DNA from: a virus
DNA: 64,000 nucleotides
IMG/VR virus record: IMGVR_UViG_3300004369_000003
Span: 38,540 to 102,539 of that record
Direction: 5' to 3' (one strand)
The notes under the pieces are model-generated. The model saw only the letters and a program-made list of their open reading frames with translations, was not told the origin of the DNA and searched no databases. Positions 1 to 64,000 of this stretch are shown here, in pieces. The position numbers and the translations under genes are program-made. Positions within the stretch are counted from its first letter, which is position 1, and each line of letters starts with the position of its first letter.

Positions 1-1
1 T

Positions 2-1510
2 ACAGGCTCAACTGGTGCGACAGGTGCTACAGGTCCTCAAGGAAACACTGGACCTACTGGACCTCAGGGTCTTTATGTTGAAGGTCCTACTGGACCTCAA
101 GGTCCCACGGGGGTTGCTGGACCTACAGGCGCAGAAGGCGACCGTGGCCCCACAGGTCCGATTGGTCCAATTGGCCCAACGGGTCCTTTAGGGCCAACTG
201 GTGCTGATGGTCTACTCGGTGCAACAGGTTCACCTGGCCCTACAGGTCCGACTGGACCTCGCGGTTTTCAAGGCGCAACTGGTGCTCAAGGAGCGACAGG
301 ACCGACTGGTGCTTCCGTAACTGGTGCTACAGGTTCAACAGGACCTACTGGTCCTTCAGGTGGACCGACTGGTGCAACAGGTCCAACTGGTCCGACTGGT
401 GCTACTGGTGCTCAGGGTGAGTTGGGTCTTCGTGGTTCTACTGGACCTACGGGTGCAACTGGAGCTGCTTCAACTGAGCCTGGTCCTACAGGTCCGACTG
501 GTGCGTCTATTACGGGTCCTCAGGGACCAACTGGTCCCCAAGGTCCTCAAGGTCCTACTGGTCCAGAAGTAACTGGTCCAACTGGTGCAACTGGTGAGCC
601 TGGAGTTGGTTATGACGGAATCACTAGCACAACAAACCTAATCATCGGTGCTGGTAACAAGACTTTTACCGTAAATAAGATTGGTGCTCTACAAGTCGGA
701 ACACGAATTCGTTTTTCTGCCGCCCTTCAACCTCAAGAGTTTGTTGAAGGTGTTGTAGCAGGAATTAACGGTCTACTTGTAACAATTACTTCTGATGTTT
801 TCAATGGAACTGGTAACACATACTCGTCATGGTATGTGAGCGTTGGTGGAGGCCCTGTTGGTCCTCAAGGACCTGTCGGTCCTCAGGGCACAGCCGTAAA
901 CCTCAAGGGTAGTGTTGCAAACTTTGCGGCTCTTCCTTCGTCAGGAAACGTAGTAAATGATGCTTACATTCTTTCTGACACAGGAAATCTTGCTGTATGG
1001 ACAGCTCAAAGCACTTGGGTTGACGTAGGAAGAATTGTTGGCCCGACAGGTGCAACTGGTTCAACTGGTCCGTCAGTTACAGGACCTACAGGTCCCGCTG
1101 GTCAAGACTCAACAGTCCCAGGACCAACAGGTCCAACTGGACCTTCGGTCACTGGTCCTACAGGGGCAATTGGTCCTACAGGCCCTGCTTACTACGAACT
1201 TGTTGGAAACCAATACCTGCAAAATGTTGTTCTTGTTGAGGAAGACGGTGCAAGTATTGTCAAAATCAACAGTTCAATTGCAACAACTGTAACTGTCCCA
1301 GCAGACGGAACAAATGGTTACACATTCCCAACTGGAACTCAGATTGTTCTAACTCAATTGGGTGTCGGTCAGGTCATTATTGAAGGTGACACGGGAGTAA
1401 CTGTTCTCAGCGAGGGAAGCAGATTCACTACCAAAGCACGGTATGCGGTCGCCTCTCTTATCAAGTTGTCTAGCAACTCCTGGCTTCTTAGCGGAAACTT
1501 AGTGGCCTAA
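2..1510 (+). CDS. Collagen-like (Gly-Pro-Thr) fibre protein, 5' partial
   Basis: The frame of ORF 422..1510 is open from nt 2 ([14 protein letters not shown]...). Long G-X-Y repeats and a C-terminal beta domain ending WLLSGNLVA, typical of phage fibre proteins. Confidence 0.85.
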
Positions 1511-1512
1511 AC

Positions 1513-2427
1513 ATGCTTATCTCTACTCATGCGATGCACGCAACACTCCCAACACCGTATGTAGCGGCTGGTTGGCAGCTTGTTGATGAGTCATCGTTTG
1601 GCACTACAAACATCAACACAATTACTTCAAATGACAGTGGTCTATATGTTGTTGCTGGAGGTTCTGGAAAACTGGCTACCTCAGTAGACGGTCTTTCTTG
1701 GGTTCAGAGAGAGTCAGGTTTCTCGACCAGTAATATTTATTCGTCTGCCTACGGAGATGGTCAGTTTATAGTTGGCGGTAGTTCTGGAAAATTAGCTACA
1801 TCTCCAGATGGAATTACTTGGACTCAACGGGCTTCAGGTTTTGGTGCGAGTGCCGTCTTAGGAATAACTTGGGCACCTTCTGCGTCTGCATGGGTTGCTG
1901 TGGGCGGTTCAGGAAAACTTGCCACATCAATTGATGGCGTTGAGTGGACTTTAAGAACTTCTTCTTTTGGAATTAGCTTTATCAACGATGTGTATGCAAC
2001 AGAAAATTTAATTATCGCTGTTGGGTATGACGGTAAACTTGCTACATCAACAAACAGCATTTCTTGGACTCAACGGGCTTCGTCTTTTGCTTTTGACACG
2101 ATAAACGGCATAGTGGCTAACCCGTCTAGAACTCAATACGTTGCTGTTGGAGATTCAGGAAAAATTGCCACATCTCCTAACGGAACTGTTTGGACTCAAG
2201 TTTTTCCATCTCCATCTTTTGGTTCTTCAAGGGTTGTTTCTGTTGCTTCTAACATTGACAGTTACGTTGCTGTAGGAACAACAGGGAAAGTTGCTACATC
2301 TGTAGGTGGTCTGAACTGGAAGCAAAGAGTTTCCAATTTTGGACTTGACAACATCAATGATGTTTTACTTGAAGAAAATTTTGCCCTAATTGTCGGTAAC
2401 TCTGGCAAGATTGCGTACTCGGTATAG
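1513..2427 (+). CDS. Beta-propeller repeat protein (BNR/YCF48-like), probable virion appendage
   Basis: About 7 repeats of VAVGxSGK(L/I)ATSxDGxxWxQRxSxFG. Confidence 0.75.
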   Translation: MLISTHAMHATLPTPYVAAGWQLVDESSFGTTNINTITSNDSGLYVVAGGSGKLATSVDGLSWVQRESGFSTSNIYSSAYGDGQFIVGGSSGKLATSPDGITWTQRASGFGASAVLGITWAPSASAWVAVGGSGKLATSIDGVEWTLRTSSFGISFINDVYATENLIIAVGYDGKLATSTNSISWTQRASSFAFDTINGIVANPSRTQYVAVGDSGKIATSPNGTVWTQVFPSPSFGSSRVVSVASNIDSYVAVGTTGKVATSVGGLNWKQRVSNFGLDNINDVLLEENFALIVGNSGKIAYSV

Positions 2428-2436
2428 GAGTTATGA

Positions 2437-2604
2437 ATGTTTAGTTACAGAATTATTCAAGAAGGACCTATGGTCCAGGTTCTATACGGAGACAACGTAA
2501 TTGATGAATGCGGTCCTTGGGAAAGCCTTACCGCAGCAATTAACTGGGCAGAAAGTTACATTGCATTTAAAAATTCTGGTCTGCCAGAGCCAAACATCGC
2601 GTAG
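2437..2604 (+). CDS. Small hypothetical protein (55 aa; not in ORF track)
   Basis: AGGAG RBS at 2426-2430, ATG at 2437, MFSYRIIQEGPMVQVLYGDNVIDECGPWESLTAAINWAESYIAFKNSGLPEPNIA, TAG at 2602-2604. Fills the intergenic gap. Confidence 0.75.
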   Translation: MFSYRIIQEGPMVQVLYGDNVIDECGPWESLTAAINWAESYIAFKNSGLPEPNIA

Positions 2605-2649
2605 TACAGCAAAGTACAATAACTATTAGAGGAAGAAAGGAGGCACACA

Positions 2650-3300
2650 GTGGCAGCAATTGATTTCCCCACACCCGTTGTGGTTGGTGAAGAGTTCACA
2701 GCTGGTAACAGCACTTGGGTGTGGACAGGCACTGTTTGGGAGCTCCTGCGTACCGCTCCTACTGGCCCCCAAGGTCCTCAAGGTATTCAGGGTCCTACAG
2801 GTCCGACTGGTGCGGTAGGTGACACTGGCCCGCAAGGTATCGTCGGTCCTACTGGTCCAGTTTCAGATGTTGCTGGCCCTCAGGGTCCTACTGGACCCAC
2901 AGGTCCACAAGGTCCTACAGGTCCACAAGGTCTTCAGGGTATTCAAGGTGAGCGTGGTAATACAGGACCTACTGGTGCTGACTCCAACGTCACTGGTCCT
3001 CAGGGTCCTACTGGACCTCGTGGTCAAACTGGTCCTACTGGTTCAACTGGTCCTCAGTCTGAGGTTCCTGGACCAACAGGACCTACGGGTCCTGCAGGTA
3101 AATTCGTAGCTAGCCCAAATCAGCCAGACCCCACATTTGCCACAGACGGGGACACTTGGTTTGACACAGGAACAGGAACAACATACGTTTTCTATAACGG
3201 AGTTTTTGTTCGCACTCAGGGCGGTCAAACTGGTCCTACTGGTCCCAGAGGTCTACAGAGTTCTTTTGCAGTCTCTGCCTCATGGTGGTTAGGTGTCTAA
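2650..3300 (+). CDS. Collagen-like fibre protein
   Basis: Strong RBS (GAAAGGAGG), N-terminal IDFPxxxxxGxxFxxGxxTWxWxGxxW motif, GPT/GPQ repeats. Confidence 0.85.
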
Positions 3301-3393
3301 TATGCAAAACTTTGAAATTTCGTCCGAATCACACAGTCACGCTGGTGTTATCCTACTAGTTGGGCTGTCTTGTGGTGAAAGAGGTAATGAATA

Positions 3394-5874
3394 ATGCCTG
3401 GTTTTCTTGGCGGTAGTTCTGGCGGTACTGGTGGTACTGGCGGAGAAATCTCCTTTCCTAAAGAATTTATTGACCCAGTAACTAAACTTCGGGTTTCCAC
3501 GCCCGAAAACCTCATTGACACCGACTTTGAGTACGGTCTCCAGCCCACCAAGTGGGAAACAGTTGAACTAATCAACAACACCCCTTCGTTTTTCTCAAAA
3601 TCGGGTGACACAACCATCCCCAACATCACCTCAATCAACACGATTCAGGGTTCTCGGGAAATTACCGTTTCTACAAAACTAGACCACGGTCTATCTGTTG
3701 GTATCCCTATCAACGTAAACGGTACAAAGTCTTTGACCGCAGACGGTGCCTACATTATTAACTCAGTTCCAACAGCCAGGACATTTACATATCTAGCCAA
3801 AGAGAATCAGTTTTTAACAGCATCTATCGAGGACCTCTACACCTCTATCGTTACTGGTGAGTTCTTTCAAGGCTCTCAGATTCGGATTGCAGACTCTCAC
3901 GGTCTGGTAACCGATGGTCAAACCCCGTCAACTCTAACTGTTACTACAGATAGTCCTCACGGGTTTGGTCCAAACACTCCTTTCTACTTCCTAAATTTGA
4001 ACTCCACAATTTCTCAGGAGTTTGATTCAACTAACACCGAAGCCCAGACATTTGATTCAAGCAACAACTCAACTGCTAGAACTTTTGACTCTTCTAACTC
4101 AGATGTTTCGGTCAACTATGACTTCTCCAATCAAGCAGCAAGCCTGCCCTCTTCTGCGGTAGGTAGCCCTATCGCTGGGGTAAGTATTGAGAGTGACACC
4201 ATTACGGTTGGTCATACAGCAGAAAACTTTGACGGTCTTCCCGTTGGAACTCCTCTGTATTACAACGTAGTTGCTTCTACTGGTTATTTTTCAACAAGCC
4301 CTCGTGGCGTTGTCTACCTCAAAACAACAAACTCTCTTGGACCATCTCTTTCCACATTCCAAGTAAGCGCTATCCCCAACGGGACACCTATTGATATCAC
4401 CTCTCAGATGACTGGAACCTTCCAGAAAGCTGACTTGGTGGCGTTTTTTGCTGGCAACAACGAAGACCCAGAAAACCAAATTTCTGTAAATATTTTCAGA
4501 AGTAGCGCTTATGAATTTGACGGTGACAACTCAGAAGGCTCTACATACAACATCAACAGCATTACTGGTCTTGGGAATATTGCTCTAAATGGGGACAGTA
4601 ACTGGGCCGCTGGTCAGATGGTTTTCTACAGCACCACTGGAGCCCCCGCTACTGGTCTCACCAACAACACCACATACTGGGTGACAGCAACAAACCCATC
4701 TGCAAGCGTTATTAACATTTCTTCTGAGCCAGGTGGAGCAACTCTTACAGCAATTTCTGGTGGAACTGGAACTCAAACACTTCAGGCCATTTCTGTTTCT
4801 GTTGACAGAAACATTCTTGCAGTTCCAGGCCACGACTTCCAGGAAGCTGACATGGTGAAGTACAGCTATCCAGAAGGTGCTGCTTTTACAACCTCAGAGA
4901 CTGCCCAAGATTATTACTACATTCAAGATGTATACCCAGACGGAACACACATCCGTTTGACAACTCAAAAAGGATTTGTCTACGACGGAAGCACGGAGGC
5001 CCGCGCAGCAGCAAGTGCTGCCGACATCCTTGCAGCCAATCCAAGTGCCCCAGACGGAGCTTACTGGATTAAGCCAGAAGGTTCAAGCACAGCACATCTC
5101 ACCTACTGCCTTAACTCAGTTGAGGGTGGCGGTTGGACTCAGATGATGAAAATTTCCACCAATACTCTTCTCAATCCGTACAACGGTCGAATTGGTGGTT
5201 GGCCTAACACCAACATTTCATACCGATTCGGAGCAGTATGGGATGGCTGGGCATGGAACAGCGATAGCGCTTGGGACCCCCACACTGGAACGCTTCCCGA
5301 CTCAGCTAATGAAGATTTCAGTGACATTGATTCCTTCTCCAAGCTGTTCCACAAGATGCCATTCAATGATGTGATGATTGTGTCAATTGGTGACACTTCT
5401 AAGCGTCTTGGGTGGAGGCACAACGCTCAAATCGCAAACATGCGGGCTGTTACTGGTGGAACAAACCTGACCACCTACGGCGACCAATGGCTATTCCCTG
5501 CGGTAAACCAACTTGAATACGCATGGCATCGTCAGCTTCTGGCTTACGCAGGTAACTACAACTACCAGACCCAGACACCAACAGTCTTCGGATTCAAGAT
5601 TCTGTCTGACCGAGCCAACAACTACGGCTCAATCAACAGTTATATCACTGGCGGTTATAGCACTTTTACTTCCGCAAACGTCACTGGTCACGGTGTCGCC
5701 ATGATTGGTACGGGTGGTACAGGAGCTAGCGGTGGTCGTTGGGGTGGCGGTATCGGCTTCAACTACACCGCCAACTATGACTTCAAAGTTGGAAGCCACT
5801 TCTATAACTACGGATTTGGCACCAACATCACTAACTACCGACTCCTATACGGAATCGCCGTATTCGTAAGGTAG
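3394..5874 (+). CDS. Virion structural protein with HG(F/L)xxG beta modules and C-terminal fibrinogen-like domain
   Basis: N-terminal DPVTKLRVSTPENLIDTDFEYGLQPTKWE. C-terminal SAADILAANPSAPDGAYWIKP...YCLNSVEGGGWT matches the fibrinogen-C/COLFI N-terminal signature. Confidence 0.7.
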   Translation: MPGFLGGSSGGTGGTGGEISFPKEFIDPVTKLRVSTPENLIDTDFEYGLQPTKWETVELINNTPSFFSKSGDTTIPNITSINTIQGSREITVSTKLDHGLSVGIPINVNGTKSLTADGAYIINSVPTARTFTYLAKENQFLTASIEDLYTSIVTGEFFQGSQIRIADSHGLVTDGQTPSTLTVTTDSPHGFGPNTPFYFLNLNSTISQEFDSTNTEAQTFDSSNNSTARTFDSSNSDVSVNYDFSNQAASLPSSAVGSPIAGVSIESDTITVGHTAENFDGLPVGTPLYYNVVASTGYFSTSPRGVVYLKTTNSLGPSLSTFQVSAIPNGTPIDITSQMTGTFQKADLVAFFAGNNEDPENQISVNIFRSSAYEFDGDNSEGSTYNINSITGLGNIALNGDSNWAAGQMVFYSTTGAPATGLTNNTTYWVTATNPSASVINISSEPGGATLTAISGGTGTQTLQAISVSVDRNILAVPGHDFQEADMVKYSYPEGAAFTTSETAQDYYYIQDVYPDGTHIRLTTQKGFVYDGSTEARAAASAADILAANPSAPDGAYWIKPEGSSTAHLTYCLNSVEGGGWTQMMKISTNTLLNPYNGRIGGWPNTNISYRFGAVWDGWAWNSDSAWDPHTGTLPDSANEDFSDIDSFSKLFHKMPFNDVMIVSIGDTSKRLGWRHNAQIANMRAVTGGTNLTTYGDQWLFPAVNQLEYAWHRQLLAYAGNYNYQTQTPTVFGFKILSDRANNYGSINSYITGGYSTFTSANVTGHGVAMIGTGGTGASGGRWGGGIGFNYTANYDFKVGSHFYNYGFGTNITNYRLLYGIAVFVR

Positions 5875-5883
5875 TCGCAGATG

Positions 5884-5889
5884 TATAAT
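5884..5889 (+). promoter_or_regulatory. Putative -10 element (TATAAT) upstream of the 2876-aa gene; RBS TAAGGAG follows
   Basis: Perfect TATAAT in the 48-nt intergenic gap. Confidence 0.5.
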
Positions 5890-5922
5890 AACGAGAGAAC
5901 CAACCTAAGGAGTCGCTAGCAA

Positions 5923-8900
5923 ATGGCAGTGCTCGACATCACCGCTGTAGGCGGCGCAGGAACACACACGCTCCAGAAGACAAACGTCAACCTGGATGAA
6001 GATTTTGTGTACTTCCCTGGTCGCGATGCTTCAACGACCCTATCTTCAGAAGTAACTGATGACAGCGCCTGGGTTTTCCGTGAAGGAACTGGTGACCTAG
6101 TAGGTGCGACCAGCAACACCGTCTACTTTGTCAACTCTGATGGTTTCTCCGTCGGTCTATCCACCACCTCGGGTGGAAGCAATATTGACCTTACAAACTT
6201 TGCTCCTGGCTCTATCACTCTCAACTTCCCGTTTGTTTACAACAACAACTTCAACATTTCTTCAGTCAAGTTTGATGACCTTCAGGCTGTCAAGTACCTA
6301 ACAGACGATGCAGCTATCACTGGCCTCACTTCTGGAAGTGTTTACTACGTCAAAAACCTTCTTGAGGGTCTTGGCGGAAACTCTCTATACACCTTTACCA
6401 CGCATGACTTCACCACAGGTGGCTCAACAGGTCGTTACGGCCCAACAATCACGCAACTTCGGGACGAATACGTCGCTGGAGGAGCCGCTTGGGCGTCAAC
6501 CTATCTCAATCAAGGTGACTTCCAGGGCTACCAAGACTGGACAGTTCCAACTGATGGGCTTTATGAGTTCACAGTAAAAGGCGCTTCTGGTCGCCAAGGA
6601 AGTTCACTTGCTGGTCAGGGAGCTGCAATTCGCGCTAGGGTTCGCCTAAATAAGGGCGAAACTATCACGTTCCTTATCGGTCAAAGAGGTGAACTTCCAC
6701 CAAATAACACCTCATGGCCTGGTTCTTCTGGTGGAACATTTGTTGTTCGTAAGTCTGGAAATGTTCCTCTCTTCGTTGCTGGTGGTGGTTCTTCATCATC
6801 TGCAGCAACCTCCTCTCGCGGAGACACTCGCGGTAACGGTGAGCTAACCAACCGTGGTGGTACTTCGCAGAACGGCTACGGCGGAGGCGTTGACGGATTT
6901 GGTGCTGGTGGAATTTCCACTGGTGGAGCTGGCGGTGGTTTCTACTCAAATGGTGGAAACTCCGAGCGTGGTGGCGGTGGGCAAGCCTTCATCAACGGCG
7001 GTATTGGTGGCTACCCAGCTGGTGGCTCGTCTGGTGCTGGTGGTTTCGGTGGTGGCGGTGGAGCCGACGGTGAGACCTGGGGTGGTCCTGGCGGTGCTGG
7101 TGGCTACTCAGGTGGTGCTACAAACAACCGTTCTGGCTCTCGTTGGTGCGGTGGTGGCGGTTCCTGGATTATTTCTACCGCTACAGATGTCTTTACATCC
7201 GAGGGAACATACAATGGTTCAACTCAACTTGTTGGTCGAAACATTGGAACAATTGACTGGACCGAGCCAAATGTTGACGGTTCTGTAACTGTCACCCTTG
7301 TTGAGAGTTCTGTCTTCGGTTTCAACCTACACACAACTCCTGCTGACGCACTCAGTGATACAGACCCAATTGCTGTTGCTCCTTCTGGAAGTTCTTATCA
7401 CGCACTTGTTCCTCTTACAGTAGATGTTGATACGGACATCATCCATTTCAAGACTCCGCACGGGTTCTTTGATGGCAAAGCAGTCAACTACTTCTTCACA
7501 GGAACACCTGTATCAACACTTAACGGCACTTCTGTTTACTACATTGATGCTCTTGACGATTACACATTCCGTCTAAGCACCACCCCAGACCCGAATTTTA
7601 CAAATATCAACCTGACTGCTCCTTCAGCTGCAACGTCTGAAGGTTTCCGAAATGTCATTGTAAACCTAGATACCAACGCAATTACGATTCCTAATCACGG
7701 ATTTCTTGCCAATCAGCCAGTTAGATATCGAACAGGTGAGAATTCACCGATTACACCACTACAGAACAACGCAACCTACTACATCAAGGAAGTTATTGAT
7801 GCCAACAGGTTCACTCTAAGTCAGTCTCTTAATGGGCCAGCCCTTGACTTGACAGAACTAGGAGTCGGTGAGCACAGTTTTATCTTTATCGTCGTTAACG
7901 ACCTTGAAGACAGCATCTACATTCCTAGCCACGGTTTTGTAACTGGTCAAACTATTCAGTACGCCAAATCCCGAGACTTTGCAATCAAGCGTCTCTACTC
8001 TAGTGGTGTCTACAAGTATGTGGACACTGATGTCAACGGTGGGTTTGATGCAAACCAGTTCGTTCTTTTTGACAACGTTCAGCGTCCTGCAAGAACAGCG
8101 GCTTTCCCGACTCTAGGTATTACTAGTTACCGAAGCTCTGGAACAACTCGTTACATCACAACTGATGCAAACCACAACTACTCGACAAACATGTTTGTCA
8201 AAATTAGTGGTCTGCCTTCAGACACCGTTGCTAATGACCGTCGCTGGAATGGTTTCTGGAGAATTACTGGTATTCAGTCTGGAAACGAATTCTCATTTAC
8301 GGCTGAAGAAAGTTTTAACCAAAGCCCAACTAATGCACCAGAAGGTGCTCAAGTTGAGCGCGACCTAGATTACGAGTTCTTCCTCGGTGAGCGCAAACTT
8401 CGTATTCGAGCAATTCAGTCTTCAAGTCGTACCCGCTACATCTACTGCGACCGTCCTCACTACCACGACAATGGCTACCTCGTAAAGATTGAGGGTATTC
8501 CAGAGCCATACGCACGTTACTTCAACGGAGAGTGGTTTAAGACCGCAGACTGGGCTGGAAACGGTGGCTCAGGTGAGTATGGTTTCTACTGGAACGATGC
8601 GTCTGAAAGTGGCGACACAGAGGTAGACGAGTATTACACACTCCCTTACACGGACATCTGGGAGTTTGAGGCTACCGTTGTTGGCTTCGCTCGAATTGAC
8701 AACATTGAAACTGGTATCAACGGTGGTGGTACTCGTCTTCGTTACCGCAACAACTATGCCTCCCTCACTCAAAGCGAAGAACTTGATGTAAGTGGTTTCG
8801 TCTCCAAGCGAAGCATGTACATCCAGAACCGCAGACTTGACAAGCGAACTCGCGTATACCTAGACCTTGACGTTGCACATGACCGTCAGGTCGGTGACCG

Positions 8901-11900
8901 AATCACTGTTGGAAGCATGGAAGACCGCTTCCGCTATGTCTTCAACAAGGAGTTCCGCGTCAATCAAGTTATTGGTGCTGACACTCTGTACTGCCAACTT
9001 GATGAGCCAGACACGAAAGAAATTGAAAGCATTCGTTTCTTTGGCGCAAACGACATGTTCATCAACTTCACAGAACCTCACGGTTGGAGTGATGGTGGTG
9101 ATGCTTGGTTTGAGGTCCGCGACCTTCCTGGCGCACCTGACCGACTCTTTTCTGGCGAATGCAACATTGTAAACCGCTACAGCACGGGAACTCGTCGTTA
9201 TATTACGACAGACAATCCGCACAGGCTTGCTGCTGGTTATAGGGTTCGCGTTTATGAGTTTGACGATGGTGACGACAACAACACCTCCGAGTTCGTTGGA
9301 GACTGGGTTGTTGCTGGCATCAACAATGCAACTACTTTCTACTACGACGTAGACACTGGAACAAACCTAACTCTAACCACAGAGAACCCAGGGGTTGTGT
9401 CTGGTCGTATGCGTCGCGCTTACTTCCTTGACACTGTTTATGGTGTCGGAATTGCATGGCGTCGCCGTGATGGAAATGTTGTCACGATGTATCTTGATAG
9501 CAACCACGATATGGTTCCTGGCGAGAAGGTTCGTATCACTCGTCTGTCAGGAAGTCAGCCAGAAGAGTTTCAAGGCTTCTTCACAATTACTGGAACTCCT
9601 GACAACCGTCAGATTCAGTATGTAACCGACAACAGTTTCTCTATTGCACAACAAAACATTGACGGTTACGTCTACGCTAGCCACCAGATTCGTGCATATG
9701 ACGAGCCTTTCTACGACTTTGCTATTGCTGGTCGTGAGCTTCTTTCGCACAACCTTGGTCAAATTACCACTCAGTATGAGCACGGATTTGATGAAGGTAT
9801 GCAAGTTGTTCTCAGCAGCCTGACAGGCAACAACACTGGCGTGTTCAACGGAACATGGACAGTAGTTGAGTCTGTAAGTCCGACCCAGTTCACCTTTACA
9901 AGAACGTCTCAAGCGAACGTCACGACCTTTACGGTTACGAACCGAAGCAGGACTTCTTTCCTCTGCGACGTAACCCTAAACACAACTCACAACTTCCGAG
10001 CTGGCGACTCCGTAACTATCTCAAACATGAGTGGTACAAATATTGAGTCGTTCCAAGGAACACATATCATTACCTCCGTACCAGCAGCCAACAGAATTCA
10101 ATTTGTTGACCCGAACAATGATTCTGGAACAATCTCTGCTGCTTCTGTTAGCGGTACCTGTGTTCTTGAAGCTGTTCCATTCGCAGCGTCTACTGGAAAC
10201 ATTCGACTTAACGCATACACATCTGGAACAGACATTGGTGGTGTTGTTGACCTAGTTGAAACCTCAAACGAGGGCTTCAACGGATTTATGAACGTTGATA
10301 CGTCAATTCTTGGTCTTAAGAACCGCGACACCTACTTTATTCAGAAAGTTGATGACAACACAATTCGTCTTTCTGAAGACTCTGCCTTTACAGAAATTGC
10401 AGACATCCAAGGTGTTGGTGTGGGTAACCACTCTATTATTAACAAGTCTGTTGATTACATTCTTGACACCATCACAATTCCTAATCACGGCTTCTCTCTA
10501 GCAGAGTTGGTTGAATACGACACTGGTGGAGGAACCGCGCTAGGTGGTCTAACTACGGCAACTCCGTACTATGTAATTCCAGTTGACGGAAACACTCTGC
10601 AGTTGGCTACTTCTGCAAACAATGCAAATAATGGTGTTGCTATTGACCTTCTAGACAATGTGACACCGACTGGTCGTCATACTCTGAAGTCTCTCATCAG
10701 AACCCCAGATGGAACTTACGCAATTAGCGATGTTCCAAGCGCCACGACGTTTGAGGTAATTGCAAACGGTTCTGTCCCATTCATTGAGAAGTCTTTTGAC
10801 CCTCAATTCACTGTTGACCTTGACCTAAACGTCATTAAGGTTCCATCTCACGGTTTCTTGACTGGAACAAAGGTTACATACGGAGACGGAGGCGGAACTG
10901 CTCTAGGTGGTCTAACAGATGGAACCATTTACTATGCAATTGCCATTAACAAGGACTATTTGAAACTTGCTGTAAGCGCTGAAGCAGCTGCTTCTGGTCA
11001 ACCTCTTACCATCACCACTACTGGTGCAGGAAGCGGTCACACCTTTACATCTTCCCAAATTAACGGTCAGATTACTGGTTCAGGTACGGTTTCAACAGAA
11101 GTTGACTCGGTACTTGTAAATGGTAGCGGTACAACCTTCTCCAAGATTCTCAAGGTTGGCGACTACTTCAGACTCTTCCCCGCTGATGCACACGAGAAGT
11201 ACTACTTTGAGGCTTCAGATGTTGACTCCGCGACTACTGACCAAATTCTTGTGGCAAACCACAACTACACCACGGGCGAGTCAGTTCTATTCAACGCTGG
11301 TTCTGGTGGTCGTCGGGTTGGAATTGCAAGAATTCAGAGCTCTGGAACAACTCGCTACATCTATACCAGTGAAAACCATGGCTACCAAAACGGTGATACG
11401 GTTACCGTCTCTGGTCTAAGTAGTGATTCTGCTTCTGACTTTGAGGGAACATACGTCATCAACTTTGTGTCGGCTCAAGAGTTCCGCTACATAGGAGTTG
11501 AGAGTTTCACTCTTGGTGTAGAGAATCAAGCCTGGGGAGCAACGGCTTTTACCAATGGTCCTGCAGGTGTGGCTCCTGCTCCACTTGTCAACGACAAGTA
11601 CTACTACGTCAGGAGAATTGACGACTCAACTGTTCGCAACATCTCTTCTCGTTATCGCACAAGCAACGTGGTTCGCATTACAACTTCAGCAAGCCACGGC
11701 CTACAGCCAGGAAACGTTGTAACTATTGAAAACATTACTGGCGTAAACCCAGAGGTGTTTAATGGAACGCACACAATTATTGCCGTTCCTTCAGCCACGA
11801 CTTTTGAGTTCAACTCAGTAGGAACAAACATTGGTAGTGCAAGTGCTAGTGGAACCATTACCACAACAAGTAGCAACCTTGTAACTCTTCACCCAACCAA

Positions 11901-14553
11901 GACGGATGCTGTTGCAAATACAAACGCAGTTGACCTTGCTACTCAGGGTTCTGGTTCCGCTATGTTCCTTAACCATGTAACTCCAACAGCCCCAATCGTT
12001 CGTCGAATTGCCGCTATTGGTTCAGATGAACAGGTAACAGTCACTCGTCCATACACAACGGCTTACGACGGAGTTTCTTACTCCTACCCAACCTTTGTGT
12101 ATGTCCGACCTCAGGGCTACTCGTTGCACCGTCCGTTTGACGGCGGTGTTGAAATGTCTACTGGTGCACAGACTTGGTATGGCTCAATTGTTAGGCAGAC
12201 TCGTAAGTACTTCCGTTACCAGTCAGGTAAGGGTATTCAGACTTCTGCCGCTGTTAACTTCAAGCCAAGCATTGACATTGAGACAATGTACCGAGTGGGA
12301 ACTTCAAATGTTATCCAGGTTCGCACCCGTCGTCCTCACGGTCTTATCAATGGCCTATTCATCAGAATTGATGATGCTAAGGACCAGTACGGAGTTGATA
12401 GCAATGTCTACAACGGAATTTTCCAAGTAACAGTTGTTGACTCATTTAACTTAACAGTAATTGCTGCTAACCCTATTGTTGAGCCAACTGTCTACGGATA
12501 CCCAAGACTCCACGTTACGGCTTGGCAAAACGGTGCTATCCGCGCAGGTATGTTTGACTTCCAGAACGGAATGTTCTTTGAGTTTGATGGTCAAAAACTT
12601 TACGCAGTGCGTCGCTCCTCCACACAGCAGATTGCTGGAACGTTCGCTTGTTTGAACGGCTCGGAGCGCGTCTTTGGTACTAACACGGCTTTCACAACTC
12701 AGTTGAATGTCGGAGATTACATCGTTCTTCGCGGTCAGTCTTATCGTGTTGCAGACATTGAGTCCGACTCAAGAATGACAATTAAGCCAGAGTACAAAGG
12801 TTCATCTGGTAACGAGCGTGAGTTTGACCCAACTACTGTTGTCAACACAACTGCAGACACTTTCACCATCTTGAGTCACGGCTACACCCAAGACCTACCA
12901 GTTGTCTACAACTCAATTGATGGCGAGCCAATCGGTGGCCTAGTAAATGGTCGTACTTACTATGTTGATGTTGTTACTAGTAACATCTTCAAACTAAAAG
13001 CTGCACCAGGGTCACAAGTCAATGTAAACCTGTCAACTCAGGGGACTACAACAGTTCACTCCTTTACACCAGCTAAGACTGGCATCATTGGAACATTGAC
13101 TGTTGACACCAGAATTCCTCAAGAAGATTGGAGTCTAGACCCAGCCAATGGGACTGGACCAACTGGTTACAACCTAGACCTGTCCAAGATTCAGATGATT
13201 TACATGGACTACTCCTGGTATGGTGCAGGTAAGATTCGCTTCGGATTCAAGACTGTAGACGGACAAGTTCGCTACACCCATGAGTTCACTCACAACAACC
13301 AGTTGTTTGAGTCATACTTCCGCTCTGGTAACTTGCCAGCTCGCTACGAAGTAGCTACCTATGCAAATCCGACATACATCCCATCTCTATTCCACTGGGG
13401 TACCTCGGTCATCATGGATGGTCGATTTGACGATGACAAGGCGTACTTGTTCACCAAGTCAAGTCAGACTCTAAACATTGGTGGAACCACCGCCAAGACT
13501 TTTGGCTCTAGCGCAATTAGCTCCATCACTGACCAAATAAACATTCCGTCTCATGGTTTTGCTAACGGTGACGCAGTTCAATTTGTTGGCCTTGGCACGA
13601 ATGGTCTACCGCAAAACAACAATCAAAACCCAAGAACTAGGTTCCTATCAAGCAACCCATATGACTATCTCATAAACGAGAACACCTACTACATTCGGGC
13701 ACTAGATTCGAACAACATTGCTCTAACAAACAGTCTGGCAAATGCTACGCAGACTTCTGTTCAGATTACAACTCTCAACAAGAGCAACTACCTGGTAACT
13801 GCCGACACAAACGGTAACCACAACCTTGTTCAAGGCCAGTGGGTGTTTGTCTACGTCAATCCAAGCAACACTAACTATCTTGCATATTCTGGCGTTGTTC
13901 AGGTTCAAAGCATTGTGGATGCAAACACGTTCCGCTACTATCAGTTCAGCCAGTTCAGAAGCACAGGAACCCTGACTAACCAGGCTTACGTTCTTCGCGA
14001 CATGATTGACTTTTTCAATGGAGGAAACTCTCAGTCCAGCTACAGGCTGTCTCCTCAGGGGTCACTAAACAACAGTTCTGGCGCTAACTACCAGCCACTC
14101 ATTTCTATCCGTCTGAGCCCTTCAGTATCTGAAGGTCTTACGGGTGCTCTGGGTGACCGAGACGTTATTAACCGAATGCAGCTACGTCTGCAGGAAATCG
14201 GTGTTCAGACAACTCAGTTGGTTGATGTGAAGGTTCTTCTAAATGCTCGACTCAACAACTTGAACTTCATTGGTGTGGAAAACCCATCACTCGTTCAGGT
14301 AATTGAGCACACCTCTAACGACACTGTTTCTGGTGGTATCCAGGTGTACAACTTCAAGGCATCTGGTAACCAAGGTGAAGAGCAGACCACAACTGTGGAC
14401 GTAGGAGACCTGTTCGAGCTTTCTAACTCCATTCTCGGTGGTGACTCCGTGTTCCCTGACGGACCAGACATCATCACCGTGGCAGTTGCTCGTCTGACTG
14501 GTCAAGAAACATTGGCCTCAGCGAAACTGTCATGGGGCGAGGCTCAGGCGTAA
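5923..14553 (+). CDS. Giant (2876 aa) virion structural/fibre-baseplate protein with many HGFxxG beta modules and an ALK/LTK-like glycine-rich domain
   Basis: Repeated (N/S)HGFxTGxxVxY...TYY(V/I)xxVDxNxxxL modules, a Gly-rich segment (WTVP...GGTFV...VAGGG...GGFGGGG...GGGGS), and C-terminal RQTRKYFRYQSGKG and YSWYGAG motifs. Confidence 0.75.
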   Translation: MAVLDITAVGGAGTHTLQKTNVNLDEDFVYFPGRDASTTLSSEVTDDSAWVFREGTGDLVGATSNTVYFVNSDGFSVGLSTTSGGSNIDLTNFAPGSITLNFPFVYNNNFNISSVKFDDLQAVKYLTDDAAITGLTSGSVYYVKNLLEGLGGNSLYTFTTHDFTTGGSTGRYGPTITQLRDEYVAGGAAWASTYLNQGDFQGYQDWTVPTDGLYEFTVKGASGRQGSSLAGQGAAIRARVRLNKGETITFLIGQRGELPPNNTSWPGSSGGTFVVRKSGNVPLFVAGGGSSSSAATSSRGDTRGNGELTNRGGTSQNGYGGGVDGFGAGGISTGGAGGGFYSNGGNSERGGGGQAFINGGIGGYPAGGSSGAGGFGGGGGADGETWGGPGGAGGYSGGATNNRSGSRWCGGGGSWIISTATDVFTSEGTYNGSTQLVGRNIGTIDWTEPNVDGSVTVTLVESSVFGFNLHTTPADALSDTDPIAVAPSGSSYHALVPLTVDVDTDIIHFKTPHGFFDGKAVNYFFTGTPVSTLNGTSVYYIDALDDYTFRLSTTPDPNFTNINLTAPSAATSEGFRNVIVNLDTNAITIPNHGFLANQPVRYRTGENSPITPLQNNATYYIKEVIDANRFTLSQSLNGPALDLTELGVGEHSFIFIVVNDLEDSIYIPSHGFVTGQTIQYAKSRDFAIKRLYSSGVYKYVDTDVNGGFDANQFVLFDNVQRPARTAAFPTLGITSYRSSGTTRYITTDANHNYSTNMFVKISGLPSDTVANDRRWNGFWRITGIQSGNEFSFTAEESFNQSPTNAPEGAQVERDLDYEFFLGERKLRIRAIQSSSRTRYIYCDRPHYHDNGYLVKIEGIPEPYARYFNGEWFKTADWAGNGGSGEYGFYWNDASESGDTEVDEYYTLPYTDIWEFEATVVGFARIDNIETGINGGGTRLRYRNNYASLTQSEELDVSGFVSKRSMYIQNRRLDKRTRVYLDLDVAHDRQVGDRITVGSMEDRFRYVFNKEFRVNQVIGADTLYCQLDEPDTKEIESIRFFGANDMFINFTEPHGWSDGGDAWFEVRDLPGAPDRLFSGECNIVNRYSTGTRRYITTDNPHRLAAGYRVRVYEFDDGDDNNTSEFVGDWVVAGINNATTFYYDVDTGTNLTLTTENPGVVSGRMRRAYFLDTVYGVGIAWRRRDGNVVTMYLDSNHDMVPGEKVRITRLSGSQPEEFQGFFTITGTPDNRQIQYVTDNSFSIAQQNIDGYVYASHQIRAYDEPFYDFAIAGRELLSHNLGQITTQYEHGFDEGMQVVLSSLTGNNTGVFNGTWTVVESVSPTQFTFTRTSQANVTTFTVTNRSRTSFLCDVTLNTTHNFRAGDSVTISNMSGTNIESFQGTHIITSVPAANRIQFVDPNNDSGTISAASVSGTCVLEAVPFAASTGNIRLNAYTSGTDIGGVVDLVETSNEGFNGFMNVDTSILGLKNRDTYFIQKVDDNTIRLSEDSAFTEIADIQGVGVGNHSIINKSVDYILDTITIPNHGFSLAELVEYDTGGGTALGGLTTATPYYVIPVDGNTLQLATSANNANNGVAIDLLDNVTPTGRHTLKSLIRTPDGTYAISDVPSATTFEVIANGSVPFIEKSFDPQFTVDLDLNVIKVPSHGFLTGTKVTYGDGGGTALGGLTDGTIYYAIAINKDYLKLAVSAEAAASGQPLTITTTGAGSGHTFTSSQINGQITGSGTVSTEVDSVLVNGSGTTFSKILKVGDYFRLFPADAHEKYYFEASDVDSATTDQILVANHNYTTGESVLFNAGSGGRRVGIARIQSSGTTRYIYTSENHGYQNGDTVTVSGLSSDSASDFEGTYVINFVSAQEFRYIGVESFTLGVENQAWGATAFTNGPAGVAPAPLVNDKYYYVRRIDDSTVRNISSRYRTSNVVRITTSASHGLQPGNVVTIENITGVNPEVFNGTHTIIAVPSATTFEFNSVGTNIGSASASGTITTTSSNLVTLHPTKTDAVANTNAVDLATQGSGSAMFLNHVTPTAPIVRRIAAIGSDEQVTVTRPYTTAYDGVSYSYPTFVYVRPQGYSLHRPFDGGVEMSTGAQTWYGSIVRQTRKYFRYQSGKGIQTSAAVNFKPSIDIETMYRVGTSNVIQVRTRRPHGLINGLFIRIDDAKDQYGVDSNVYNGIFQVTVVDSFNLTVIAANPIVEPTVYGYPRLHVTAWQNGAIRAGMFDFQNGMFFEFDGQKLYAVRRSSTQQIAGTFACLNGSERVFGTNTAFTTQLNVGDYIVLRGQSYRVADIESDSRMTIKPEYKGSSGNEREFDPTTVVNTTADTFTILSHGYTQDLPVVYNSIDGEPIGGLVNGRTYYVDVVTSNIFKLKAAPGSQVNVNLSTQGTTTVHSFTPAKTGIIGTLTVDTRIPQEDWSLDPANGTGPTGYNLDLSKIQMIYMDYSWYGAGKIRFGFKTVDGQVRYTHEFTHNNQLFESYFRSGNLPARYEVATYANPTYIPSLFHWGTSVIMDGRFDDDKAYLFTKSSQTLNIGGTTAKTFGSSAISSITDQINIPSHGFANGDAVQFVGLGTNGLPQNNNQNPRTRFLSSNPYDYLINENTYYIRALDSNNIALTNSLANATQTSVQITTLNKSNYLVTADTNGNHNLVQGQWVFVYVNPSNTNYLAYSGVVQVQSIVDANTFRYYQFSQFRSTGTLTNQAYVLRDMIDFFNGGNSQSSYRLSPQGSLNNSSGANYQPLISIRLSPSVSEGLTGALGDRDVINRMQLRLQEIGVQTTQLVDVKVLLNARLNNLNFIGVENPSLVQVIEHTSNDTVSGGIQVYNFKASGNQGEEQTTTVDVGDLFELSNSILGGDSVFPDGPDIITVAVARLTGQETLASAKLSWGEAQA

Positions 14554-14565
14554 GGGAGGCCGCAT

Positions 14566-15653
<1,088 letters not shown>

Positions 15654-15654
<1 letters not shown>

Positions 15655-17222
15655 TGTCTGACGAGTTGCGGGAGTACACAGTTACCGCACCAGACATGGA
15701 AACTACAGACTCCATCTGGGACGACTTACTTACTGATGAGCCCACTCCTGACACAATCCCCGACCGAGTTGTAGAGGTCGCTAACGAGCGAACAAACAAC
15801 CCAAGAAATACTTCCTACTTTCTTACAGATGCAGAGGCAGAAGCCCTAAGACAAGACCCACGGGTTGAGGCTGTTGAGAATGTAAACGAAATTCCCATTC
15901 GTAAGCGTGCTTTTCAAGATGGGACTTTTGACAAATTAACGACTCAGACGGGGGAAAAGTTTAACTGGGGACTTCTTCGTCACATCAGCGCTACAAACAA
16001 TTTTGGAACATCTACGACCGACCCTGGTGGAACATACGATTACGTTTTAGACGGAACTGGTGTTGATGTTGTAATTGTTGACAGCGGAATTCAAGCAGAC
16101 CACCCAGAGTTTGAGGACGCAGAGGGCAATAGTCGAGTACAGCAAATTGACTGGTTCACCGAGAGCGGTGTTTCAGGAACTATGCCTTCTGGTTTTTATG
16201 TTGACTATGACGGGCACGGAACTCATGTTGCTGGAATCGTCGCTGGAAAAACTTTTGGCTGGGCTAAAAACGCAAACATTTATTCAATAAAACTTTCTGG
16301 TTTAGAGGGCCCATCTGACCCAGTTCAAGGTATCAGTGTTGCAAATGCCTTTGACTGCATTGTCGGTTGGCATAACAACAAAACAAATGGGAACCCAACT
16401 GTTGTCGTAAACAGCTGGTCATACATCATATATTGGGATGAGGCATCGGACGAGTTGACTTTTAACGAAGTCACTTATTATCCAGTAACGGGAGGCTCTT
16501 ATCAGGGAACGCCTCACAGTGACACCACAAAAGACCCAGCAAAGGGCCTAACTGGTCAACAGGTTGACACGACTCTTTATGTTTTTAACTACAGAGTTTC
16601 CTCCGTTGACGCAGATGTTCAGACGATGATTAACTCTGGAATAGCTATCTGTAATGCTGCTGGTAATGGTGGAATTAAGCAAGACATCTCTGGCGGTCAG
16701 GATTACGACAACTATGTAACCGCAACTGGTCTTTCAAATTATTACTACCATCGAGGTAGTTCTCCGCACTGCAATTCAAGCCCTGGTTTTGAAGTTGGCT
16801 CATTTGGAACAAACTTTATCTCAGGAACTGAAGCAAAGTCTGTATACAGTGATGCTGGCCCAGGAGTAAATATTTACGCTGCAGGTGACAGGATTATGAG
16901 CGCCATGAGCATTACAAATATTGACGCTAGTGCCTATGACTACCACGCAGACGCTGGGTATAAACAACAACTACTAAGTGGCACTTCTATGGCTGCTCCC
17001 CAAATTGCTGGAATGTGCGCTCTCCTTCTCCAGGCCCACAGAGACTGGACCCCCCCTCAAGTCGTGGGCTGGATGCAAGATAAGGCTCGCCCAGTTCTAC
17101 ATTCAACTGGTCAGAGTACGGACTACGCGGTTACCTCAAGTCTGTACGGAGGGCCAAATCGTCTTGCCTGGATGCCCATGAACGGGCAAAAAGTTTATTC
17201 TATCTCTGAAGTGGCTGTTTGA
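15654..17222 (+). CDS. Subtilisin-like S8 serine protease
   Basis: Catalytic triad motifs VVIVDSG, DGHGTHVAG and SGTSMAAPQIAG; oxyanion AAGN; N-terminal prodomain-like segment. Confidence 0.93.
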
Positions 17223-17295
17223 GCGGGGTCTTGGTGAAAATGTTCTGTAGTAAACTAGATAATAGATTTCCTGAGAAAGTGACGGTGACTCGCAA

Positions 17296-18722
17296 ATGGC
17301 TGTAACTCGCGTAGGTTCGGCAAAGCCTCTTGCCAACGTTGATACTGCCCTGCCCGCAGTTACGACCACGGGCGTTGCTTCTGTCATTGCGGCAAACACC
17401 GAATTCAGTACTTCTCTAGCGACTATCTACCTCCAACCAGCAAATACGATTGATGAGGGAAGTCGAGTCTACTTAGCATCAAACCTTTCAATCACTGCTG
17501 GTCAGTCCTTTGAGACTTTCCGTTTTGCCGTGCAGTCTGGAGATGCTGTCCACGTTTTGGCTGACACAGACAATGTAGTTTTTTCAATGTCTTTGGTCTA
17601 CGAAATTATTGGACCAAACAAAGTCTTCTATCAACTAGTTGAGCCACAGTACCCAGAAGTCGGCCACATTTGGGTAAAGAGTTCAACTGGTCAAGTCTTC
17701 TTCTATAACAACGACACCCAATGGGATGAACTTGCTTATATTGGCGACGGTCCAACTGGACCCACTGGGCCTCAGGGACCAGTTGGCGCTCAAGGAGTTA
17801 CTGGACCTCAAGGGTCTGGTGTAAACATCCTTGGAACATACGCAACTCTTGAACTTCTTCAAGCCGATACTCCTGTTGGAAATATTGGTGATGGTTACAT
17901 CATTCAGGGCGACCTCTACATTTGGTCAGACCTAAACCAAGAGTGGTCAAACGTTGGTGCTATTCAAGGCCCGACAGGTGCAACAGGCCCGACAGGTGCG
18001 GTAGGACCTACAGGTGCAGATTCGACTGTTGAAGGTCCAACTGGTCCAACGGGACCTTCTGGAGGTCCAACAGGGCCAACGGGGCCTACAGGTCCCACGG
18101 GTGCAACTGGTGCAACTGGAGCAGATAGTCAGGTCCAAGGACCCATTGGGCCGACTGGTCCTACTGGTCCCACGGGACCAGACGGTCAACTAGGGGCAAC
18201 TGGCCCTGTAGGGGCTACAGGTGCTTCAGGAGTTATAGTTTCTGCTACGGCCCCAGAAGACACAGATGTTGTTTGGGTGGATACAAGTGTTGCTGGTGGG
18301 TATTCGGTATTTCAGCCCCACATTCAGGTTTTCTTTTCCAACGCTCTCGCTGATTCAAGCGGTGTTTGGACCGTAACCCCGAGCGCTAGTGCCATTTTTG
18401 GTGGAACTATTATTAGCTCTGGTCTGCAAGACGAATATGCAGAGTGGAACATCTCCGTAGTCCCTGGAACTTATGAACTTACGCTTTTGCATACAGAGGC
18501 AAACAACCGAGGAATTTATACTGTTTCAATTGATGGAACCACTGTTGGAACAATTGACGGATATTCAGCCTCTGTTGCTGGAACTTTCGACAGAATTAGT
18601 TCAATCGCAATCACCGCAGCGGGGTACGTCCCCATCAGGTTCACCATGGCAACAAGAAACGGGAGTAGTGCCAACTACTACGCCAGCATTTCTGGATTCA
18701 CTCTGACAAGGACGGGCGACTA

Positions 18723-18723
<1 letters not shown>
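17296..18723 (+). CDS. Collagen-like fibre protein with C-terminal CBM-like (galactose-binding jelly-roll) domain
   Basis: GPT repeats; C-terminal [18 protein letters not shown]...YTVSIDG pattern resembles CBM6/35. Confidence 0.75.
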
Positions 18724-19838
<1,115 letters not shown>

Positions 19839-19857
19839 CCATAACCTCCTCCCAACT

Positions 19858-19866
19858 GTTATAGTG
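19858..19866 (+). promoter_or_regulatory. Putative extended -10 promoter (TGnTATAGT) for the methyltransferase-halogenase-glycosyltransferase operon
   Basis: TGTTATAGT in the intergenic gap, followed by a GGAGAG RBS. Confidence 0.45.
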
Positions 19867-19895
19867 GTGTTTGCCACTACAGATGGAGAGAAATA

Positions 19896-20471
19896 ATGAC
19901 TCAGGTTCCGAATTGGTTCGCCAATGACGGTCAAAAAAATTTTTCTGAGTTTTTGGTTGAGTACCAAGACAAACCTTTTCGAGCTTTGCAGATAGGCGCG
20001 TACACTGGTGATGCAAGTGTGTGGCTTTATCACAACATCTTAAAAAATCCAGAGTCCGTACTTATAGACGTAGACACTTGGGGTGGCTCCGACGAACCTG
20101 CCCACCACCAACTCAACTGGTCAAGCATTGAGACGCTTTACGACCACAAGACCGCATCAGGTCGCGAACAGAGAAAAATTATTAAGTACAAAGGAACCAG
20201 TGACTCGTTCTTTCGAAACAACCGAGAGATGTACGACTTCATCTACATTGACGGTGACCACACTGCTTACGGCGTCATAAAAGATGCTGTCAGTGCCTAT
20301 GAATGTCTCAAAGTCGGTGGAGTCCTGGCTTTTGACGACTACCAGTGGTCTGCTGGTTTAGGAGCAACTAAAGAGCCAAAACCAGCGATTGATGCTTTTT
20401 ACACTATCTATATGGATAGAATAAAGGTTCTAGTAAACGGATATCAGTTCTGGGTCAGAAAGACGGTGTAG
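19896..20471 (+). CDS. Class I SAM-dependent methyltransferase (Methyltransf_24-like)
   Basis: LQIGAYTGDAS (motif I), VDTW, YDFIYIDGDH, LKVGGVLAFDDY. Confidence 0.9.
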   Translation: MTQVPNWFANDGQKNFSEFLVEYQDKPFRALQIGAYTGDASVWLYHNILKNPESVLIDVDTWGGSDEPAHHQLNWSSIETLYDHKTASGREQRKIIKYKGTSDSFFRNNREMYDFIYIDGDHTAYGVIKDAVSAYECLKVGGVLAFDDYQWSAGLGATKEPKPAIDAFYTIYMDRIKVLVNGYQFWVRKTV

Positions 20472-20475
20472 ACAG

Positions 20476-22053
20476 ATGAGTGACGAAGACAGAGCTAGAT
20501 TTGTAGTTGTTGGTGGTGGGACTGCTGGATGGCTTTCAGCTCTTTACGTTAGATACAAGATGCCATCTGCCAAAGTTATTCTTGTTGAGTCAGACTCCAT
20601 TGGCATTCTAGGCGCTGGCGAGGGGACAACTCCTTCTTTTCTTTCTCTCATTGAAGAACTAAAAATTCCTCTATCTAGACTGGTCAAAGAAACAAGCACG
20701 ACCATTAAAAATGGAATCAAGTTTACTAACTGGACTGGAGATGGAAGCCACTACTACCACGGTTTTTCTGCAAGTTCAGAAGTCGGGTTTAGCGCTTTTG
20801 ACAATCCGCAGTTTCTCAGTGACACGAGTCTTTTGTTCGGTTATGGAATCTCGCAGAATAAACCTTTTGAAGATTTTAGTTTTTCGGAAAAGTTGAGTGA
20901 AAGCAACAAGGTTCCGTTTCATGTTCATCCAGAGTACGAGAATCAACTAATCCCAGACCCTATATTCAAATACATGTACGACGCTAATTATGCCGTTCAT
21001 TTTGATGCAATCGCTCTAGCAGAGTTTCTAAAGACCATTGCAATAGATGAAAGAAACATTGTTCGAGTTGAGGGCAAGGTCGTTTCTTACGAAAAAGACT
21101 CTGCTGGAGATATCAAGTCAATAACTTTAGATAGTGGTGAAGAGATTGAAGCCGACTTTCTTCTAGATTGCACTGGATTTGCAAAAAAATTTATAGGTGA
21201 GTCTTATGAATCAGAGTGGAACAGCCACTCAAAGAGCCTCACTGTCAACTCTGCTTTCCCTTTCTTTCTTCCCTCTGATGACAGTATCCCTGCTTACACA
21301 GAGTCAATAGCAATGAAGTACGGGTGGGTGTGGAAGATTCCTCTTCAGCACAGGTACGGCTGTGGCTACGTTTTTGACTCTAACTATCTAAACGATGAGG
21401 ATGCAAAGCAAGAAATAGTAGAAATGCTCGGGTTTGAGCCGAAGTGGCCTCGGGAAAGTTCTTTCAAGTTTGAGCCTGGTTATTTCAAAACTCCTTGGGT
21501 GAACAACTGCCTAGCGGTAGGGTTGTCTAGCGGTTTTATTGAACCTCTTGAAGCGACATCTATCTGGGCAACCATTATTTCTTTACGAGAAGCATTCAAA
21601 GACATCAACAGAGTTCTCAATAGAAACGACCAATACGTTGAGGATTTCAATAACAAGATGTGTGGGGTTGCAGAAGAGATTTTTGAGTTTGTCTACTTCC
21701 ACTACATGGGCGGAAGAAGCGACACGGAGTTTTGGAAGCACTACCAAGACCAAAACAACATTCCCGAAAGAGTAGAAAAGATGCTCAAGGTCTGGGAGTA
21801 CAGAACTCCTAGATATTCAGACTTCTCAAAGTTGTTCCTTCTTGAGAGCTGGCTTTCCGTCGGTTACGGACTCGGAAAAACAAACGAAGCCCTCTATAAA
21901 GAAGTATTTGAGGTCAACAAAGTCCCTGAGTTTGTCAACGAAGACTACGGTCATCTTAAGAATCAACAAGAACTAGTAATTGATAAGTCAATGGACCATA
22001 AAGAGTTCCTTGAAGACTTGAAGTCATCTAACCTAGGGCTTCAGCCACTGTAA
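20476..22053 (+). CDS. Flavin-dependent tryptophan halogenase-like protein (PrnA family)
   Basis: VVGGGTAGW FAD motif, GAGEGT, catalytic-Lys context TIKNGIKF, DCTGF, halogenase signature WVWKIP, GFIEPLEATS. Confidence 0.92.
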   Translation: MSDEDRARFVVVGGGTAGWLSALYVRYKMPSAKVILVESDSIGILGAGEGTTPSFLSLIEELKIPLSRLVKETSTTIKNGIKFTNWTGDGSHYYHGFSASSEVGFSAFDNPQFLSDTSLLFGYGISQNKPFEDFSFSEKLSESNKVPFHVHPEYENQLIPDPIFKYMYDANYAVHFDAIALAEFLKTIAIDERNIVRVEGKVVSYEKDSAGDIKSITLDSGEEIEADFLLDCTGFAKKFIGESYESEWNSHSKSLTVNSAFPFFLPSDDSIPAYTESIAMKYGWVWKIPLQHRYGCGYVFDSNYLNDEDAKQEIVEMLGFEPKWPRESSFKFEPGYFKTPWVNNCLAVGLSSGFIEPLEATSIWATIISLREAFKDINRVLNRNDQYVEDFNNKMCGVAEEIFEFVYFHYMGGRSDTEFWKHYQDQNNIPERVEKMLKVWEYRTPRYSDFSKLFLLESWLSVGYGLGKTNEALYKEVFEVNKVPEFVNEDYGHLKNQQELVIDKSMDHKEFLEDLKSSNLGLQPL

Positions 22054-22065
22054 GGGAGAAGAACT

Positions 22066-23136
22066 GTGAAAGTAGCTGTTTACACGATTGCTCTTAACGA
22101 ACTTCAGTTTGTTGAGAAGTGGTTTGAGTCAGCAAAAGATGCTGATTACTTGCTCATTGCTGATACTGGGTCTACAGATGGAACGGTGGAGAAGGCTCGT
22201 GAGTTGGGCATCAATGTTGTCGATGTGCGTGTTAGCCCTTGGCGATTTGACGACGCACGCAATGCGGCGCTCGCGGCACTTCCTCTTGACATCGACATGT
22301 GCGTGTCCCTTGACATGGATGAAGTCATCACTCCAGGGTGGAGACAAGTTCTAGAAGAAGCTTGGGACAAGGGAATCAACCGACCTCGGTACAAGCACAT
22401 CTGGTCGTGGAACGAAGATGGTACGCCTGGTCTTGAGTTCTCCTACGACCACATCCACGCTCGCAAGGGGTTTCGTTGGCGTCACCCAGTACACGAGTGC
22501 ATCTACTCCTACGGCATTGAAGAGGTTCAGGGTTGGATTGACGGCCTAGAAACGCACCACCACCCCGACAATACCAAGAGCAGGTCTCAGTACCTGCCAC
22601 TTCTCGCGCTTTCCGTGAAAGAAGACCCCTACAACGACCGCAATGCCTTTTACTACGGTCGTGAGTTGTACTTCTACGGTCGCTACATGGAGGCTGCAGC
22701 TGAACTTAAGCGCCACCTAGAGCTTCCTACGGCTCAGTGGGCCCCAGAGCGAGCAGCATCAATGCGATTCATCGCCAAGTCACTTCCAGACGAGGCTGAA
22801 GTGTGGCTTAGAAGAGCAATTGAGCAAGCACCAGGTCGTCGTGAGCCATTTGTTGACCTGGCTAAGGTCTACTACGGTCGTCAGCAGTGGAGGCAGTGTT
22901 TAGAAGCCGCTGAGAGCGCCTTAGAGATTAAAGAGAAGCCTCTTGAGTATCTTTGTGAGGCAGAATCGTGGGGAGCAGCACCTTGGGACTATGCAGCAAT
23001 TGCCGCTTACAACTTAGGTGAGTACGAAAAAGCCGCTGAGTACGCCAGAAATGCCGTAGAGATTGAGCCCGACAACGAAAGACTTCGTTCAAACGTTCAA
23101 TACTGCGAACTAGCAGCCGCTAAGTCTGCTTCTTAG
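22066..23136 (+). CDS. Glycosyltransferase family 2 with C-terminal TPR repeats
   Basis: IALNE...DTGSTDGT, FDDARNAAL, DxD motif (LDMDE), WRHPVHE, followed by TPR helices. Confidence 0.92.
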   Translation: MKVAVYTIALNELQFVEKWFESAKDADYLLIADTGSTDGTVEKARELGINVVDVRVSPWRFDDARNAALAALPLDIDMCVSLDMDEVITPGWRQVLEEAWDKGINRPRYKHIWSWNEDGTPGLEFSYDHIHARKGFRWRHPVHECIYSYGIEEVQGWIDGLETHHHPDNTKSRSQYLPLLALSVKEDPYNDRNAFYYGRELYFYGRYMEAAAELKRHLELPTAQWAPERAASMRFIAKSLPDEAEVWLRRAIEQAPGRREPFVDLAKVYYGRQQWRQCLEAAESALEIKEKPLEYLCEAESWGAAPWDYAAIAAYNLGEYEKAAEYARNAVEIEPDNERLRSNVQYCELAAAKSAS

Positions 23137-23668
23137 TCTTAGCTTTTGCGCGAGCCTTCTCTCGTTCACGAATCCTGGCTCGGCGTTCACGTTCCTTCTG
23201 CTTCTTTTCTTCTTTTTGCTGACGCTCAATTTGATAAGCAAGGACCGCATTCGCGCTTGTTCGACTACGCCATGCAAATCCGCAAACTGTACATGTAACA
23301 ATTTTTGCTGTAGTCCACCGACCACCACCAGACATTTCTTGACTACTTGTTTCTAGTTTTGATGGTCGTGCACTGCAGTAAGGACAGTGTGGGAACCTAC
23401 GTCTGCGTGTTTCTTCTCCTTTGTAGGAGACAGATAGAGCGCGTCGTATCTCTACTTCGTCCTTTCCCCCCCAGATTCCCCAAATTTGGCGATGCTCCAG
23501 CGCCCATTGAATACATTGTTTTCTGACGGGGCAGCCATAACAGAGGTTTTTAGCCTCATATCGTTCTTTGGGGTCCTTTGAGAAGAACCAGTCTCTGTTG
23601 TCTCTATGCTCTGGCTTGGAGCATGAAGCATCCACTTGCCATGTCAAGTTGTCTGCTGGTTCCCACAC
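23120..23668 (-). CDS. whiB: WhiB-family Fe-S transcription factor with C-terminal Zn-ribbon extension
   Basis: C...CYGCPVRKQC...WGIWGG WhiB signature, plus CPYC/CTVC and a basic tail. Confidence 0.9.
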   Translation of the reverse strand: MWEPADNLTWQVDASCSKPEHRDNRDWFFSKDPKERYEAKNLCYGCPVRKQCIQWALEHRQIWGIWGGKDEVEIRRALSVSYKGEETRRRRFPHCPYCSARPSKLETSSQEMSGGGRWTTAKIVTCTVCGFAWRSRTSANAVLAYQIERQQKEEKKQKERERRARIREREKARAKAKTKKQT

Positions 23669-23712
23669 GCAACCATACTACCTTATCGACTATAAAGTAT
23701 GCGACTATTTTA

Positions 23713-24060
23713 CTATTTTTTGATGGAAATTTCAACCCAGGTCATTGGCAGTGGGTCGTCTACATAGTCCCCATATTCGGTCTCAGCGTGTTCGTCACAG
23801 ACCGTATATTCGGATTCCTGGTCCAAGAATCCAGCCCACCCAAACTCATAATGGGCGTCTTCAAACATCCTGAAACCATCTGAAAGAGAGTCTGCAACCC
23901 CATCTCGCTGGAGCGTGGAGGCGAGAGCCCTCCTGACAATTTCGTTATCTGTGTCTATGTGCTCAATGGTGTAATAGATAAGGTCGGCTTTTGTCTCTGG
24001 TTCATAACCATTGCCTTCCCACTCTCTCCAGAGCGACTCTCCCAATCTAATGTCTTTCAT
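23713..24060 (-). CDS. Hypothetical acidic protein
   Basis: 115-aa ORF tightly packed in the - strand operon. Confidence 0.7.
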   Translation of the reverse strand: MKDIRLGESLWREWEGNGYEPETKADLIYYTIEHIDTDNEIVRRALASTLQRDGVADSLSDGFRMFEDAHYEFGWAGFLDQESEYTVCDEHAETEYGDYVDDPLPMTWVEISIKK

Positions 24061-24061
24061 G

Positions 24062-24373
24062 TCAGTCTTCTTCTTCTCTCTCCCAAAGTTCTAATTCAGA
24101 GAAGGTTGACGGACTACCACTTGTGATTTTGTGGTTTGTGAACATGTCTAGTTCTGGGTCCCTAAGTTCAAAAATTCCGCTGACTGTAATCTTCCCGCAC
24201 TGGGAGCAAATTTCAACAGTTTGGGTGTTGTATTTATTGGGCACATCAACGCCTATGAGACGAAGTTTGACATTACCTTCGTCATCAACACTTTCTGGTT
24301 CCCAGCGGGCGTGGTCTTTGAGCCAACAGGCTTCACATGTCGGCTGTGGCGTTAAGACTCGCTCTGCGCTCAT
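24062..24373 (-). CDS. Hypothetical protein with two CxxC pairs (possible Zn-binding)
   Basis: CEAC...CSQCG; operon packing. Confidence 0.65.
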   Translation of the reverse strand: MSAERVLTPQPTCEACWLKDHARWEPESVDDEGNVKLRLIGVDVPNKYNTQTVEICSQCGKITVSGIFELRDPELDMFTNHKITSGSPSTFSELELWEREEED

Positions 24374-24671
24374 ACAGATATTCTACCTCTTCAGGGAGAG
24401 CCGTATCTGGAACAAACCGCGATTTTCCTTGCCTTTTAATGAGTTTTCGCTCATTAGGAGTGAGACCTCCCCATACACCGTGAGTCTCGTTTTTTAATCC
24501 CCAAATAGCGCAATCAGTTTTGTATTCGCAAGTAGAGCAAACTTTTTTAGCGTCCCCATACATAGAGTCGTTTGTGCCATTTGATTCTGGGTCGTCTTTG
24601 TCTTGAGCAAAGAAGACGTTAACTCCGACTTCAGTACATGGTGCGTTTTGAAACTCCCAAGGACCTCTCAT
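24333..24671 (-). CDS. whiB: WhiB-family transcription factor
   Basis: APC...VFF...AKKVCSTCEYKTDC...HGVWGGLTPNER. Confidence 0.92.
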   Translation of the reverse strand: MRGPWEFQNAPCTEVGVNVFFAQDKDDPESNGTNDSMYGDAKKVCSTCEYKTDCAIWGLKNETHGVWGGLTPNERKLIKRQGKSRFVPDTALPEEVEYLYERRASLNATADM

Positions 24672-24676
24672 TTAGG

Positions 24677-25012
24677 TCAGTCGTTCCTATGGTTTTGTCC
24701 GACCTCATAACCACAACCAGCATAGCCAGCAATGTCAATCCAGGTATCTGGTTGAAAGCCAGCTTTAGAAACAAATCGAGCGAGCTTCACTCCGACCATA
24801 GCCATTGCTACTTCTTCGGGTGTGAACTCTCGCTCAAAGATGACTTCCCAAATCTTTGCAATGTTGGTGAAGTTTTCCTCGGGACCCCCGTACTGCTTGT
24901 TCCTATCTCCGTTGATAATCCTTGCGGCTTCTCGGAGCGCTTGGACCCTTACGGGGGCATCATCTGTAATTGGGACAGTCACCTGTGGTGTTGTCGTTTC
25001 GTCAGTTGACAT
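24677..25012 (-). CDS. DUF6378-like phage protein (related to dNTP pyrophosphatase/nucleotide-modification neighbourhoods)
   Basis: IINGDRNKQYGGPEENFTNIAKIW...VAMAMVGVKLAR...DTWIDIAGYA. Confidence 0.75.
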   Translation of the reverse strand: MSTDETTTPQVTVPITDDAPVRVQALREAARIINGDRNKQYGGPEENFTNIAKIWEVIFEREFTPEEVAMAMVGVKLARFVSKAGFQPDTWIDIAGYAGCGYEVGQNHRND

Positions 25013-25250
25013 CTTTCAACCTCGCAATCACTTCGGCGGTATATTCAAATTCACTAGAAACGTCTTTTGTCTTTCTGACGATGAGTTCATAGTTAATCTT
25101 CGGTCTAGAGGTCTCTTCTTCGTCTTCCTCAAACTCGTCGTCTGGGTCGGACTCAGAAAGAAACTTATAGATGGCGGCTTCAGCGTTTGCTTTCAGTTCC
25201 GAATAACTATCTCCGCCAACTTCAAAATGAACAGTTGTCGTTGTTGACAT
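25002..25250 (-). CDS. Hypothetical protein
   Basis: 82-aa ORF with overlapping start/stop coupling to neighbours. Confidence 0.7.
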   Translation of the reverse strand: MSTTTTVHFEVGGDSYSELKANAEAAIYKFLSESDPDDEFEEDEEETSRPKINYELIVRKTKDVSSEFEYTAEVIARLKDVN

Positions 25251-25669
25251 TATGAAACCAACTTTTCCAGTTTGTCTGGCGGATAGTGCGCTCCATCAAG
25301 AACTGGTTCTTTTCCATCTGTTGTTTTGATGATTACATCTCCGTAACGGACACCGACAACAACACCGACGCGACCATTGTGGATTGTTCCAAGTTCGCCA
25401 CCGAAAGCGTCAAACCTAACTCGAACTCTTTCGGCAACTCTGATGTCTCCTGGTCTTACTGGAACCCACACTTCGTCTTTTTTGTCTTTTACAAAGGTGT
25501 GTCCCTTGGCTAGCAAGGAAAACATTTCAATGGTCTTGCTTTGATGCTCTTCAGTCAATTCAATGGAATCAAAGAGTTCAATTAGTTTCATCGTAGCGTC
25601 GCCAACTGGCTTTCTTACTCGCGCCGCCTGGAGTTGTTCTTTTACCCATTTCATGTCAAGGTTTGCCAT
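25250..25669 (-). CDS. Hypothetical protein with SH3/KOW-like C-terminus
   Basis: AAAGGAG RBS; IRVAERVRV...HNGRVGVVVGVRYGDVII. Confidence 0.65.
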   Translation of the reverse strand: MANLDMKWVKEQLQAARVRKPVGDATMKLIELFDSIELTEEHQSKTIEMFSLLAKGHTFVKDKKDEVWVPVRPGDIRVAERVRVRFDAFGGELGTIHNGRVGVVVGVRYGDVIIKTTDGKEPVLDGAHYPPDKLEKLVS

Positions 25670-25703
25670 TTTGGGCTCCTTTCTTTAAGCGATTCTAGTT
25701 TAT

Positions 25704-26738
25704 TTATGACGCAAAAGTAAAGGAGTCAGACCTGACAATCTGACCCTCTACAGCCTTGCTGAGGCGTTCGGAGGACTCTTCAAAAGACATAATGTGTCGC
25801 TTGTATGACTCTTTCTGAAAGTCAGCAAGTTCTATTCTTTCTTGCAGACCCATCTCCTCAATGGACGATGCCAAATAGGTCCAAGAAGAACCCATAAAAC
25901 TCGTGTGCCTCCAATCAGTCGCCACTGGGACGCGCTGCTGAAGTGACTGTGCCAGTAGGGGGGACCACCAGGGCTGTCCTTGGCGATACACCGAAACCAG
26001 TGAGCCAACGCTTCCAGCAACCCTCTGAAGAACCTCACTCTGAGGCTCTAGACGCTTCTGAGTAAGCGGTTCAATATCTGCAGAAAGGGTTTTTTGGAGT
26101 TTCTTTACCCACACCGAGTTTGGAACATCAGCAGTCCAATAGTCTTTGTTTTGCTGCGTTACTTGATGTGTCTCCGTGTTCCGTAGAATCCAGTCATCAA
26201 CTTCCACGGGGAAAAGGCTGTCCCACCTAAGAAGGCTTCTTTGATACTGGTCAATTGAGCACCAAGGAAACGCTGGGTAGTAGGTCTTAGGCCAAGTTCT
26301 ACTAAATAGAAACTCTATAAAACCAATGACCTCGTTCTGGTATTTGTTTTCAGAGGTGAAGTCCGAATAACTTTTTCTTCTGCTGTAGAAATCTTTCGTC
26401 AAGTCCGAAACGCCACTCCTACATGAGTTGATAGATGCTTGAAGTTTGTGTGGTTCTGGAGCGTCAATAAACATCTCCAGATTTCCTAACTTCCAAGCCC
26501 TGTATCCGATAGCAAAGGCAGGGTAGACCTTGTATGCAGTCACACTCGTTGGTGGAGCAATGCCAAGGAGAACCTTGTCGTATTTATCTAGTTCCTCCAT
26601 AGACAGCCCCAGTGTGGGCTTTTCCATGAAGTGAACCTCATGTCCTTGGCTCGCAAGTGCGTCCTTTAGATACGCCGAGAATGTTGGACCAAATTGGCTT
26701 GTTTGAGATGCCGTTGAGCCCGTAATCAAAATTTTCAT
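25704..26738 (-). CDS. Putative GT-B-fold glycosyltransferase-like protein (T4 beta-glucosyltransferase-like)
   Basis: N-terminal MKILITG...LKDALASQGHEV (GT-B start); C-terminal GSLVSVY...WWSPLLAQSLQQRVPVATD resembles the GT-B nucleotide-sugar domain. Confidence 0.45.
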   Translation of the reverse strand: MKILITGSTASQTSQFGPTFSAYLKDALASQGHEVHFMEKPTLGLSMEELDKYDKVLLGIAPPTSVTAYKVYPAFAIGYRAWKLGNLEMFIDAPEPHKLQASINSCRSGVSDLTKDFYSRRKSYSDFTSENKYQNEVIGFIEFLFSRTWPKTYYPAFPWCSIDQYQRSLLRWDSLFPVEVDDWILRNTETHQVTQQNKDYWTADVPNSVWVKKLQKTLSADIEPLTQKRLEPQSEVLQRVAGSVGSLVSVYRQGQPWWSPLLAQSLQQRVPVATDWRHTSFMGSSWTYLASSIEEMGLQERIELADFQKESYKRHIMSFEESSERLSKAVEGQIVRSDSFTFAS

Positions 26739-26759
26739 TTCACTCTTCCTGTCTTTTTA

Positions 26760-26802
26760 CTGGAAAGCCGCCCAACCCCTCTTAGGGCTGGACGGCTTCC
26801 AG
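26760..26802 (-). terminator. Long GC-rich RNA hairpin after ssb (terminator/stabiliser candidate)
   Basis: On the - strand CUGGAAGCCGUCCAGCCCU pairs with GGGGUUGGGCGGCUUUCCAG using G-U pairs; no U-tract. Confidence 0.55.
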
Positions 26803-26803
26803 A

Positions 26804-26825
26804 GGTATATCTGTACAGATATACC
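26804..26825. repeat. Perfect 22-bp palindrome GGTATATCTGTACAGATATACC
   Basis: Seen directly; exact reverse-complement symmetry. Confidence 0.9.
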
Positions 26826-26827
26826 GA

Positions 26828-27376
26828 TTAGAACGGAGCGGTAGGTGCTGCCGTTGAAGTACCCGCTCCAACCGTGCTTGCAGCCGTAGGCGGTGCAGGC
26901 GGTGCAGGAGGGGCAGGTGGCGCTGCAGGAGCGGGCGCTGCGGCTGTCTGAGGAGCCGCAGTAGCTGCTGCGTTTGCCGTGTAGTAGTTCTTGATTTCGT
27001 TCCGCTTGTTGCCGTTGTAGGTACGGGAACCGACCTGACCACGGAACTTGCGACCAACCATTGCCTGCTCAATCTGAGCGTTCGACGGGTTAGAGTCGAA
27101 GAACTCCTTTGAGAGACCCATAGCGGTCATCTTGCGGAAGAAGATGCCCAGGGCAGTCGGATTGTCGGGAGAAACCACGAGGTTATCCCAGACGAGACGC
27201 TTGGCGTGAGGGCCATCGTCAACCTGTGCCTTGAGGCTGAACATGGTCTTACCCGACTGGGTGACCTTTGCGGTCCCCTCAAGAACGGTGAAGTTATAAT
27301 CACCGTCTGGGAGGGGCTCATAGGATTGGGTCTCGCCTGCTTCCTTAATCAGGTCCGACCAGTTGAGTGAACTCAT
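26828..27376 (-). CDS. Single-stranded DNA-binding protein (DUF669-like)
   Basis: YEPLPDGDY...KVTQSGKTM...RNEIKNY with Pro/Ala tail ending PF; follows a Sak4-like gene. Confidence 0.8.
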   Translation of the reverse strand: MSSLNWSDLIKEAGETQSYEPLPDGDYNFTVLEGTAKVTQSGKTMFSLKAQVDDGPHAKRLVWDNLVVSPDNPTALGIFFRKMTAMGLSKEFFDSNPSNAQIEQAMVGRKFRGQVGSRTYNGNKRNEIKNYYTANAAATAAPQTAAAPAPAAPPAPPAPPAPPTAASTVGAGTSTAAPTAPF

Positions 27377-28152
27377 ACTGCTACCTCATCTTTCTTCTTG
27401 GTTGACTTTTCGGCCTGTCGAGGTCCGAAAATGGTGTTCAGCATCTCTTCAATGCTGAGGTTTTGTTGCTCCACGATTGAGCCCAGTCGTCCCTGAACTC
27501 GCTCGCCCGCTTCGTAGTCCGCAGTCCGTTCAACGTACATACGGCGAACCTTGTACGGAGGCTGAAGTGGGTCTGGATTGACGACTGACTCAACAGTCAG
27601 AGCACCGAGAATGTCATAGAAGTACGGTGCCTGAATGGCGAGCTGTCCTTGAAGGTACGGACGATGGCGTCCGTCCTGTGTAACCCTAGACATCGCTGTA
27701 AGCACAACTGCCTCCAGCGGGGTCGTGGGGTGCATCGTGAGGTCGCGGAGGTCACGAAGAAGTCCGCCCATGTGGCGAAGAAGTTCGCCCCACTGCTGCA
27801 TCTTCATTTGCTCGTTGCCCGCGATGCTGTCCATGCACTTGACCTGCAACTCCGAGATGGAGTCGATAATCAAGGACTTGAACTGGTGCTTACCAGCCTG
27901 TAGCCACTGGTAGGTCTTGAGAACCGTGTCGTAGTCCCGAACGGGAACAACAGCGGTGTCCCAAGAGCCATCAGCAACAGGTGGCTCTTCCCTAAGCGGG
28001 TCCCAGTACTTGATGTTGATGGGGAGGAACCTGTGTCCACCCTCAACGTCAAGCATGAGACGCGGGTAAGGTGCGGTCACGGCGAAGGATGACTTACCAA
28101 CCTTTGACTCGCCGTAAACCATTACGGTCAATGACCGTTGGATATTACTCAT
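27373..28152 (-). CDS. Sak4-like AAA/RecA-fold ssDNA-annealing ATPase
   Basis: Walker A YGESKVGKS, LDVEGG, Walker B LIIDSISELQ. Confidence 0.85.
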   Translation of the reverse strand: MSNIQRSLTVMVYGESKVGKSSFAVTAPYPRLMLDVEGGHRFLPINIKYWDPLREEPPVADGSWDTAVVPVRDYDTVLKTYQWLQAGKHQFKSLIIDSISELQVKCMDSIAGNEQMKMQQWGELLRHMGGLLRDLRDLTMHPTTPLEAVVLTAMSRVTQDGRHRPYLQGQLAIQAPYFYDILGALTVESVVNPDPLQPPYKVRRMYVERTADYEAGERVQGRLGSIVEQQNLSIEEMLNTIFGPRQAEKSTKKKDEVAV

Positions 28153-28155
28153 GCG

Positions 28156-29085
28156 TCACTCGTTTCCTTTGTTGTCGTCTTGCGTTCCGTAGTAGCCATA
28201 TGGGTCGGCTTCTACGAAAAGCTCCTCTATTGCTTGCTCAGCCGCACTTCCATCGTCTGTCAAAGTACATACGTTGAAGAAAGGGCACTTCCACTTGCAA
28301 TCCCGCGACGGGCGTGGGTACGCATGGAAAGCTGGGCTCTCCCCCTCGTCCAGAGCCTTGCGGACCCTCATAAGGTCAGCAATGGTCCCGTGGATGCGGT
28401 CCCAGAAGGACCTCAAGGTGAAGATGTTGTGACGGACCTCAATCTGGTCATAGAAAGGGGGCCGTGCGTTTGCTGAACGGCGAACCTTCTTCAACATTGT
28501 GAAGATGCCACCGTCTGAACGGTTCTCCTCGTTCTCCTTAGTGGATTCGAGAAGCATGTAGGTCAGAATCTGCTCATTCATAGGAGCGAGATTTGCGAAG
28601 TCGCCCAGGGAGCCTCCGACAGTTTTGAAGTCGCGGAACATGCGAACACCGTCTGCCTTGCGACGAACACGCATGTCCAACTTGCCAGTGAGTTCTACTT
28701 CACCATTGAAAAGAGGAGCGGTGATTTGCTCTTCGGTGGAGACCATTTCAAGTTCAGCGTCAATGCCGTTTTCTTCGACCCATTGGAGGTAGCCGTCAAG
28801 CATGATGTGACCAAGCTCGGCTTCCTTTTCAAGTTCGGCTACATCCTTGAACTCTTCAAGCAGAGCAGCCTTCTCAGCGTTAACAAGATTTGTGTGCGCC
28901 TCAAGAAGAGGTACGCCCTTTGAGTAGTACTGGTCAAGCGCCTCGTGAATTCGACTTCCAAGTGCAAGCGCACCAGTTACATCTTTGTACTTAGGCTGAA
29001 GTCGTCGGTAGTACTGAAACCACCATTTACGTCTGCAGTCTTTGAATGTCTGTAGTTCTGAGTTTGAGAGTCGTACAACGCTCAT
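28156..29085 (-). CDS. Cas4/RecB-like PD-(D/E)XK exonuclease
   Basis: SNSELQTFKDCRRKW, GSRIHEAL, LTGKLD, RDFKT, C-terminal CKWKCPFFNVC. Confidence 0.88.
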   Translation of the reverse strand: MSVVRLSNSELQTFKDCRRKWWFQYYRRLQPKYKDVTGALALGSRIHEALDQYYSKGVPLLEAHTNLVNAEKAALLEEFKDVAELEKEAELGHIMLDGYLQWVEENGIDAELEMVSTEEQITAPLFNGEVELTGKLDMRVRRKADGVRMFRDFKTVGGSLGDFANLAPMNEQILTYMLLESTKENEENRSDGGIFTMLKKVRRSANARPPFYDQIEVRHNIFTLRSFWDRIHGTIADLMRVRKALDEGESPAFHAYPRPSRDCKWKCPFFNVCTLTDDGSAAEQAIEELFVEADPYGYYGTQDDNKGNE

Positions 29086-30893
29086 TTCTTAGCCCCCTTA
29101 GCTTCCTTCAGTATAGAGAGGAGTTGGTCCTTATCGCGAACAACTTCCTCAAAATTCTCACCTTTTGTTTCTAGCACCTGGATGACTCTTTCTTCAATAG
29201 TTCCTTCGGTTACATAATCCGTAATGATGACCGAATCGTGAATCTCGGAGCCGATACGGTGCACTCGGTCCATAGCCTGCTTGTGGTCCACTAGAGACCA
29301 AGGGCGCTGAAGCATGACCAACCTACGAGCGGCAGTAAGTGTTACTCCCACGCCCCCAGCCTGGGCGGTAAAGAGAATGAACTTGGTTTTACCGCTCTGA
29401 AAATCGTCAATAGCCTTCTGACGCTCGTCCTCATTTTGGTCACCAGTAATGAGACCATGCTCAATCTTCGCCTTAGTCATAGCGGCGCTGAGAAGGTTGA
29501 TGAGTTGCTTTGAAACGGCGCAGACAGCAACTGAGTCATCACCGAAATCGCCACTACTGATGTCGCCCATAAGAGCGTCAACCTTGCAGGAGGGCTCCGC
29601 CAGAACAGCCTTCAACTCACCAGTAATTTCGTTGAGTTCCATCGTGGCAAAAGAATTTGCAAACTGGTTGAGACGGGTGGTCTGAGTCAGAATGCTCGGT
29701 GCAGTTAGGACTTCACCAGACTCAAGTTCAGCAAGCATCAGGTCGCGCATCTGCTCGTATGCCTTCTTCTGCTTAGAGGACATCTCAACATCGCGACGGT
29801 CATTGATTACCTCAGGAAGCCAAGGAAGAACCTTCTGCTTGAGCATTCGACGCATGTACGGGTTAATGGTTTTATAAAACTCTTCTTGCATGTGAGGCTT
29901 TACACCTAGAACTAACATGCCACCAAAAGCATTGAGCATCGTGTCAATCATTCGCTCAATCCATTTAGTCTTGCTAGGCCAATCCTTAGGGGAAAGCCAA
30001 TGGAGGATGCTCCACAGGTCTACAACGTTGTTGGCTATCGGCGTCCCCGTGAGTGCAAATCGAATGTCTGCATCGCCCGTCGCTGACCAAAGCGCACGAG
30101 TTTGCTTAGACTTTGGGTCCTTAGAACGGTGAATCTCATCTGCGATGACGGCCTTAAAGTTAATGGCGTTGAGTTCTCGGAGATGGACTTCGCATCGGTT
30201 TTGCGAGACTGATTCATCGTGTCCTCCACAATCTGAGCATCGGGTAAGGGCAACAGAGCCGTAGGGGGCAAGACGAGAGTGGGCTCGCAGAGACTCCCAG
30301 TTGATGATTACAACATCAATGTTACTTTCATTGATGATGTCAAACTGCTTCTTCCTCTGAGCAGCAGTTCCCTTGATAATTTGGGTTGTTACTTCAGGCC
30401 ACCAGCGTCGAAGCTCACGCTCCCAGTTTTTCTTAAGAGTGTTGGGGCAGACAATCAGAGCGGGAAAAACATCAACTCCGTCTGCACGCATTTTCTTGAG
30501 AGCACGAATCGCCTGAGCGCTCTTACCAAGACCTGGCTCGTCTGCCAATAGCGCACGCTTGGCTGTTGCAAGGTACGCAACACCTGCACGCTGGTGAGGG
30601 AAGAGGTCTTCGTCTCCCTCGTATTCTTCAAGTTCCCGAAGGGCTAGAGATGGGTCAATCCTGGTGTTCTTCTCAGTGGTTGCCCACTCCATGAGCCCAG
30701 GACCAATTTCAAGGTCAGAATTAAAAGTTGAACGCAGTGCTTGGCAACTTGCCCAACTGAGTGGGACACGCCAGACCTGCTCTTGGGTTGACCACGACGA
30801 GCCTGGGATGCTCTTGCACAGTTCCTTGAACCGCCAGTCGGCGTTGATAAGGATGTGGCTCTGTTCGTTGTCAAGGTCTACCGATACTGGCAT
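29082..30893 (-). CDS. SNF2-family DNA helicase
   Basis: ADEPGLGKS, IADEIH, ALTGTP, GGVGVTL, QAMDRVHRIG. Confidence 0.92.
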   Translation of the reverse strand: MPVSVDLDNEQSHILINADWRFKELCKSIPGSSWSTQEQVWRVPLSWASCQALRSTFNSDLEIGPGLMEWATTEKNTRIDPSLALRELEEYEGDEDLFPHQRAGVAYLATAKRALLADEPGLGKSAQAIRALKKMRADGVDVFPALIVCPNTLKKNWERELRRWWPEVTTQIIKGTAAQRKKQFDIINESNIDVVIINWESLRAHSRLAPYGSVALTRCSDCGGHDESVSQNRCEVHLRELNAINFKAVIADEIHRSKDPKSKQTRALWSATGDADIRFALTGTPIANNVVDLWSILHWLSPKDWPSKTKWIERMIDTMLNAFGGMLVLGVKPHMQEEFYKTINPYMRRMLKQKVLPWLPEVINDRRDVEMSSKQKKAYEQMRDLMLAELESGEVLTAPSILTQTTRLNQFANSFATMELNEITGELKAVLAEPSCKVDALMGDISSGDFGDDSVAVCAVSKQLINLLSAAMTKAKIEHGLITGDQNEDERQKAIDDFQSGKTKFILFTAQAGGVGVTLTAARRLVMLQRPWSLVDHKQAMDRVHRIGSEIHDSVIITDYVTEGTIEERVIQVLETKGENFEEVVRDKDQLLSILKEAKGAKK

Positions 30894-30922
30894 TTGACCT
30901 ACCTTTCGTCGCTCTGTCTCTG

Positions 30923-30970
30923 AGTCTAGCAGATGCCTAACAGCATTTGCAAAGTTTTTTTGTTTTTTCT
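30923..30970 (-). promoter_or_regulatory. SigA-type promoter with UP element driving helicase-recombination operon
   Basis: On the - strand: A-tracts, then TTGCAA, 18 nt, (TG-extended) TAGACT; RBS GAAAGGTAGG. Confidence 0.7.
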
Positions 30971-30971
30971 G

Positions 30972-31439
30972 TTAGTTACTTTCCAGAAGAGTTCTAGGTA
31001 CCCATCCTAGAGTAACCATGCGAAGAAGTCCATGACGAATCGCGTCATTGGCGTGTCCGTCACCGCCTCTGTGCCACGTTCCCAATTCCTTGAGTCTTGG
31101 GTTGGGAAACATGTTTTTTGCGTTTACAGGGGCTTGGAAAGCGATTTTAGAAGGGTCGTAGCCAGACTTCCAGCAGATGTATTTCAAGACCCCGATTTGC
31201 TCCAAGGAGTAGGGTGCTTGAGAGTTCCTTACCGTCTGAGCGTTTATGATAAAACTTTCGCAGGCTACATGAAAGTTGGTTGTGTCTTGAGACCTTGGCA
31301 TACACTCCTCAGCAGCCCGAGAAAAGCCCTCAAAATCCAATTCAGCAGAGTATGCCAACCTTGGTATGTCGGCTCCCTTTTCTAAATCAAGAAGAGCAAA
31401 TCCCGTTGTCTTCCCTGGGTCAACTGCCATAACAATCAT
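30972..31439 (-). CDS. RuvC-like Holliday junction resolvase
   Basis: Start at 31439 overlaps the upstream stop (ATGA); VMAVDPGKTTG, ACESF, HANDAIRH. Confidence 0.8.
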   Translation of the reverse strand: MIVMAVDPGKTTGFALLDLEKGADIPRLAYSAELDFEGFSRAAEECMPRSQDTTNFHVACESFIINAQTVRNSQAPYSLEQIGVLKYICWKSGYDPSKIAFQAPVNAKNMFPNPRLKELGTWHRGGDGHANDAIRHGLLRMVTLGWVPRTLLESN

Positions 31440-31756
31440 GTCCACACCACCTCTGCAACTCCGTATCTTTTTAGATACCCCTCGCACTTCTTACAAGGCT
31501 TAGACATTGCTGGCTCTCCATTCCGATTGACCCTGGCGACATACACCTTTGAGCCCTTCGCGGAAGTTCCAGCGGCGAGCACGGCTGCGACTTCGGCGTG
31601 AACATAAGAACGACGCCATTGATATTCGGGGTCGCCAATTTTCTTGTTCGTCGCTTGGGCTATGACCCTCCCTCGCGAAACCACAATGCAACCGTGCTTG
31701 TATCGACACTTGCTCGTCTCCGCGACTTCAAGTGCCTTTGCAAGGTACTTATTCAT
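31436..31756 (-). CDS. Cytidine/deoxycytidylate deaminase family protein
   Basis: HAE and SKPCKKC zinc motifs; likely start MNKYLAK at 31756. Confidence 0.85.
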   Translation of the reverse strand: MNKYLAKALEVAETSKCRYKHGCIVVSRGRVIAQATNKKIGDPEYQWRRSYVHAEVAAVLAAGTSAKGSKVYVARVNRNGEPAMSKPCKKCEGYLKRYGVAEVVWT

Positions 31757-31758
31757 GG

Positions 31759-33585
31759 TTAGTATTTGGCTCCCCAATTCTCAAGCGGTCCATCTGCGTC
31801 GGCAGTCAGGGGGACTGCCCAGCCTTCCGTTGTGGTCATACATTGTCTTACAAGTTGCTTTATCTCTTCGGCATCTTCTCTAGGAGCCTGAAGAACGATT
31901 TCGTCGTGTACTGGGACGATAAGGTAGTCAGTCAAATCCGCTTGGTCCAGTTTGATGAGGTTGCTCTTGAAAACCTCGGCGGCACCGCCCTGAATTAGAT
32001 AGTTGACCAAGGTGTAGGTGCGCTCTTCGTCGCAAGGGATACGGCGACCAGTCCATGTATAAACATAGCCCTGACCTTCCTCGCGAAGACGACGCTGACC
32101 GATGTTGTCAATCTCTTTCTGGAACTTAGCCATACCTGGGTAGTTCTGGTCAAAAGAGTCTGAAACCTCTCGCATCTGATGCTCTGGAACACCAGCCGTT
32201 AGGGCTTGCTTCGCGACACCAGCTCCGTAAAGGCGACCGTAGACAACGCCCTTGATGAGGTTACGTCGCTTGTCAGACTTCTGCATCGTTGGGTCTTGAT
32301 AGACCTGACGACCAATCTCAGTGAACGGGTCAGAGCCTTCGGCATCTGCACGGTTGAACAAGCTGATGAGGTTTTCATCCTGCGACAGAGAGGCAAACAT
32401 TCGGAACTCAACCTGGTCAAGGTCAGAGGTGATAATCACATGGTCCTCATCCTTCGGAATGAAGGCTCGCCGTACTGTTGCGTCACCCTTAGGGAGGGTT
32501 TGTAGCGCTGGGTCAGTAATGGACATACGAGATGTTCGAGCGCCAAGAGTCTTCACCGAGGGATGAAGAAGACCGTCAACATGCTTCTCCATGAAGTTGA
32601 GGAAGTACGTTGTTGCAAGTTTGTCTGCCTTGCGCTGCTGTAGAACCGTGTCAGCAAGGTTCTTGACCTCATCGTTTCCTTCAATGAGCAACTTCTTCAA
32701 CTGGTCCTTGCTGGCTGATTTCGCACCAGACGGAGTGAACTCCGTGATTTCAGCGCCCAACTTCTCAAACAAACGAACCAACTGCACGTTGCTTGTGATG
32801 GAAGTGTCGTACTGGTTGTAAGCCCAGAGCTTCACCTTTTCGGTGTAGTCAATGAGTTCTTCATACTTCTTCTTGGAGTACTCAAGGTCAACACGAGCGC
32901 CGTTGAGTTCCATGCGAGTGACAATCTTTCGTGTCGCCATTTCCAGTTCATAAGCCTTGTGATACGGCTGTCCTGGACCGCATTTCTCATAGAACATCTC
33001 CCACAGGCGCATGGTGATAACGGGGTCAAGAGCGCCATACGACCAGTAGGGCTGGAAGTTGATTGGAACCGTTCCCCAAGTCCACCCATTTTGGGCAAGA
33101 CCCGCATCCAACCCGTCCTGTAGACGAGCAGCATTTGGGTCAATGTATTGAGACGACAATTTCTTCAGCGCACCAGACCCAAGGGGGTCAATGATGTGCG
33201 CCATAATCATGGTGTCGTGCGAACGCTCCCACGGTACAGACCAGCGAGACTGAATCTCAAACCATCGGGCTTCAAAGGCAATGTTGTGGCAAACAATAGG
33301 TCCATAAAACCGTTCCATGGCCTCGTAGAAAACGCCAGACCATTCTCCCCACGGAATTGCCCAACCCTGCTGGGCATCTCCAATCTGCACAAGCCGAAGT
33401 TGCCCATGCCAAGGAGATAGCGCATCTTCACGCTTTCCGCCAGGGAGTTCTCCAGTTTCGGTGTCAATCCCAATAGCGTTGTGTGGGCGTCGCTCACCAA
33501 GCCACCGCAGAAAACTCTGTGCTTTTTCAACACTGTCTATGAGATGCAACTGCACCCCTGACAAGTCCGTTCGTCCTTCAGTCAT
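31759..33585 (-). CDS. DNA polymerase I (family A) with 3'-5' exonuclease
   Basis: GIDTETG (ExoI), YGALD (ExoIII), SDLDQVEFR (motif A), KGVVYGRLYG (motif B), VHDE (motif C). Confidence 0.95.
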   Translation of the reverse strand: MTEGRTDLSGVQLHLIDSVEKAQSFLRWLGERRPHNAIGIDTETGELPGGKREDALSPWHGQLRLVQIGDAQQGWAIPWGEWSGVFYEAMERFYGPIVCHNIAFEARWFEIQSRWSVPWERSHDTMIMAHIIDPLGSGALKKLSSQYIDPNAARLQDGLDAGLAQNGWTWGTVPINFQPYWSYGALDPVITMRLWEMFYEKCGPGQPYHKAYELEMATRKIVTRMELNGARVDLEYSKKKYEELIDYTEKVKLWAYNQYDTSITSNVQLVRLFEKLGAEITEFTPSGAKSASKDQLKKLLIEGNDEVKNLADTVLQQRKADKLATTYFLNFMEKHVDGLLHPSVKTLGARTSRMSITDPALQTLPKGDATVRRAFIPKDEDHVIITSDLDQVEFRMFASLSQDENLISLFNRADAEGSDPFTEIGRQVYQDPTMQKSDKRRNLIKGVVYGRLYGAGVAKQALTAGVPEHQMREVSDSFDQNYPGMAKFQKEIDNIGQRRLREEGQGYVYTWTGRRIPCDEERTYTLVNYLIQGGAAEVFKSNLIKLDQADLTDYLIVPVHDEIVLQAPREDAEEIKQLVRQCMTTTEGWAVPLTADADGPLENWGAKY

Positions 33586-33603
33586 TTTTCCTCAAATTGT
33601 CGT

Positions 33604-34074
33604 TTACGGAATCATTTCTATTCTATAGATGGAGTCAACCTTCTCGTCAACCTCTGACGCTTGCTCCAGCAATCGCTGAGCCACGTTAGTCAGATATCTT
33701 GCCCCACCAGAATCATACTTGTAAAGAGCCTCTAAAACTGGCTCTGGGTCTTCACTGACCTGAGCCCATGTTCTATCCTTTTCTGGAAAGAGCACAGGGA
33801 GGTTTCTGGAGGGGTAGCACTCTTCGCAGGGGGTAGCACCTTCTCGAATGGAAGACGAAGGTGCTTCAACAAGACTGTAGCGTTTAACTAACGGGCACGA
33901 AGCACCGTGATACACCAGCGAAACTCCAACCCGAGAAAGAACATAAGAACCGTTCTCTGTCTTGAAAAGTTTAAACTCAATCCACCGTGTAGAGCCACGA
34001 CGCCATGAAGAGGACTCGCCTAGGAGGCGACCGTTAAATTGAAGGGTTCTAGACCCGTCTCGTACTTCGTACAT
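33604..34074 (-). CDS. Hypothetical phage protein
   Basis: 156-aa ORF with H...CP...CEEC; coupled to upstream stop. Confidence 0.7.
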   Translation of the reverse strand: MYEVRDGSRTLQFNGRLLGESSSWRRGSTRWIEFKLFKTENGSYVLSRVGVSLVYHGASCPLVKRYSLVEAPSSSIREGATPCEECYPSRNLPVLFPEKDRTWAQVSEDPEPVLEALYKYDSGGARYLTNVAQRLLEQASEVDEKVDSIYRIEMIP

Positions 34075-34541
34075 TATGGTTGCACCTCTTCTGGGTCGTG
34101 AGTGTGGTCTGGTGCCTCATCAGAGTAGTAGATTTCGCCACTATCTGGGTGGTGGTGGTGCGGTGTTTCTGCTTCATGCAACGCTAGGTGCATTTGTTCA
34201 TCAAGAGTAATTGGCATACCGCGCAATTCAGACACTTGCCACAGGTAGGCCCACCACTGGCATACTTCGTCAGACGATTCTAAAACTTTGTCTAGATTTC
34301 TAATCGGATACGTTTGGTTGGCTGCTTCCGACTCTGGGAAGATTTCCATGCTTGAAGCAATGGTCTTCACAAACTCAAGAAGATTATTCATGTGCTGTTC
34401 TATAACAGCCTCATCAACGTTGTTCAGTTCGTCTTTGTTTCTTGGGTTGAGGTTGGTAGGTACCGAGGTTTCGCCAACGGTAATTACCTTCTGGAGCTGG
34501 GGTCTTTCTCCAGGTTCATTATAAAGGACGTACTCTATCAT
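34074..34541 (-). CDS. Hypothetical acidic protein following tail spike
   Basis: ATGA-coupled to 34538 gene; His-rich C-terminus. Confidence 0.65.
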   Translation of the reverse strand: MIEYVLYNEPGERPQLQKVITVGETSVPTNLNPRNKDELNNVDEAVIEQHMNNLLEFVKTIASSMEIFPESEAANQTYPIRNLDKVLESSDEVCQWWAYLWQVSELRGMPITLDEQMHLALHEAETPHHHHPDSGEIYYSDEAPDHTHDPEEVQP

Positions 34542-35911
34542 TTTGTCTCCATCAGTCTTGCGACCTGCGTCTTGAGCAAGTCTATCTCATCTCGCTGTTG
34601 TTTGATGAGTTGCAACGCATACAGAGACACGACCCCGAAGTTGATTCGGTCTGGTCTTCCTTCAGCATCATATTCAATTATTTCTTTTAGACCAAGACCT
34701 TCAGCCTCTTCGGCAATGATTCCATACTGCCAGTCTTGGCCTCGGTTAAGGTCTCGATACTTGTTCTTGTACTTAAACTTCTTTGTTTTTAGCTTCAGAA
34801 TCTTTTCTAGATTGCTAAGCTCATGGTTTGAAATATCTTTCTTGTATCGAACAGAAGATGGGACTGGTCCACTTTGACCTCCGTGGGTGTGTGTTCCAGT
34901 TGAACCAATGTGGGTGTGACCAGAACCAGTAGTACTGATGTTTAGTGTGTGAACGTGACCAAAGGTCGTGTATTGACTGTGGGTGTGGTTTCCTACTGCA
35001 ATAGTGTTACTTGTATTCCCGAAGTTAGCACTAACTGAGAACCCGCGACCAGTGGGGGTTCGCACCGCGCTGATTCCTCTAGAGCCAACAATAAATGTAA
35101 CAATTGTTCCGTCTGTTTTTGAAGCGTTGATGGTGCTATCTGCAATTTTGACTCCAGTGACGGCACTAGTTGCCAACTTTGAGTTGGTTACAGAACCAGC
35201 TGCAAGTTTTGCGCTTGTCACAGCGACGTTGGCAATTTCTGCGGTTGATACTGAACTGTCTTGCATACATCTTTGAGAAATAGCGTTATCTGCAATTCTT
35301 GAGTTTACGATGCTCCCTGGGAAAATATGACGGTAGCCAAGGATGGTTTCGTCTTTAATTTTTTCTGTAGTAACAGCGTCTTGAGCAAGTTTTGCCTCGG
35401 AGACTGCTTCTGACTCTAAATGACGAGTTTTAATTTCTCCGTCTGGAATTTTGTCTTCGCTAATCGCATTGTCAGCAATTTTTTCGTTTGTTACCGCATC
35501 GGTGTCTAGTTTTTCAGTGGTAACAGAAAAATCTTGAAGTTCAGATGTGCCCACTGAATTAGGTGCAATTTCAGTATTGCCAACTTGGTCAGAGCCAATG
35601 TTATCGCTCAGAACCGAGTCATTTGCAAGTTCTTCATTTGTTACTGAATCAGCAATTAACTCTGCTGTACCCACCGAGTTGTCTTGAAGTTGTTCATTGG
35701 AGATTGCATTAGCAGCAACTTGGTCATTTGTTACAGCATCAAGAGCAATCTGGTCTGAATCAACAGCACGAGGTTGAATAGTTGTCCTCGTGACTACATG
35801 GTTTGATAGTCGAGAAGGAGATGGACGACCTTCAAGATAGCGAAGACGCCTCTGCATCTCCGACATTGAGCCAGTAATGGTCCTTCTACTAGCCATTCTT
35901 CTAGTTGCCAA
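34538..35911 (-). CDS. Minor tail/spike protein with 10-aa repeats, HxH motifs and S74 intramolecular chaperone
   Basis: (A/S)VTxxKIAxx repeats; HTH/HVH motifs; PSSVRYKKDI autocleavage motif...YGIIAEE...C-terminal coiled coil. Confidence 0.8.
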   Translation of the reverse strand: MATRRMASRRTITGSMSEMQRRLRYLEGRPSPSRLSNHVVTRTTIQPRAVDSDQIALDAVTNDQVAANAISNEQLQDNSVGTAELIADSVTNEELANDSVLSDNIGSDQVGNTEIAPNSVGTSELQDFSVTTEKLDTDAVTNEKIADNAISEDKIPDGEIKTRHLESEAVSEAKLAQDAVTTEKIKDETILGYRHIFPGSIVNSRIADNAISQRCMQDSSVSTAEIANVAVTSAKLAAGSVTNSKLATSAVTGVKIADSTINASKTDGTIVTFIVGSRGISAVRTPTGRGFSVSANFGNTSNTIAVGNHTHSQYTTFGHVHTLNISTTGSGHTHIGSTGTHTHGGQSGPVPSSVRYKKDISNHELSNLEKILKLKTKKFKYKNKYRDLNRGQDWQYGIIAEEAEGLGLKEIIEYDAEGRPDRINFGVVSLYALQLIKQQRDEIDLLKTQVARLMETK

Positions 35912-37898
35912 TTTGGTCCACCTTCCAATCTGTAATTAACGTCAATTCAACTTCCTCTGGGAAAGTTGGGCTGTCGGGAACACTTACAGAGTAAGAATCA
36001 ATCTTCCTCACAAGAATGTCATCCCGAGGCTCTTGGTCGCTTGCTAGACGTTGACGAACAAATTCATCGTCAATAATTAGAGAACACCACGCTCCAGGGA
36101 AATAAGAGCCAACAATAGGAGCAATAGAGCCGTTTACTGTGAGGCTAATTTCTCCAATAGGGGGGCGTGATTCATATAAGTAATCTTGAGCGTATTGGTA
36201 AAGAGTGAGTTCATCTTCAATCTGGTCAAGCTGCTCAACTTGGTCTAGCAGGGGCCAGCTTCTTCCGTTTCGATTATCAAGCATGTCTTCTGCCGCAGCG
36301 CCAGCGTAAGGCTGACTTGCATCATCGGTCATGTCTTCAATGTTGCCCACCACAAAGAACCTAGTTGCGCCATTCTCCGCTGATTCAGAAACCGTAAAGT
36401 CAATAACGTTTCCTGGATACTCAAACACCAACTGGTCTGCGCCAAGTGCACTTACTGGATACAACTCTCCTGGGGGCGGGGGGTCGGCAAGTTCAACGGG
36501 AAAAACCTTAAAAGTTCTGCTAAAAGAAGCGGTGTCGTAGTCGTAGTCGCAATCAATGCGGTATTCAAAACCACCTTCAACAGTATTGGAGTATTCCTCC
36601 AGAATTTCACCAACGGTTCTCTGCTCAAAGCCACGAAAAACTTGAGTGTCATTGTAAAAACCACTCTCATCAAAGTTTTCAAAATTGATGTTAATGTCAG
36701 CGTTTGCTACGAAACTTCCATAATCTCCGTAGATAATTTTTGACCCAAACGTTGCTATACCACCAGCAACTCCCTCTGGCCCAACATTAAGAATTCCACC
36801 AGAACTAAAATTGAAACTGTTACCGTCTGGAATGCCAGTGATTGTAAATCTTCCGTTAAAAGTCGTGTCAAGACGACCAGTAAAGAAAGCGTCTACTCCT
36901 TCAACAATTACTGTTTGACCGACCGAAGCCCCATGCGGAACTTCAAGAGTAAGGGTCGCAACGTTATTAAGAAGTCTTTTTGTCACTACGTTGATTGACC
37001 TAATTCCAGACAGAGATGAAGGAGGAATATCGGCTCCAAGCAGTTCAAACCTCACGGTTCTAGAATCTGGAATTTCTGTAACGATGTGAGTTCCGTTTAG
37101 AGCGCTGTCTACTTCTACGACTTCAATTTCTTGTCCTGGGATAACTGAGTGGTCAGTAGCCATTCTTAAAGTCACAACGTTGTTGGACCTCTGCTTTGAG
37201 ATGACAGAACTCTGAAGTTCTTTGGCTGGCTTAATTACTTCGTTGGCAAAGTTGATACCGCCAAGGTCAGTAGAAACTCTATAAACCAAATCTCTGGCGA
37301 AGTCGTATGTGTCTACAAGGCTTCTCACTGCCCCACTAGTTGAAAGACCGCTGGAATTTGCTGAAGTCGTTGAGAATTGAAATTCCACGGAAGAAGGAAC
37401 CGCAGTAATAGTTTGGGTCCCATCTACGGTGGGGCTTGTAAAACCAATTCGAACCTTATCTCCTACCCGAAAACCGTGAGGGAACTCTGTCCTAACAGTC
37501 GCTGTTCCGTTTGAAGTTTGATAGGAGTAGACACCGATGAAGTCTGAACCATACTGAATTGTTTGCCAAATCTGACGGTGATACAAGTAACTAAGAAACT
37601 CAGCACCTTCAACGCTAAGTGTTCTATCTTTGACGCTATATTCACGGGACCAAATGATTCCGCCCCAGACACAGACACCGTTACGCATGACGTAGACACC
37701 AGTGCGCCCAGGCATGGTTGCTTCGTAGAGGTCTAAGCCCTTAGTTGCTTCAACGAAGGGGATTTCCCCAGAAAAAGTTCCAGCACGCCTATTGGCTCTC
37801 TCGTAACTAACCCCTTTAAAAGGCACCTCAGAAATAATATTATTGCTGAGCAGGTCAGTTAGGAAATACCTGTACTCAACCTCTTGCTGTAGCGTCAT
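35901..37898 (-). CDS. Minor tail protein (Tal/baseplate hub-like) with three inserted beta modules
   Basis: Position after Dit; YRYFLTDLL...VWGGIIW and VFEYPGNV motifs typical of actinophage minor tail proteins. Confidence 0.75.
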   Translation of the reverse strand: MTLQQEVEYRYFLTDLLSNNIISEVPFKGVSYERANRRAGTFSGEIPFVEATKGLDLYEATMPGRTGVYVMRNGVCVWGGIIWSREYSVKDRTLSVEGAEFLSYLYHRQIWQTIQYGSDFIGVYSYQTSNGTATVRTEFPHGFRVGDKVRIGFTSPTVDGTQTITAVPSSVEFQFSTTSANSSGLSTSGAVRSLVDTYDFARDLVYRVSTDLGGINFANEVIKPAKELQSSVISKQRSNNVVTLRMATDHSVIPGQEIEVVEVDSALNGTHIVTEIPDSRTVRFELLGADIPPSSLSGIRSINVVTKRLLNNVATLTLEVPHGASVGQTVIVEGVDAFFTGRLDTTFNGRFTITGIPDGNSFNFSSGGILNVGPEGVAGGIATFGSKIIYGDYGSFVANADININFENFDESGFYNDTQVFRGFEQRTVGEILEEYSNTVEGGFEYRIDCDYDYDTASFSRTFKVFPVELADPPPPGELYPVSALGADQLVFEYPGNVIDFTVSESAENGATRFFVVGNIEDMTDDASQPYAGAAAEDMLDNRNGRSWPLLDQVEQLDQIEDELTLYQYAQDYLYESRPPIGEISLTVNGSIAPIVGSYFPGAWCSLIIDDEFVRQRLASDQEPRDDILVRKIDSYSVSVPDSPTFPEEVELTLITDWKVDQIGN

Positions 37899-37921
37899 CT
37901 CTCATTTCCTGTCTCTAAGTA

Positions 37922-40249
37922 TTAACCGAGCCAACCAGACCTGTACAGAATTCTAAGGTTTGCTTTTCCGTCAGGAAGTCCTTGGTCTTCAAATTCAATG
38001 ATATTTTCTCCTGGGGCCAGCTCAATAAAGTCAGCCAGGACATCAATTCGACCCCTAGCGCCTTCTACTTCTCCGTTGAAGGCAACTTCTCGGTTCTTCG
38101 TGTCAATCTCAAGAATCTCTGGGCTGAGGAACGCATTAGCCCCCGACAAGCCAGGAGTGAAAATTACGTTGTTCTTTTTAATCGCATATCCGCCAGCAGC
38201 CGTTTTTGCAACGTTGTCAGAGACGCTTGCTGTGCCAGTGGCAGCTGAGGAAGGAAGACTTCCAGAGACTGTTGCTATTCCGTCAGGAATGACATCTGTT
38301 ACTGGGACTGTTCCAGACATTTCAACAAAGGCACCAGAAACATCAGTTGAGGGAATGTTTGTTTCTGTCTTTGAGAAGGTCAAAGTGTTTGATGTAGGAA
38401 TTGACTCAACTTGATAAGTCCCGTTAATTGCGGAAGAAATTCCAGTAATAGTGATGTTTTCGTTGAGAATCGCACCGTGTGTGCTGTTTGTTGTAATTGT
38501 TACAACATTTCCAACAAGTTGATATGACTTAATCACTCTGCTTCTGGAGTGGACAGTTGCGTTTACTACAGATGTAGATACAAGGTTTGGCCCAGAGTCA
38601 GAGTATGTAAATGTTGTAGTGCTTGGAAGAGAAGTTATGGTGTAAAGACCGTCAAAATCAGCGTCTACTCCTTCAATTTTTACTTTCTCACCAACGACAA
38701 AATTGTGTGGCTCTGAGGTGGTAATAGTCGCTACGTTAGAAGAGCGGGCTTTGATAATAACTGACTTCTGTGTTGCCCGAGCCCTTTTGTAAGAAAAGGT
38801 TGTAGTGCTTGGAGTTGAGGAGATTGTGTAGCCTCCGTTAAGCGACAAGTCAACAGAAGAAATATTTACACCCTCGTTAGGAACAAAACCGTGAGCAGAG
38901 GAAGTGGTTAGTGTCACCACATCGTCAGTCATTCTCTTACTGACAATGCTTCTTGCGTTAGTTCTTGTAGCGGCGTAACTCAGTTGGTTGCTGGCAGGAA
39001 CGGCAGTGATGACAAATGAACCGTTGAAGTTCACATCTACCCCAGACACAGTGACCGTCTCCCCGACAAGGAACTGATGGTCACCAGCGGTAGTGAGTGT
39101 GGCAATATTGGAAACAAGGACTTTTGCGGTAACAGTTCTCGGCGGAACCCTGGTCTTAGCAAAAGTAAATGTATTTGTTAGCGGAGTGCTGAGAACCGTG
39201 TACTCTCCATCAAACAAAGCGTCAACGTCTTTTAGAACAATCTTGTCACCCACTTGAAAACCATGCTCTGAAACAGTTTGAATTGTTGCAACGCTGTTGT
39301 TGAGAGTTTTAAAAGCAACGGCTTCAATGTCTGCAGATTCACTGTCAAAAGTAAAAGTTGTTGCTGATGGTGTAGATGTGATTTCTCTTTCGCCGTCAAA
39401 CTCAGGGCCCACTCCAGAAATGTTCACAATATTGCCAGTTAAAAAGTTGTGAGACGTTGTTGTAGTGAGAGTTGCAACATCTTTAAGGGTATTGACATCA
39501 AAATCAAGTTTTTTGTTGACAATGCTTGCAGAACTACTGCCGTTAAGTCCTTGAGTTAGGATAATAAGTTGTTCAGTTGTTCTATTAAAGATTGTCGCTG
39601 GAGAAGCCAAAGTTCCAAGAACTTCTAGATAGCAAGGAACCGTGTAGTTACCGATGTTGTTTACAGCTACTGTTCCCGAATACCCCTGAGTCAGGTTTTT
39701 GGCGGGGAGCTCTACAACGTCATAACCTTCTGGCTCTTGGTCGTTCCACGAATACTTGATGGGGTCTGGTGCTTTTAGTTCAATACTAAAATTTGTTCTA
39801 CCGCGAGCGTTTGTTGTCTCAATCTCTACGCCACCGTTAAGGCGAACAAAAGAAGCTCGAATCGGGTTGCTACCAGTCTTAAGCCACGCCCCTCTATAAA
39901 CAAGGTCAGTAGCAGCAATAAGTCTGTCTCTAGAGAGTTCAACTAGTTCTGGCCTTGGAACTAAGAAGGTTCCTTCAAGCGTAAGAGACCTGGCTGCGTA
40001 TCTTCCTTGAACGTCGTAAGAACCGTCGCCAAAACCCCGTGGAACATCTGGTACTTCGGCCTCTGGATGATTCCACCAGCCCTTAATATTTGTAATAACC
40101 CAAACTACTCCATACTCATCAATGGTATTAAAAATGAAGTCGCCCAGAACAATGTTTGCCTGAAGTTTAAGTTTTGTAATCGGGTCTGGCTGAATGTTGG
40201 TCAGTCCACGGTCTACATAGTGGTTCTCTTGTTCTTGCGTAGTAGCCAT
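37922..40249 (-). CDS. Distal tail protein (Dit) with six inserted beta modules
   Basis: Directly after tape measure; GWW...PRxFGDGS...ARSLTLEG...KAPDPIKY and C-terminal LAPGENII...YRSGW. Confidence 0.8.
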   Translation of the reverse strand: MATTQEQENHYVDRGLTNIQPDPITKLKLQANIVLGDFIFNTIDEYGVVWVITNIKGWWNHPEAEVPDVPRGFGDGSYDVQGRYAARSLTLEGTFLVPRPELVELSRDRLIAATDLVYRGAWLKTGSNPIRASFVRLNGGVEIETTNARGRTNFSIELKAPDPIKYSWNDQEPEGYDVVELPAKNLTQGYSGTVAVNNIGNYTVPCYLEVLGTLASPATIFNRTTEQLIILTQGLNGSSSASIVNKKLDFDVNTLKDVATLTTTTSHNFLTGNIVNISGVGPEFDGEREITSTPSATTFTFDSESADIEAVAFKTLNNSVATIQTVSEHGFQVGDKIVLKDVDALFDGEYTVLSTPLTNTFTFAKTRVPPRTVTAKVLVSNIATLTTAGDHQFLVGETVTVSGVDVNFNGSFVITAVPASNQLSYAATRTNARSIVSKRMTDDVVTLTTSSAHGFVPNEGVNISSVDLSLNGGYTISSTPSTTTFSYKRARATQKSVIIKARSSNVATITTSEPHNFVVGEKVKIEGVDADFDGLYTITSLPSTTTFTYSDSGPNLVSTSVVNATVHSRSRVIKSYQLVGNVVTITTNSTHGAILNENITITGISSAINGTYQVESIPTSNTLTFSKTETNIPSTDVSGAFVEMSGTVPVTDVIPDGIATVSGSLPSSAATGTASVSDNVAKTAAGGYAIKKNNVIFTPGLSGANAFLSPEILEIDTKNREVAFNGEVEGARGRIDVLADFIELAPGENIIEFEDQGLPDGKANLRILYRSGWLG

Positions 40250-43200
40250 TACGCCGCGCCCTTTCGCATCAGTGAGGCAAGTTCACGGGACACCTTGATT
40301 GCGAGGTCTCGCTCGTTCATTCCAGCAGATGGGTAGACATTGATTGTGGCACCAGCGCCACCGTTAGACAGCATGGCAATCATGGCCTTATCGCGCTTTG
40401 ACAAGCCATCTGGGTCAAGTGGCTCAACGCGCTCTGGGCGACCAGCCTCGGCAATCTGAGCGAGTGTTCCTCCAGCGCTCGGGTAGACAATTCCGCCTTT
40501 AGCAAGGCTAATTGTAGGAATGTTGGGGGTTTCAATCGTGAAACCTTTACCAGCAATTCCAAAGAATCTAGTTCCAACGTTGTTTGGGATTCTAATTTCA
40601 ATTTTGAAATCGTTCCAGGCTCTAATCATTTTGTTGAGAACCCCAACAAAACCATCTTTTAGTCCGTCCCAAAGACCCGCAACGGCGTTCGCCATTCTTG
40701 ATGGAAGGCCAGTGAAAAAGTCAACCAAAGACTGAATCTTGCCTTTAATCCAGTCATAAACCTTAGGCCAGGTCTCTTTAGCAAAGTTCCACAGAACTGT
40801 AATTGGGTTGTACTGCTTGATGAAGTTCGAAACAGTTGTTGATAGCCCAACAACCGCGTCCTTAATTTTTCCAGGAAGTTGGGTAAACCAAGTTTTGATT
40901 TTGTCCCAGTTCTCACCGATGAGACGCCAGATAACAAGAAGTGGGTGGTACTTATTGATGAAATCAAGAACTTTGCCACCCAAGTCTTTAATAAAGTCCA
41001 GAATTTTTCCAGGAAGTTCGGTGAACCAAGTGGAAATGGTGTCCCAGTTCTCTGTGATGAGACGCCAAAGAATTGCAATCGGGTGATATTCAAGAATGAA
41101 GTCTTTAACTGTAGTAGCTAGATTTGCTAAAGCAGTAAGTATTTTTCCAGGAAGTTCTGTAAAGAAACTTACGATTCCGTTCCAAACATTTGCTGTTGTT
41201 TCGGTAATCCAGTTCCAAATTGCTGAAACTTTTTCTGAAATCCAATTAAGAGCGTTTCCAACTATTTCTTTAATCTTGTCCCAGTTCATAACAATCAAAG
41301 TCACGATTGTTACGAGAGCAACAATAATAAGAATCCATGGGTTAGCCATCAAAAGTTTGCCGATGCTTCCGAGAGCACCTTTGACGACTCCAAGAATTTT
41401 TCCGAAGCCACCCTTGATTGCACCGATAGCAGCTCCAGCCGCGCTACCGAAATTTTTAAATACCTTGATTAGTTTTCCGCCAGAACCTGGAACCTTATTG
41501 AGGACACCAGTAAGGTTCTTAATTGCGGTGATGGGGGCGAGGATGTTTCCTCCCAGGACCTTAAAGGCGAATCCTCCGACTTTACCGATAAGCCCCAGGG
41601 CTCGTGTTGCAGCAAAAATTGGTGCAACGAAGAGGAAAATCTGTCTGACTGTTTCGTTTCCAAAGATTGCGTTTACAACCTTTAGGGCTTCAGTCAGAAT
41701 GTTGAAGAAGATTTCAAGGGAGCCAGACTCGGTGAACGTCTTGATAACCTTGGAAAACTCAATAATAAAGTCACCGAATGCTGGAAGTGACTTGTTAACT
41801 TCTGTACCAATCTCACCAAAGATGTCTACTGCTTCGCTAAGCTTGTCAGCGAAGATTCCTACGCCTTCGTCATCACCTAGTTTGAGAATCTCAGCAACAA
41901 TGTTCCCGAGAAGGTCTAGGACCTTAGTTGCGTTCTCTGTTGCTTTGAGGAAGTACTCACCGAGCGAACCATCCTTATTCATACTCGCCATGAGGTCTGC
42001 AAAGCCCTGAGTTGCATCCTCAAAGTAAGTAAGAAGAAGTTCTGCGGCCCCGCCTTCCATGATGGAGTCGCCAATGCTCTTGAAAGCATCAAAAAGCGTT
42101 CCGAGAATTCCTGCCAGACGACCGATAATGTCGCCAGCAGTGTTGAACTTATCCGTGGCCTTTTTTACGCCCTCTTCAGTATTGAGGGTCATCTTCCAGC
42201 CATCGGTAAGGACTACCAGCCAGTCTCCAAACCTATCAATGAGGGGTCCAGCGGCTTCAAGAAGAATCAGGAATACTTCATACAAGTTGGCAGCAGCAGT
42301 GCTGACATTATCAATAAAACCTTCTGCAATCTCCCAGACGTTTGACAGTCTGTCTAGATTCTTTTGTTCTGTAATTACGTCTGCAAACTTGTTGGCTACA
42401 TTTCCTAGAGTCTCTCCCATACTCTCTAAGAGAGGGATAAGAGTCGGGAAAAGTTTTGTTCGAAGTTTTTCAAGGGCTGTTTCAAGAAGAGGGAAAAACT
42501 CTCTGCCAGCCGCGGCTTTGAGCTTATCCAACTCTGGGATGAACGTTTTAATCATGTACAGAACGAAATCTTGCGCTTCTTTGGACAGTTTGTCCATTGC
42601 ATCTGCGAAAGAGTTCGCCGCAGCGCCGCCCTTCTTTAGGTCTTCAAGGTCTGCTTCTGCATCTTTAATTTGTTCTGCAAGTTTGAGGCGGTCTTCTTGA
42701 ATCTTCTTGATAATCTCGCCGTTTGCACCTAGAGCGTCTTGCGCTTCTAGCGCTTCATTTGCAGCATCTTGTGCTCTTTGATTGGCTCTTGCTGCGTCTT
42801 CTCCAGCCTCAATCTCTGAAATAGCAGCGTCTGCTGCAGCTTCTTTGGCGTCAATGACGGCTTTTGAACCTTCAACGCCAGCAGCACTTGCTTTTGCCTC
42901 TGCCTTTTGAAGGTCAGAGTTGCGGTCAATGGCCTTGCGAAGGTTTAGCTCTGCCTCAGCAAACGCAAGCTCTGCTTCTTGACGAGCGCGAGAGTTTGGT
43001 GGGAGGTCTTGAACACGCTGAAGAGATTCGCGGGCCTTCTCAAACTCAAGGCGAGCCTTTTTCTCAGAGATTGCACCGCCTTCAAGTTCAAAGCGGAGTT
43101 GTTGTAAGGCTTCCTTTGCTTCTTCCCTGGCTTCAGTTACTCGTTCTTGAGCCTTTCTAGCCCTGTCCTGAGCCTTTTCATATGCTCTGCCAGCTCTAAC

Positions 43201-43833
43201 GGCACTAATGGCAGCATCTGCCGCCGCCTGAGTTGCGTCCGCTAAGCGTCTGGCACCTTCAGCCATACGCCTTTCAAATTCTGCGCCTCCTCGACGGAGA
43301 GCGTCTTGTTCTTTTAGAAGTTCGTTGAGCCGTTTCTGTGCTTTCTCAATTGCTCTAGCGTTGTTGGCTCCAGCCCCCTGCGCTTTCATGCCAGCACCGA
43401 TTGCAGCGCCAACTCCTGAGAAAGCGGCAGCAAGAGTTCCAGCAGCAAAACCTAGGCTTACTAAAGCACCACCCAAAACAATTGCTGCAGGCGTTGCTCT
43501 ACTTAGCAGGGTAACCAGAGTTACAAGACCAGCACCAAGAGAACCAATTGCCCCTACTACACCAGAAATTGCTGGGCCCAGAAAGTAACCAGCCTGAACC
43601 AATCTGTTGAACTTTTGACGAGCGGCTTCTAGGTTTGCAGCAAACTTGCCTCCGAAAAGGTCGTCATCGCCGCCACCTCTTGCTCTTTTTAGACCCCGAG
43701 ATAGTCCTTGTCCTAGTTCTTCTCCAGCTTTTTCACCAATAGAGTCAAGTCCTCGAAAGGCTTCTTGGATTTGCTCTTTTACCCGCCAGGTGATGGCGTG
43801 AACGTTAATATGTGCTTCACCTACTACTGCCAC
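40249..43833 (-). CDS. Tape measure protein
   Basis: 1194-aa helical/coiled-coil protein, Trp-spaced repeats, C-terminal LAKGGIV...IAEAGRPE; follows tail chaperones. Confidence 0.92.
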   Translation of the reverse strand: MAVVGEAHINVHAITWRVKEQIQEAFRGLDSIGEKAGEELGQGLSRGLKRARGGGDDDLFGGKFAANLEAARQKFNRLVQAGYFLGPAISGVVGAIGSLGAGLVTLVTLLSRATPAAIVLGGALVSLGFAAGTLAAAFSGVGAAIGAGMKAQGAGANNARAIEKAQKRLNELLKEQDALRRGGAEFERRMAEGARRLADATQAAADAAISAVRAGRAYEKAQDRARKAQERVTEAREEAKEALQQLRFELEGGAISEKKARLEFEKARESLQRVQDLPPNSRARQEAELAFAEAELNLRKAIDRNSDLQKAEAKASAAGVEGSKAVIDAKEAAADAAISEIEAGEDAARANQRAQDAANEALEAQDALGANGEIIKKIQEDRLKLAEQIKDAEADLEDLKKGGAAANSFADAMDKLSKEAQDFVLYMIKTFIPELDKLKAAAGREFFPLLETALEKLRTKLFPTLIPLLESMGETLGNVANKFADVITEQKNLDRLSNVWEIAEGFIDNVSTAAANLYEVFLILLEAAGPLIDRFGDWLVVLTDGWKMTLNTEEGVKKATDKFNTAGDIIGRLAGILGTLFDAFKSIGDSIMEGGAAELLLTYFEDATQGFADLMASMNKDGSLGEYFLKATENATKVLDLLGNIVAEILKLGDDEGVGIFADKLSEAVDIFGEIGTEVNKSLPAFGDFIIEFSKVIKTFTESGSLEIFFNILTEALKVVNAIFGNETVRQIFLFVAPIFAATRALGLIGKVGGFAFKVLGGNILAPITAIKNLTGVLNKVPGSGGKLIKVFKNFGSAAGAAIGAIKGGFGKILGVVKGALGSIGKLLMANPWILIIVALVTIVTLIVMNWDKIKEIVGNALNWISEKVSAIWNWITETTANVWNGIVSFFTELPGKILTALANLATTVKDFILEYHPIAILWRLITENWDTISTWFTELPGKILDFIKDLGGKVLDFINKYHPLLVIWRLIGENWDKIKTWFTQLPGKIKDAVVGLSTTVSNFIKQYNPITVLWNFAKETWPKVYDWIKGKIQSLVDFFTGLPSRMANAVAGLWDGLKDGFVGVLNKMIRAWNDFKIEIRIPNNVGTRFFGIAGKGFTIETPNIPTISLAKGGIVYPSAGGTLAQIAEAGRPERVEPLDPDGLSKRDKAMIAMLSNGGAGATINVYPSAGMNERDLAIKVSRELASLMRKGAA

Positions 43834-43862
43834 ACGCCATCACCTCCTTTCGAGTAGTTGTT

Positions 43863-44330
43863 TCAGCCCAGTGGGGCGTCTAAGGTCTTCCCAAACGGCA
43901 TAGGGCTGTCTGGGTTGAATTCGGTCGGTGGAACATACGCTTTTCTTGTCATCGGTGATGGGTCAAAAGGTTCAAGAATTTCTTCTCTCCCCTTGCTCAC
44001 ATACCCATCCGAGGGAATCTTTGAGCCGTCTGCATATTGAGACGCACCTAAAGACTGCTTCGTTTTGTACTTGTACTTCGTGCCGTACAAAGACTCGTAG
44101 ACTAAAGTCCTTGTTTCAGACCTGGCTTCTGCTTGTTCGGCGGTTTGGTTGTTTAGGTCTTCTTCAAAGTAATAGTGAAGAACATCTACCATGTCATCCG
44201 CCTCCATTTTTGCCAGTCTGAGCCCGTGTACAAGTGCTTTACCGTTGACGTAAGGCCAGAGGTCTACTGCCCACTCAAGGAAGGCTCTGGCTGCTGCGTA
44301 GGGCGGCCTGTGTATTCCTCCACAAGCCAC
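43863..44330 (-). CDS. Tail assembly chaperone, C-terminal (frameshift) extension (gpT-like)
   Basis: Overlaps the upstream chaperone ORF in the -1 frame; sits just before tape measure. Confidence 0.7.
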   Translation of the reverse strand: MACGGIHRPPYAAARAFLEWAVDLWPYVNGKALVHGLRLAKMEADDMVDVLHYYFEEDLNNQTAEQAEARSETRTLVYESLYGTKYKYKTKQSLGASQYADGSKIPSDGYVSKGREEILEPFDPSPMTRKAYVPPTEFNPDSPMPFGKTLDAPLG

Positions 44331-44614
44331 GCGACAATTTCTGTCAAAGTTTCAACAGTGACAATCTTGTCTGGGTCCTTTAGTAGGGCATCGAACTTCT
44401 CATAGTCCTCAGGGAGGATTGCTGTAGCAAAGAAGTCTTCAACAGTCTTTGCCATAGCAGCGCCATCGTCTGAGTTGGAGTTTGAAACCATGTCCAGCAT
44501 TGTCTTGCCTTGAACTGCTGGACGGCACCTAAACTCCTCATCATAAAGTTTGAACGAGAGAGGGCTGAGGTTTGTATCCTTAGCGCCCCCAAAGTCCTTA
44601 AATCGGGATGTCAT
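44264..44614 (-). CDS. Tail assembly chaperone (gpG-like)
   Basis: Position upstream of TMP; ends WLVEEYTGRPT as in actinophage chaperones. Confidence 0.8.
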   Translation of the reverse strand: MTSRFKDFGGAKDTNLSPLSFKLYDEEFRCRPAVQGKTMLDMVSNSNSDDGAAMAKTVEDFFATAILPEDYEKFDALLKDPDKIVTVETLTEIVAWLVEEYTGRPTQQPEPSLSGQ

Positions 44615-44676
44615 CGGTTCTTTCCTTATCTGTGTCGTTGACCTACTACAAGCCGTAGTAGACCAGGTTTACTTGC

Positions 44677-45057
44677 TTATTTTATCAACCTGAGATTGTC
44701 ACTAAGGTAGCGATTTGGCTTGGTTCCAGGGTGTCGAACCAAGTGTGTAATCACCAATTGTCCTTTCGTGTAGAACCTCAAGACTTGTGAATTTTTTGGC
44801 CTAATCAGGTGGGGTCTAGTTCCCTCATGGTGCATGTAGGCATAACTAAGAGGAGAACCAATTCTGACGTACTGACCTCTAGTGTCTTTTAGATGACGCA
44901 TGTGGATTGACTGTCTAAGTGCTCCAGTCTGAACCCCGACTTGGCGTTGAGCCGCTGCTTTAATAAGCAGTCCCTTCCTGTGGAGATACTTTCCTACGTC
45001 TCCAGATGGAGATTTAAGCATGTAGTCCATTGAGGGGTAGAAGTAGACCTTTGCCAT
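44677..45057 (-). CDS. Neck/tail-completion protein (HK97 gp10-like)
   Basis: VQTGALRQSI...YAYMHHEGTRPHLIRP...VRHPGTKPNRYL. Confidence 0.75.
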   Translation of the reverse strand: MAKVYFYPSMDYMLKSPSGDVGKYLHRKGLLIKAAAQRQVGVQTGALRQSIHMRHLKDTRGQYVRIGSPLSYAYMHHEGTRPHLIRPKNSQVLRFYTKGQLVITHLVRHPGTKPNRYLSDNLRLIK

Positions 45058-45563
45058 TACGGCACCGCCATCGTGATGGTCATGCGGACATTCTGGAATC
45101 CACCCTCTGGGCCCTCAGCGTCAACAGTTGCAATTACGCCAAGACCGAAAGCGCCGTTACCAGCCCATGAATCAAATTGGTTGACACTTTCCATTAGAAT
45201 CCATGCGTCATACGCGGCAACAGTCGTTGCGTTCTGGATTGAGGCAGCACTCGGTGGTTGACCGTTAGCGCCGACAATTGGTACAGCGCGAGAAACAGTG
45301 ATGTTGAGCGTGGCACTTCGTGGGTCATGGCAACGGCGAGGCTCTGTGGCTTCGTCTCCAGGAGCACCGATATACATTTGAATAAGGGAGACAACTATTT
45401 GCTCACAGTCCACTGCTGGTGGAGCAAAGTTCCAATAACGCTTGGAAGGGATAGGCATGTTGTAAGAGTCGTAGGTTGCTACAACCCTGTCTAGGACATC
45501 CTGAAGAAATACAGCCAAGTTTTTAGCATTGTCGTCTACGCCACTTACGTCTGTTATTGCCAT
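45057..45563 (-). CDS. Putative tail terminator/head-tail connector
   Basis: Position and size; DCEQIVV...GPEGG motif. Confidence 0.55.
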   Translation of the reverse strand: MAITDVSGVDDNAKNLAVFLQDVLDRVVATYDSYNMPIPSKRYWNFAPPAVDCEQIVVSLIQMYIGAPGDEATEPRRCHDPRSATLNITVSRAVPIVGANGQPPSAASIQNATTVAAYDAWILMESVNQFDSWAGNGAFGLGVIATVDAEGPEGGFQNVRMTITMAVP

Positions 45564-45584
45564 GTCATTTACCTCTCTAGTCTC

Positions 45585-46724
45585 TTACACAATCGCAATC
45601 GGTGTTACTCGTTCTCCCATTTGGTAAATCACGTTGCTAGTCAGCATGTGAATAACCTCTTCAACCTCTGGGTTACCTAGGCTCGGCCTCGTTGCGTAGA
45701 GGTCCAAGGTGCCTGGGTCCCTTGGCCCAAGAATTGAAAGAAGGTCTGAGTAACTAGCGCTTAAGCGAAGCGTCTCTTCTGTTCTGTCTAAAGAGACAGC
45801 GTTGCTTAGAGCCCTCGTGGTGGTGTTTGTGTAGTTGCTGATGGTTGCAGAAACTTCCCATGCTGAATCGTTAAGAAGGAAGTCGCCACCAAACTCGTTG
45901 AGGTAATAGACGTTTGTTCCGCCGTCAGCGTTGAAGTACAGGTCAAAAGCGCTCAACTCAAACATTGGGCTGTGGCCCTGAATACGTCGAGCCCTGTTTC
46001 CGTCTGGTGTGAATACACGAGCGCGGGCACGGGCCTTGTCTGGGTTGGCTGTTTTGAGGAATAGGTCTACGGCGTAGATGCCAGTACGAAGTTCGTCAAC
46101 AAAGTCTTGGTTGTCTAGAAGTGTGTAAGTAACGCCCTGACGGACAATAGAAGTGACGCGCTGAGGAAGGGCGCAGTCGTCATCGTTCTCGTAGAGTTTT
46201 ACAAGTTCTGTAGCAAGAATTCTGGCTGCGGCTTTTCCAGCGGTTGGAGGCGGAGAGCCGTAGGTGTAGGTGACCTCAACTGCAGCAGAACTCCAGTTAG
46301 CGTTTGGAGTTGCGTAGATAGTTGAATGGTCCGCTAGATAGTAAGTATCGGGGTCAATGATGTTTCCATTGATGTCCCGCATATTGTGGACAGCAACAAC
46401 TTTGCGACCTCGTAGTCGAAGACGACTTGTTGAACTAGTTCCATCTCCTAGGTAGTCGTGATTGGAATACCGACCAAAACCACCAGTTGCGACGTTCTCT
46501 ACTTCACCGTCAACAAGAACTGGTGCATAGGTAAGACGCGAAGCACCAGCGCGAAGATAAGGGTCGTAGGCGGAAACGTAACGCTCAGTTACCCGAGTAA
46601 CACCCGAGAACTTGCGCCCTGACATCGCCCAGAGCAGGTATGAAGCAGTTTTGATGGCGTCGTAAGCATAGTCAGAATCCGCATAGACGCCCAGGTCCTC
46701 AGGGTCTGTCCACAGATTACTCAT
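45585..46724 (-). CDS. Head-to-tail adaptor
   Basis: ASYLLWAMSGRKF...VTYTYG...CALPQRVTSIVRQGV...RTGIYAVDLFL, typical of actinophage adaptors. Confidence 0.75.
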   Translation of the reverse strand: MSNLWTDPEDLGVYADSDYAYDAIKTASYLLWAMSGRKFSGVTRVTERYVSAYDPYLRAGASRLTYAPVLVDGEVENVATGGFGRYSNHDYLGDGTSSTSRLRLRGRKVVAVHNMRDINGNIIDPDTYYLADHSTIYATPNANWSSAAVEVTYTYGSPPPTAGKAAARILATELVKLYENDDDCALPQRVTSIVRQGVTYTLLDNQDFVDELRTGIYAVDLFLKTANPDKARARARVFTPDGNRARRIQGHSPMFELSAFDLYFNADGGTNVYYLNEFGGDFLLNDSAWEVSATISNYTNTTTRALSNAVSLDRTEETLRLSASYSDLLSILGPRDPGTLDLYATRPSLGNPEVEEVIHMLTSNVIYQMGERVTPIAIV

Positions 46725-46757
46725 TACGTCGCCTCTCTAAATACTCCCGATACTAGT

Positions 46758-46812
46758 TGGGGCGGGCAGGGCCAGAGTGCTAAACAACACCCAAGGCACT
46801 CTGCCCGCCCCA
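46758..46812 (-). terminator. Strong stem-loop downstream of major tail gene
   Basis: TGGGGCGGGCAG ... CTGCCCGCCCCA 12-bp inverted repeat plus inner AGAGTGC/GCACTCT. Confidence 0.65.
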
Positions 46813-46818
46813 CTTAGA

Positions 46819-47865
46819 TTAGGAAGTTGGGTCCTCTGACGAAGCGATGATGAAGTCAATCGGCTCGTCTGGGTTGTAGTCATCCGCACCAGGAACGTTG
46901 TAGTTCTCAGTTGAACCCTGGCTCTCAAAGTCAGTGACTGCGAGGTAACCACGGTTACGAATAACATCACCAGCTGGTGTTACGGGTGTGCTAGCAACAT
47001 CAGCCGCTGTTTTGTTGAAGCGGAAGGATGTTGTGCTAGGCACTGCGGTGATTGTGTAGGTCCCGTTGAATGTTGCATCAACACCTGCGATTGTCACGCT
47101 CTGACCTTGCTCAAACCCGTGTGCTGTACCAGTAGTGATTGTTGCAACGTTAGAGGTAAGGGCCTTGTTGGTCACGGTGTTGCTAGCAACATCAAACCAG
47201 CGGTAGAAGCCCTTGAGGCCCTCAGGAGCCCATGTACCACGGGCGTAGCTGTAGGGGCGCTCTGTTGCAACGGGGTATTCCCAGCGTCCGTCAAGACCAG
47301 TAGCGAATTGAACGTTACCGAGACCGTAACCCTCAAATGTGTTGGCGAGGAGGCCGTTCTCAATAACGCGGTCACCGCTCTGGCGAAGGCGTGCGTAGGG
47401 GAAAACCCAGTAGAAGTATGGGAGATTGGTGTCGCGCTTGCCATCCTTCACAGCGAAGGACCAAACCTCGATTGAAACTCCGTTACCTGAGGGGTCGTCA
47501 CCAACACCAGGAGACGCCCAACCGACGCTCTTGTTGTCTGGTGATGCGTAAGAGCCGAAGTTCTTGCGAAGTAGCAGACCACCTGACATCAGAGCGGTTA
47601 GCTCAGGGTCAGGCTCGCAAATCGCAATTTCCATGGTGATGCGCTTGAGGGTGTCGGGCGCTTTGTAAGACACGCAAATGGTGCCGTCAGCCGACTTCTC
47701 AACGATTTCATCACCCTCTTCGTACTCGGGTGTAAATGAGGCTCGCAAAAATGCCGAGGTGGCGTAACTATCTCCTGGTCCATTCAGAAGGTTACCAGCG
47801 GCGTCCAGTCGAGTGACTCGAATCGCCACACCTTGGACGCTAGCCGCATAGTCTTGTGTAGCCAT
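46819..47865 (-). CDS. Major tail (tube) protein with C-terminal beta decoration module
   Basis: IRVTRLDAAG...PEYEEGDEIVEKSADGTICV...CEPDPEL...YFYWVFP; position. Confidence 0.8.
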   Translation of the reverse strand: MATQDYAASVQGVAIRVTRLDAAGNLLNGPGDSYATSAFLRASFTPEYEEGDEIVEKSADGTICVSYKAPDTLKRITMEIAICEPDPELTALMSGGLLLRKNFGSYASPDNKSVGWASPGVGDDPSGNGVSIEVWSFAVKDGKRDTNLPYFYWVFPYARLRQSGDRVIENGLLANTFEGYGLGNVQFATGLDGRWEYPVATERPYSYARGTWAPEGLKGFYRWFDVASNTVTNKALTSNVATITTGTAHGFEQGQSVTIAGVDATFNGTYTITAVPSTTSFRFNKTAADVASTPVTPAGDVIRNRGYLAVTDFESQGSTENYNVPGADDYNPDEPIDFIIASSEDPTS

Positions 47866-47897
47866 TCCAGTGTGCTCCTTATTGTTGTGTTTGGGGC

Positions 47898-48785
47898 TTA
47901 GTCGCTAGGAAGTGTCACTCGCACTGTGAAGTGCATGGAGGGGTCGGCATAAACCGCAGCGGGGCGGAATGCTTTAATCCTCATGTTGTTTATTGTAACA
48001 TCTGCGCCTTGTGCCAAGTCCTCATTTACGATTTCTGGCTTGCCCAGGTGTACATCAACTTGACCAGTTGCATACATCCACTTATTGGTAGGAGATGCTG
48101 CAGCGTTTTCTGTTCCGACAGGGCCGTTTCCTGTGTAGCCAGAACCAATGACAACATCTGTTCCGAGACGAGTCATTACTCGACCAGACTTTCCGTCATC
48201 GCTCTTCTTGTAGACCAGACGAGACCCCAAAATTGAGGCAACGTCGCGAGTCATGTGAATCACGCCATTCTCACCTGTAGGTGAGTTGGCAATGGCTTGC
48301 TCTAGATACATCAGTCCGTTTTCTGGCTTGAAAGCGCCAGTTGCGGCGAGAGTTGAACCAGCCTTACGCAGATACATATTTGGTGCATCTGGGCTGGGGG
48401 CTTGAGCGGCTACGCCCTCCCAAAACTCTCGTTCAACAGCCTTCTGAGTAGCGGCTTCTAGCTGAGCAACTACTGCAGCAAATCGGTCTTCACCAGGAAG
48501 ACTGAATGTTGAATCAAAAATCTCAGCGTCAATGTAGAAAGGAACATACTCAACGTAGATTTGGTCACCTTGATTGTCTGTAAGTTCCCCGCCACTGACG
48601 GTTTCATCGTTGACTGTAAGCAGTCGCAGATATGACGGAAGTGTGTTCACTTCCTGGTCGATACGACGAACCCATCGTTCGTCGTAAGCCCGACCCGTGT
48701 GCTTCATCACACGGGCGACGCTCAGGATTCCGCAGGGGGCGGGAACAAGCTCATTCGGTGGGAATACTCCTCTGAATGTTGCCAT
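47898..48785 (-). CDS. Putative major capsid pentamer / second capsid protein
   Basis: 295 aa directly after MCP; AVEREFWEG, GVIHM, TRLGTDVVIGSGY, WMYATG resemble the cluster-B mycobacteriophage pentamer protein. Confidence 0.6.
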   Translation of the reverse strand: MATFRGVFPPNELVPAPCGILSVARVMKHTGRAYDERWVRRIDQEVNTLPSYLRLLTVNDETVSGGELTDNQGDQIYVEYVPFYIDAEIFDSTFSLPGEDRFAAVVAQLEAATQKAVEREFWEGVAAQAPSPDAPNMYLRKAGSTLAATGAFKPENGLMYLEQAIANSPTGENGVIHMTRDVASILGSRLVYKKSDDGKSGRVMTRLGTDVVIGSGYTGNGPVGTENAAASPTNKWMYATGQVDVHLGKPEIVNEDLAQGADVTINNMRIKAFRPAAVYADPSMHFTVRVTLPSD

Positions 48786-48850
48786 TTCCTATATCTCCTT
48801 TGGTTTCCTGAGCGTCGCCTGATGTGAATTACGAGTTGCTAGCTATCGGC

Positions 48851-51022
48851 TTAGTACTCGATTGCAGCAGCAGTTGCCTGACCAGTGGTGTCACGCAGAG
48901 CAGCAGCCACACCGTTGACCGAGATGGTCGATGTGATTGCAAGGCCCTCAACGCCAACCTTGGCAATGCCCTCGAAGGTCTCAACGAACATCTTGTAGTC
49001 GTTGGTGCCAACAAGGCTGGAGTCACGGATAATTCCGAGGTCCAGAGTTCCGCCATCAAGGAACAGGAATGTTCCTTCAGCGAACATGTACCAAGTGAAG
49101 GAGTCAGCAAACTCGTTCAGAGTGCCAGTGCTTTGTGCACCGTAGACGTTCTGGTCGAGTGAGTAGCTGGCAACTACACCGCGTGATGCGAGGTAGCCGT
49201 CAATCTCACCGTATGCGTTGAGTGTGTTGTCTCCTGGCATTGCAAGAGTGAGGTCAGCAGCCATGGCGTCCTTCACCCAAGCAGGGAGAATGACACGCAG
49301 TGGGGCGTCTGCCTCAAGGCGGTGACGCGAGCGGTACGCAGTTGCAGCGCGACCGACCTGGACGAGCATGTCGCGACCGAAGCCAATAAGGCTTGTGGTG
49401 CTCACGGCTGTCGAGCCAGCGGCAATCTTGCTGAGTAGGTACTGCTCGGCCTCACGAGCGTGCTGAATCAGACCGAGCTCGTTGTGACGAGCAATCAGTT
49501 CTGGGTATGCACGGGTTGCGAGGTTACCGAACTGCATTTGGAGAGTCACAGCGTCGGTAGCGACGGTGTTCTCGGCAGCAGCTGCCACAGTCAGGCTGGT
49601 CTTAGCAGCGGGGCTTGGGGTCTCAGCAGCATCGTTAGCGGCTGTCCAAACGCCCACGGCGTCGCCGTAGCTTGAAAGGACGGGGGGAGTTACGAAGCGG
49701 ATACCGCCACGGTCAGCCTGGAAGCGAGGCAGTGCATCGCGAACAGGACGGGCTGTGGTTCCGATACCGAAGATGTCGTACTTGGCCTCGAAAGGTGCAA
49801 CGTGTCCACCAGCAGCAACAATGGCTGCAGGAGAAGCAACGTTCTGAATCTTGGCCCAGTTTGACTCGGCGTCGGCGGTTAGGGTTCGCTCCTCTGGGAA
49901 GGATGTGGTGACAGAAGCAACGATGTGCTGCTCTCCATCTCCACCATTCACGCGACGAAGCGCGTGAATGCGCTTTGCCATAGCCTCGGCTACGGCGTTC
50001 ATGTCTTCCAGTGGGCTGCCAGCTGTGTAACCAGGGATGTCTGCGCCCGCCGTGATAGCCACGGTAGCGGCAGATTCCTTGATTTCCAGACGGCGGTCCT
50101 CTGGGACCTCAATGCTGAGGTTGTCTGCGTTATCTGCAGCGGCGGTCACAGGTGCCTCCATGGTTTCTTGAGCTGATTGCTCAGTTGTTGGTTCTTGAAT
50201 TGCAGCTTCTGCATCCTCGGAAACCTCAGCAGCAGCATCTTCTTCGGAGTCCTCGGCCTCAGCGGCTTCGTCCTCTTCCGAAGAAGCCTCAGTTGTGGCC
50301 TCTTCCTCTACGGAAGCTTCCGCAACGGCGTCGTCTTCAACAGAAGCGTCGGCTTCGGCCTCAACGGCCTCTTCCTCATCCTCTGGTGCATCCTCAGCAG
50401 AAGCGGTTACGGGTTCCTCAACTGCGGGCGCAGTCTCGGGGGTTGTTTCCTCGGCGGAAGCCTCAGATACAATTTCTGTCTCAGTCGAGAGTTCAGCGGT
50501 CTTCTCCGCTTCAGCTGACGCTTCGGACATCTTCTTCTTCTCCTCTTCGTCCTCAGCCTTTGGGGCTTCGGCATCGGGTTCGGTTTCTACGGGAGCCTCA
50601 GACTCGGCAGGAGCCGTCTCCTTGACTTCCTCGACAGGGGCTTCAGCCTCTGGCTTCTTCTCCTCGTCTTTCATGTCGCCATGCATGGCGGCTTCAGACT
50701 CAGAGTCATCCTTTGGCATTTCCTCTGTCTTCTCCGTGGAAGAATCAGAATCGTCTTCCTTGTCGCCGTCTTGCCCGTATACACGAGACGCGGCCTCAGC
50801 GGCCCGCTGGGCGAGCTCCTCGACTGCGGCTTCGCGTTGCTTAATTTCAGTTCGCACTGCATCAAGCATGTCGGCAAGCGACGTCATAGCGTCAACTGTT
50901 TCAGGAGAGGGGTCTTCTTTCTCGACCGATTCAAATTCGCTGATGATTCCACTTTGCAGTTCGGCAACTTGCGCGTCGTCGAGCTGTGACAGTTGGTCCA
51001 TCATCTCTTTAATTCGGTCCAC
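48851..51022 (-). CDS. Major capsid (hexamer) protein with N-terminal acidic scaffold-like region
   Basis: Coiled-coil N-terminus, ~250-aa Glu/Ala-rich linker, IVAAGGxxAP, RGGIRF, GTLDLGIIRDSSLVGTNDY. Confidence 0.85.
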   Translation of the reverse strand: MDRIKEMMDQLSQLDDAQVAELQSGIISEFESVEKEDPSPETVDAMTSLADMLDAVRTEIKQREAAVEELAQRAAEAASRVYGQDGDKEDDSDSSTEKTEEMPKDDSESEAAMHGDMKDEEKKPEAEAPVEEVKETAPAESEAPVETEPDAEAPKAEDEEEKKKMSEASAEAEKTAELSTETEIVSEASAEETTPETAPAVEEPVTASAEDAPEDEEEAVEAEADASVEDDAVAEASVEEEATTEASSEEDEAAEAEDSEEDAAAEVSEDAEAAIQEPTTEQSAQETMEAPVTAAADNADNLSIEVPEDRRLEIKESAATVAITAGADIPGYTAGSPLEDMNAVAEAMAKRIHALRRVNGGDGEQHIVASVTTSFPEERTLTADAESNWAKIQNVASPAAIVAAGGHVAPFEAKYDIFGIGTTARPVRDALPRFQADRGGIRFVTPPVLSSYGDAVGVWTAANDAAETPSPAAKTSLTVAAAAENTVATDAVTLQMQFGNLATRAYPELIARHNELGLIQHAREAEQYLLSKIAAGSTAVSTTSLIGFGRDMLVQVGRAATAYRSRHRLEADAPLRVILPAWVKDAMAADLTLAMPGDNTLNAYGEIDGYLASRGVVASYSLDQNVYGAQSTGTLNEFADSFTWYMFAEGTFLFLDGGTLDLGIIRDSSLVGTNDYKMFVETFEGIAKVGVEGLAITSTISVNGVAAALRDTTGQATAAAIEY

Positions 51023-51189
51023 TGTCCCTCCTTAGGGCAGTTAGGTGAGAACATGACTGTTCTCATGTTCGCTGATGAGTCGAGGCCGAGGGACTCCGAG
51101 ACGCCAAAGCGTGGAGGCACTCCACCTATTTAGAATGTTACATAATCCCCAGAGAGGTGATTGTACGATTTTGATGCTCTTTCTGGCAC
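51023..51189 (-). promoter_or_regulatory. Structured 5' leader/promoter region of major capsid gene
   Basis: On the - strand: TACAAT/TAACAT -10 candidates, hairpins GTGGAG-TGC-CTCCAC, GAGTC...GACTC and TGAGAACA-GTCA-TGTTCTCA, then AAGGAGG RBS. Confidence 0.55.
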
Positions 51190-54100
51190 TTAGGTAAGGA
51201 GCCTTAGGAGCTTCGCCATCTCACTGGAGATTTCACTTTGGTTGAAGTAATCGCCGCCCGACATAAACCGCTTAAGTTTCTCGGTAGCAACGTCGGCGTC
51301 TTCATCACCAATCTTTTCTTCAACCCTTTTAATCATGTCTTCCATGAGTTTTTTCAGGGCTGGGGGTACATCGGAAAATCTGATTTTTTCTGCCTGCTCG
51401 CCAAAGGCAAATGGCAGGTTGGCAATGACCTTGCCTAGTTCCGCTGAACTGTTTCGGACGTTCTCCAAAGCTTCAGGATTAAGTGCTTTTGCGTCCAATC
51501 GGTCAATAATGCCCACTAAATCCTGGGCTGCCTTGGCTGCATTCTTGTAGTTTCCAGCGTTGTCAAGGTTTTCGGCCTCTTCGACCTTCTCAACTACTCG
51601 GTCCAGACCTGCGGTTCCTAGGTCAGCCTTTAGGCGAGCCAGGACCTTTCTGAACTTTCCAGACGCATCTCGGGGTTGAGTCTGGGGGGTGTATTTACCC
51701 CCATCATCTTTTTTTGCCCGATTCATCCTCTCTACCTTGAGGGCTTCAATCTCCTCTTCGGTGAGGTCCTCAATCTCTTCTGCAAATGTCGCAGAAGCGG
51801 TCAAAGCACGCTCATCAAAAAGTGCTTCTAAATTTGTAGATTGAGAGGCTAATTCTGCTCGGAGACGTAGGTCATTGGCGACATCATCAATTGAGGCCAC
51901 TTTCCAGTTCTCTGGGATTAGTTCTTCCTTGCCAAGAGCACGGGCACGCTTTCGAATGTGGGTCCGAACCTTGGCGCGGTCTTCGGGGTTAGAGCGACCG
52001 TAAGCCGAAATGGCGTTCTTCAGGTCTGACTCATTGCGGATGGGGTATGAACCATCAGGCAGAGCCTGACCTTTCTTTGCCAAAGCCTGACGCTCTTCTT
52101 CGGTGAACTTTTTGAATTCTGTAACTGCGGCTACTGCAAGGGCACGCTCTTGAACTGTTGCCTCTGCGCCATCGGAAATGAACTCACCGAAGTCTTCAGC
52201 AGAAGCGTTAGTCCACTTCTGTGGAATAAGGTCAAGACGACGAAGTGCACGAGCACGACGCATAATGTGCTTGCGAACTTTGCCCTTACTTCCTGGCTTA
52301 GCCCGACCATAAGCACGGACGGCGTTCTTCAAATCTCCAGCGTCCCGAATTGGGAACGAGCCATCATCTAGAGCTTTGCCTTCTTTAGCAAGACGCATAC
52401 GAGTTCGGCGTGAAACGACAGCCATTTCATTCTCTGGATTGTCGTCCAGCATCTGAATCATGTACTCCCAGTCGCCTTCTGCTTCGTCCTCTTTCTTAGC
52501 CTTCTTGACGCGAGCGGCAAGTTCAGCGTGCTTGCTAGCAACAAGAGGATTTTCAAGACGGTCAAGGCGCTCACTGAGTTCCGCAATCGGGTCATGCTTC
52601 AGTTGAGCCAAAACATTGGCACCTGCGGCTACTAGGGCCAGAACCTGACCAGAAGCAACGCGAGCACGAGCAATCGGGAAGCCTGGAACGTTGACTTGGC
52701 ATACTGCAACAAGCTCAAGGTGACCCTTGATTGGACGCCAGTCACCAGAAGGTGCCGATGCACGGGCGGCACGGATTTGCTCTGGGGTGGTACCAGGACG
52801 CAACGCACCAGCAACCCAGATTCCGTAAGCGTCCTCGCCAGCGTGGACATCGGCAAAAGCGGAAGCTGTGTCGTCGTAGTGGCGAACTGCCTCATCGGCA
52901 GAAGCCTCAAGTCCAGCGTGACCGCCAGCCAAGGTCAACTGACCGACAGGAATGTCATCGCCTTCATCTGTGCGAAGTAGTCCAGTGTGGAAGTAGGCGT
53001 ACTTGCTACGGCTACGGGGTGGACGAGTACCAAAAGCCATTCCAATGTGGTCAACGTGCCACGCGGCAATGTGTCCGAAGACTCGACCGTCATCGGTGAT
53101 GGTGAGTGGGGTGGCCTTGCTGAGTTTCGGGTCGTTGAACCACTCAACTGGTGGAGCCATAGGAATCGCGTCAGCAACCATGCCACATGCAACAAGGGCA
53201 GAGGCGTCTAGAGGGTTCACCCCCTCAACGTAGATTCCGTCTGGTACAGCCACATCGCCCTCCTGGGTTTTGTCTTCCTCGTCAATAAGCTGAATAAAGC
53301 ATTCTTGGAACGCAGGTTTCGGGACGATGGTTACAGCCATCACCCGTGCGCTCGTGATATTTATTCTACCTGAACCCATTTTCTTTGAGTCCTCTTCGCC
53401 GTCAGCGAGTTCAGGAATCTCTGGCTCCTCTGCCTCAAACTTGTCCATGTCAGCCGAAACCCCACGAATAAACCCGTGGCGCACGAGGCGCTCTGCTTCC
53501 TTGCCAAATTCACCATCGTCAAACACGCCGTAGGCGTTTCCGATGCCTTGGTCAGTTCGCTCCATGTGGGTAATTTGACCGACAACCACCGAACCGTCGT
53601 GGCCCTGTCCTGTCTTGATTTGCCACAAAAGAGGTAGCGGAAGGTCGCGAATTTCAATAGCACCCTTTTCAAAGATTCGTCCGTCACCAGACTCCATCGC
53701 CTCTGGGATTACCAAAGGAATAATGAACTTGGAACCATGAGAACCTGGCTTGGCACCTTCGCGACCAACCAACCTTGAACGTGCGGATTCTGCGCGAGCA
53801 CGCAAAGTCAACTCGCCAATAACTTTTTCTTCTGACTTAAGAGATTCAATATCCGCTGAACCGCGAATTCCCTTTTTCTTTTTACCAACGTTGTACTTAG
53901 ACCCAGGCCAAACGCCTGTCATTTCCTTGTGGCGAAGAGCGCAGTAGCCCTTTGCTCGTGGTCCCATGTACTTGCGTAGGTAGCGGTTGCAACGAGTCCA
54001 GTCGCCAGGAGTGTTCCAGCGAATCTTGAGACCGCCCTTACCAACAGTCCAGTAGCGACGCAGTTTCTCAGCGTTACCACGGTTGCGGTCAAGACCGCCA

Positions 54101-56256
54101 GCGGCCTGAATGGCGGCAATGATGGCGTTGTTTGTTAGGGCATAGTGGCTTGGGATTCCAGAAGCAGCAACCGAATTGTTGCCATCAATCTGGTCAACAA
54201 CAGAAGCAAGTGTCTCGTTATCAAGCAAAACTACTGGAGGTGGAGTTGGGCTGGCAAGGTCGCGAGCGAACTGGTCATCACGCTCCCACTTTGATTGCTT
54301 GCGAACAAAAGTTGCTGGTGTTCGGGTTTTCTTACCTGCAGGAATGAGGCAAATGAGATTCATCACTGCCTGAGGGTCATCCTCAGCAACAATTGCCATG
54401 TAAATCGGAGGAACATCTGCGGTTTCTGGAGTTAGCTCAACATCCTTCTCGGCAGAAGCCTTAATGCCAAGTTTCTCAAGAGATTCCTTAGCAGTTTGGA
54501 TGTTCTTCGGGCGGTACCATCCAACAGGGCTAGGAGCAAGACGAGAACCGCCACCTGGCTTGGCATTACGGAAAGAGTTACTGTTTCCCTCTTTCTCCCA
54601 CCAGTCTCGAAGGTCTGGTTCCATCTCAAGAGCGTTCGGGGCAAATGCTGGGTTCCAACCCTTTTTGACAGTTCCGTCAGGGTTCAATCCCAAGTTGTAG
54701 TACTTGCCAAGAGCAGTATTTACATCTGGAACTGCCTTGTAGGTTTTTGGCGGAATCGGGTCGCCTTCATATTCAGGTGAGAGCCTCTGCTCAGCAACCC
54801 AAGCGCCCCAGTCATTGACGAGGGTGTTGACGGCTGGTGCTGTCAGCGGAGGAAGGCGACCAGGCAACTGCGCTGTTGGCTGGTCAATCGGTACACGAGG
54901 CTCACCGAGGATGCCCGTGAAGTCAAGATTGTTAGCGGGAAAGTTTGCTTGGGAGACAGGCTCAAAAGTGCTGACTTCCTGCACCGTGTTGCCAGGAATC
55001 GTGACAGTGTTGCCGTTGTCTAGTTCAACTCCGACCTCTTGAGTGTCACCGTTAATTGATGTGATGTTGCCTTGGTAGTTATAGTCGCCACCAATGACGA
55101 CACGCTGGCCTACCTCAGCAAAGCGACCGAGTTTGTCACGAACCTGTTGGGACGCCGCTTGAGAACGCTCTTCTGGTGTGTACTCGCCAGGAGTTTCGTC
55201 CTCAGCAAATTCTGTAATAGAAGCCAGAAGACCACCAAAGTCGTCTTCCCAGTCTTCTGCTTCCTCAACGGTGTCATCACTTAGTTGGTCAAGAAACTGC
55301 CAATCCAATTCTGGAATGGCTTTCTCAAACATCTCTGTCTCGTCAAACTCAATCCTGTGAAGGTGGATTGTCTCCATAGGACTGTTGTCAAGCATTGCTG
55401 AAATCTTTAGTGCAGACTCGCGGTCAACAGGTGTGTGAATTTTCTGGCACTTGTCGTATGGGTCGTCAAGAGTTTTGTCGTAAGTGAGGAAGTCGTGTCT
55501 AATGTTTCCTAGGTCGTCCCAGGACCCATCGTCCCAGACGCAGACAGAACCGTCTTCATCAACCTTATAAAGTCGGTCAATTCCAGAACCATCTAGACGA
55601 ATACGGATGAAGAAATCTGGCTCAATATCAGAAGGACGGAAGGAGTCGTGGTCAACTCTGCTCTCTCGGTTGTAGTCATCAAAACCATGAGAAGCAACGA
55701 TTGCAGCACTGCTCTTCTTTTTATTTTCTCGCTCTACGATTGCAGAGGCCCAGCGTTGGGCAGCGTCTCCTCCCCAAAGAGCCCAGGCGATTCGACCATT
55801 TGACGGGTAGCCGTCTTGTCCTGGCTTGTAGCCCTTGCCTTTTTTGTCTACTTCGTGGCGTGGGAAATACTTCGCGATGTGGCGGACTTTCTTGATTCCA
55901 ATTTGTCCACCATTAGCAAGGGTGCGAGCGGTATTGAGACCAACAGGGGTCCCACCACGCTTTTCTTCTTTACGCCACGCAAGACCGCGCTTAGCTTCAG
56001 CAACAACTGCATCTGGGATTGTGTACATGCGGTCGTTATCCGCAAAAACTCTAATGTCCAAGTCCGTCATAGCGGCATTGGCTAGTTCGTAAGAGATGTC
56101 CTGTGGCTTGTCGCCGTACTGATTCCACTCCTCTGTCGCAAAGAGGTCGTTAAGAAGTCCATAAGAGGACACCATGTTTGTGGTTTCGTCAACGACAGCA
56201 CCGAGGTCGTCGGTTGCGAACAACACAAGATTGTTGCTTCTACCGATGTAGTTCAC
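51190..56256 (-). CDS. Capsid maturation (prohead) protease multidomain fusion, ~1690 aa
   Basis: Likely GTG start at 56256 (GGAG RBS, 2 nt after the upstream stop). Protease-like SGDGRIF...LPLPLLWQ...GHDGSVVVG...GVSADMD...VPKPAF; two DGS(F/Y)PIR...DLKNA repeats (DUF6582-like); IAWALWGGD domain. Confidence 0.8.
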   Translation of the reverse strand: MNYIGRSNNLVLFATDDLGAVVDETTNMVSSYGLLNDLFATEEWNQYGDKPQDISYELANAAMTDLDIRVFADNDRMYTIPDAVVAEAKRGLAWRKEEKRGGTPVGLNTARTLANGGQIGIKKVRHIAKYFPRHEVDKKGKGYKPGQDGYPSNGRIAWALWGGDAAQRWASAIVERENKKKSSAAIVASHGFDDYNRESRVDHDSFRPSDIEPDFFIRIRLDGSGIDRLYKVDEDGSVCVWDDGSWDDLGNIRHDFLTYDKTLDDPYDKCQKIHTPVDRESALKISAMLDNSPMETIHLHRIEFDETEMFEKAIPELDWQFLDQLSDDTVEEAEDWEDDFGGLLASITEFAEDETPGEYTPEERSQAASQQVRDKLGRFAEVGQRVVIGGDYNYQGNITSINGDTQEVGVELDNGNTVTIPGNTVQEVSTFEPVSQANFPANNLDFTGILGEPRVPIDQPTAQLPGRLPPLTAPAVNTLVNDWGAWVAEQRLSPEYEGDPIPPKTYKAVPDVNTALGKYYNLGLNPDGTVKKGWNPAFAPNALEMEPDLRDWWEKEGNSNSFRNAKPGGGSRLAPSPVGWYRPKNIQTAKESLEKLGIKASAEKDVELTPETADVPPIYMAIVAEDDPQAVMNLICLIPAGKKTRTPATFVRKQSKWERDDQFARDLASPTPPPVVLLDNETLASVVDQIDGNNSVAASGIPSHYALTNNAIIAAIQAAGGLDRNRGNAEKLRRYWTVGKGGLKIRWNTPGDWTRCNRYLRKYMGPRAKGYCALRHKEMTGVWPGSKYNVGKKKKGIRGSADIESLKSEEKVIGELTLRARAESARSRLVGREGAKPGSHGSKFIIPLVIPEAMESGDGRIFEKGAIEIRDLPLPLLWQIKTGQGHDGSVVVGQITHMERTDQGIGNAYGVFDDGEFGKEAERLVRHGFIRGVSADMDKFEAEEPEIPELADGEEDSKKMGSGRINITSARVMAVTIVPKPAFQECFIQLIDEEDKTQEGDVAVPDGIYVEGVNPLDASALVACGMVADAIPMAPPVEWFNDPKLSKATPLTITDDGRVFGHIAAWHVDHIGMAFGTRPPRSRSKYAYFHTGLLRTDEGDDIPVGQLTLAGGHAGLEASADEAVRHYDDTASAFADVHAGEDAYGIWVAGALRPGTTPEQIRAARASAPSGDWRPIKGHLELVAVCQVNVPGFPIARARVASGQVLALVAAGANVLAQLKHDPIAELSERLDRLENPLVASKHAELAARVKKAKKEDEAEGDWEYMIQMLDDNPENEMAVVSRRTRMRLAKEGKALDDGSFPIRDAGDLKNAVRAYGRAKPGSKGKVRKHIMRRARALRRLDLIPQKWTNASAEDFGEFISDGAEATVQERALAVAAVTEFKKFTEEERQALAKKGQALPDGSYPIRNESDLKNAISAYGRSNPEDRAKVRTHIRKRARALGKEELIPENWKVASIDDVANDLRLRAELASQSTNLEALFDERALTASATFAEEIEDLTEEEIEALKVERMNRAKKDDGGKYTPQTQPRDASGKFRKVLARLKADLGTAGLDRVVEKVEEAENLDNAGNYKNAAKAAQDLVGIIDRLDAKALNPEALENVRNSSAELGKVIANLPFAFGEQAEKIRFSDVPPALKKLMEDMIKRVEEKIGDEDADVATEKLKRFMSGGDYFNQSEISSEMAKLLRLLT

Positions 56257-56258
56257 GT

Positions 56259-56534
56259 TTACTCCGACTCCTCTGGGAGAGCATATTCCTGCAGGTCGTC
56301 GTCCATTAGACCTTCGCCTGCATCCCACTTCTCAATAACAGGAGTGGACTTAGAAGGGTCAAGTTCAATAACGAGCATGTCGTCATACTCGTCCTCGGTG
56401 TCTTCATAGTCGGGGACCCACTTGCCATTTTCTCTTTTGAAGAGGCCAAGGCCAGAAACTTGGTATGAAAGAACTTTGACCTCGCGAGTCTCCCTGTCTA
56501 GGAGTGCATCAAGGGTTTCCACGTTATCTGCCAC
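56259..56534 (-). CDS. Small acidic hypothetical protein
   Basis: 91 aa, very Asp/Glu-rich, GGAAGG RBS, coupled to neighbours. Confidence 0.75.
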   Translation of the reverse strand: MADNVETLDALLDRETREVKVLSYQVSGLGLFKRENGKWVPDYEDTEDEYDDMLVIELDPSKSTPVIEKWDAGEGLMDDDLQEYALPEESE

Positions 56535-56838
56535 CTTCCTGCACCTCCTTTAGGTATTCCTCGTTGAAATGCTCTACATCGTCCTCTTGGATAGGACGAA
56601 CGATGTACTTCTCTTCCCATGATTCAAATTCAATTGTACGCGCATCCTCATTGATGATGAGGTCATCTTTGGCTACGGGAAGGACCAATTCGTCCAGCAA
56701 AAGACCACTCAGTTCAACGTCTTCTCCGTCAAATTCTTTGTAATAGACATCAAAGACAAGTCGTCGGCTCTTAGGTTCTGTCAGTCTCTCCAGAACTCCT
56801 GGAGTGTCAAAAATGAGTTCATCTTTAACGAATGGCAT
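56524..56838 (-). CDS. Small acidic hypothetical protein
   Basis: 104 aa, Asp/Glu-rich, starts 2 nt after the giant ORF stop. Confidence 0.75.
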   Translation of the reverse strand: MPFVKDELIFDTPGVLERLTEPKSRRLVFDVYYKEFDGEDVELSGLLLDELVLPVAKDDLIINEDARTIEFESWEEKYIVRPIQEDDVEHFNEEYLKEVQEGGR

Positions 56839-56840
56839 CT

Positions 56841-59800
56841 CTACTTCCCTCCCTTGAGAATGTCTACGAGATTGACCCCGTTTACGACTTCGTTACCGCT
56901 CTGAGTCAGTTTTTCAATCAGCAACTTCCTGACACTTGGGTCAAGGTTTACCGATGCAAGGTCTGCCCAAGTCAGGTTTGTCTTGAACATAATCTGAGAA
57001 GCGCTCTTGAGTTTCTCAACGACATCGTGGTCTGTTCCCTGAAGTTGACCGAACTTGTCTCCTCCAGTTGAGTAGTACCCCATTCTCCTCAGAAGTTTGG
57101 TTGCATCAAAGTTCCATGTAGGATGTCCGTAGTTGCTTCCGTTGCTTGCTGAAGAGCCCTTGTAAGTGAAGATGTAATTTCCACCATTGGCTCGGATATC
57201 CTCGCTTGAGGACATTCCACCCATGTTGATTCCGTTGTTCCAACGCTTTGCTGTGGCGTAAAGACCACCGCTCATAAGCATGTCGTAAATGAAATCTGCT
57301 TGTGCCTCTGTTCCAGATGGGAATTTCTTGCCAGTTGTGTTGTGGTAGAAGTACTTAATCCCAATTTTGTCTGAGATTGCTTTAGCAACGCTCTCTGGCA
57401 TAAGGAACTCAATGGTTCCTGTTGCTGTTGGGTTCTGTATAACCTCAACGTCGTCGGCGGTAAAGCCCCACTCGTCTTGAATCTGTTGGAGCTTCTGCTT
57501 GCGAAGTTCGCCCTTGTAGTTCTTCTTGCCATCAGTGTGCTTGCCCAGAAGCCAAATCATCTTGTTCTCAATGAGGCCCTTAATGTCTTCAGGTGTCGCT
57601 GGGCGAGCACTCTGAATTCCAAGAGCCTGTAGAGCCTCTGTGATGTCAGCCTCTGTTGCATCTTCTGGTAGAAGAATTTCTACATCGTTGTGGAAAGCGG
57701 CTGAATAGGTGCTGTCTGAGTAGTGCTTAGTGAAATCAACATTTTCATCGTTGAGGTCTTTGCTTGCTCGATGAAGTCTAAAGGTTCCCTTACCAGCTTG
57801 ACCTTTGTAAGTTGTTCCGTTTTCATACCTGTCAACAGTTCGGTCTTGGCTGTCCTTAGGACCCGTCTTCCACATCTTGCTGATGTTCTTGAGAAGACCG
57901 CCTTCTTTTTCCCACATTGGAATTTCAAGAGCAGAGGTTTTATCAATGCCATCTTTTCCATCAATTGACTGAACAATGTTGTTTCCAGACCATCCAGTCA
58001 GTTTGAAGGTCAAACGAATCTGCTTCTTGTTCCCCTTCGTCACGACTTTCTGGACCTTGATGGACATATCTTCAATTTCGTCAGCATCACTAAGAACAGC
58101 AACACCGTTCGTTGCGACAGTGGCGTTGTCTCCCTTGACATCTGCCAGAGCGGCAGTCAACGGAGGAACGTCATCAATCGCTGAGAAGTTCCACTCAACG
58201 TTTTCTGGAGTAGCCAAGTCAAAGCCAGCACCTTCAACTTCAAACTCGGCCTTCATAGCCTTTTCTGCGGCTTCTAGTTCTGCCTTCTTCTTCTTAGCAA
58301 GAAGTTCTTTCTCGTAAGCAGCCTTCTTTTTCTTGGATTCTGCAAGAGACTTATTCAGGTACGTCGGGTCAACATCAATACCGAGCTCGTTGGCCTGCTC
58401 AATCGTGAGGAAGTTCTCGCGACTCCATACCTTGTCGTTCTTCAGCGTCTGGGTCTTACCAGCAAGAGGACCGTCAAAGTAGCCAACCTGAACTTCGCCC
58501 TTGCTTACGTCCATGTTTGTAATTACACCGTGGCTGGTGAGTTCGGGGTCTGGACCGCCTGGGCTAGCGTTTGAAACAATCATTCCTGGAACCATGTTCT
58601 TGGACTCTGGGTCTTTCAGGAACATGCCACTTAAGAAGTTTTTGTAGTCGCTGTAACTATCTGCTCCGAAGTAGGCAAGGTGGCCTGGGTCGTTCTTTGT
58701 CGCAGCCTTCTTTAGAACCTCTTTGATGTCGGTTGCACCGTCAAGAGATGGACCAGAGTAGAACGGGCTTGATGCCTCTCCAGTAGAAGGAGCTGGCTCG
58801 GGAGTCGGAGTTGTGTCTGCCTCGGGTGCGGAAGGTGCCTCTGGGGTAGGAGTAGGTGTAGGTGTTGGAGTAGGAGCGCTTGGGGTTGGTGCCTCGGAAA
58901 CCTCGGGTGCTGAAACGGGGTCGCCCCACTTCCAGCCACTTGTCTCTGGCGTAACGCTCTTTGCAACGATGGTGTTAATTTCACCATCTTCGTACTTCAC
59001 CTTGAGATAGTCGGTGTAGCCGTATCCCTTTGTCTTGTACTTACGAAGGTGTCCCTTGATTACACCCTTTTGACCAAACTTGGAGTGGGTCGGGTTTACC
59101 ACATTGATGGTGTCACCCTTCTTGAGAATGGAACCATCAGCAGCAACGTAGGACTCGGACTCTGTAGGAATAGCCTTGATAGAAGTCGGCAGTAGAGTCT
59201 TGTCTGTCTCGCCCTTTGACTTGCTCTTGATGTACTTAGGCTTGCTGTTGGCAGAACCAATCTGGTCAGAGATGGTGTTACCCAGAGCCTTCGCAGAGTG
59301 GTGCTTCTTGCTCATCCAGTAAACCTTGGTTGAGCCATCAAAACCGTTAGTTATGCGGTGATAGACCTCAAAACTGTTGGTCTCGTTGCGTCGAACAACA
59401 ACGTCGTAACGGTCGTCGCCGTGCATGACAGAGTGAACAACAATGTGTCCGTTGCTGAGAACGGTGCCGTCGTAATCTTCCTTGACTGCTTTCCAGATAA
59501 GTTCTGGATTAGTCTCGTCTGGGTTGGAAAGTGTCTTCTCAATCTGCTCTGTAGACAGAGGAGTTGATGGGAGTTCTGGGTCTTGAGGAACGAGGTCCTG
59601 AGCAATATCCTCAGCAACCTTCTCTTCTGGAGTATCTAGTTCCTTAGGCTCAGGAGCATCAAGTGACTCAATAGCAGAGTCAATGAGGTCTGGGTTTCCG
59701 CCCTGCTCTTTGAGAGTTCCTAGGAGAGCCTTGAGTTGCTCTTTGTCGGGAGCCTTTCCGAAAACGGACTCAGCGAGGCTAGAGAGGTCATCAATGACCT

Positions 59801-62800
59801 TCTGCTTCTCGGCCTCTGGAACATCGGTTGGCTTCTCTGCTGGCTGTGGGTCAGCGTCTGGCTCTGGGTCAGGAACATCTACCTCAGGAGTCTTTACTGT
59901 CGGTGCTTCTGGTGCCTGCGGTGCCTCAGGAGCGTCTGCTTCTGGTGCATCACTGACTGGAGGAGTGAATCCGTCAGACACGGGCTGGATGTTAGAAATC
60001 GTGAAGTTTTTGGCAACACCATCGGAGTCAACAGCGCGAAGGTTGATGTTTCCATTCTTCGGGTTCTCCCAAATGGATGGGCCACCCTCCTTCGTCTTGA
60101 CAGGTGTAACGATTCGGTCTTTGCCCTTGTAGTTGAATGCAACCTTCTGGTTGTTCTCAATTGCGCTAGCAATCTGCGCTGCGATGTCTCCATCAACGTC
60201 CAGCGGAACGACTCCACTTGGGGAAGAAACGGTCTGAACTTCAACCTGCTCTTCTTCCTTTTCACCGAGGCCAAAGCGCTGGATGATGTCCTCGCGACGC
60301 TTCTTCAGAGCATCCTTCAGGAACTCAGCGGTCTCAGCGTCGTCAGGGAACGCTGCGTCAACTAGTTCATCAATCTTTTCTGGGCTGATTGCCTGAACCT
60401 TCTTGGCAGACTCAGCCAGTTGCTCATCGGTCATGTCGCCAAAGATGTCAGCCGCTTGAGGGTTGACGCTTGGGTCACGCAGAGAATCAATTTGAGTCAC
60501 TTCAGGAGTAAGAGTTGACTTCTTGTCCTTACCCTGAGCGCGGAATAGTAGAGAGCCACCTGGGTCAATGCGGTAGACATTGCCCTCATTGTCTGTGAGC
60601 ATGTTGTCGTACACAAGACCAACGGAATCCCAGTTGTTCAGCCATGCATCAACAATGAAGTCTTCTTGAGCCTTGCTCTTGATGTCTGGGTCATTCTTCT
60701 TGTCTCCAAAGTCTGCATTCGAGTTTGGAACAAGTGGAGATACAAGAACGGTGTTGCCCTTCTTGTCCTTACCAAGGAATACTCGACCAACCTTGGTTCC
60801 AGCCTCCTCATACAAGGCTGAAGCCAAGACTTCGTTCGCTGCGTGTGCATCGGACTTAGGAACCTTGACGTAGTACTGGTCACCAGTCTTTGGGTCAACG
60901 TAGAACGCACCCTCATTTGAGCCAGCCTGACCGCCAATCTTTTTCCATTCAGAAGTGTCAAACACAGCGGAAACTTCGTCGCCTACTACCTCGTCGGAAG
61001 GCGTTGGCTTTTCTGGGCCAGAGGTGTTGTCCTCGGACAGAGCAAGGATTCCGTCAAGAGAGTCGGAGAAGGATGGGTGAAGTTTTTCTTCCTTCTGCAT
61101 CTTGAGAAGTTGGTCTGTTGAGAACCAACCAACCTGAGAGTTCTCGCCGTCAGTTGCGTTGAGGTCGTCAAACTGTCCTGGACCAACCTCAAAGACGTAG
61201 GTGTCGTAAGACCAGTCAGGAGCATCGCTACTGTTGTGGACGAATACTGGGTCAAGAGAGTTGATGTTTCCACCAACCTCTTCTGTGAACTCTTCTTTGG
61301 CTGTAGCTCCAACAGTCTTTGCTGTGGTCTGGTCCTTGTGAGCGCCACCTGGGAATGCCCACTTGCCACCGCCCTGGGATAGACCCTTGGAACGCTTAGC
61401 AAGGAAGTACTCGTAAGTGCCGTCTGAGTTCTTGCGACGGAGTAGTGCGCCTGCAGCGCCGTACTTGCCCCAGAAGCGCTTTCCGTTGACAGAGAAGAAG
61501 TAACCTTCTCCAGTCTCTTGGTTGTCGCCACCACCGAGAGGTGCGAAGAATGGGAGTTGTGGAGGAGTCAGTTCACCGTTGCGTAGTTTCTGAACGTCAG
61601 AAGCAGAGATTCCTTCTGCGTAGTAAACGCCGTCAGTTCCCTGGGCAATGTTGTAGCCCTGCCACTTGCCAGCGTCTGCTTCCTTTTCAGGAGCCTCGTC
61701 AATTGCCTCTACTGGCTCAATGACCTCTGGTGCTTCAGCTTCTGGTGCTTCAGCTTCTGGGAAGTCGTTGCGACGACGAACAACGTATGGCTGGTATTTA
61801 ATCCAACTGCTGGTGTATTCCTTGCCATTGGAGAGAAGCCTGCGGGTGACAAGCATCCGCTTGTCGTCGTCTGGGTCATTTTCAACCGAGACAATCTCGT
61901 GCCATCCGCCAAACTTGGCTTGAATGAAGTCACCTGGCTTCCAGTTCTCAACTGCAACGCGACCAATAAGTTCTGTGTTCTCGTCATCCTCAACCCAGTT
62001 GTTGGAGACGGTGCCACCAAGAACAGACTCGACTCCGAAGTCTCCGTCAGAAACTTCTTTGGCCTTGGACTCTGTTGCGCTGGAGGACTCTTCCTTCTCT
62101 GGGAGGTCTTTGTTGTCTTCAATGAGTTGGTCAAGAGACGGTACGTCTCCGTCAGCCATACCCTTGTTGAATACGTTGACTACAACGAGTTCGCTCTCTG
62201 CCTTCTTCTTGAGAACCTTTGCCTGCTCGTAGGCTTCAATATCTGCCAAGTAATCAGCAGATGCCTTATCTGGGTCAAGTTGCTCAATACCACTGTTCGT
62301 GGTTGCCATCTCGTCAAGGAGTTTGTCAAGCATCTCAGGGAGAACTGCGGCGTCAACAGTTGCGTCATGCCAGTCAGTGCTCTCATCAGCGAGGCCATAG
62401 CGCTTGGCTACGTTGTGAAGTTCGTGGTCTCCCTTGCCACCATTGATGACCTTGCGGGAGAGAGAAAGCGTGTCAATCTCTCCACCAGGTGAGTAGTCAA
62501 GTCCATACTTCTCGGAGATGCGCTTGAGGATTGCGCCGTCAAATGGCATGTTGTGAGCCATGACGATTGGGTTCTCACCCATGAACTCAAGAATCTGTGC
62601 GAATGCGTCTTCCATTGACATCTGGTCAGCGAGGAACGCATCGGAAATTGGGTTGCCGTTAGCATCCTTCAGAATGTCGTCTGGGTTCTTGTCTGTGTAG
62701 AACGAACCGAGAGGCTCCTCTGGGTTCATGTAGAGAACTAGGCTGTCTACAACCTCACCGTTCTCACGCTTGTAAATGGCAACCTGAATTGGGTTCTGAG

Positions 62801-63998
62801 TGTTGAAGCCACCATTGGCGCTTGTCTCAAAGTCAATTGCGTAGACAGTCTCGGCCTGTAGAAGTTCCTTGAACTTCTTCGGGTCGCCTCCTGCTTGGGC
62901 AGCGATTGCCTTGAGTTTTTCACCAGCGAATGCGGGTGCTGTTGGGCGCTGTGGCAGTGACTTGTTGGGGTCAACGCTGTCAAGGTCAACAGGTGGGTCG
63001 TAGCTTGCAGCAGACTCTGCCTTGGCAGCATCAAAGGCAGCCTTCTTCTCGGCGTAGTCTGGGTCGTCCTTGCTTGGACGCTCAAGTGCAGGCTTGTCTC
63101 CAGGCTGAGGAAGTTGTTCTGGCTTCAGTCCCTTAAGGACAGCAATCTTGGTTGAACCCTTCCAAGTCTTGGTCTGAGACTCGTGACCTGGGTAGTAACC
63201 CTGAACAACAGCATTGCCGTCAGCATCAGTGGAAACACTCTCAACGACGAAGTACTCGTACTGGTCCTTGCCCCACTCCTTCTTGAAGGTAAGGTCACCA
63301 GCCTCAACGGCTGTTGCAGGAACGAGTTTGACACCAACAGGATTTTCAACTGTGTGGATTGGTGCTTCGTCTTCGGTGTTCCAATACTCAAGGTCTTCTG
63401 GAGCAGACCACATTTCCTTGGCCTGTGACATTGCCTCGTTGTAGGCGTCCCAATCGGCTTCGTACTTGGCTTTATCGTCTGGGTCCTTTGGATGGAATGG
63501 GCCGTACTCGTACCCTTCCTTTGCCTTAGTTACAGGGCCGTAGTCCTTAGCGAATGGCTTGCTGAGTTCTGGTAGGTCGCCCTTTTGAGGAGGCTCAACG
63601 TTTCGGTATACATCAATACCAGTTTCGTTGTTCCACAGTTTTGTCTTCTGAGAAACGTGACCAGGGTAGTAACCAGTAATCCAGGACTTGCCTGGAACAT
63701 CAGATGGCTCAACAGACTCAATAACAAAGTTGTCGCCAACGGTCACATCACCAGGCTTCAGGTCCTTTGTCTTAGCAGTTAGTCGAGCGGGTCCATCTGG
63801 CTCTCCGACCTTTGCTCCACCAACGCTTGGCGGTTCTTGGCCTGCTCCACTATCTGTGGGTAGTCCAGCCTTTGGTTCAGTGGCACTGGGTCCTTCCGCG
63901 TCCTCCGCAGGTTGTTGCGGGGCTTCGGCAGGCGCTTCTTCTGTGGCGGGGGCTCCTTCAGTTTCTTCTCCTTCTAGGGCTTTTTTGACCTCATCTGG
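56841..63998 (-). CDS. Giant polyvalent protein (DEDDh exonuclease, Nudix, kinase-like, WYL, KOW, ART-like domains), 5' partial
   Basis: The frame of ORF 56841..63746 stays open to the window end (PDEVKKALEGEET...). Motifs IDFETS/HNMPFD/HDATVD; FPGG...EEFTEEVG; YYVK...NEVLA...DAWLNNWD...RIDPGG; AIENNQKVAFNYKGKDRIVTP; FYHNTT...GGLY...YIF. Confidence 0.85.
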   Translation of the reverse strand, partial: PDEVKKALEGEETEGAPATEEAPAEAPQQPAEDAEGPSATEPKAGLPTDSGAGQEPPSVGGAKVGEPDGPARLTAKTKDLKPGDVTVGDNFVIESVEPSDVPGKSWITGYYPGHVSQKTKLWNNETGIDVYRNVEPPQKGDLPELSKPFAKDYGPVTKAKEGYEYGPFHPKDPDDKAKYEADWDAYNEAMSQAKEMWSAPEDLEYWNTEDEAPIHTVENPVGVKLVPATAVEAGDLTFKKEWGKDQYEYFVVESVSTDADGNAVVQGYYPGHESQTKTWKGSTKIAVLKGLKPEQLPQPGDKPALERPSKDDPDYAEKKAAFDAAKAESAASYDPPVDLDSVDPNKSLPQRPTAPAFAGEKLKAIAAQAGGDPKKFKELLQAETVYAIDFETSANGGFNTQNPIQVAIYKRENGEVVDSLVLYMNPEEPLGSFYTDKNPDDILKDANGNPISDAFLADQMSMEDAFAQILEFMGENPIVMAHNMPFDGAILKRISEKYGLDYSPGGEIDTLSLSRKVINGGKGDHELHNVAKRYGLADESTDWHDATVDAAVLPEMLDKLLDEMATTNSGIEQLDPDKASADYLADIEAYEQAKVLKKKAESELVVVNVFNKGMADGDVPSLDQLIEDNKDLPEKEESSSATESKAKEVSDGDFGVESVLGGTVSNNWVEDDENTELIGRVAVENWKPGDFIQAKFGGWHEIVSVENDPDDDKRMLVTRRLLSNGKEYTSSWIKYQPYVVRRRNDFPEAEAPEAEAPEVIEPVEAIDEAPEKEADAGKWQGYNIAQGTDGVYYAEGISASDVQKLRNGELTPPQLPFFAPLGGGDNQETGEGYFFSVNGKRFWGKYGAAGALLRRKNSDGTYEYFLAKRSKGLSQGGGKWAFPGGAHKDQTTAKTVGATAKEEFTEEVGGNINSLDPVFVHNSSDAPDWSYDTYVFEVGPGQFDDLNATDGENSQVGWFSTDQLLKMQKEEKLHPSFSDSLDGILALSEDNTSGPEKPTPSDEVVGDEVSAVFDTSEWKKIGGQAGSNEGAFYVDPKTGDQYYVKVPKSDAHAANEVLASALYEEAGTKVGRVFLGKDKKGNTVLVSPLVPNSNADFGDKKNDPDIKSKAQEDFIVDAWLNNWDSVGLVYDNMLTDNEGNVYRIDPGGSLLFRAQGKDKKSTLTPEVTQIDSLRDPSVNPQAADIFGDMTDEQLAESAKKVQAISPEKIDELVDAAFPDDAETAEFLKDALKKRREDIIQRFGLGEKEEEQVEVQTVSSPSGVVPLDVDGDIAAQIASAIENNQKVAFNYKGKDRIVTPVKTKEGGPSIWENPKNGNINLRAVDSDGVAKNFTISNIQPVSDGFTPPVSDAPEADAPEAPQAPEAPTVKTPEVDVPDPEPDADPQPAEKPTDVPEAEKQKVIDDLSSLAESVFGKAPDKEQLKALLGTLKEQGGNPDLIDSAIESLDAPEPKELDTPEEKVAEDIAQDLVPQDPELPSTPLSTEQIEKTLSNPDETNPELIWKAVKEDYDGTVLSNGHIVVHSVMHGDDRYDVVVRRNETNSFEVYHRITNGFDGSTKVYWMSKKHHSAKALGNTISDQIGSANSKPKYIKSKSKGETDKTLLPTSIKAIPTESESYVAADGSILKKGDTINVVNPTHSKFGQKGVIKGHLRKYKTKGYGYTDYLKVKYEDGEINTIVAKSVTPETSGWKWGDPVSAPEVSEAPTPSAPTPTPTPTPTPEAPSAPEADTTPTPEPAPSTGEASSPFYSGPSLDGATDIKEVLKKAATKNDPGHLAYFGADSYSDYKNFLSGMFLKDPESKNMVPGMIVSNASPGGPDPELTSHGVITNMDVSKGEVQVGYFDGPLAGKTQTLKNDKVWSRENFLTIEQANELGIDVDPTYLNKSLAESKKKKAAYEKELLAKKKKAELEAAEKAMKAEFEVEGAGFDLATPENVEWNFSAIDDVPPLTAALADVKGDNATVATNGVAVLSDADEIEDMSIKVQKVVTKGNKKQIRLTFKLTGWSGNNIVQSIDGKDGIDKTSALEIPMWEKEGGLLKNISKMWKTGPKDSQDRTVDRYENGTTYKGQAGKGTFRLHRASKDLNDENVDFTKHYSDSTYSAAFHNDVEILLPEDATEADITEALQALGIQSARPATPEDIKGLIENKMIWLLGKHTDGKKNYKGELRKQKLQQIQDEWGFTADDVEVIQNPTATGTIEFLMPESVAKAISDKIGIKYFYHNTTGKKFPSGTEAQADFIYDMLMSGGLYATAKRWNNGINMGGMSSSEDIRANGGNYIFTYKGSSASNGSNYGHPTWNFDATKLLRRMGYYSTGGDKFGQLQGTDHDVVEKLKSASQIMFKTNLTWADLASVNLDPSVRKLLIEKLTQSGNEVVNGVNLVDILKGGK

Positions 63999-64000
63999 AG

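Follow-up and report, generated by a model that had tools for sequence, protein, structure and literature searches.

A giant gene at one end of an actinophage contig encodes exonuclease and Nudix hydrolase domains together with a predicted kinase fold and a predicted ADP-ribosyltransferase (ART) fold, bearing out a preliminary description of this DNA that had proposed such disparate enzymes in one chain. The gene lies among the head-morphogenesis genes, and we think it probable that its product is a polyvalent protein that is packaged in the phage head and ejected with the DNA, its enzymes acting early in infection.

The giant gene and its neighborhood

The window analyzed here (64,000 nucleotides, the whole stretch of DNA under study) extends to the final base of a 102,539-bp IMG/VR contig. 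An ORF of more than 2,380 residues had been reported at this end, and indeed 2385 codons can be read without a stop from 63998 down to 56841. Because the frame reaches the contig end, the gene is truncated at its N terminus. A relative, P0002 (3115 aa), is 95% identical to the giant ORF; judged from such relatives, the complete protein is about 3,100 aa long and the window holds its C-terminal three quarters. The giant gene and the two small genes that follow it are located as follows.

56841..63998, minus strand: giant ORF, an open frame with its N terminus lost at the contig end
56524..56838, minus strand: conserved 104-aa acidic ORF, starting 2 nt past the stop codon of the giant gene
56259..56534, minus strand: conserved 91-aa acidic ORF, overlapping the 104-aa acidic ORF

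The preliminary description placed the giant gene immediately upstream of the protease and capsid genes. A protease fusion and the major head protein are encoded downstream of it in the window, in keeping with that position, but the two small ORFs intervene. In relatives, the giant gene follows the portal gene and a 445-aa gene and precedes two small acidic genes, the protease fusion, and the capsid gene, in that order; DSL-LC01 has the same order. The position between portal and protease/capsid is kept in more than 40 contigs, and the giant gene is tightly coupled to head-morphogenesis genes. The window record itself has no portal because this gene lies beyond the contig end. A portal or MuF gene had been expected upstream; in relatives the portal (phrog_776) is found there, one gene away, but no MuF. 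The Phage_Mu_F family (PF04233) is absent from the window record and from five relative records, two of them complete. Searches of the window, of the first 430 aa of full-length relatives, and of the two complete relative genomes turned up neither MuF nor any other known capsid-targeting domain. The N-terminal domain of these relatives has no Pfam, PHROG, or usable Atlas match, and its alignment by hhalign with the MuF-bearing P0093 gave no match, a result that leaves room for remote homology.

The phage carries two whiB genes and a tail module with a tape measure, and in GenBank it is closest to Actinomycetia phage DSL-LC01 and to Gordonia phages. The source is an uncultured siphovirus-type actinophage, from a lineage that occurs abundantly in lake metagenomes and whose hosts are probably actinobacteria. 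All relatives in the giant-protein family are metagenomic.

Polyvalent proteins of phages and conjugative elements were described by Iyer, Burroughs, Anand, de Souza, and Aravind in 2017 (PMC5512222) as polypeptides that combine between two and fifteen biochemically disparate domains. Typical of the class are a gene near packaging or late genes, domain shuffling, and delivery with DNA (PMC5512222). The giant protein fits this class, as a multidomain chain that is encoded at a head-gene locus and has shuffled domains in its homologues. A presence/absence matrix shows the shuffling among 104 giant homologues, which carry ADPrib_exo_Tox as well as ArdC-N, MPTase-PolyVal, UvrD, ART-PolyVal, and MuF, the last five shared with the published polyvalent proteins. 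Like those proteins, the lineage studied here joins unrelated chemistries in one giant chain beside packaging and head genes; unlike them, it has no detected MuF or portal fusion, and its C-terminal ART is not ART-PolyVal.

To call this combination an undescribed system, as the preliminary description did, was to overstate the case. The class is published (PMC5512222), and dozens of metagenomic phage contigs, as well as the GenBank metagenome-assembled genome DSL-LC01, have this exact architecture. NUDIX and RNase T are mentioned once each in PMC5512222, and virion-packaged ART and Nudix proteins of phages are reviewed in PMC9503650. What has no name in curated libraries is the family of the kinase and that of the DarT-like ART module.

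Exonuclease, Nudix, kinase-like, and WYL-like domains

Low-complexity linkers set the domains of the giant protein apart. Four Pro/Glu/Ala-rich stretches were located at residues 1 to 51, 740 to 782 (PE-rich), 1343 to 1389, and 1693 to 1747 (Pro/Thr-rich), in agreement with the Pro/Glu-rich linkers first noticed between the domains. From the N-terminal side, the following features precede the C-terminal module.

63549..63821, minus strand: beta-rich unit 1, residues 60 to 150, conserved in 35 loci
63099..63356, minus strand: beta-rich unit 2, residues 215 to 300, conserved
62343..62840, minus strand: DEDDh (RNase T/DnaQ-like) 3'-5' exonuclease, residues 387 to 552, from Pfam, PHROG, and catalytic residues
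61719..62036, minus strand: small conserved unit, residues 655 to 760, with the PE-rich linker after it
61086..61457, minus strand: Nudix hydrolase domain, residues 848 to 971, from a Pfam profile and conserved glutamates
60264..60971, minus strand: predicted atypical protein-kinase-like domain (CtkA/CotH/PI4KII/HipA-like), residues ~1010 to 1245, from AF2, Foldseek, and VIA-align
59979..60185, minus strand: likely WYL-like small beta-barrel domain, residues ~1272 to 1340, from a Pfam match below the cut-off and from orthologues
59832..59972, minus strand: Pro/Glu/Ala-rich linker, residues 1343 to 1389, from composition
58299..59531, minus strand: three conserved units, residues 1490 to 1625, 1615 to 1725, and 1750 to 1900, with the Pro/Thr-rich linker at 1693 to 1747

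The exonuclease matches RNase_T (PF00929) with 48.5 bits against a cut-off of 24 (Pfam E value of 1.8e-12) and phrog_192 with an E value of 1.9e-21. Residues Asp389, Glu391, Asp487, His544, and Asp549, all five of the catalytic residues, are invariant in 24 giant homologues, and the DEDDh exonuclease proposed at about 62300 to 62850 is upheld. The Nudix domain proposed at about 61060 to 61480 likewise exceeds its Pfam threshold (PF00293, 33.3 bits against 21.1) when the domain is scanned alone; the match was missed in a scan of the whole protein. Its core glutamates Glu903, Glu906, and Glu907 are invariant in the 24 giant homologues. The core of the Nudix box reads K-E-E-F-T-E-E-V-G-G against the canonical GX5EX7REUXEEXGU, and its first half is divergent, with a longer spacing from Gly to Glu than in the canonical box and the Arg out of register.

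The kinase-like domain has no Pfam match at an E value of 1 or below, PF00454 included, and a phmmer search against PDB sequences returned chance matches only. Its AF2 model (pLDDT of 92) has a fold that was confirmed by both Foldseek and VIA-align. The best match is Helicobacter pylori CtkA (JHP940), with a Z score of 16.2 across 212 aa, followed by CotH (14.3), PI4KIIα (13.9), MavQ (13.4), and HipA (11.7), and the PI3/4K- or HipA-like kinase suggested at about 60280 to 60950 is thus recovered at the level of the fold. The model shows a bilobal kinase fold with an ATP-binding Lys-Glu pair, catalytic-loop Asp/Asn residues, and a metal-binding Asp. Its landmarks are a G-rich loop (Gly1026 and Gly1030), Lys1045, Glu1056, Asn1122, Asp1124, Asp1131-Asn1132, and D1145-x-G-G; Lys1045, Glu1056, Asp1124, Asn1132, and Asp1145 are invariant in the 24 giant homologues and across 27 kinase domains. 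The domain resembles CtkA, CotH, PI4KII, MavQ, and HipA in fold, in the ATP-binding Lys/Glu, and in the catalytic and Mg-binding Asp/Asn residues, but its identity to CtkA is only 19%.

This kinase family belongs almost entirely to giant phage proteins, and stand-alone homologues of near domain length number only seven among 5.8 billion proteins. In P0093, it is joined to MuF, 2H, and ART, and gp78 of Gordonia phage Forza, a member of the same family, is encoded directly after the portal gene. The kinases described in PMC5512222 are without a C-terminal subdomain and occur mainly in Verrucomicrobia and Bacteroidetes, whereas the present kinase, from an actinophage, is CtkA-like with a helical C-lobe. 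Matches to PF00454 in P0068, P0099, and P0105 were considered as support for the kinase and set aside, as they belong to another domain; in P0068 and P0099 this domain is C-terminal and has no BLAST match to the window kinase.

A WYL domain had been placed at about 59985 to 60180. Of 13 orthologous segments, 6 have WYL (PF13280) as their highest-ranking family (lowest E value, 2e-4), and a WYL domain is likely on this profile evidence, but the window copy itself, at 13.3 bits, falls below the Pfam cut-off of 21.8. The two beta-rich units near the N-terminal end of the frame have in common the motif GYYPGH..Q.K.W. None of the 33 segments of the six small units matches any Pfam family, and the KOW/SH3-like units of the preliminary description were not confirmed by this profile search.

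The C-terminal module and its predicted ART fold

The C-terminal module of about 430 aa was modeled with a pLDDT of 88. The module has two parts.

57393..58136, minus strand: front part of the C-terminal module, residues 1955 to 2202, from the fold model and conservation
56844..57392, minus strand: predicted ART-fold domain closest to DarT and Tpt1, residues 2203 to 2385, from fold match and residues

The front part consists of an alpha+beta subdomain with weak TBP/START-like fold matches (Z scores of 4 to 5) and a helical region with invariant Glu2144-Asn2145 and Arg2166. According to the model, the last 180 residues adopt a DarT/Tpt1-like ADP-ribosyltransferase fold. DarT is the DNA thymidine/guanosine ADP-ribosyltransferase of DarTG toxin-antitoxin systems, and it is the top match by two aligners: DarT1 aligns with a Z score of 7.7 over 148 aa (root mean square deviation of 3.1), Thermus DarT with 7.3, Mycobacterium tuberculosis DarT with 6.9, and Tpt1 with 6.8, where scores of 7 to 8 are in the middling range by the aligner's own scale and the match is at the fold level only. 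The Foldseek probability is 0.99. At this level, the ART-like C terminus of the preliminary description is retained, with DarT closest and Tpt1 next.

Conserved residues of the ART domain are His2219, Arg2252, Ser2263-Ser2264, Asp2267, Tyr2275, Asp2314, and Lys2339, which are kept in 183 to 210 of 212 homologues. Position 2335 is Glu in 199 of the 212 and Gln in the window phage. The active-site residues of DarT are H13, R51, Y71, and E160 (PMC9967889), and the family-wide H-R-Y-E set parallels them in order and spacing along the sequence. Gln2335 is common to a deep, well-supported clade that includes the window phage and whose members, though deeply diverged, retain every other conserved residue. 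With Gln in place of the predicted catalytic Glu, the ART of this clade may have weakened or altered chemistry. Of the catalytic residues of the giant protein, those of the exonuclease, the kinase, and the Nudix core are invariant; the predicted ART glutamate is the exception in this phage.

Sequence comparisons do not link the module to a named family. None of its 34 members matches a Pfam family. The profile of the module (A3) matched no DarT chain among PDB sequences and gave chance matches only, as did the A6 profile and a phmmer search of the module against PDB sequences. Two candidate identities were rejected: ART-PolyVal (PF18760), for which there is no Pfam match and an hhalign probability of 0.2% against the PF18760-bearing P0098, and membership in DarT (DUF4433) by sequence profile, for which neither Pfam nor the A3 profile search of PDB sequences gave a match. 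A fold search of BFVD with the C-terminal model found uncharacterized viral proteins only, and a cluster look-up returned no informative names. The module also ends giant phage proteins of 2,000 to 7,000 aa in 266 sequence clusters.

The domain shares with the DarT structures (PDB 8baq, 7omv, and 7yk3) its predicted fold and, across its family, the order and similar spacing of H, R, Y, and E, and differs from them in context. DarT is a toxin of about 200 aa paired with a macrodomain antitoxin, whereas the domain described here ends a giant phage protein after a 250-aa conserved extension, has no sequence or profile similarity to DarT, and in the window phage has Gln for Glu. No Macro or NADAR "eraser" gene was found in the window phage or in two complete relatives. 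Complex predictions of the C-terminal module with the 104-aa acidic ORF scored 0.00, 0.50, and 0.00, which counts neither way for binding. As a speculative proposal, the module might represent a new, uncurated family of head-delivered DarT-like ARTs that target nucleic acids, either stalling the host cell by ADP-ribosylation of its DNA or RNA or capping the ends of incoming phage DNA; the Gln clade would then have a changed reaction or serve as an NAD+/ADP-ribose binder.

Proposed packaging and delivery, and significance

The location of the gene suggests how the protein might be used. Synthesized late, together with the head proteins, it would enter the procapsid, its linkers possibly being cut by the neighboring prohead protease. 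After ejection with the DNA, the enzymes would be active during the opening minutes of infection: the kinase and ART may have host proteins or nucleic acids as substrates, the exonuclease and Nudix domains may eliminate signals derived from nucleotides or NAD, RNA ends, or products of ADP-ribosylation, and the WYL domain may sense nucleic acid or a small ligand. Packaging and injection would have precedents in large proteins and enzymes that are loaded into heads and delivered with DNA. T4 Alt, N4 virion RNA polymerase, and P1 Dar are head-packaged examples cited in PMC5512222, and proteomics detected gp47 of phi24B, a polyvalent protein of 2811 aa, in virions (bioRxiv 10.64898/2026.04.10.717836). 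The giant protein has no homology to T4 Alt, N4 virion RNA polymerase, or phi24B gp47. Several observations sit uneasily with the packaged toolkit: no MuF or other known targeting domain detected, an ART match at the fold level only, Gln for Glu in that domain, and a noncanonical Nudix box.

The first of these is also consistent with an unpackaged enzyme. The protein could, with a rather low probability, be a late cytoplasmic multi-enzyme that degrades host nucleic acids or signals, remodels metabolism, or excludes superinfecting phages, and that is encoded among head genes for co-expression only. No portal fusion was found either, an exonuclease and a Nudix domain would also suit nucleotide scavenging, and the only name given to relatives by the JGI pipeline is [quoted passage not shown] Against this, a position between portal and protease/capsid that is held in so many contigs is one typically occupied by virion components, P0093 joins this kinase family to MuF, and the antirestriction modules of relatives (ArdC and MPTase-PolyVal) are useful only at DNA entry.

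It is less probable still, and in our view unlikely, that the protein is mainly structural, an internal-head or ejection protein forming an inner body or a conduit-forming ejectosome, in which the enzymes are accessory or partly inactive. Such a role has been proposed for phi24B gp47 as an ejection/conduit protein (bioRxiv 10.64898/2026.04.10.717836), and the long flexible linkers, the many small beta-rich units, and the replacement of the predicted ART catalytic glutamate by Gln would agree with it. However, homologues of 45 to 95% identity show no variation at the catalytic residues of the exonuclease, kinase, and Nudix core, the Gln-bearing ART clade retains its other conserved residues, and a trans-envelope conduit is less obviously needed by a Gram-positive-type siphovirus. 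Very improbable is a "Trojan horse" toxin whose ART and CtkA/PI4K-like kinase are aimed at eukaryotic grazers that swallow infected cells, an idea with a precedent for VIP2-type ARTs of freshwater actinophages (bioRxiv 10.1101/670067) and with some appeal from the closest folds of the kinase, which include the eukaryote-acting effectors H. pylori CtkA and Legionella MavQ and LepB, since the ART fold is closest to the nucleic-acid-acting DarT and Tpt1 rather than VIP2, a translocation or receptor-binding (B) component is missing, and the exonuclease, Nudix, and WYL partners, together with the antirestriction domains of relatives, speak for a bacterial target.

Among the proteins of a phage, polyvalent proteins are predicted to arrive first in the host, and almost none has been characterized. 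The CtkA-like kinase and the DarT-like ART module have no curated model and are conserved across hundreds of giant phage proteins. Even if the domains prove to be ordinary, their assignment improves the annotation of genes labeled "hypothetical" or "DNA polymerase III epsilon-like." If the ART reading is true, the natural Glu and Gln variants are a ready-made comparison for mechanism, and if the ART modifies nucleic acids on entry, DarT, a bacterial anti-phage enzyme, would have been turned into an offensive tool of the phage.

The giant gene and its neighbours

The giant gene occupies a 2385-codon frame without a stop on the minus strand, running from 63998 to its stop at 56841, in agreement with the open reading frame (ORF) of >2380 aa noted in the preliminary description. 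The source IMG/VR record is linear (102,539 bp, estimated 78% complete) and its last base coincides with the end of the window, indicating that the 5' truncation of the gene reflects assembly rather than biology. A word-index search recovered 104 giant homologues. The nearest, P0002, is 3115 aa long and 95% identical across the entire visible part, so about 730 N-terminal residues are absent from the window copy.

Features of the window around and beyond the giant gene
56841-63998 (-): giant gene, truncated at its 5' end
56259-56838 (-): pair of short, strongly acidic ORFs whose translation is coupled to that of the giant gene; the first (104 aa) starts 2 nt past the giant gene's stop and the second (91 aa) overlaps it
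51190-56328 (-): 1712-aa protein with prohead-protease-type PHROG matches
next downstream (-): major head protein
beyond it, in order (-): function-unassigned gene, major tail protein, head-tail adaptor, tape measure
~23441-23641 (-) and ~24444-24650 (-): two genes of the WhiB family, at record positions 61980-62180 and 62983-63189, each scoring above its Pfam cut-off
5923-14553 (+): second giant ORF (2876 aa), within a block of large plus-strand genes

The gene had been placed directly upstream of the protease and capsid genes; this order is right, but the two small acidic ORFs intervene. They have no family match, and adjoin the giant gene's 3' side in most related contigs; they might serve in immunity, as chaperones, or as scaffolds. 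In all, 41 related viral contigs were retrieved. The 1712-aa protein matches both portal (phrog_859, E 8e-93) and head maturation protease (phrog_18402, E 1e-56) PHROGs, and Pfam offers no more than a faint Peptidase_S78 match, in the orthologue from the related contig L019. In relatives the actual portal (phrog_776) is encoded by its own gene further upstream, and we therefore regard the 1712-aa protein as a giant protease fusion. The two whiB genes support an actinobacterial host.

A portal or MuF gene was expected upstream, and relatives were used to check this region. The L019 contig carries, in order, a portal (phrog_776, E 5e-108), a 445-aa DUF5824 protein, a 3147-aa giant, two small ORFs, the protease fusion, and the capsid gene. 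The genes of Actinomycetia phage DSL-LC01 are arranged likewise, and its giant is a 3289-aa "hypothetical protein." A portal is therefore found upstream in relatives; MuF was detected neither in the giant protein, nor in the N terminus of full-length relatives, nor in two complete relative genomes. The DUF5824-matching protein (E 3.6e-8; L019 6417-7754, +), between the portal and giant genes, fills the slot usual for MuF-like head proteins. A further contig, IMGVR_UViG_3300047564_003843 (160,704 bp), has two different giant-gene versions, one near each end (loci L020 and L027, 51% and 55% identical to the query). The coordinates of L027 agree with those of the related locus L006 and those of L020 with L011, and the contig may have arisen during assembly, through chimerism or concatenation of two related phages.

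Exonuclease, Nudix, WYL, and kinase domains

Several domains proposed from the sequence were borne out. Residues 387 to 552 match RNase_T/DEDDh exonucleases in Pfam and PHROGs, and the D-E-D-D-h residues do not vary among 24 aligned giant homologues. The Nudix domain was missed by a whole-protein Pfam scan; scanned alone, the segment scores 33.3 bits against a cut-off of 21.1, with invariant core glutamates and a non-canonical first half of the Nudix box. The WYL segment falls below the Pfam cut-off in the window copy, but of 13 orthologous segments 6 have WYL as their top family, with E values down to 2e-4. The blocks are set apart by Pro/Glu/Ala- and Pro/Thr-rich linkers, much as described. 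The units previously labelled KOW/SH3-like are conserved blocks, with no Pfam match in any of 33 segments.

The kinase segment has no Pfam match in the giant protein. An AlphaFold2 model built on a 27-sequence alignment (pLDDT 92, pTM 0.90) retrieved Helicobacter pylori CtkA first in Foldseek, followed by PRPK, PI3K, PI4K, and LepB. VIA-align likewise ranked CtkA highest (Z 16.2 over 212 residues), with CotH at 14.3, PI4KIIalpha at 13.9, MavQ at 13.4, and HipA at 11.7. The glycine-rich loop, K1045, E1056, D1124, D1131-N1132, and D1145-x-G-G are invariant. Together, these matches and motifs make the earlier label of a PI3/4K- or HipA-like kinase valid at the fold level. The domain is present in 90 of the 104 homologues, and only seven near-length stand-alone copies were found. 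Gordonia phage Forza gp78, of the same family, directly follows the portal gene, with an ADP-ribosyltransferase (ART) two genes further; in Pseudomonas phage Dolphis, the domain lies within a 1222-aa "ADP-ribosyltransferase."

A C-terminal module resembling DarT

The last 431 residues, searched against 1.84 billion cluster representatives, matched 266 clusters at E <= 0.001, almost always at the extreme end of proteins of 2,000 to 7,000 aa. This module occurs in 78 of the 104 giant homologues. Pfam matches none of 34 diverse members, and comparing the module's profile with the giant homologue P0098, which carries an ART-PolyVal domain, gave no match. In an AlphaFold2 model (pLDDT 88), the last 180 residues are nearest to DarT by two independent aligners. 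Foldseek retrieved Escherichia coli DarT1 and Thermus DarT (probabilities 0.99, 0.96, and 0.92). VIA-align gave DarT1 a Z of 7.7 (148 aa, rmsd 3.1), Thermus DarT 7.3, Mycobacterium tuberculosis DarT 6.9, yeast Tpt1 6.8, and classical toxin ARTs only 3.3 to 3.7, where 7 to 8 is a middling range by the tool's own warning. Since the top matches agree across both aligners, the ART-like domain claimed at the C terminus is predicted to be DarT-like. No Macro or NADAR "eraser" accompanying the ART was found in this phage or in two complete relatives.

Conservation of ART residues among 212 homologues
H2219: 200
R2252: 210
S2263: 208
D2267: 209
Y2275: 185
D2314: 210
Position 2335: Glu in 199, Gln in 10
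K2339: 190

H2219, R2252, Y2275, and position 2335 parallel H13, R51, Y71, and E160 of DarT (PMC9967889) in order and spacing. In the model, H2219 lies at the end of beta-1, Y2275 at the start of beta-3, and residue 2335 just before a later core strand. From this order and secondary structure, rather than residue-level superposition, we infer that the four positions correspond. The window protein has Gln at 2335 and keeps every other conserved ART residue. In the module tree, six Gln-bearing proteins form one clade with 100/100 support and deep internal branches, and one further Gln-bearing protein lies outside it. Given this deep, supported clade and the retention of the other residues, the sequences indicate that the Glu-to-Gln change is old and tolerated, and neither a sequencing error nor recent decay.

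Domain shuffling and a proposed role

Across the 104 homologues, domains shuffle freely: the exonuclease, Nudix, and WYL domains are variably present, and relatives add ArdC-N, MPTase-PolyVal, UvrD helicase, ADPrib_exo_Tox, and ART-PolyVal. One homologue (P0093) carries MuF, a 2H phosphoesterase, a kinase domain of the same family, and an ART of the exotoxin type, all in a single chain. In three others (P0068, P0099, and P0105), the ART module is replaced by a different C-terminal kinase-like domain, which reaches or approaches the Pfam PI3_PI4_kinase cut-off. With an alternative domain in that place, the C terminus appears to be a position at which effectors can be exchanged. Such shuffling defines polyvalent proteins (Iyer et al. 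2017, PMC5512222), and the giant protein matches this pattern, as its earlier assignment to the class had it.

The giant protein would probably be expressed late together with the head genes, loaded into the procapsid, and ejected along with the DNA. The kinase and ART would then act early on host macromolecules, and the Nudix and exonuclease domains on RNA ends or on signals derived from nucleotides or NAD. As a precedent, a 2811-aa polyvalent protein of phi24B was detected in virions by proteomics. Head-packaged ART and Nudix proteins have been reviewed (PMC9503650).

To call this an undescribed system, as the preliminary description did, is too strong, because the polyvalent class is published and this architecture is widespread in metagenomes. 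What is new here is an actinophage lineage without recognisable MuF, a CtkA-like kinase distinct from those reported in polyvalent proteins (Iyer et al. 2017, PMC5512222), and a conserved C-terminal, putatively DarT-like ART module outside Pfam with a natural Glu/Gln dimorphism.
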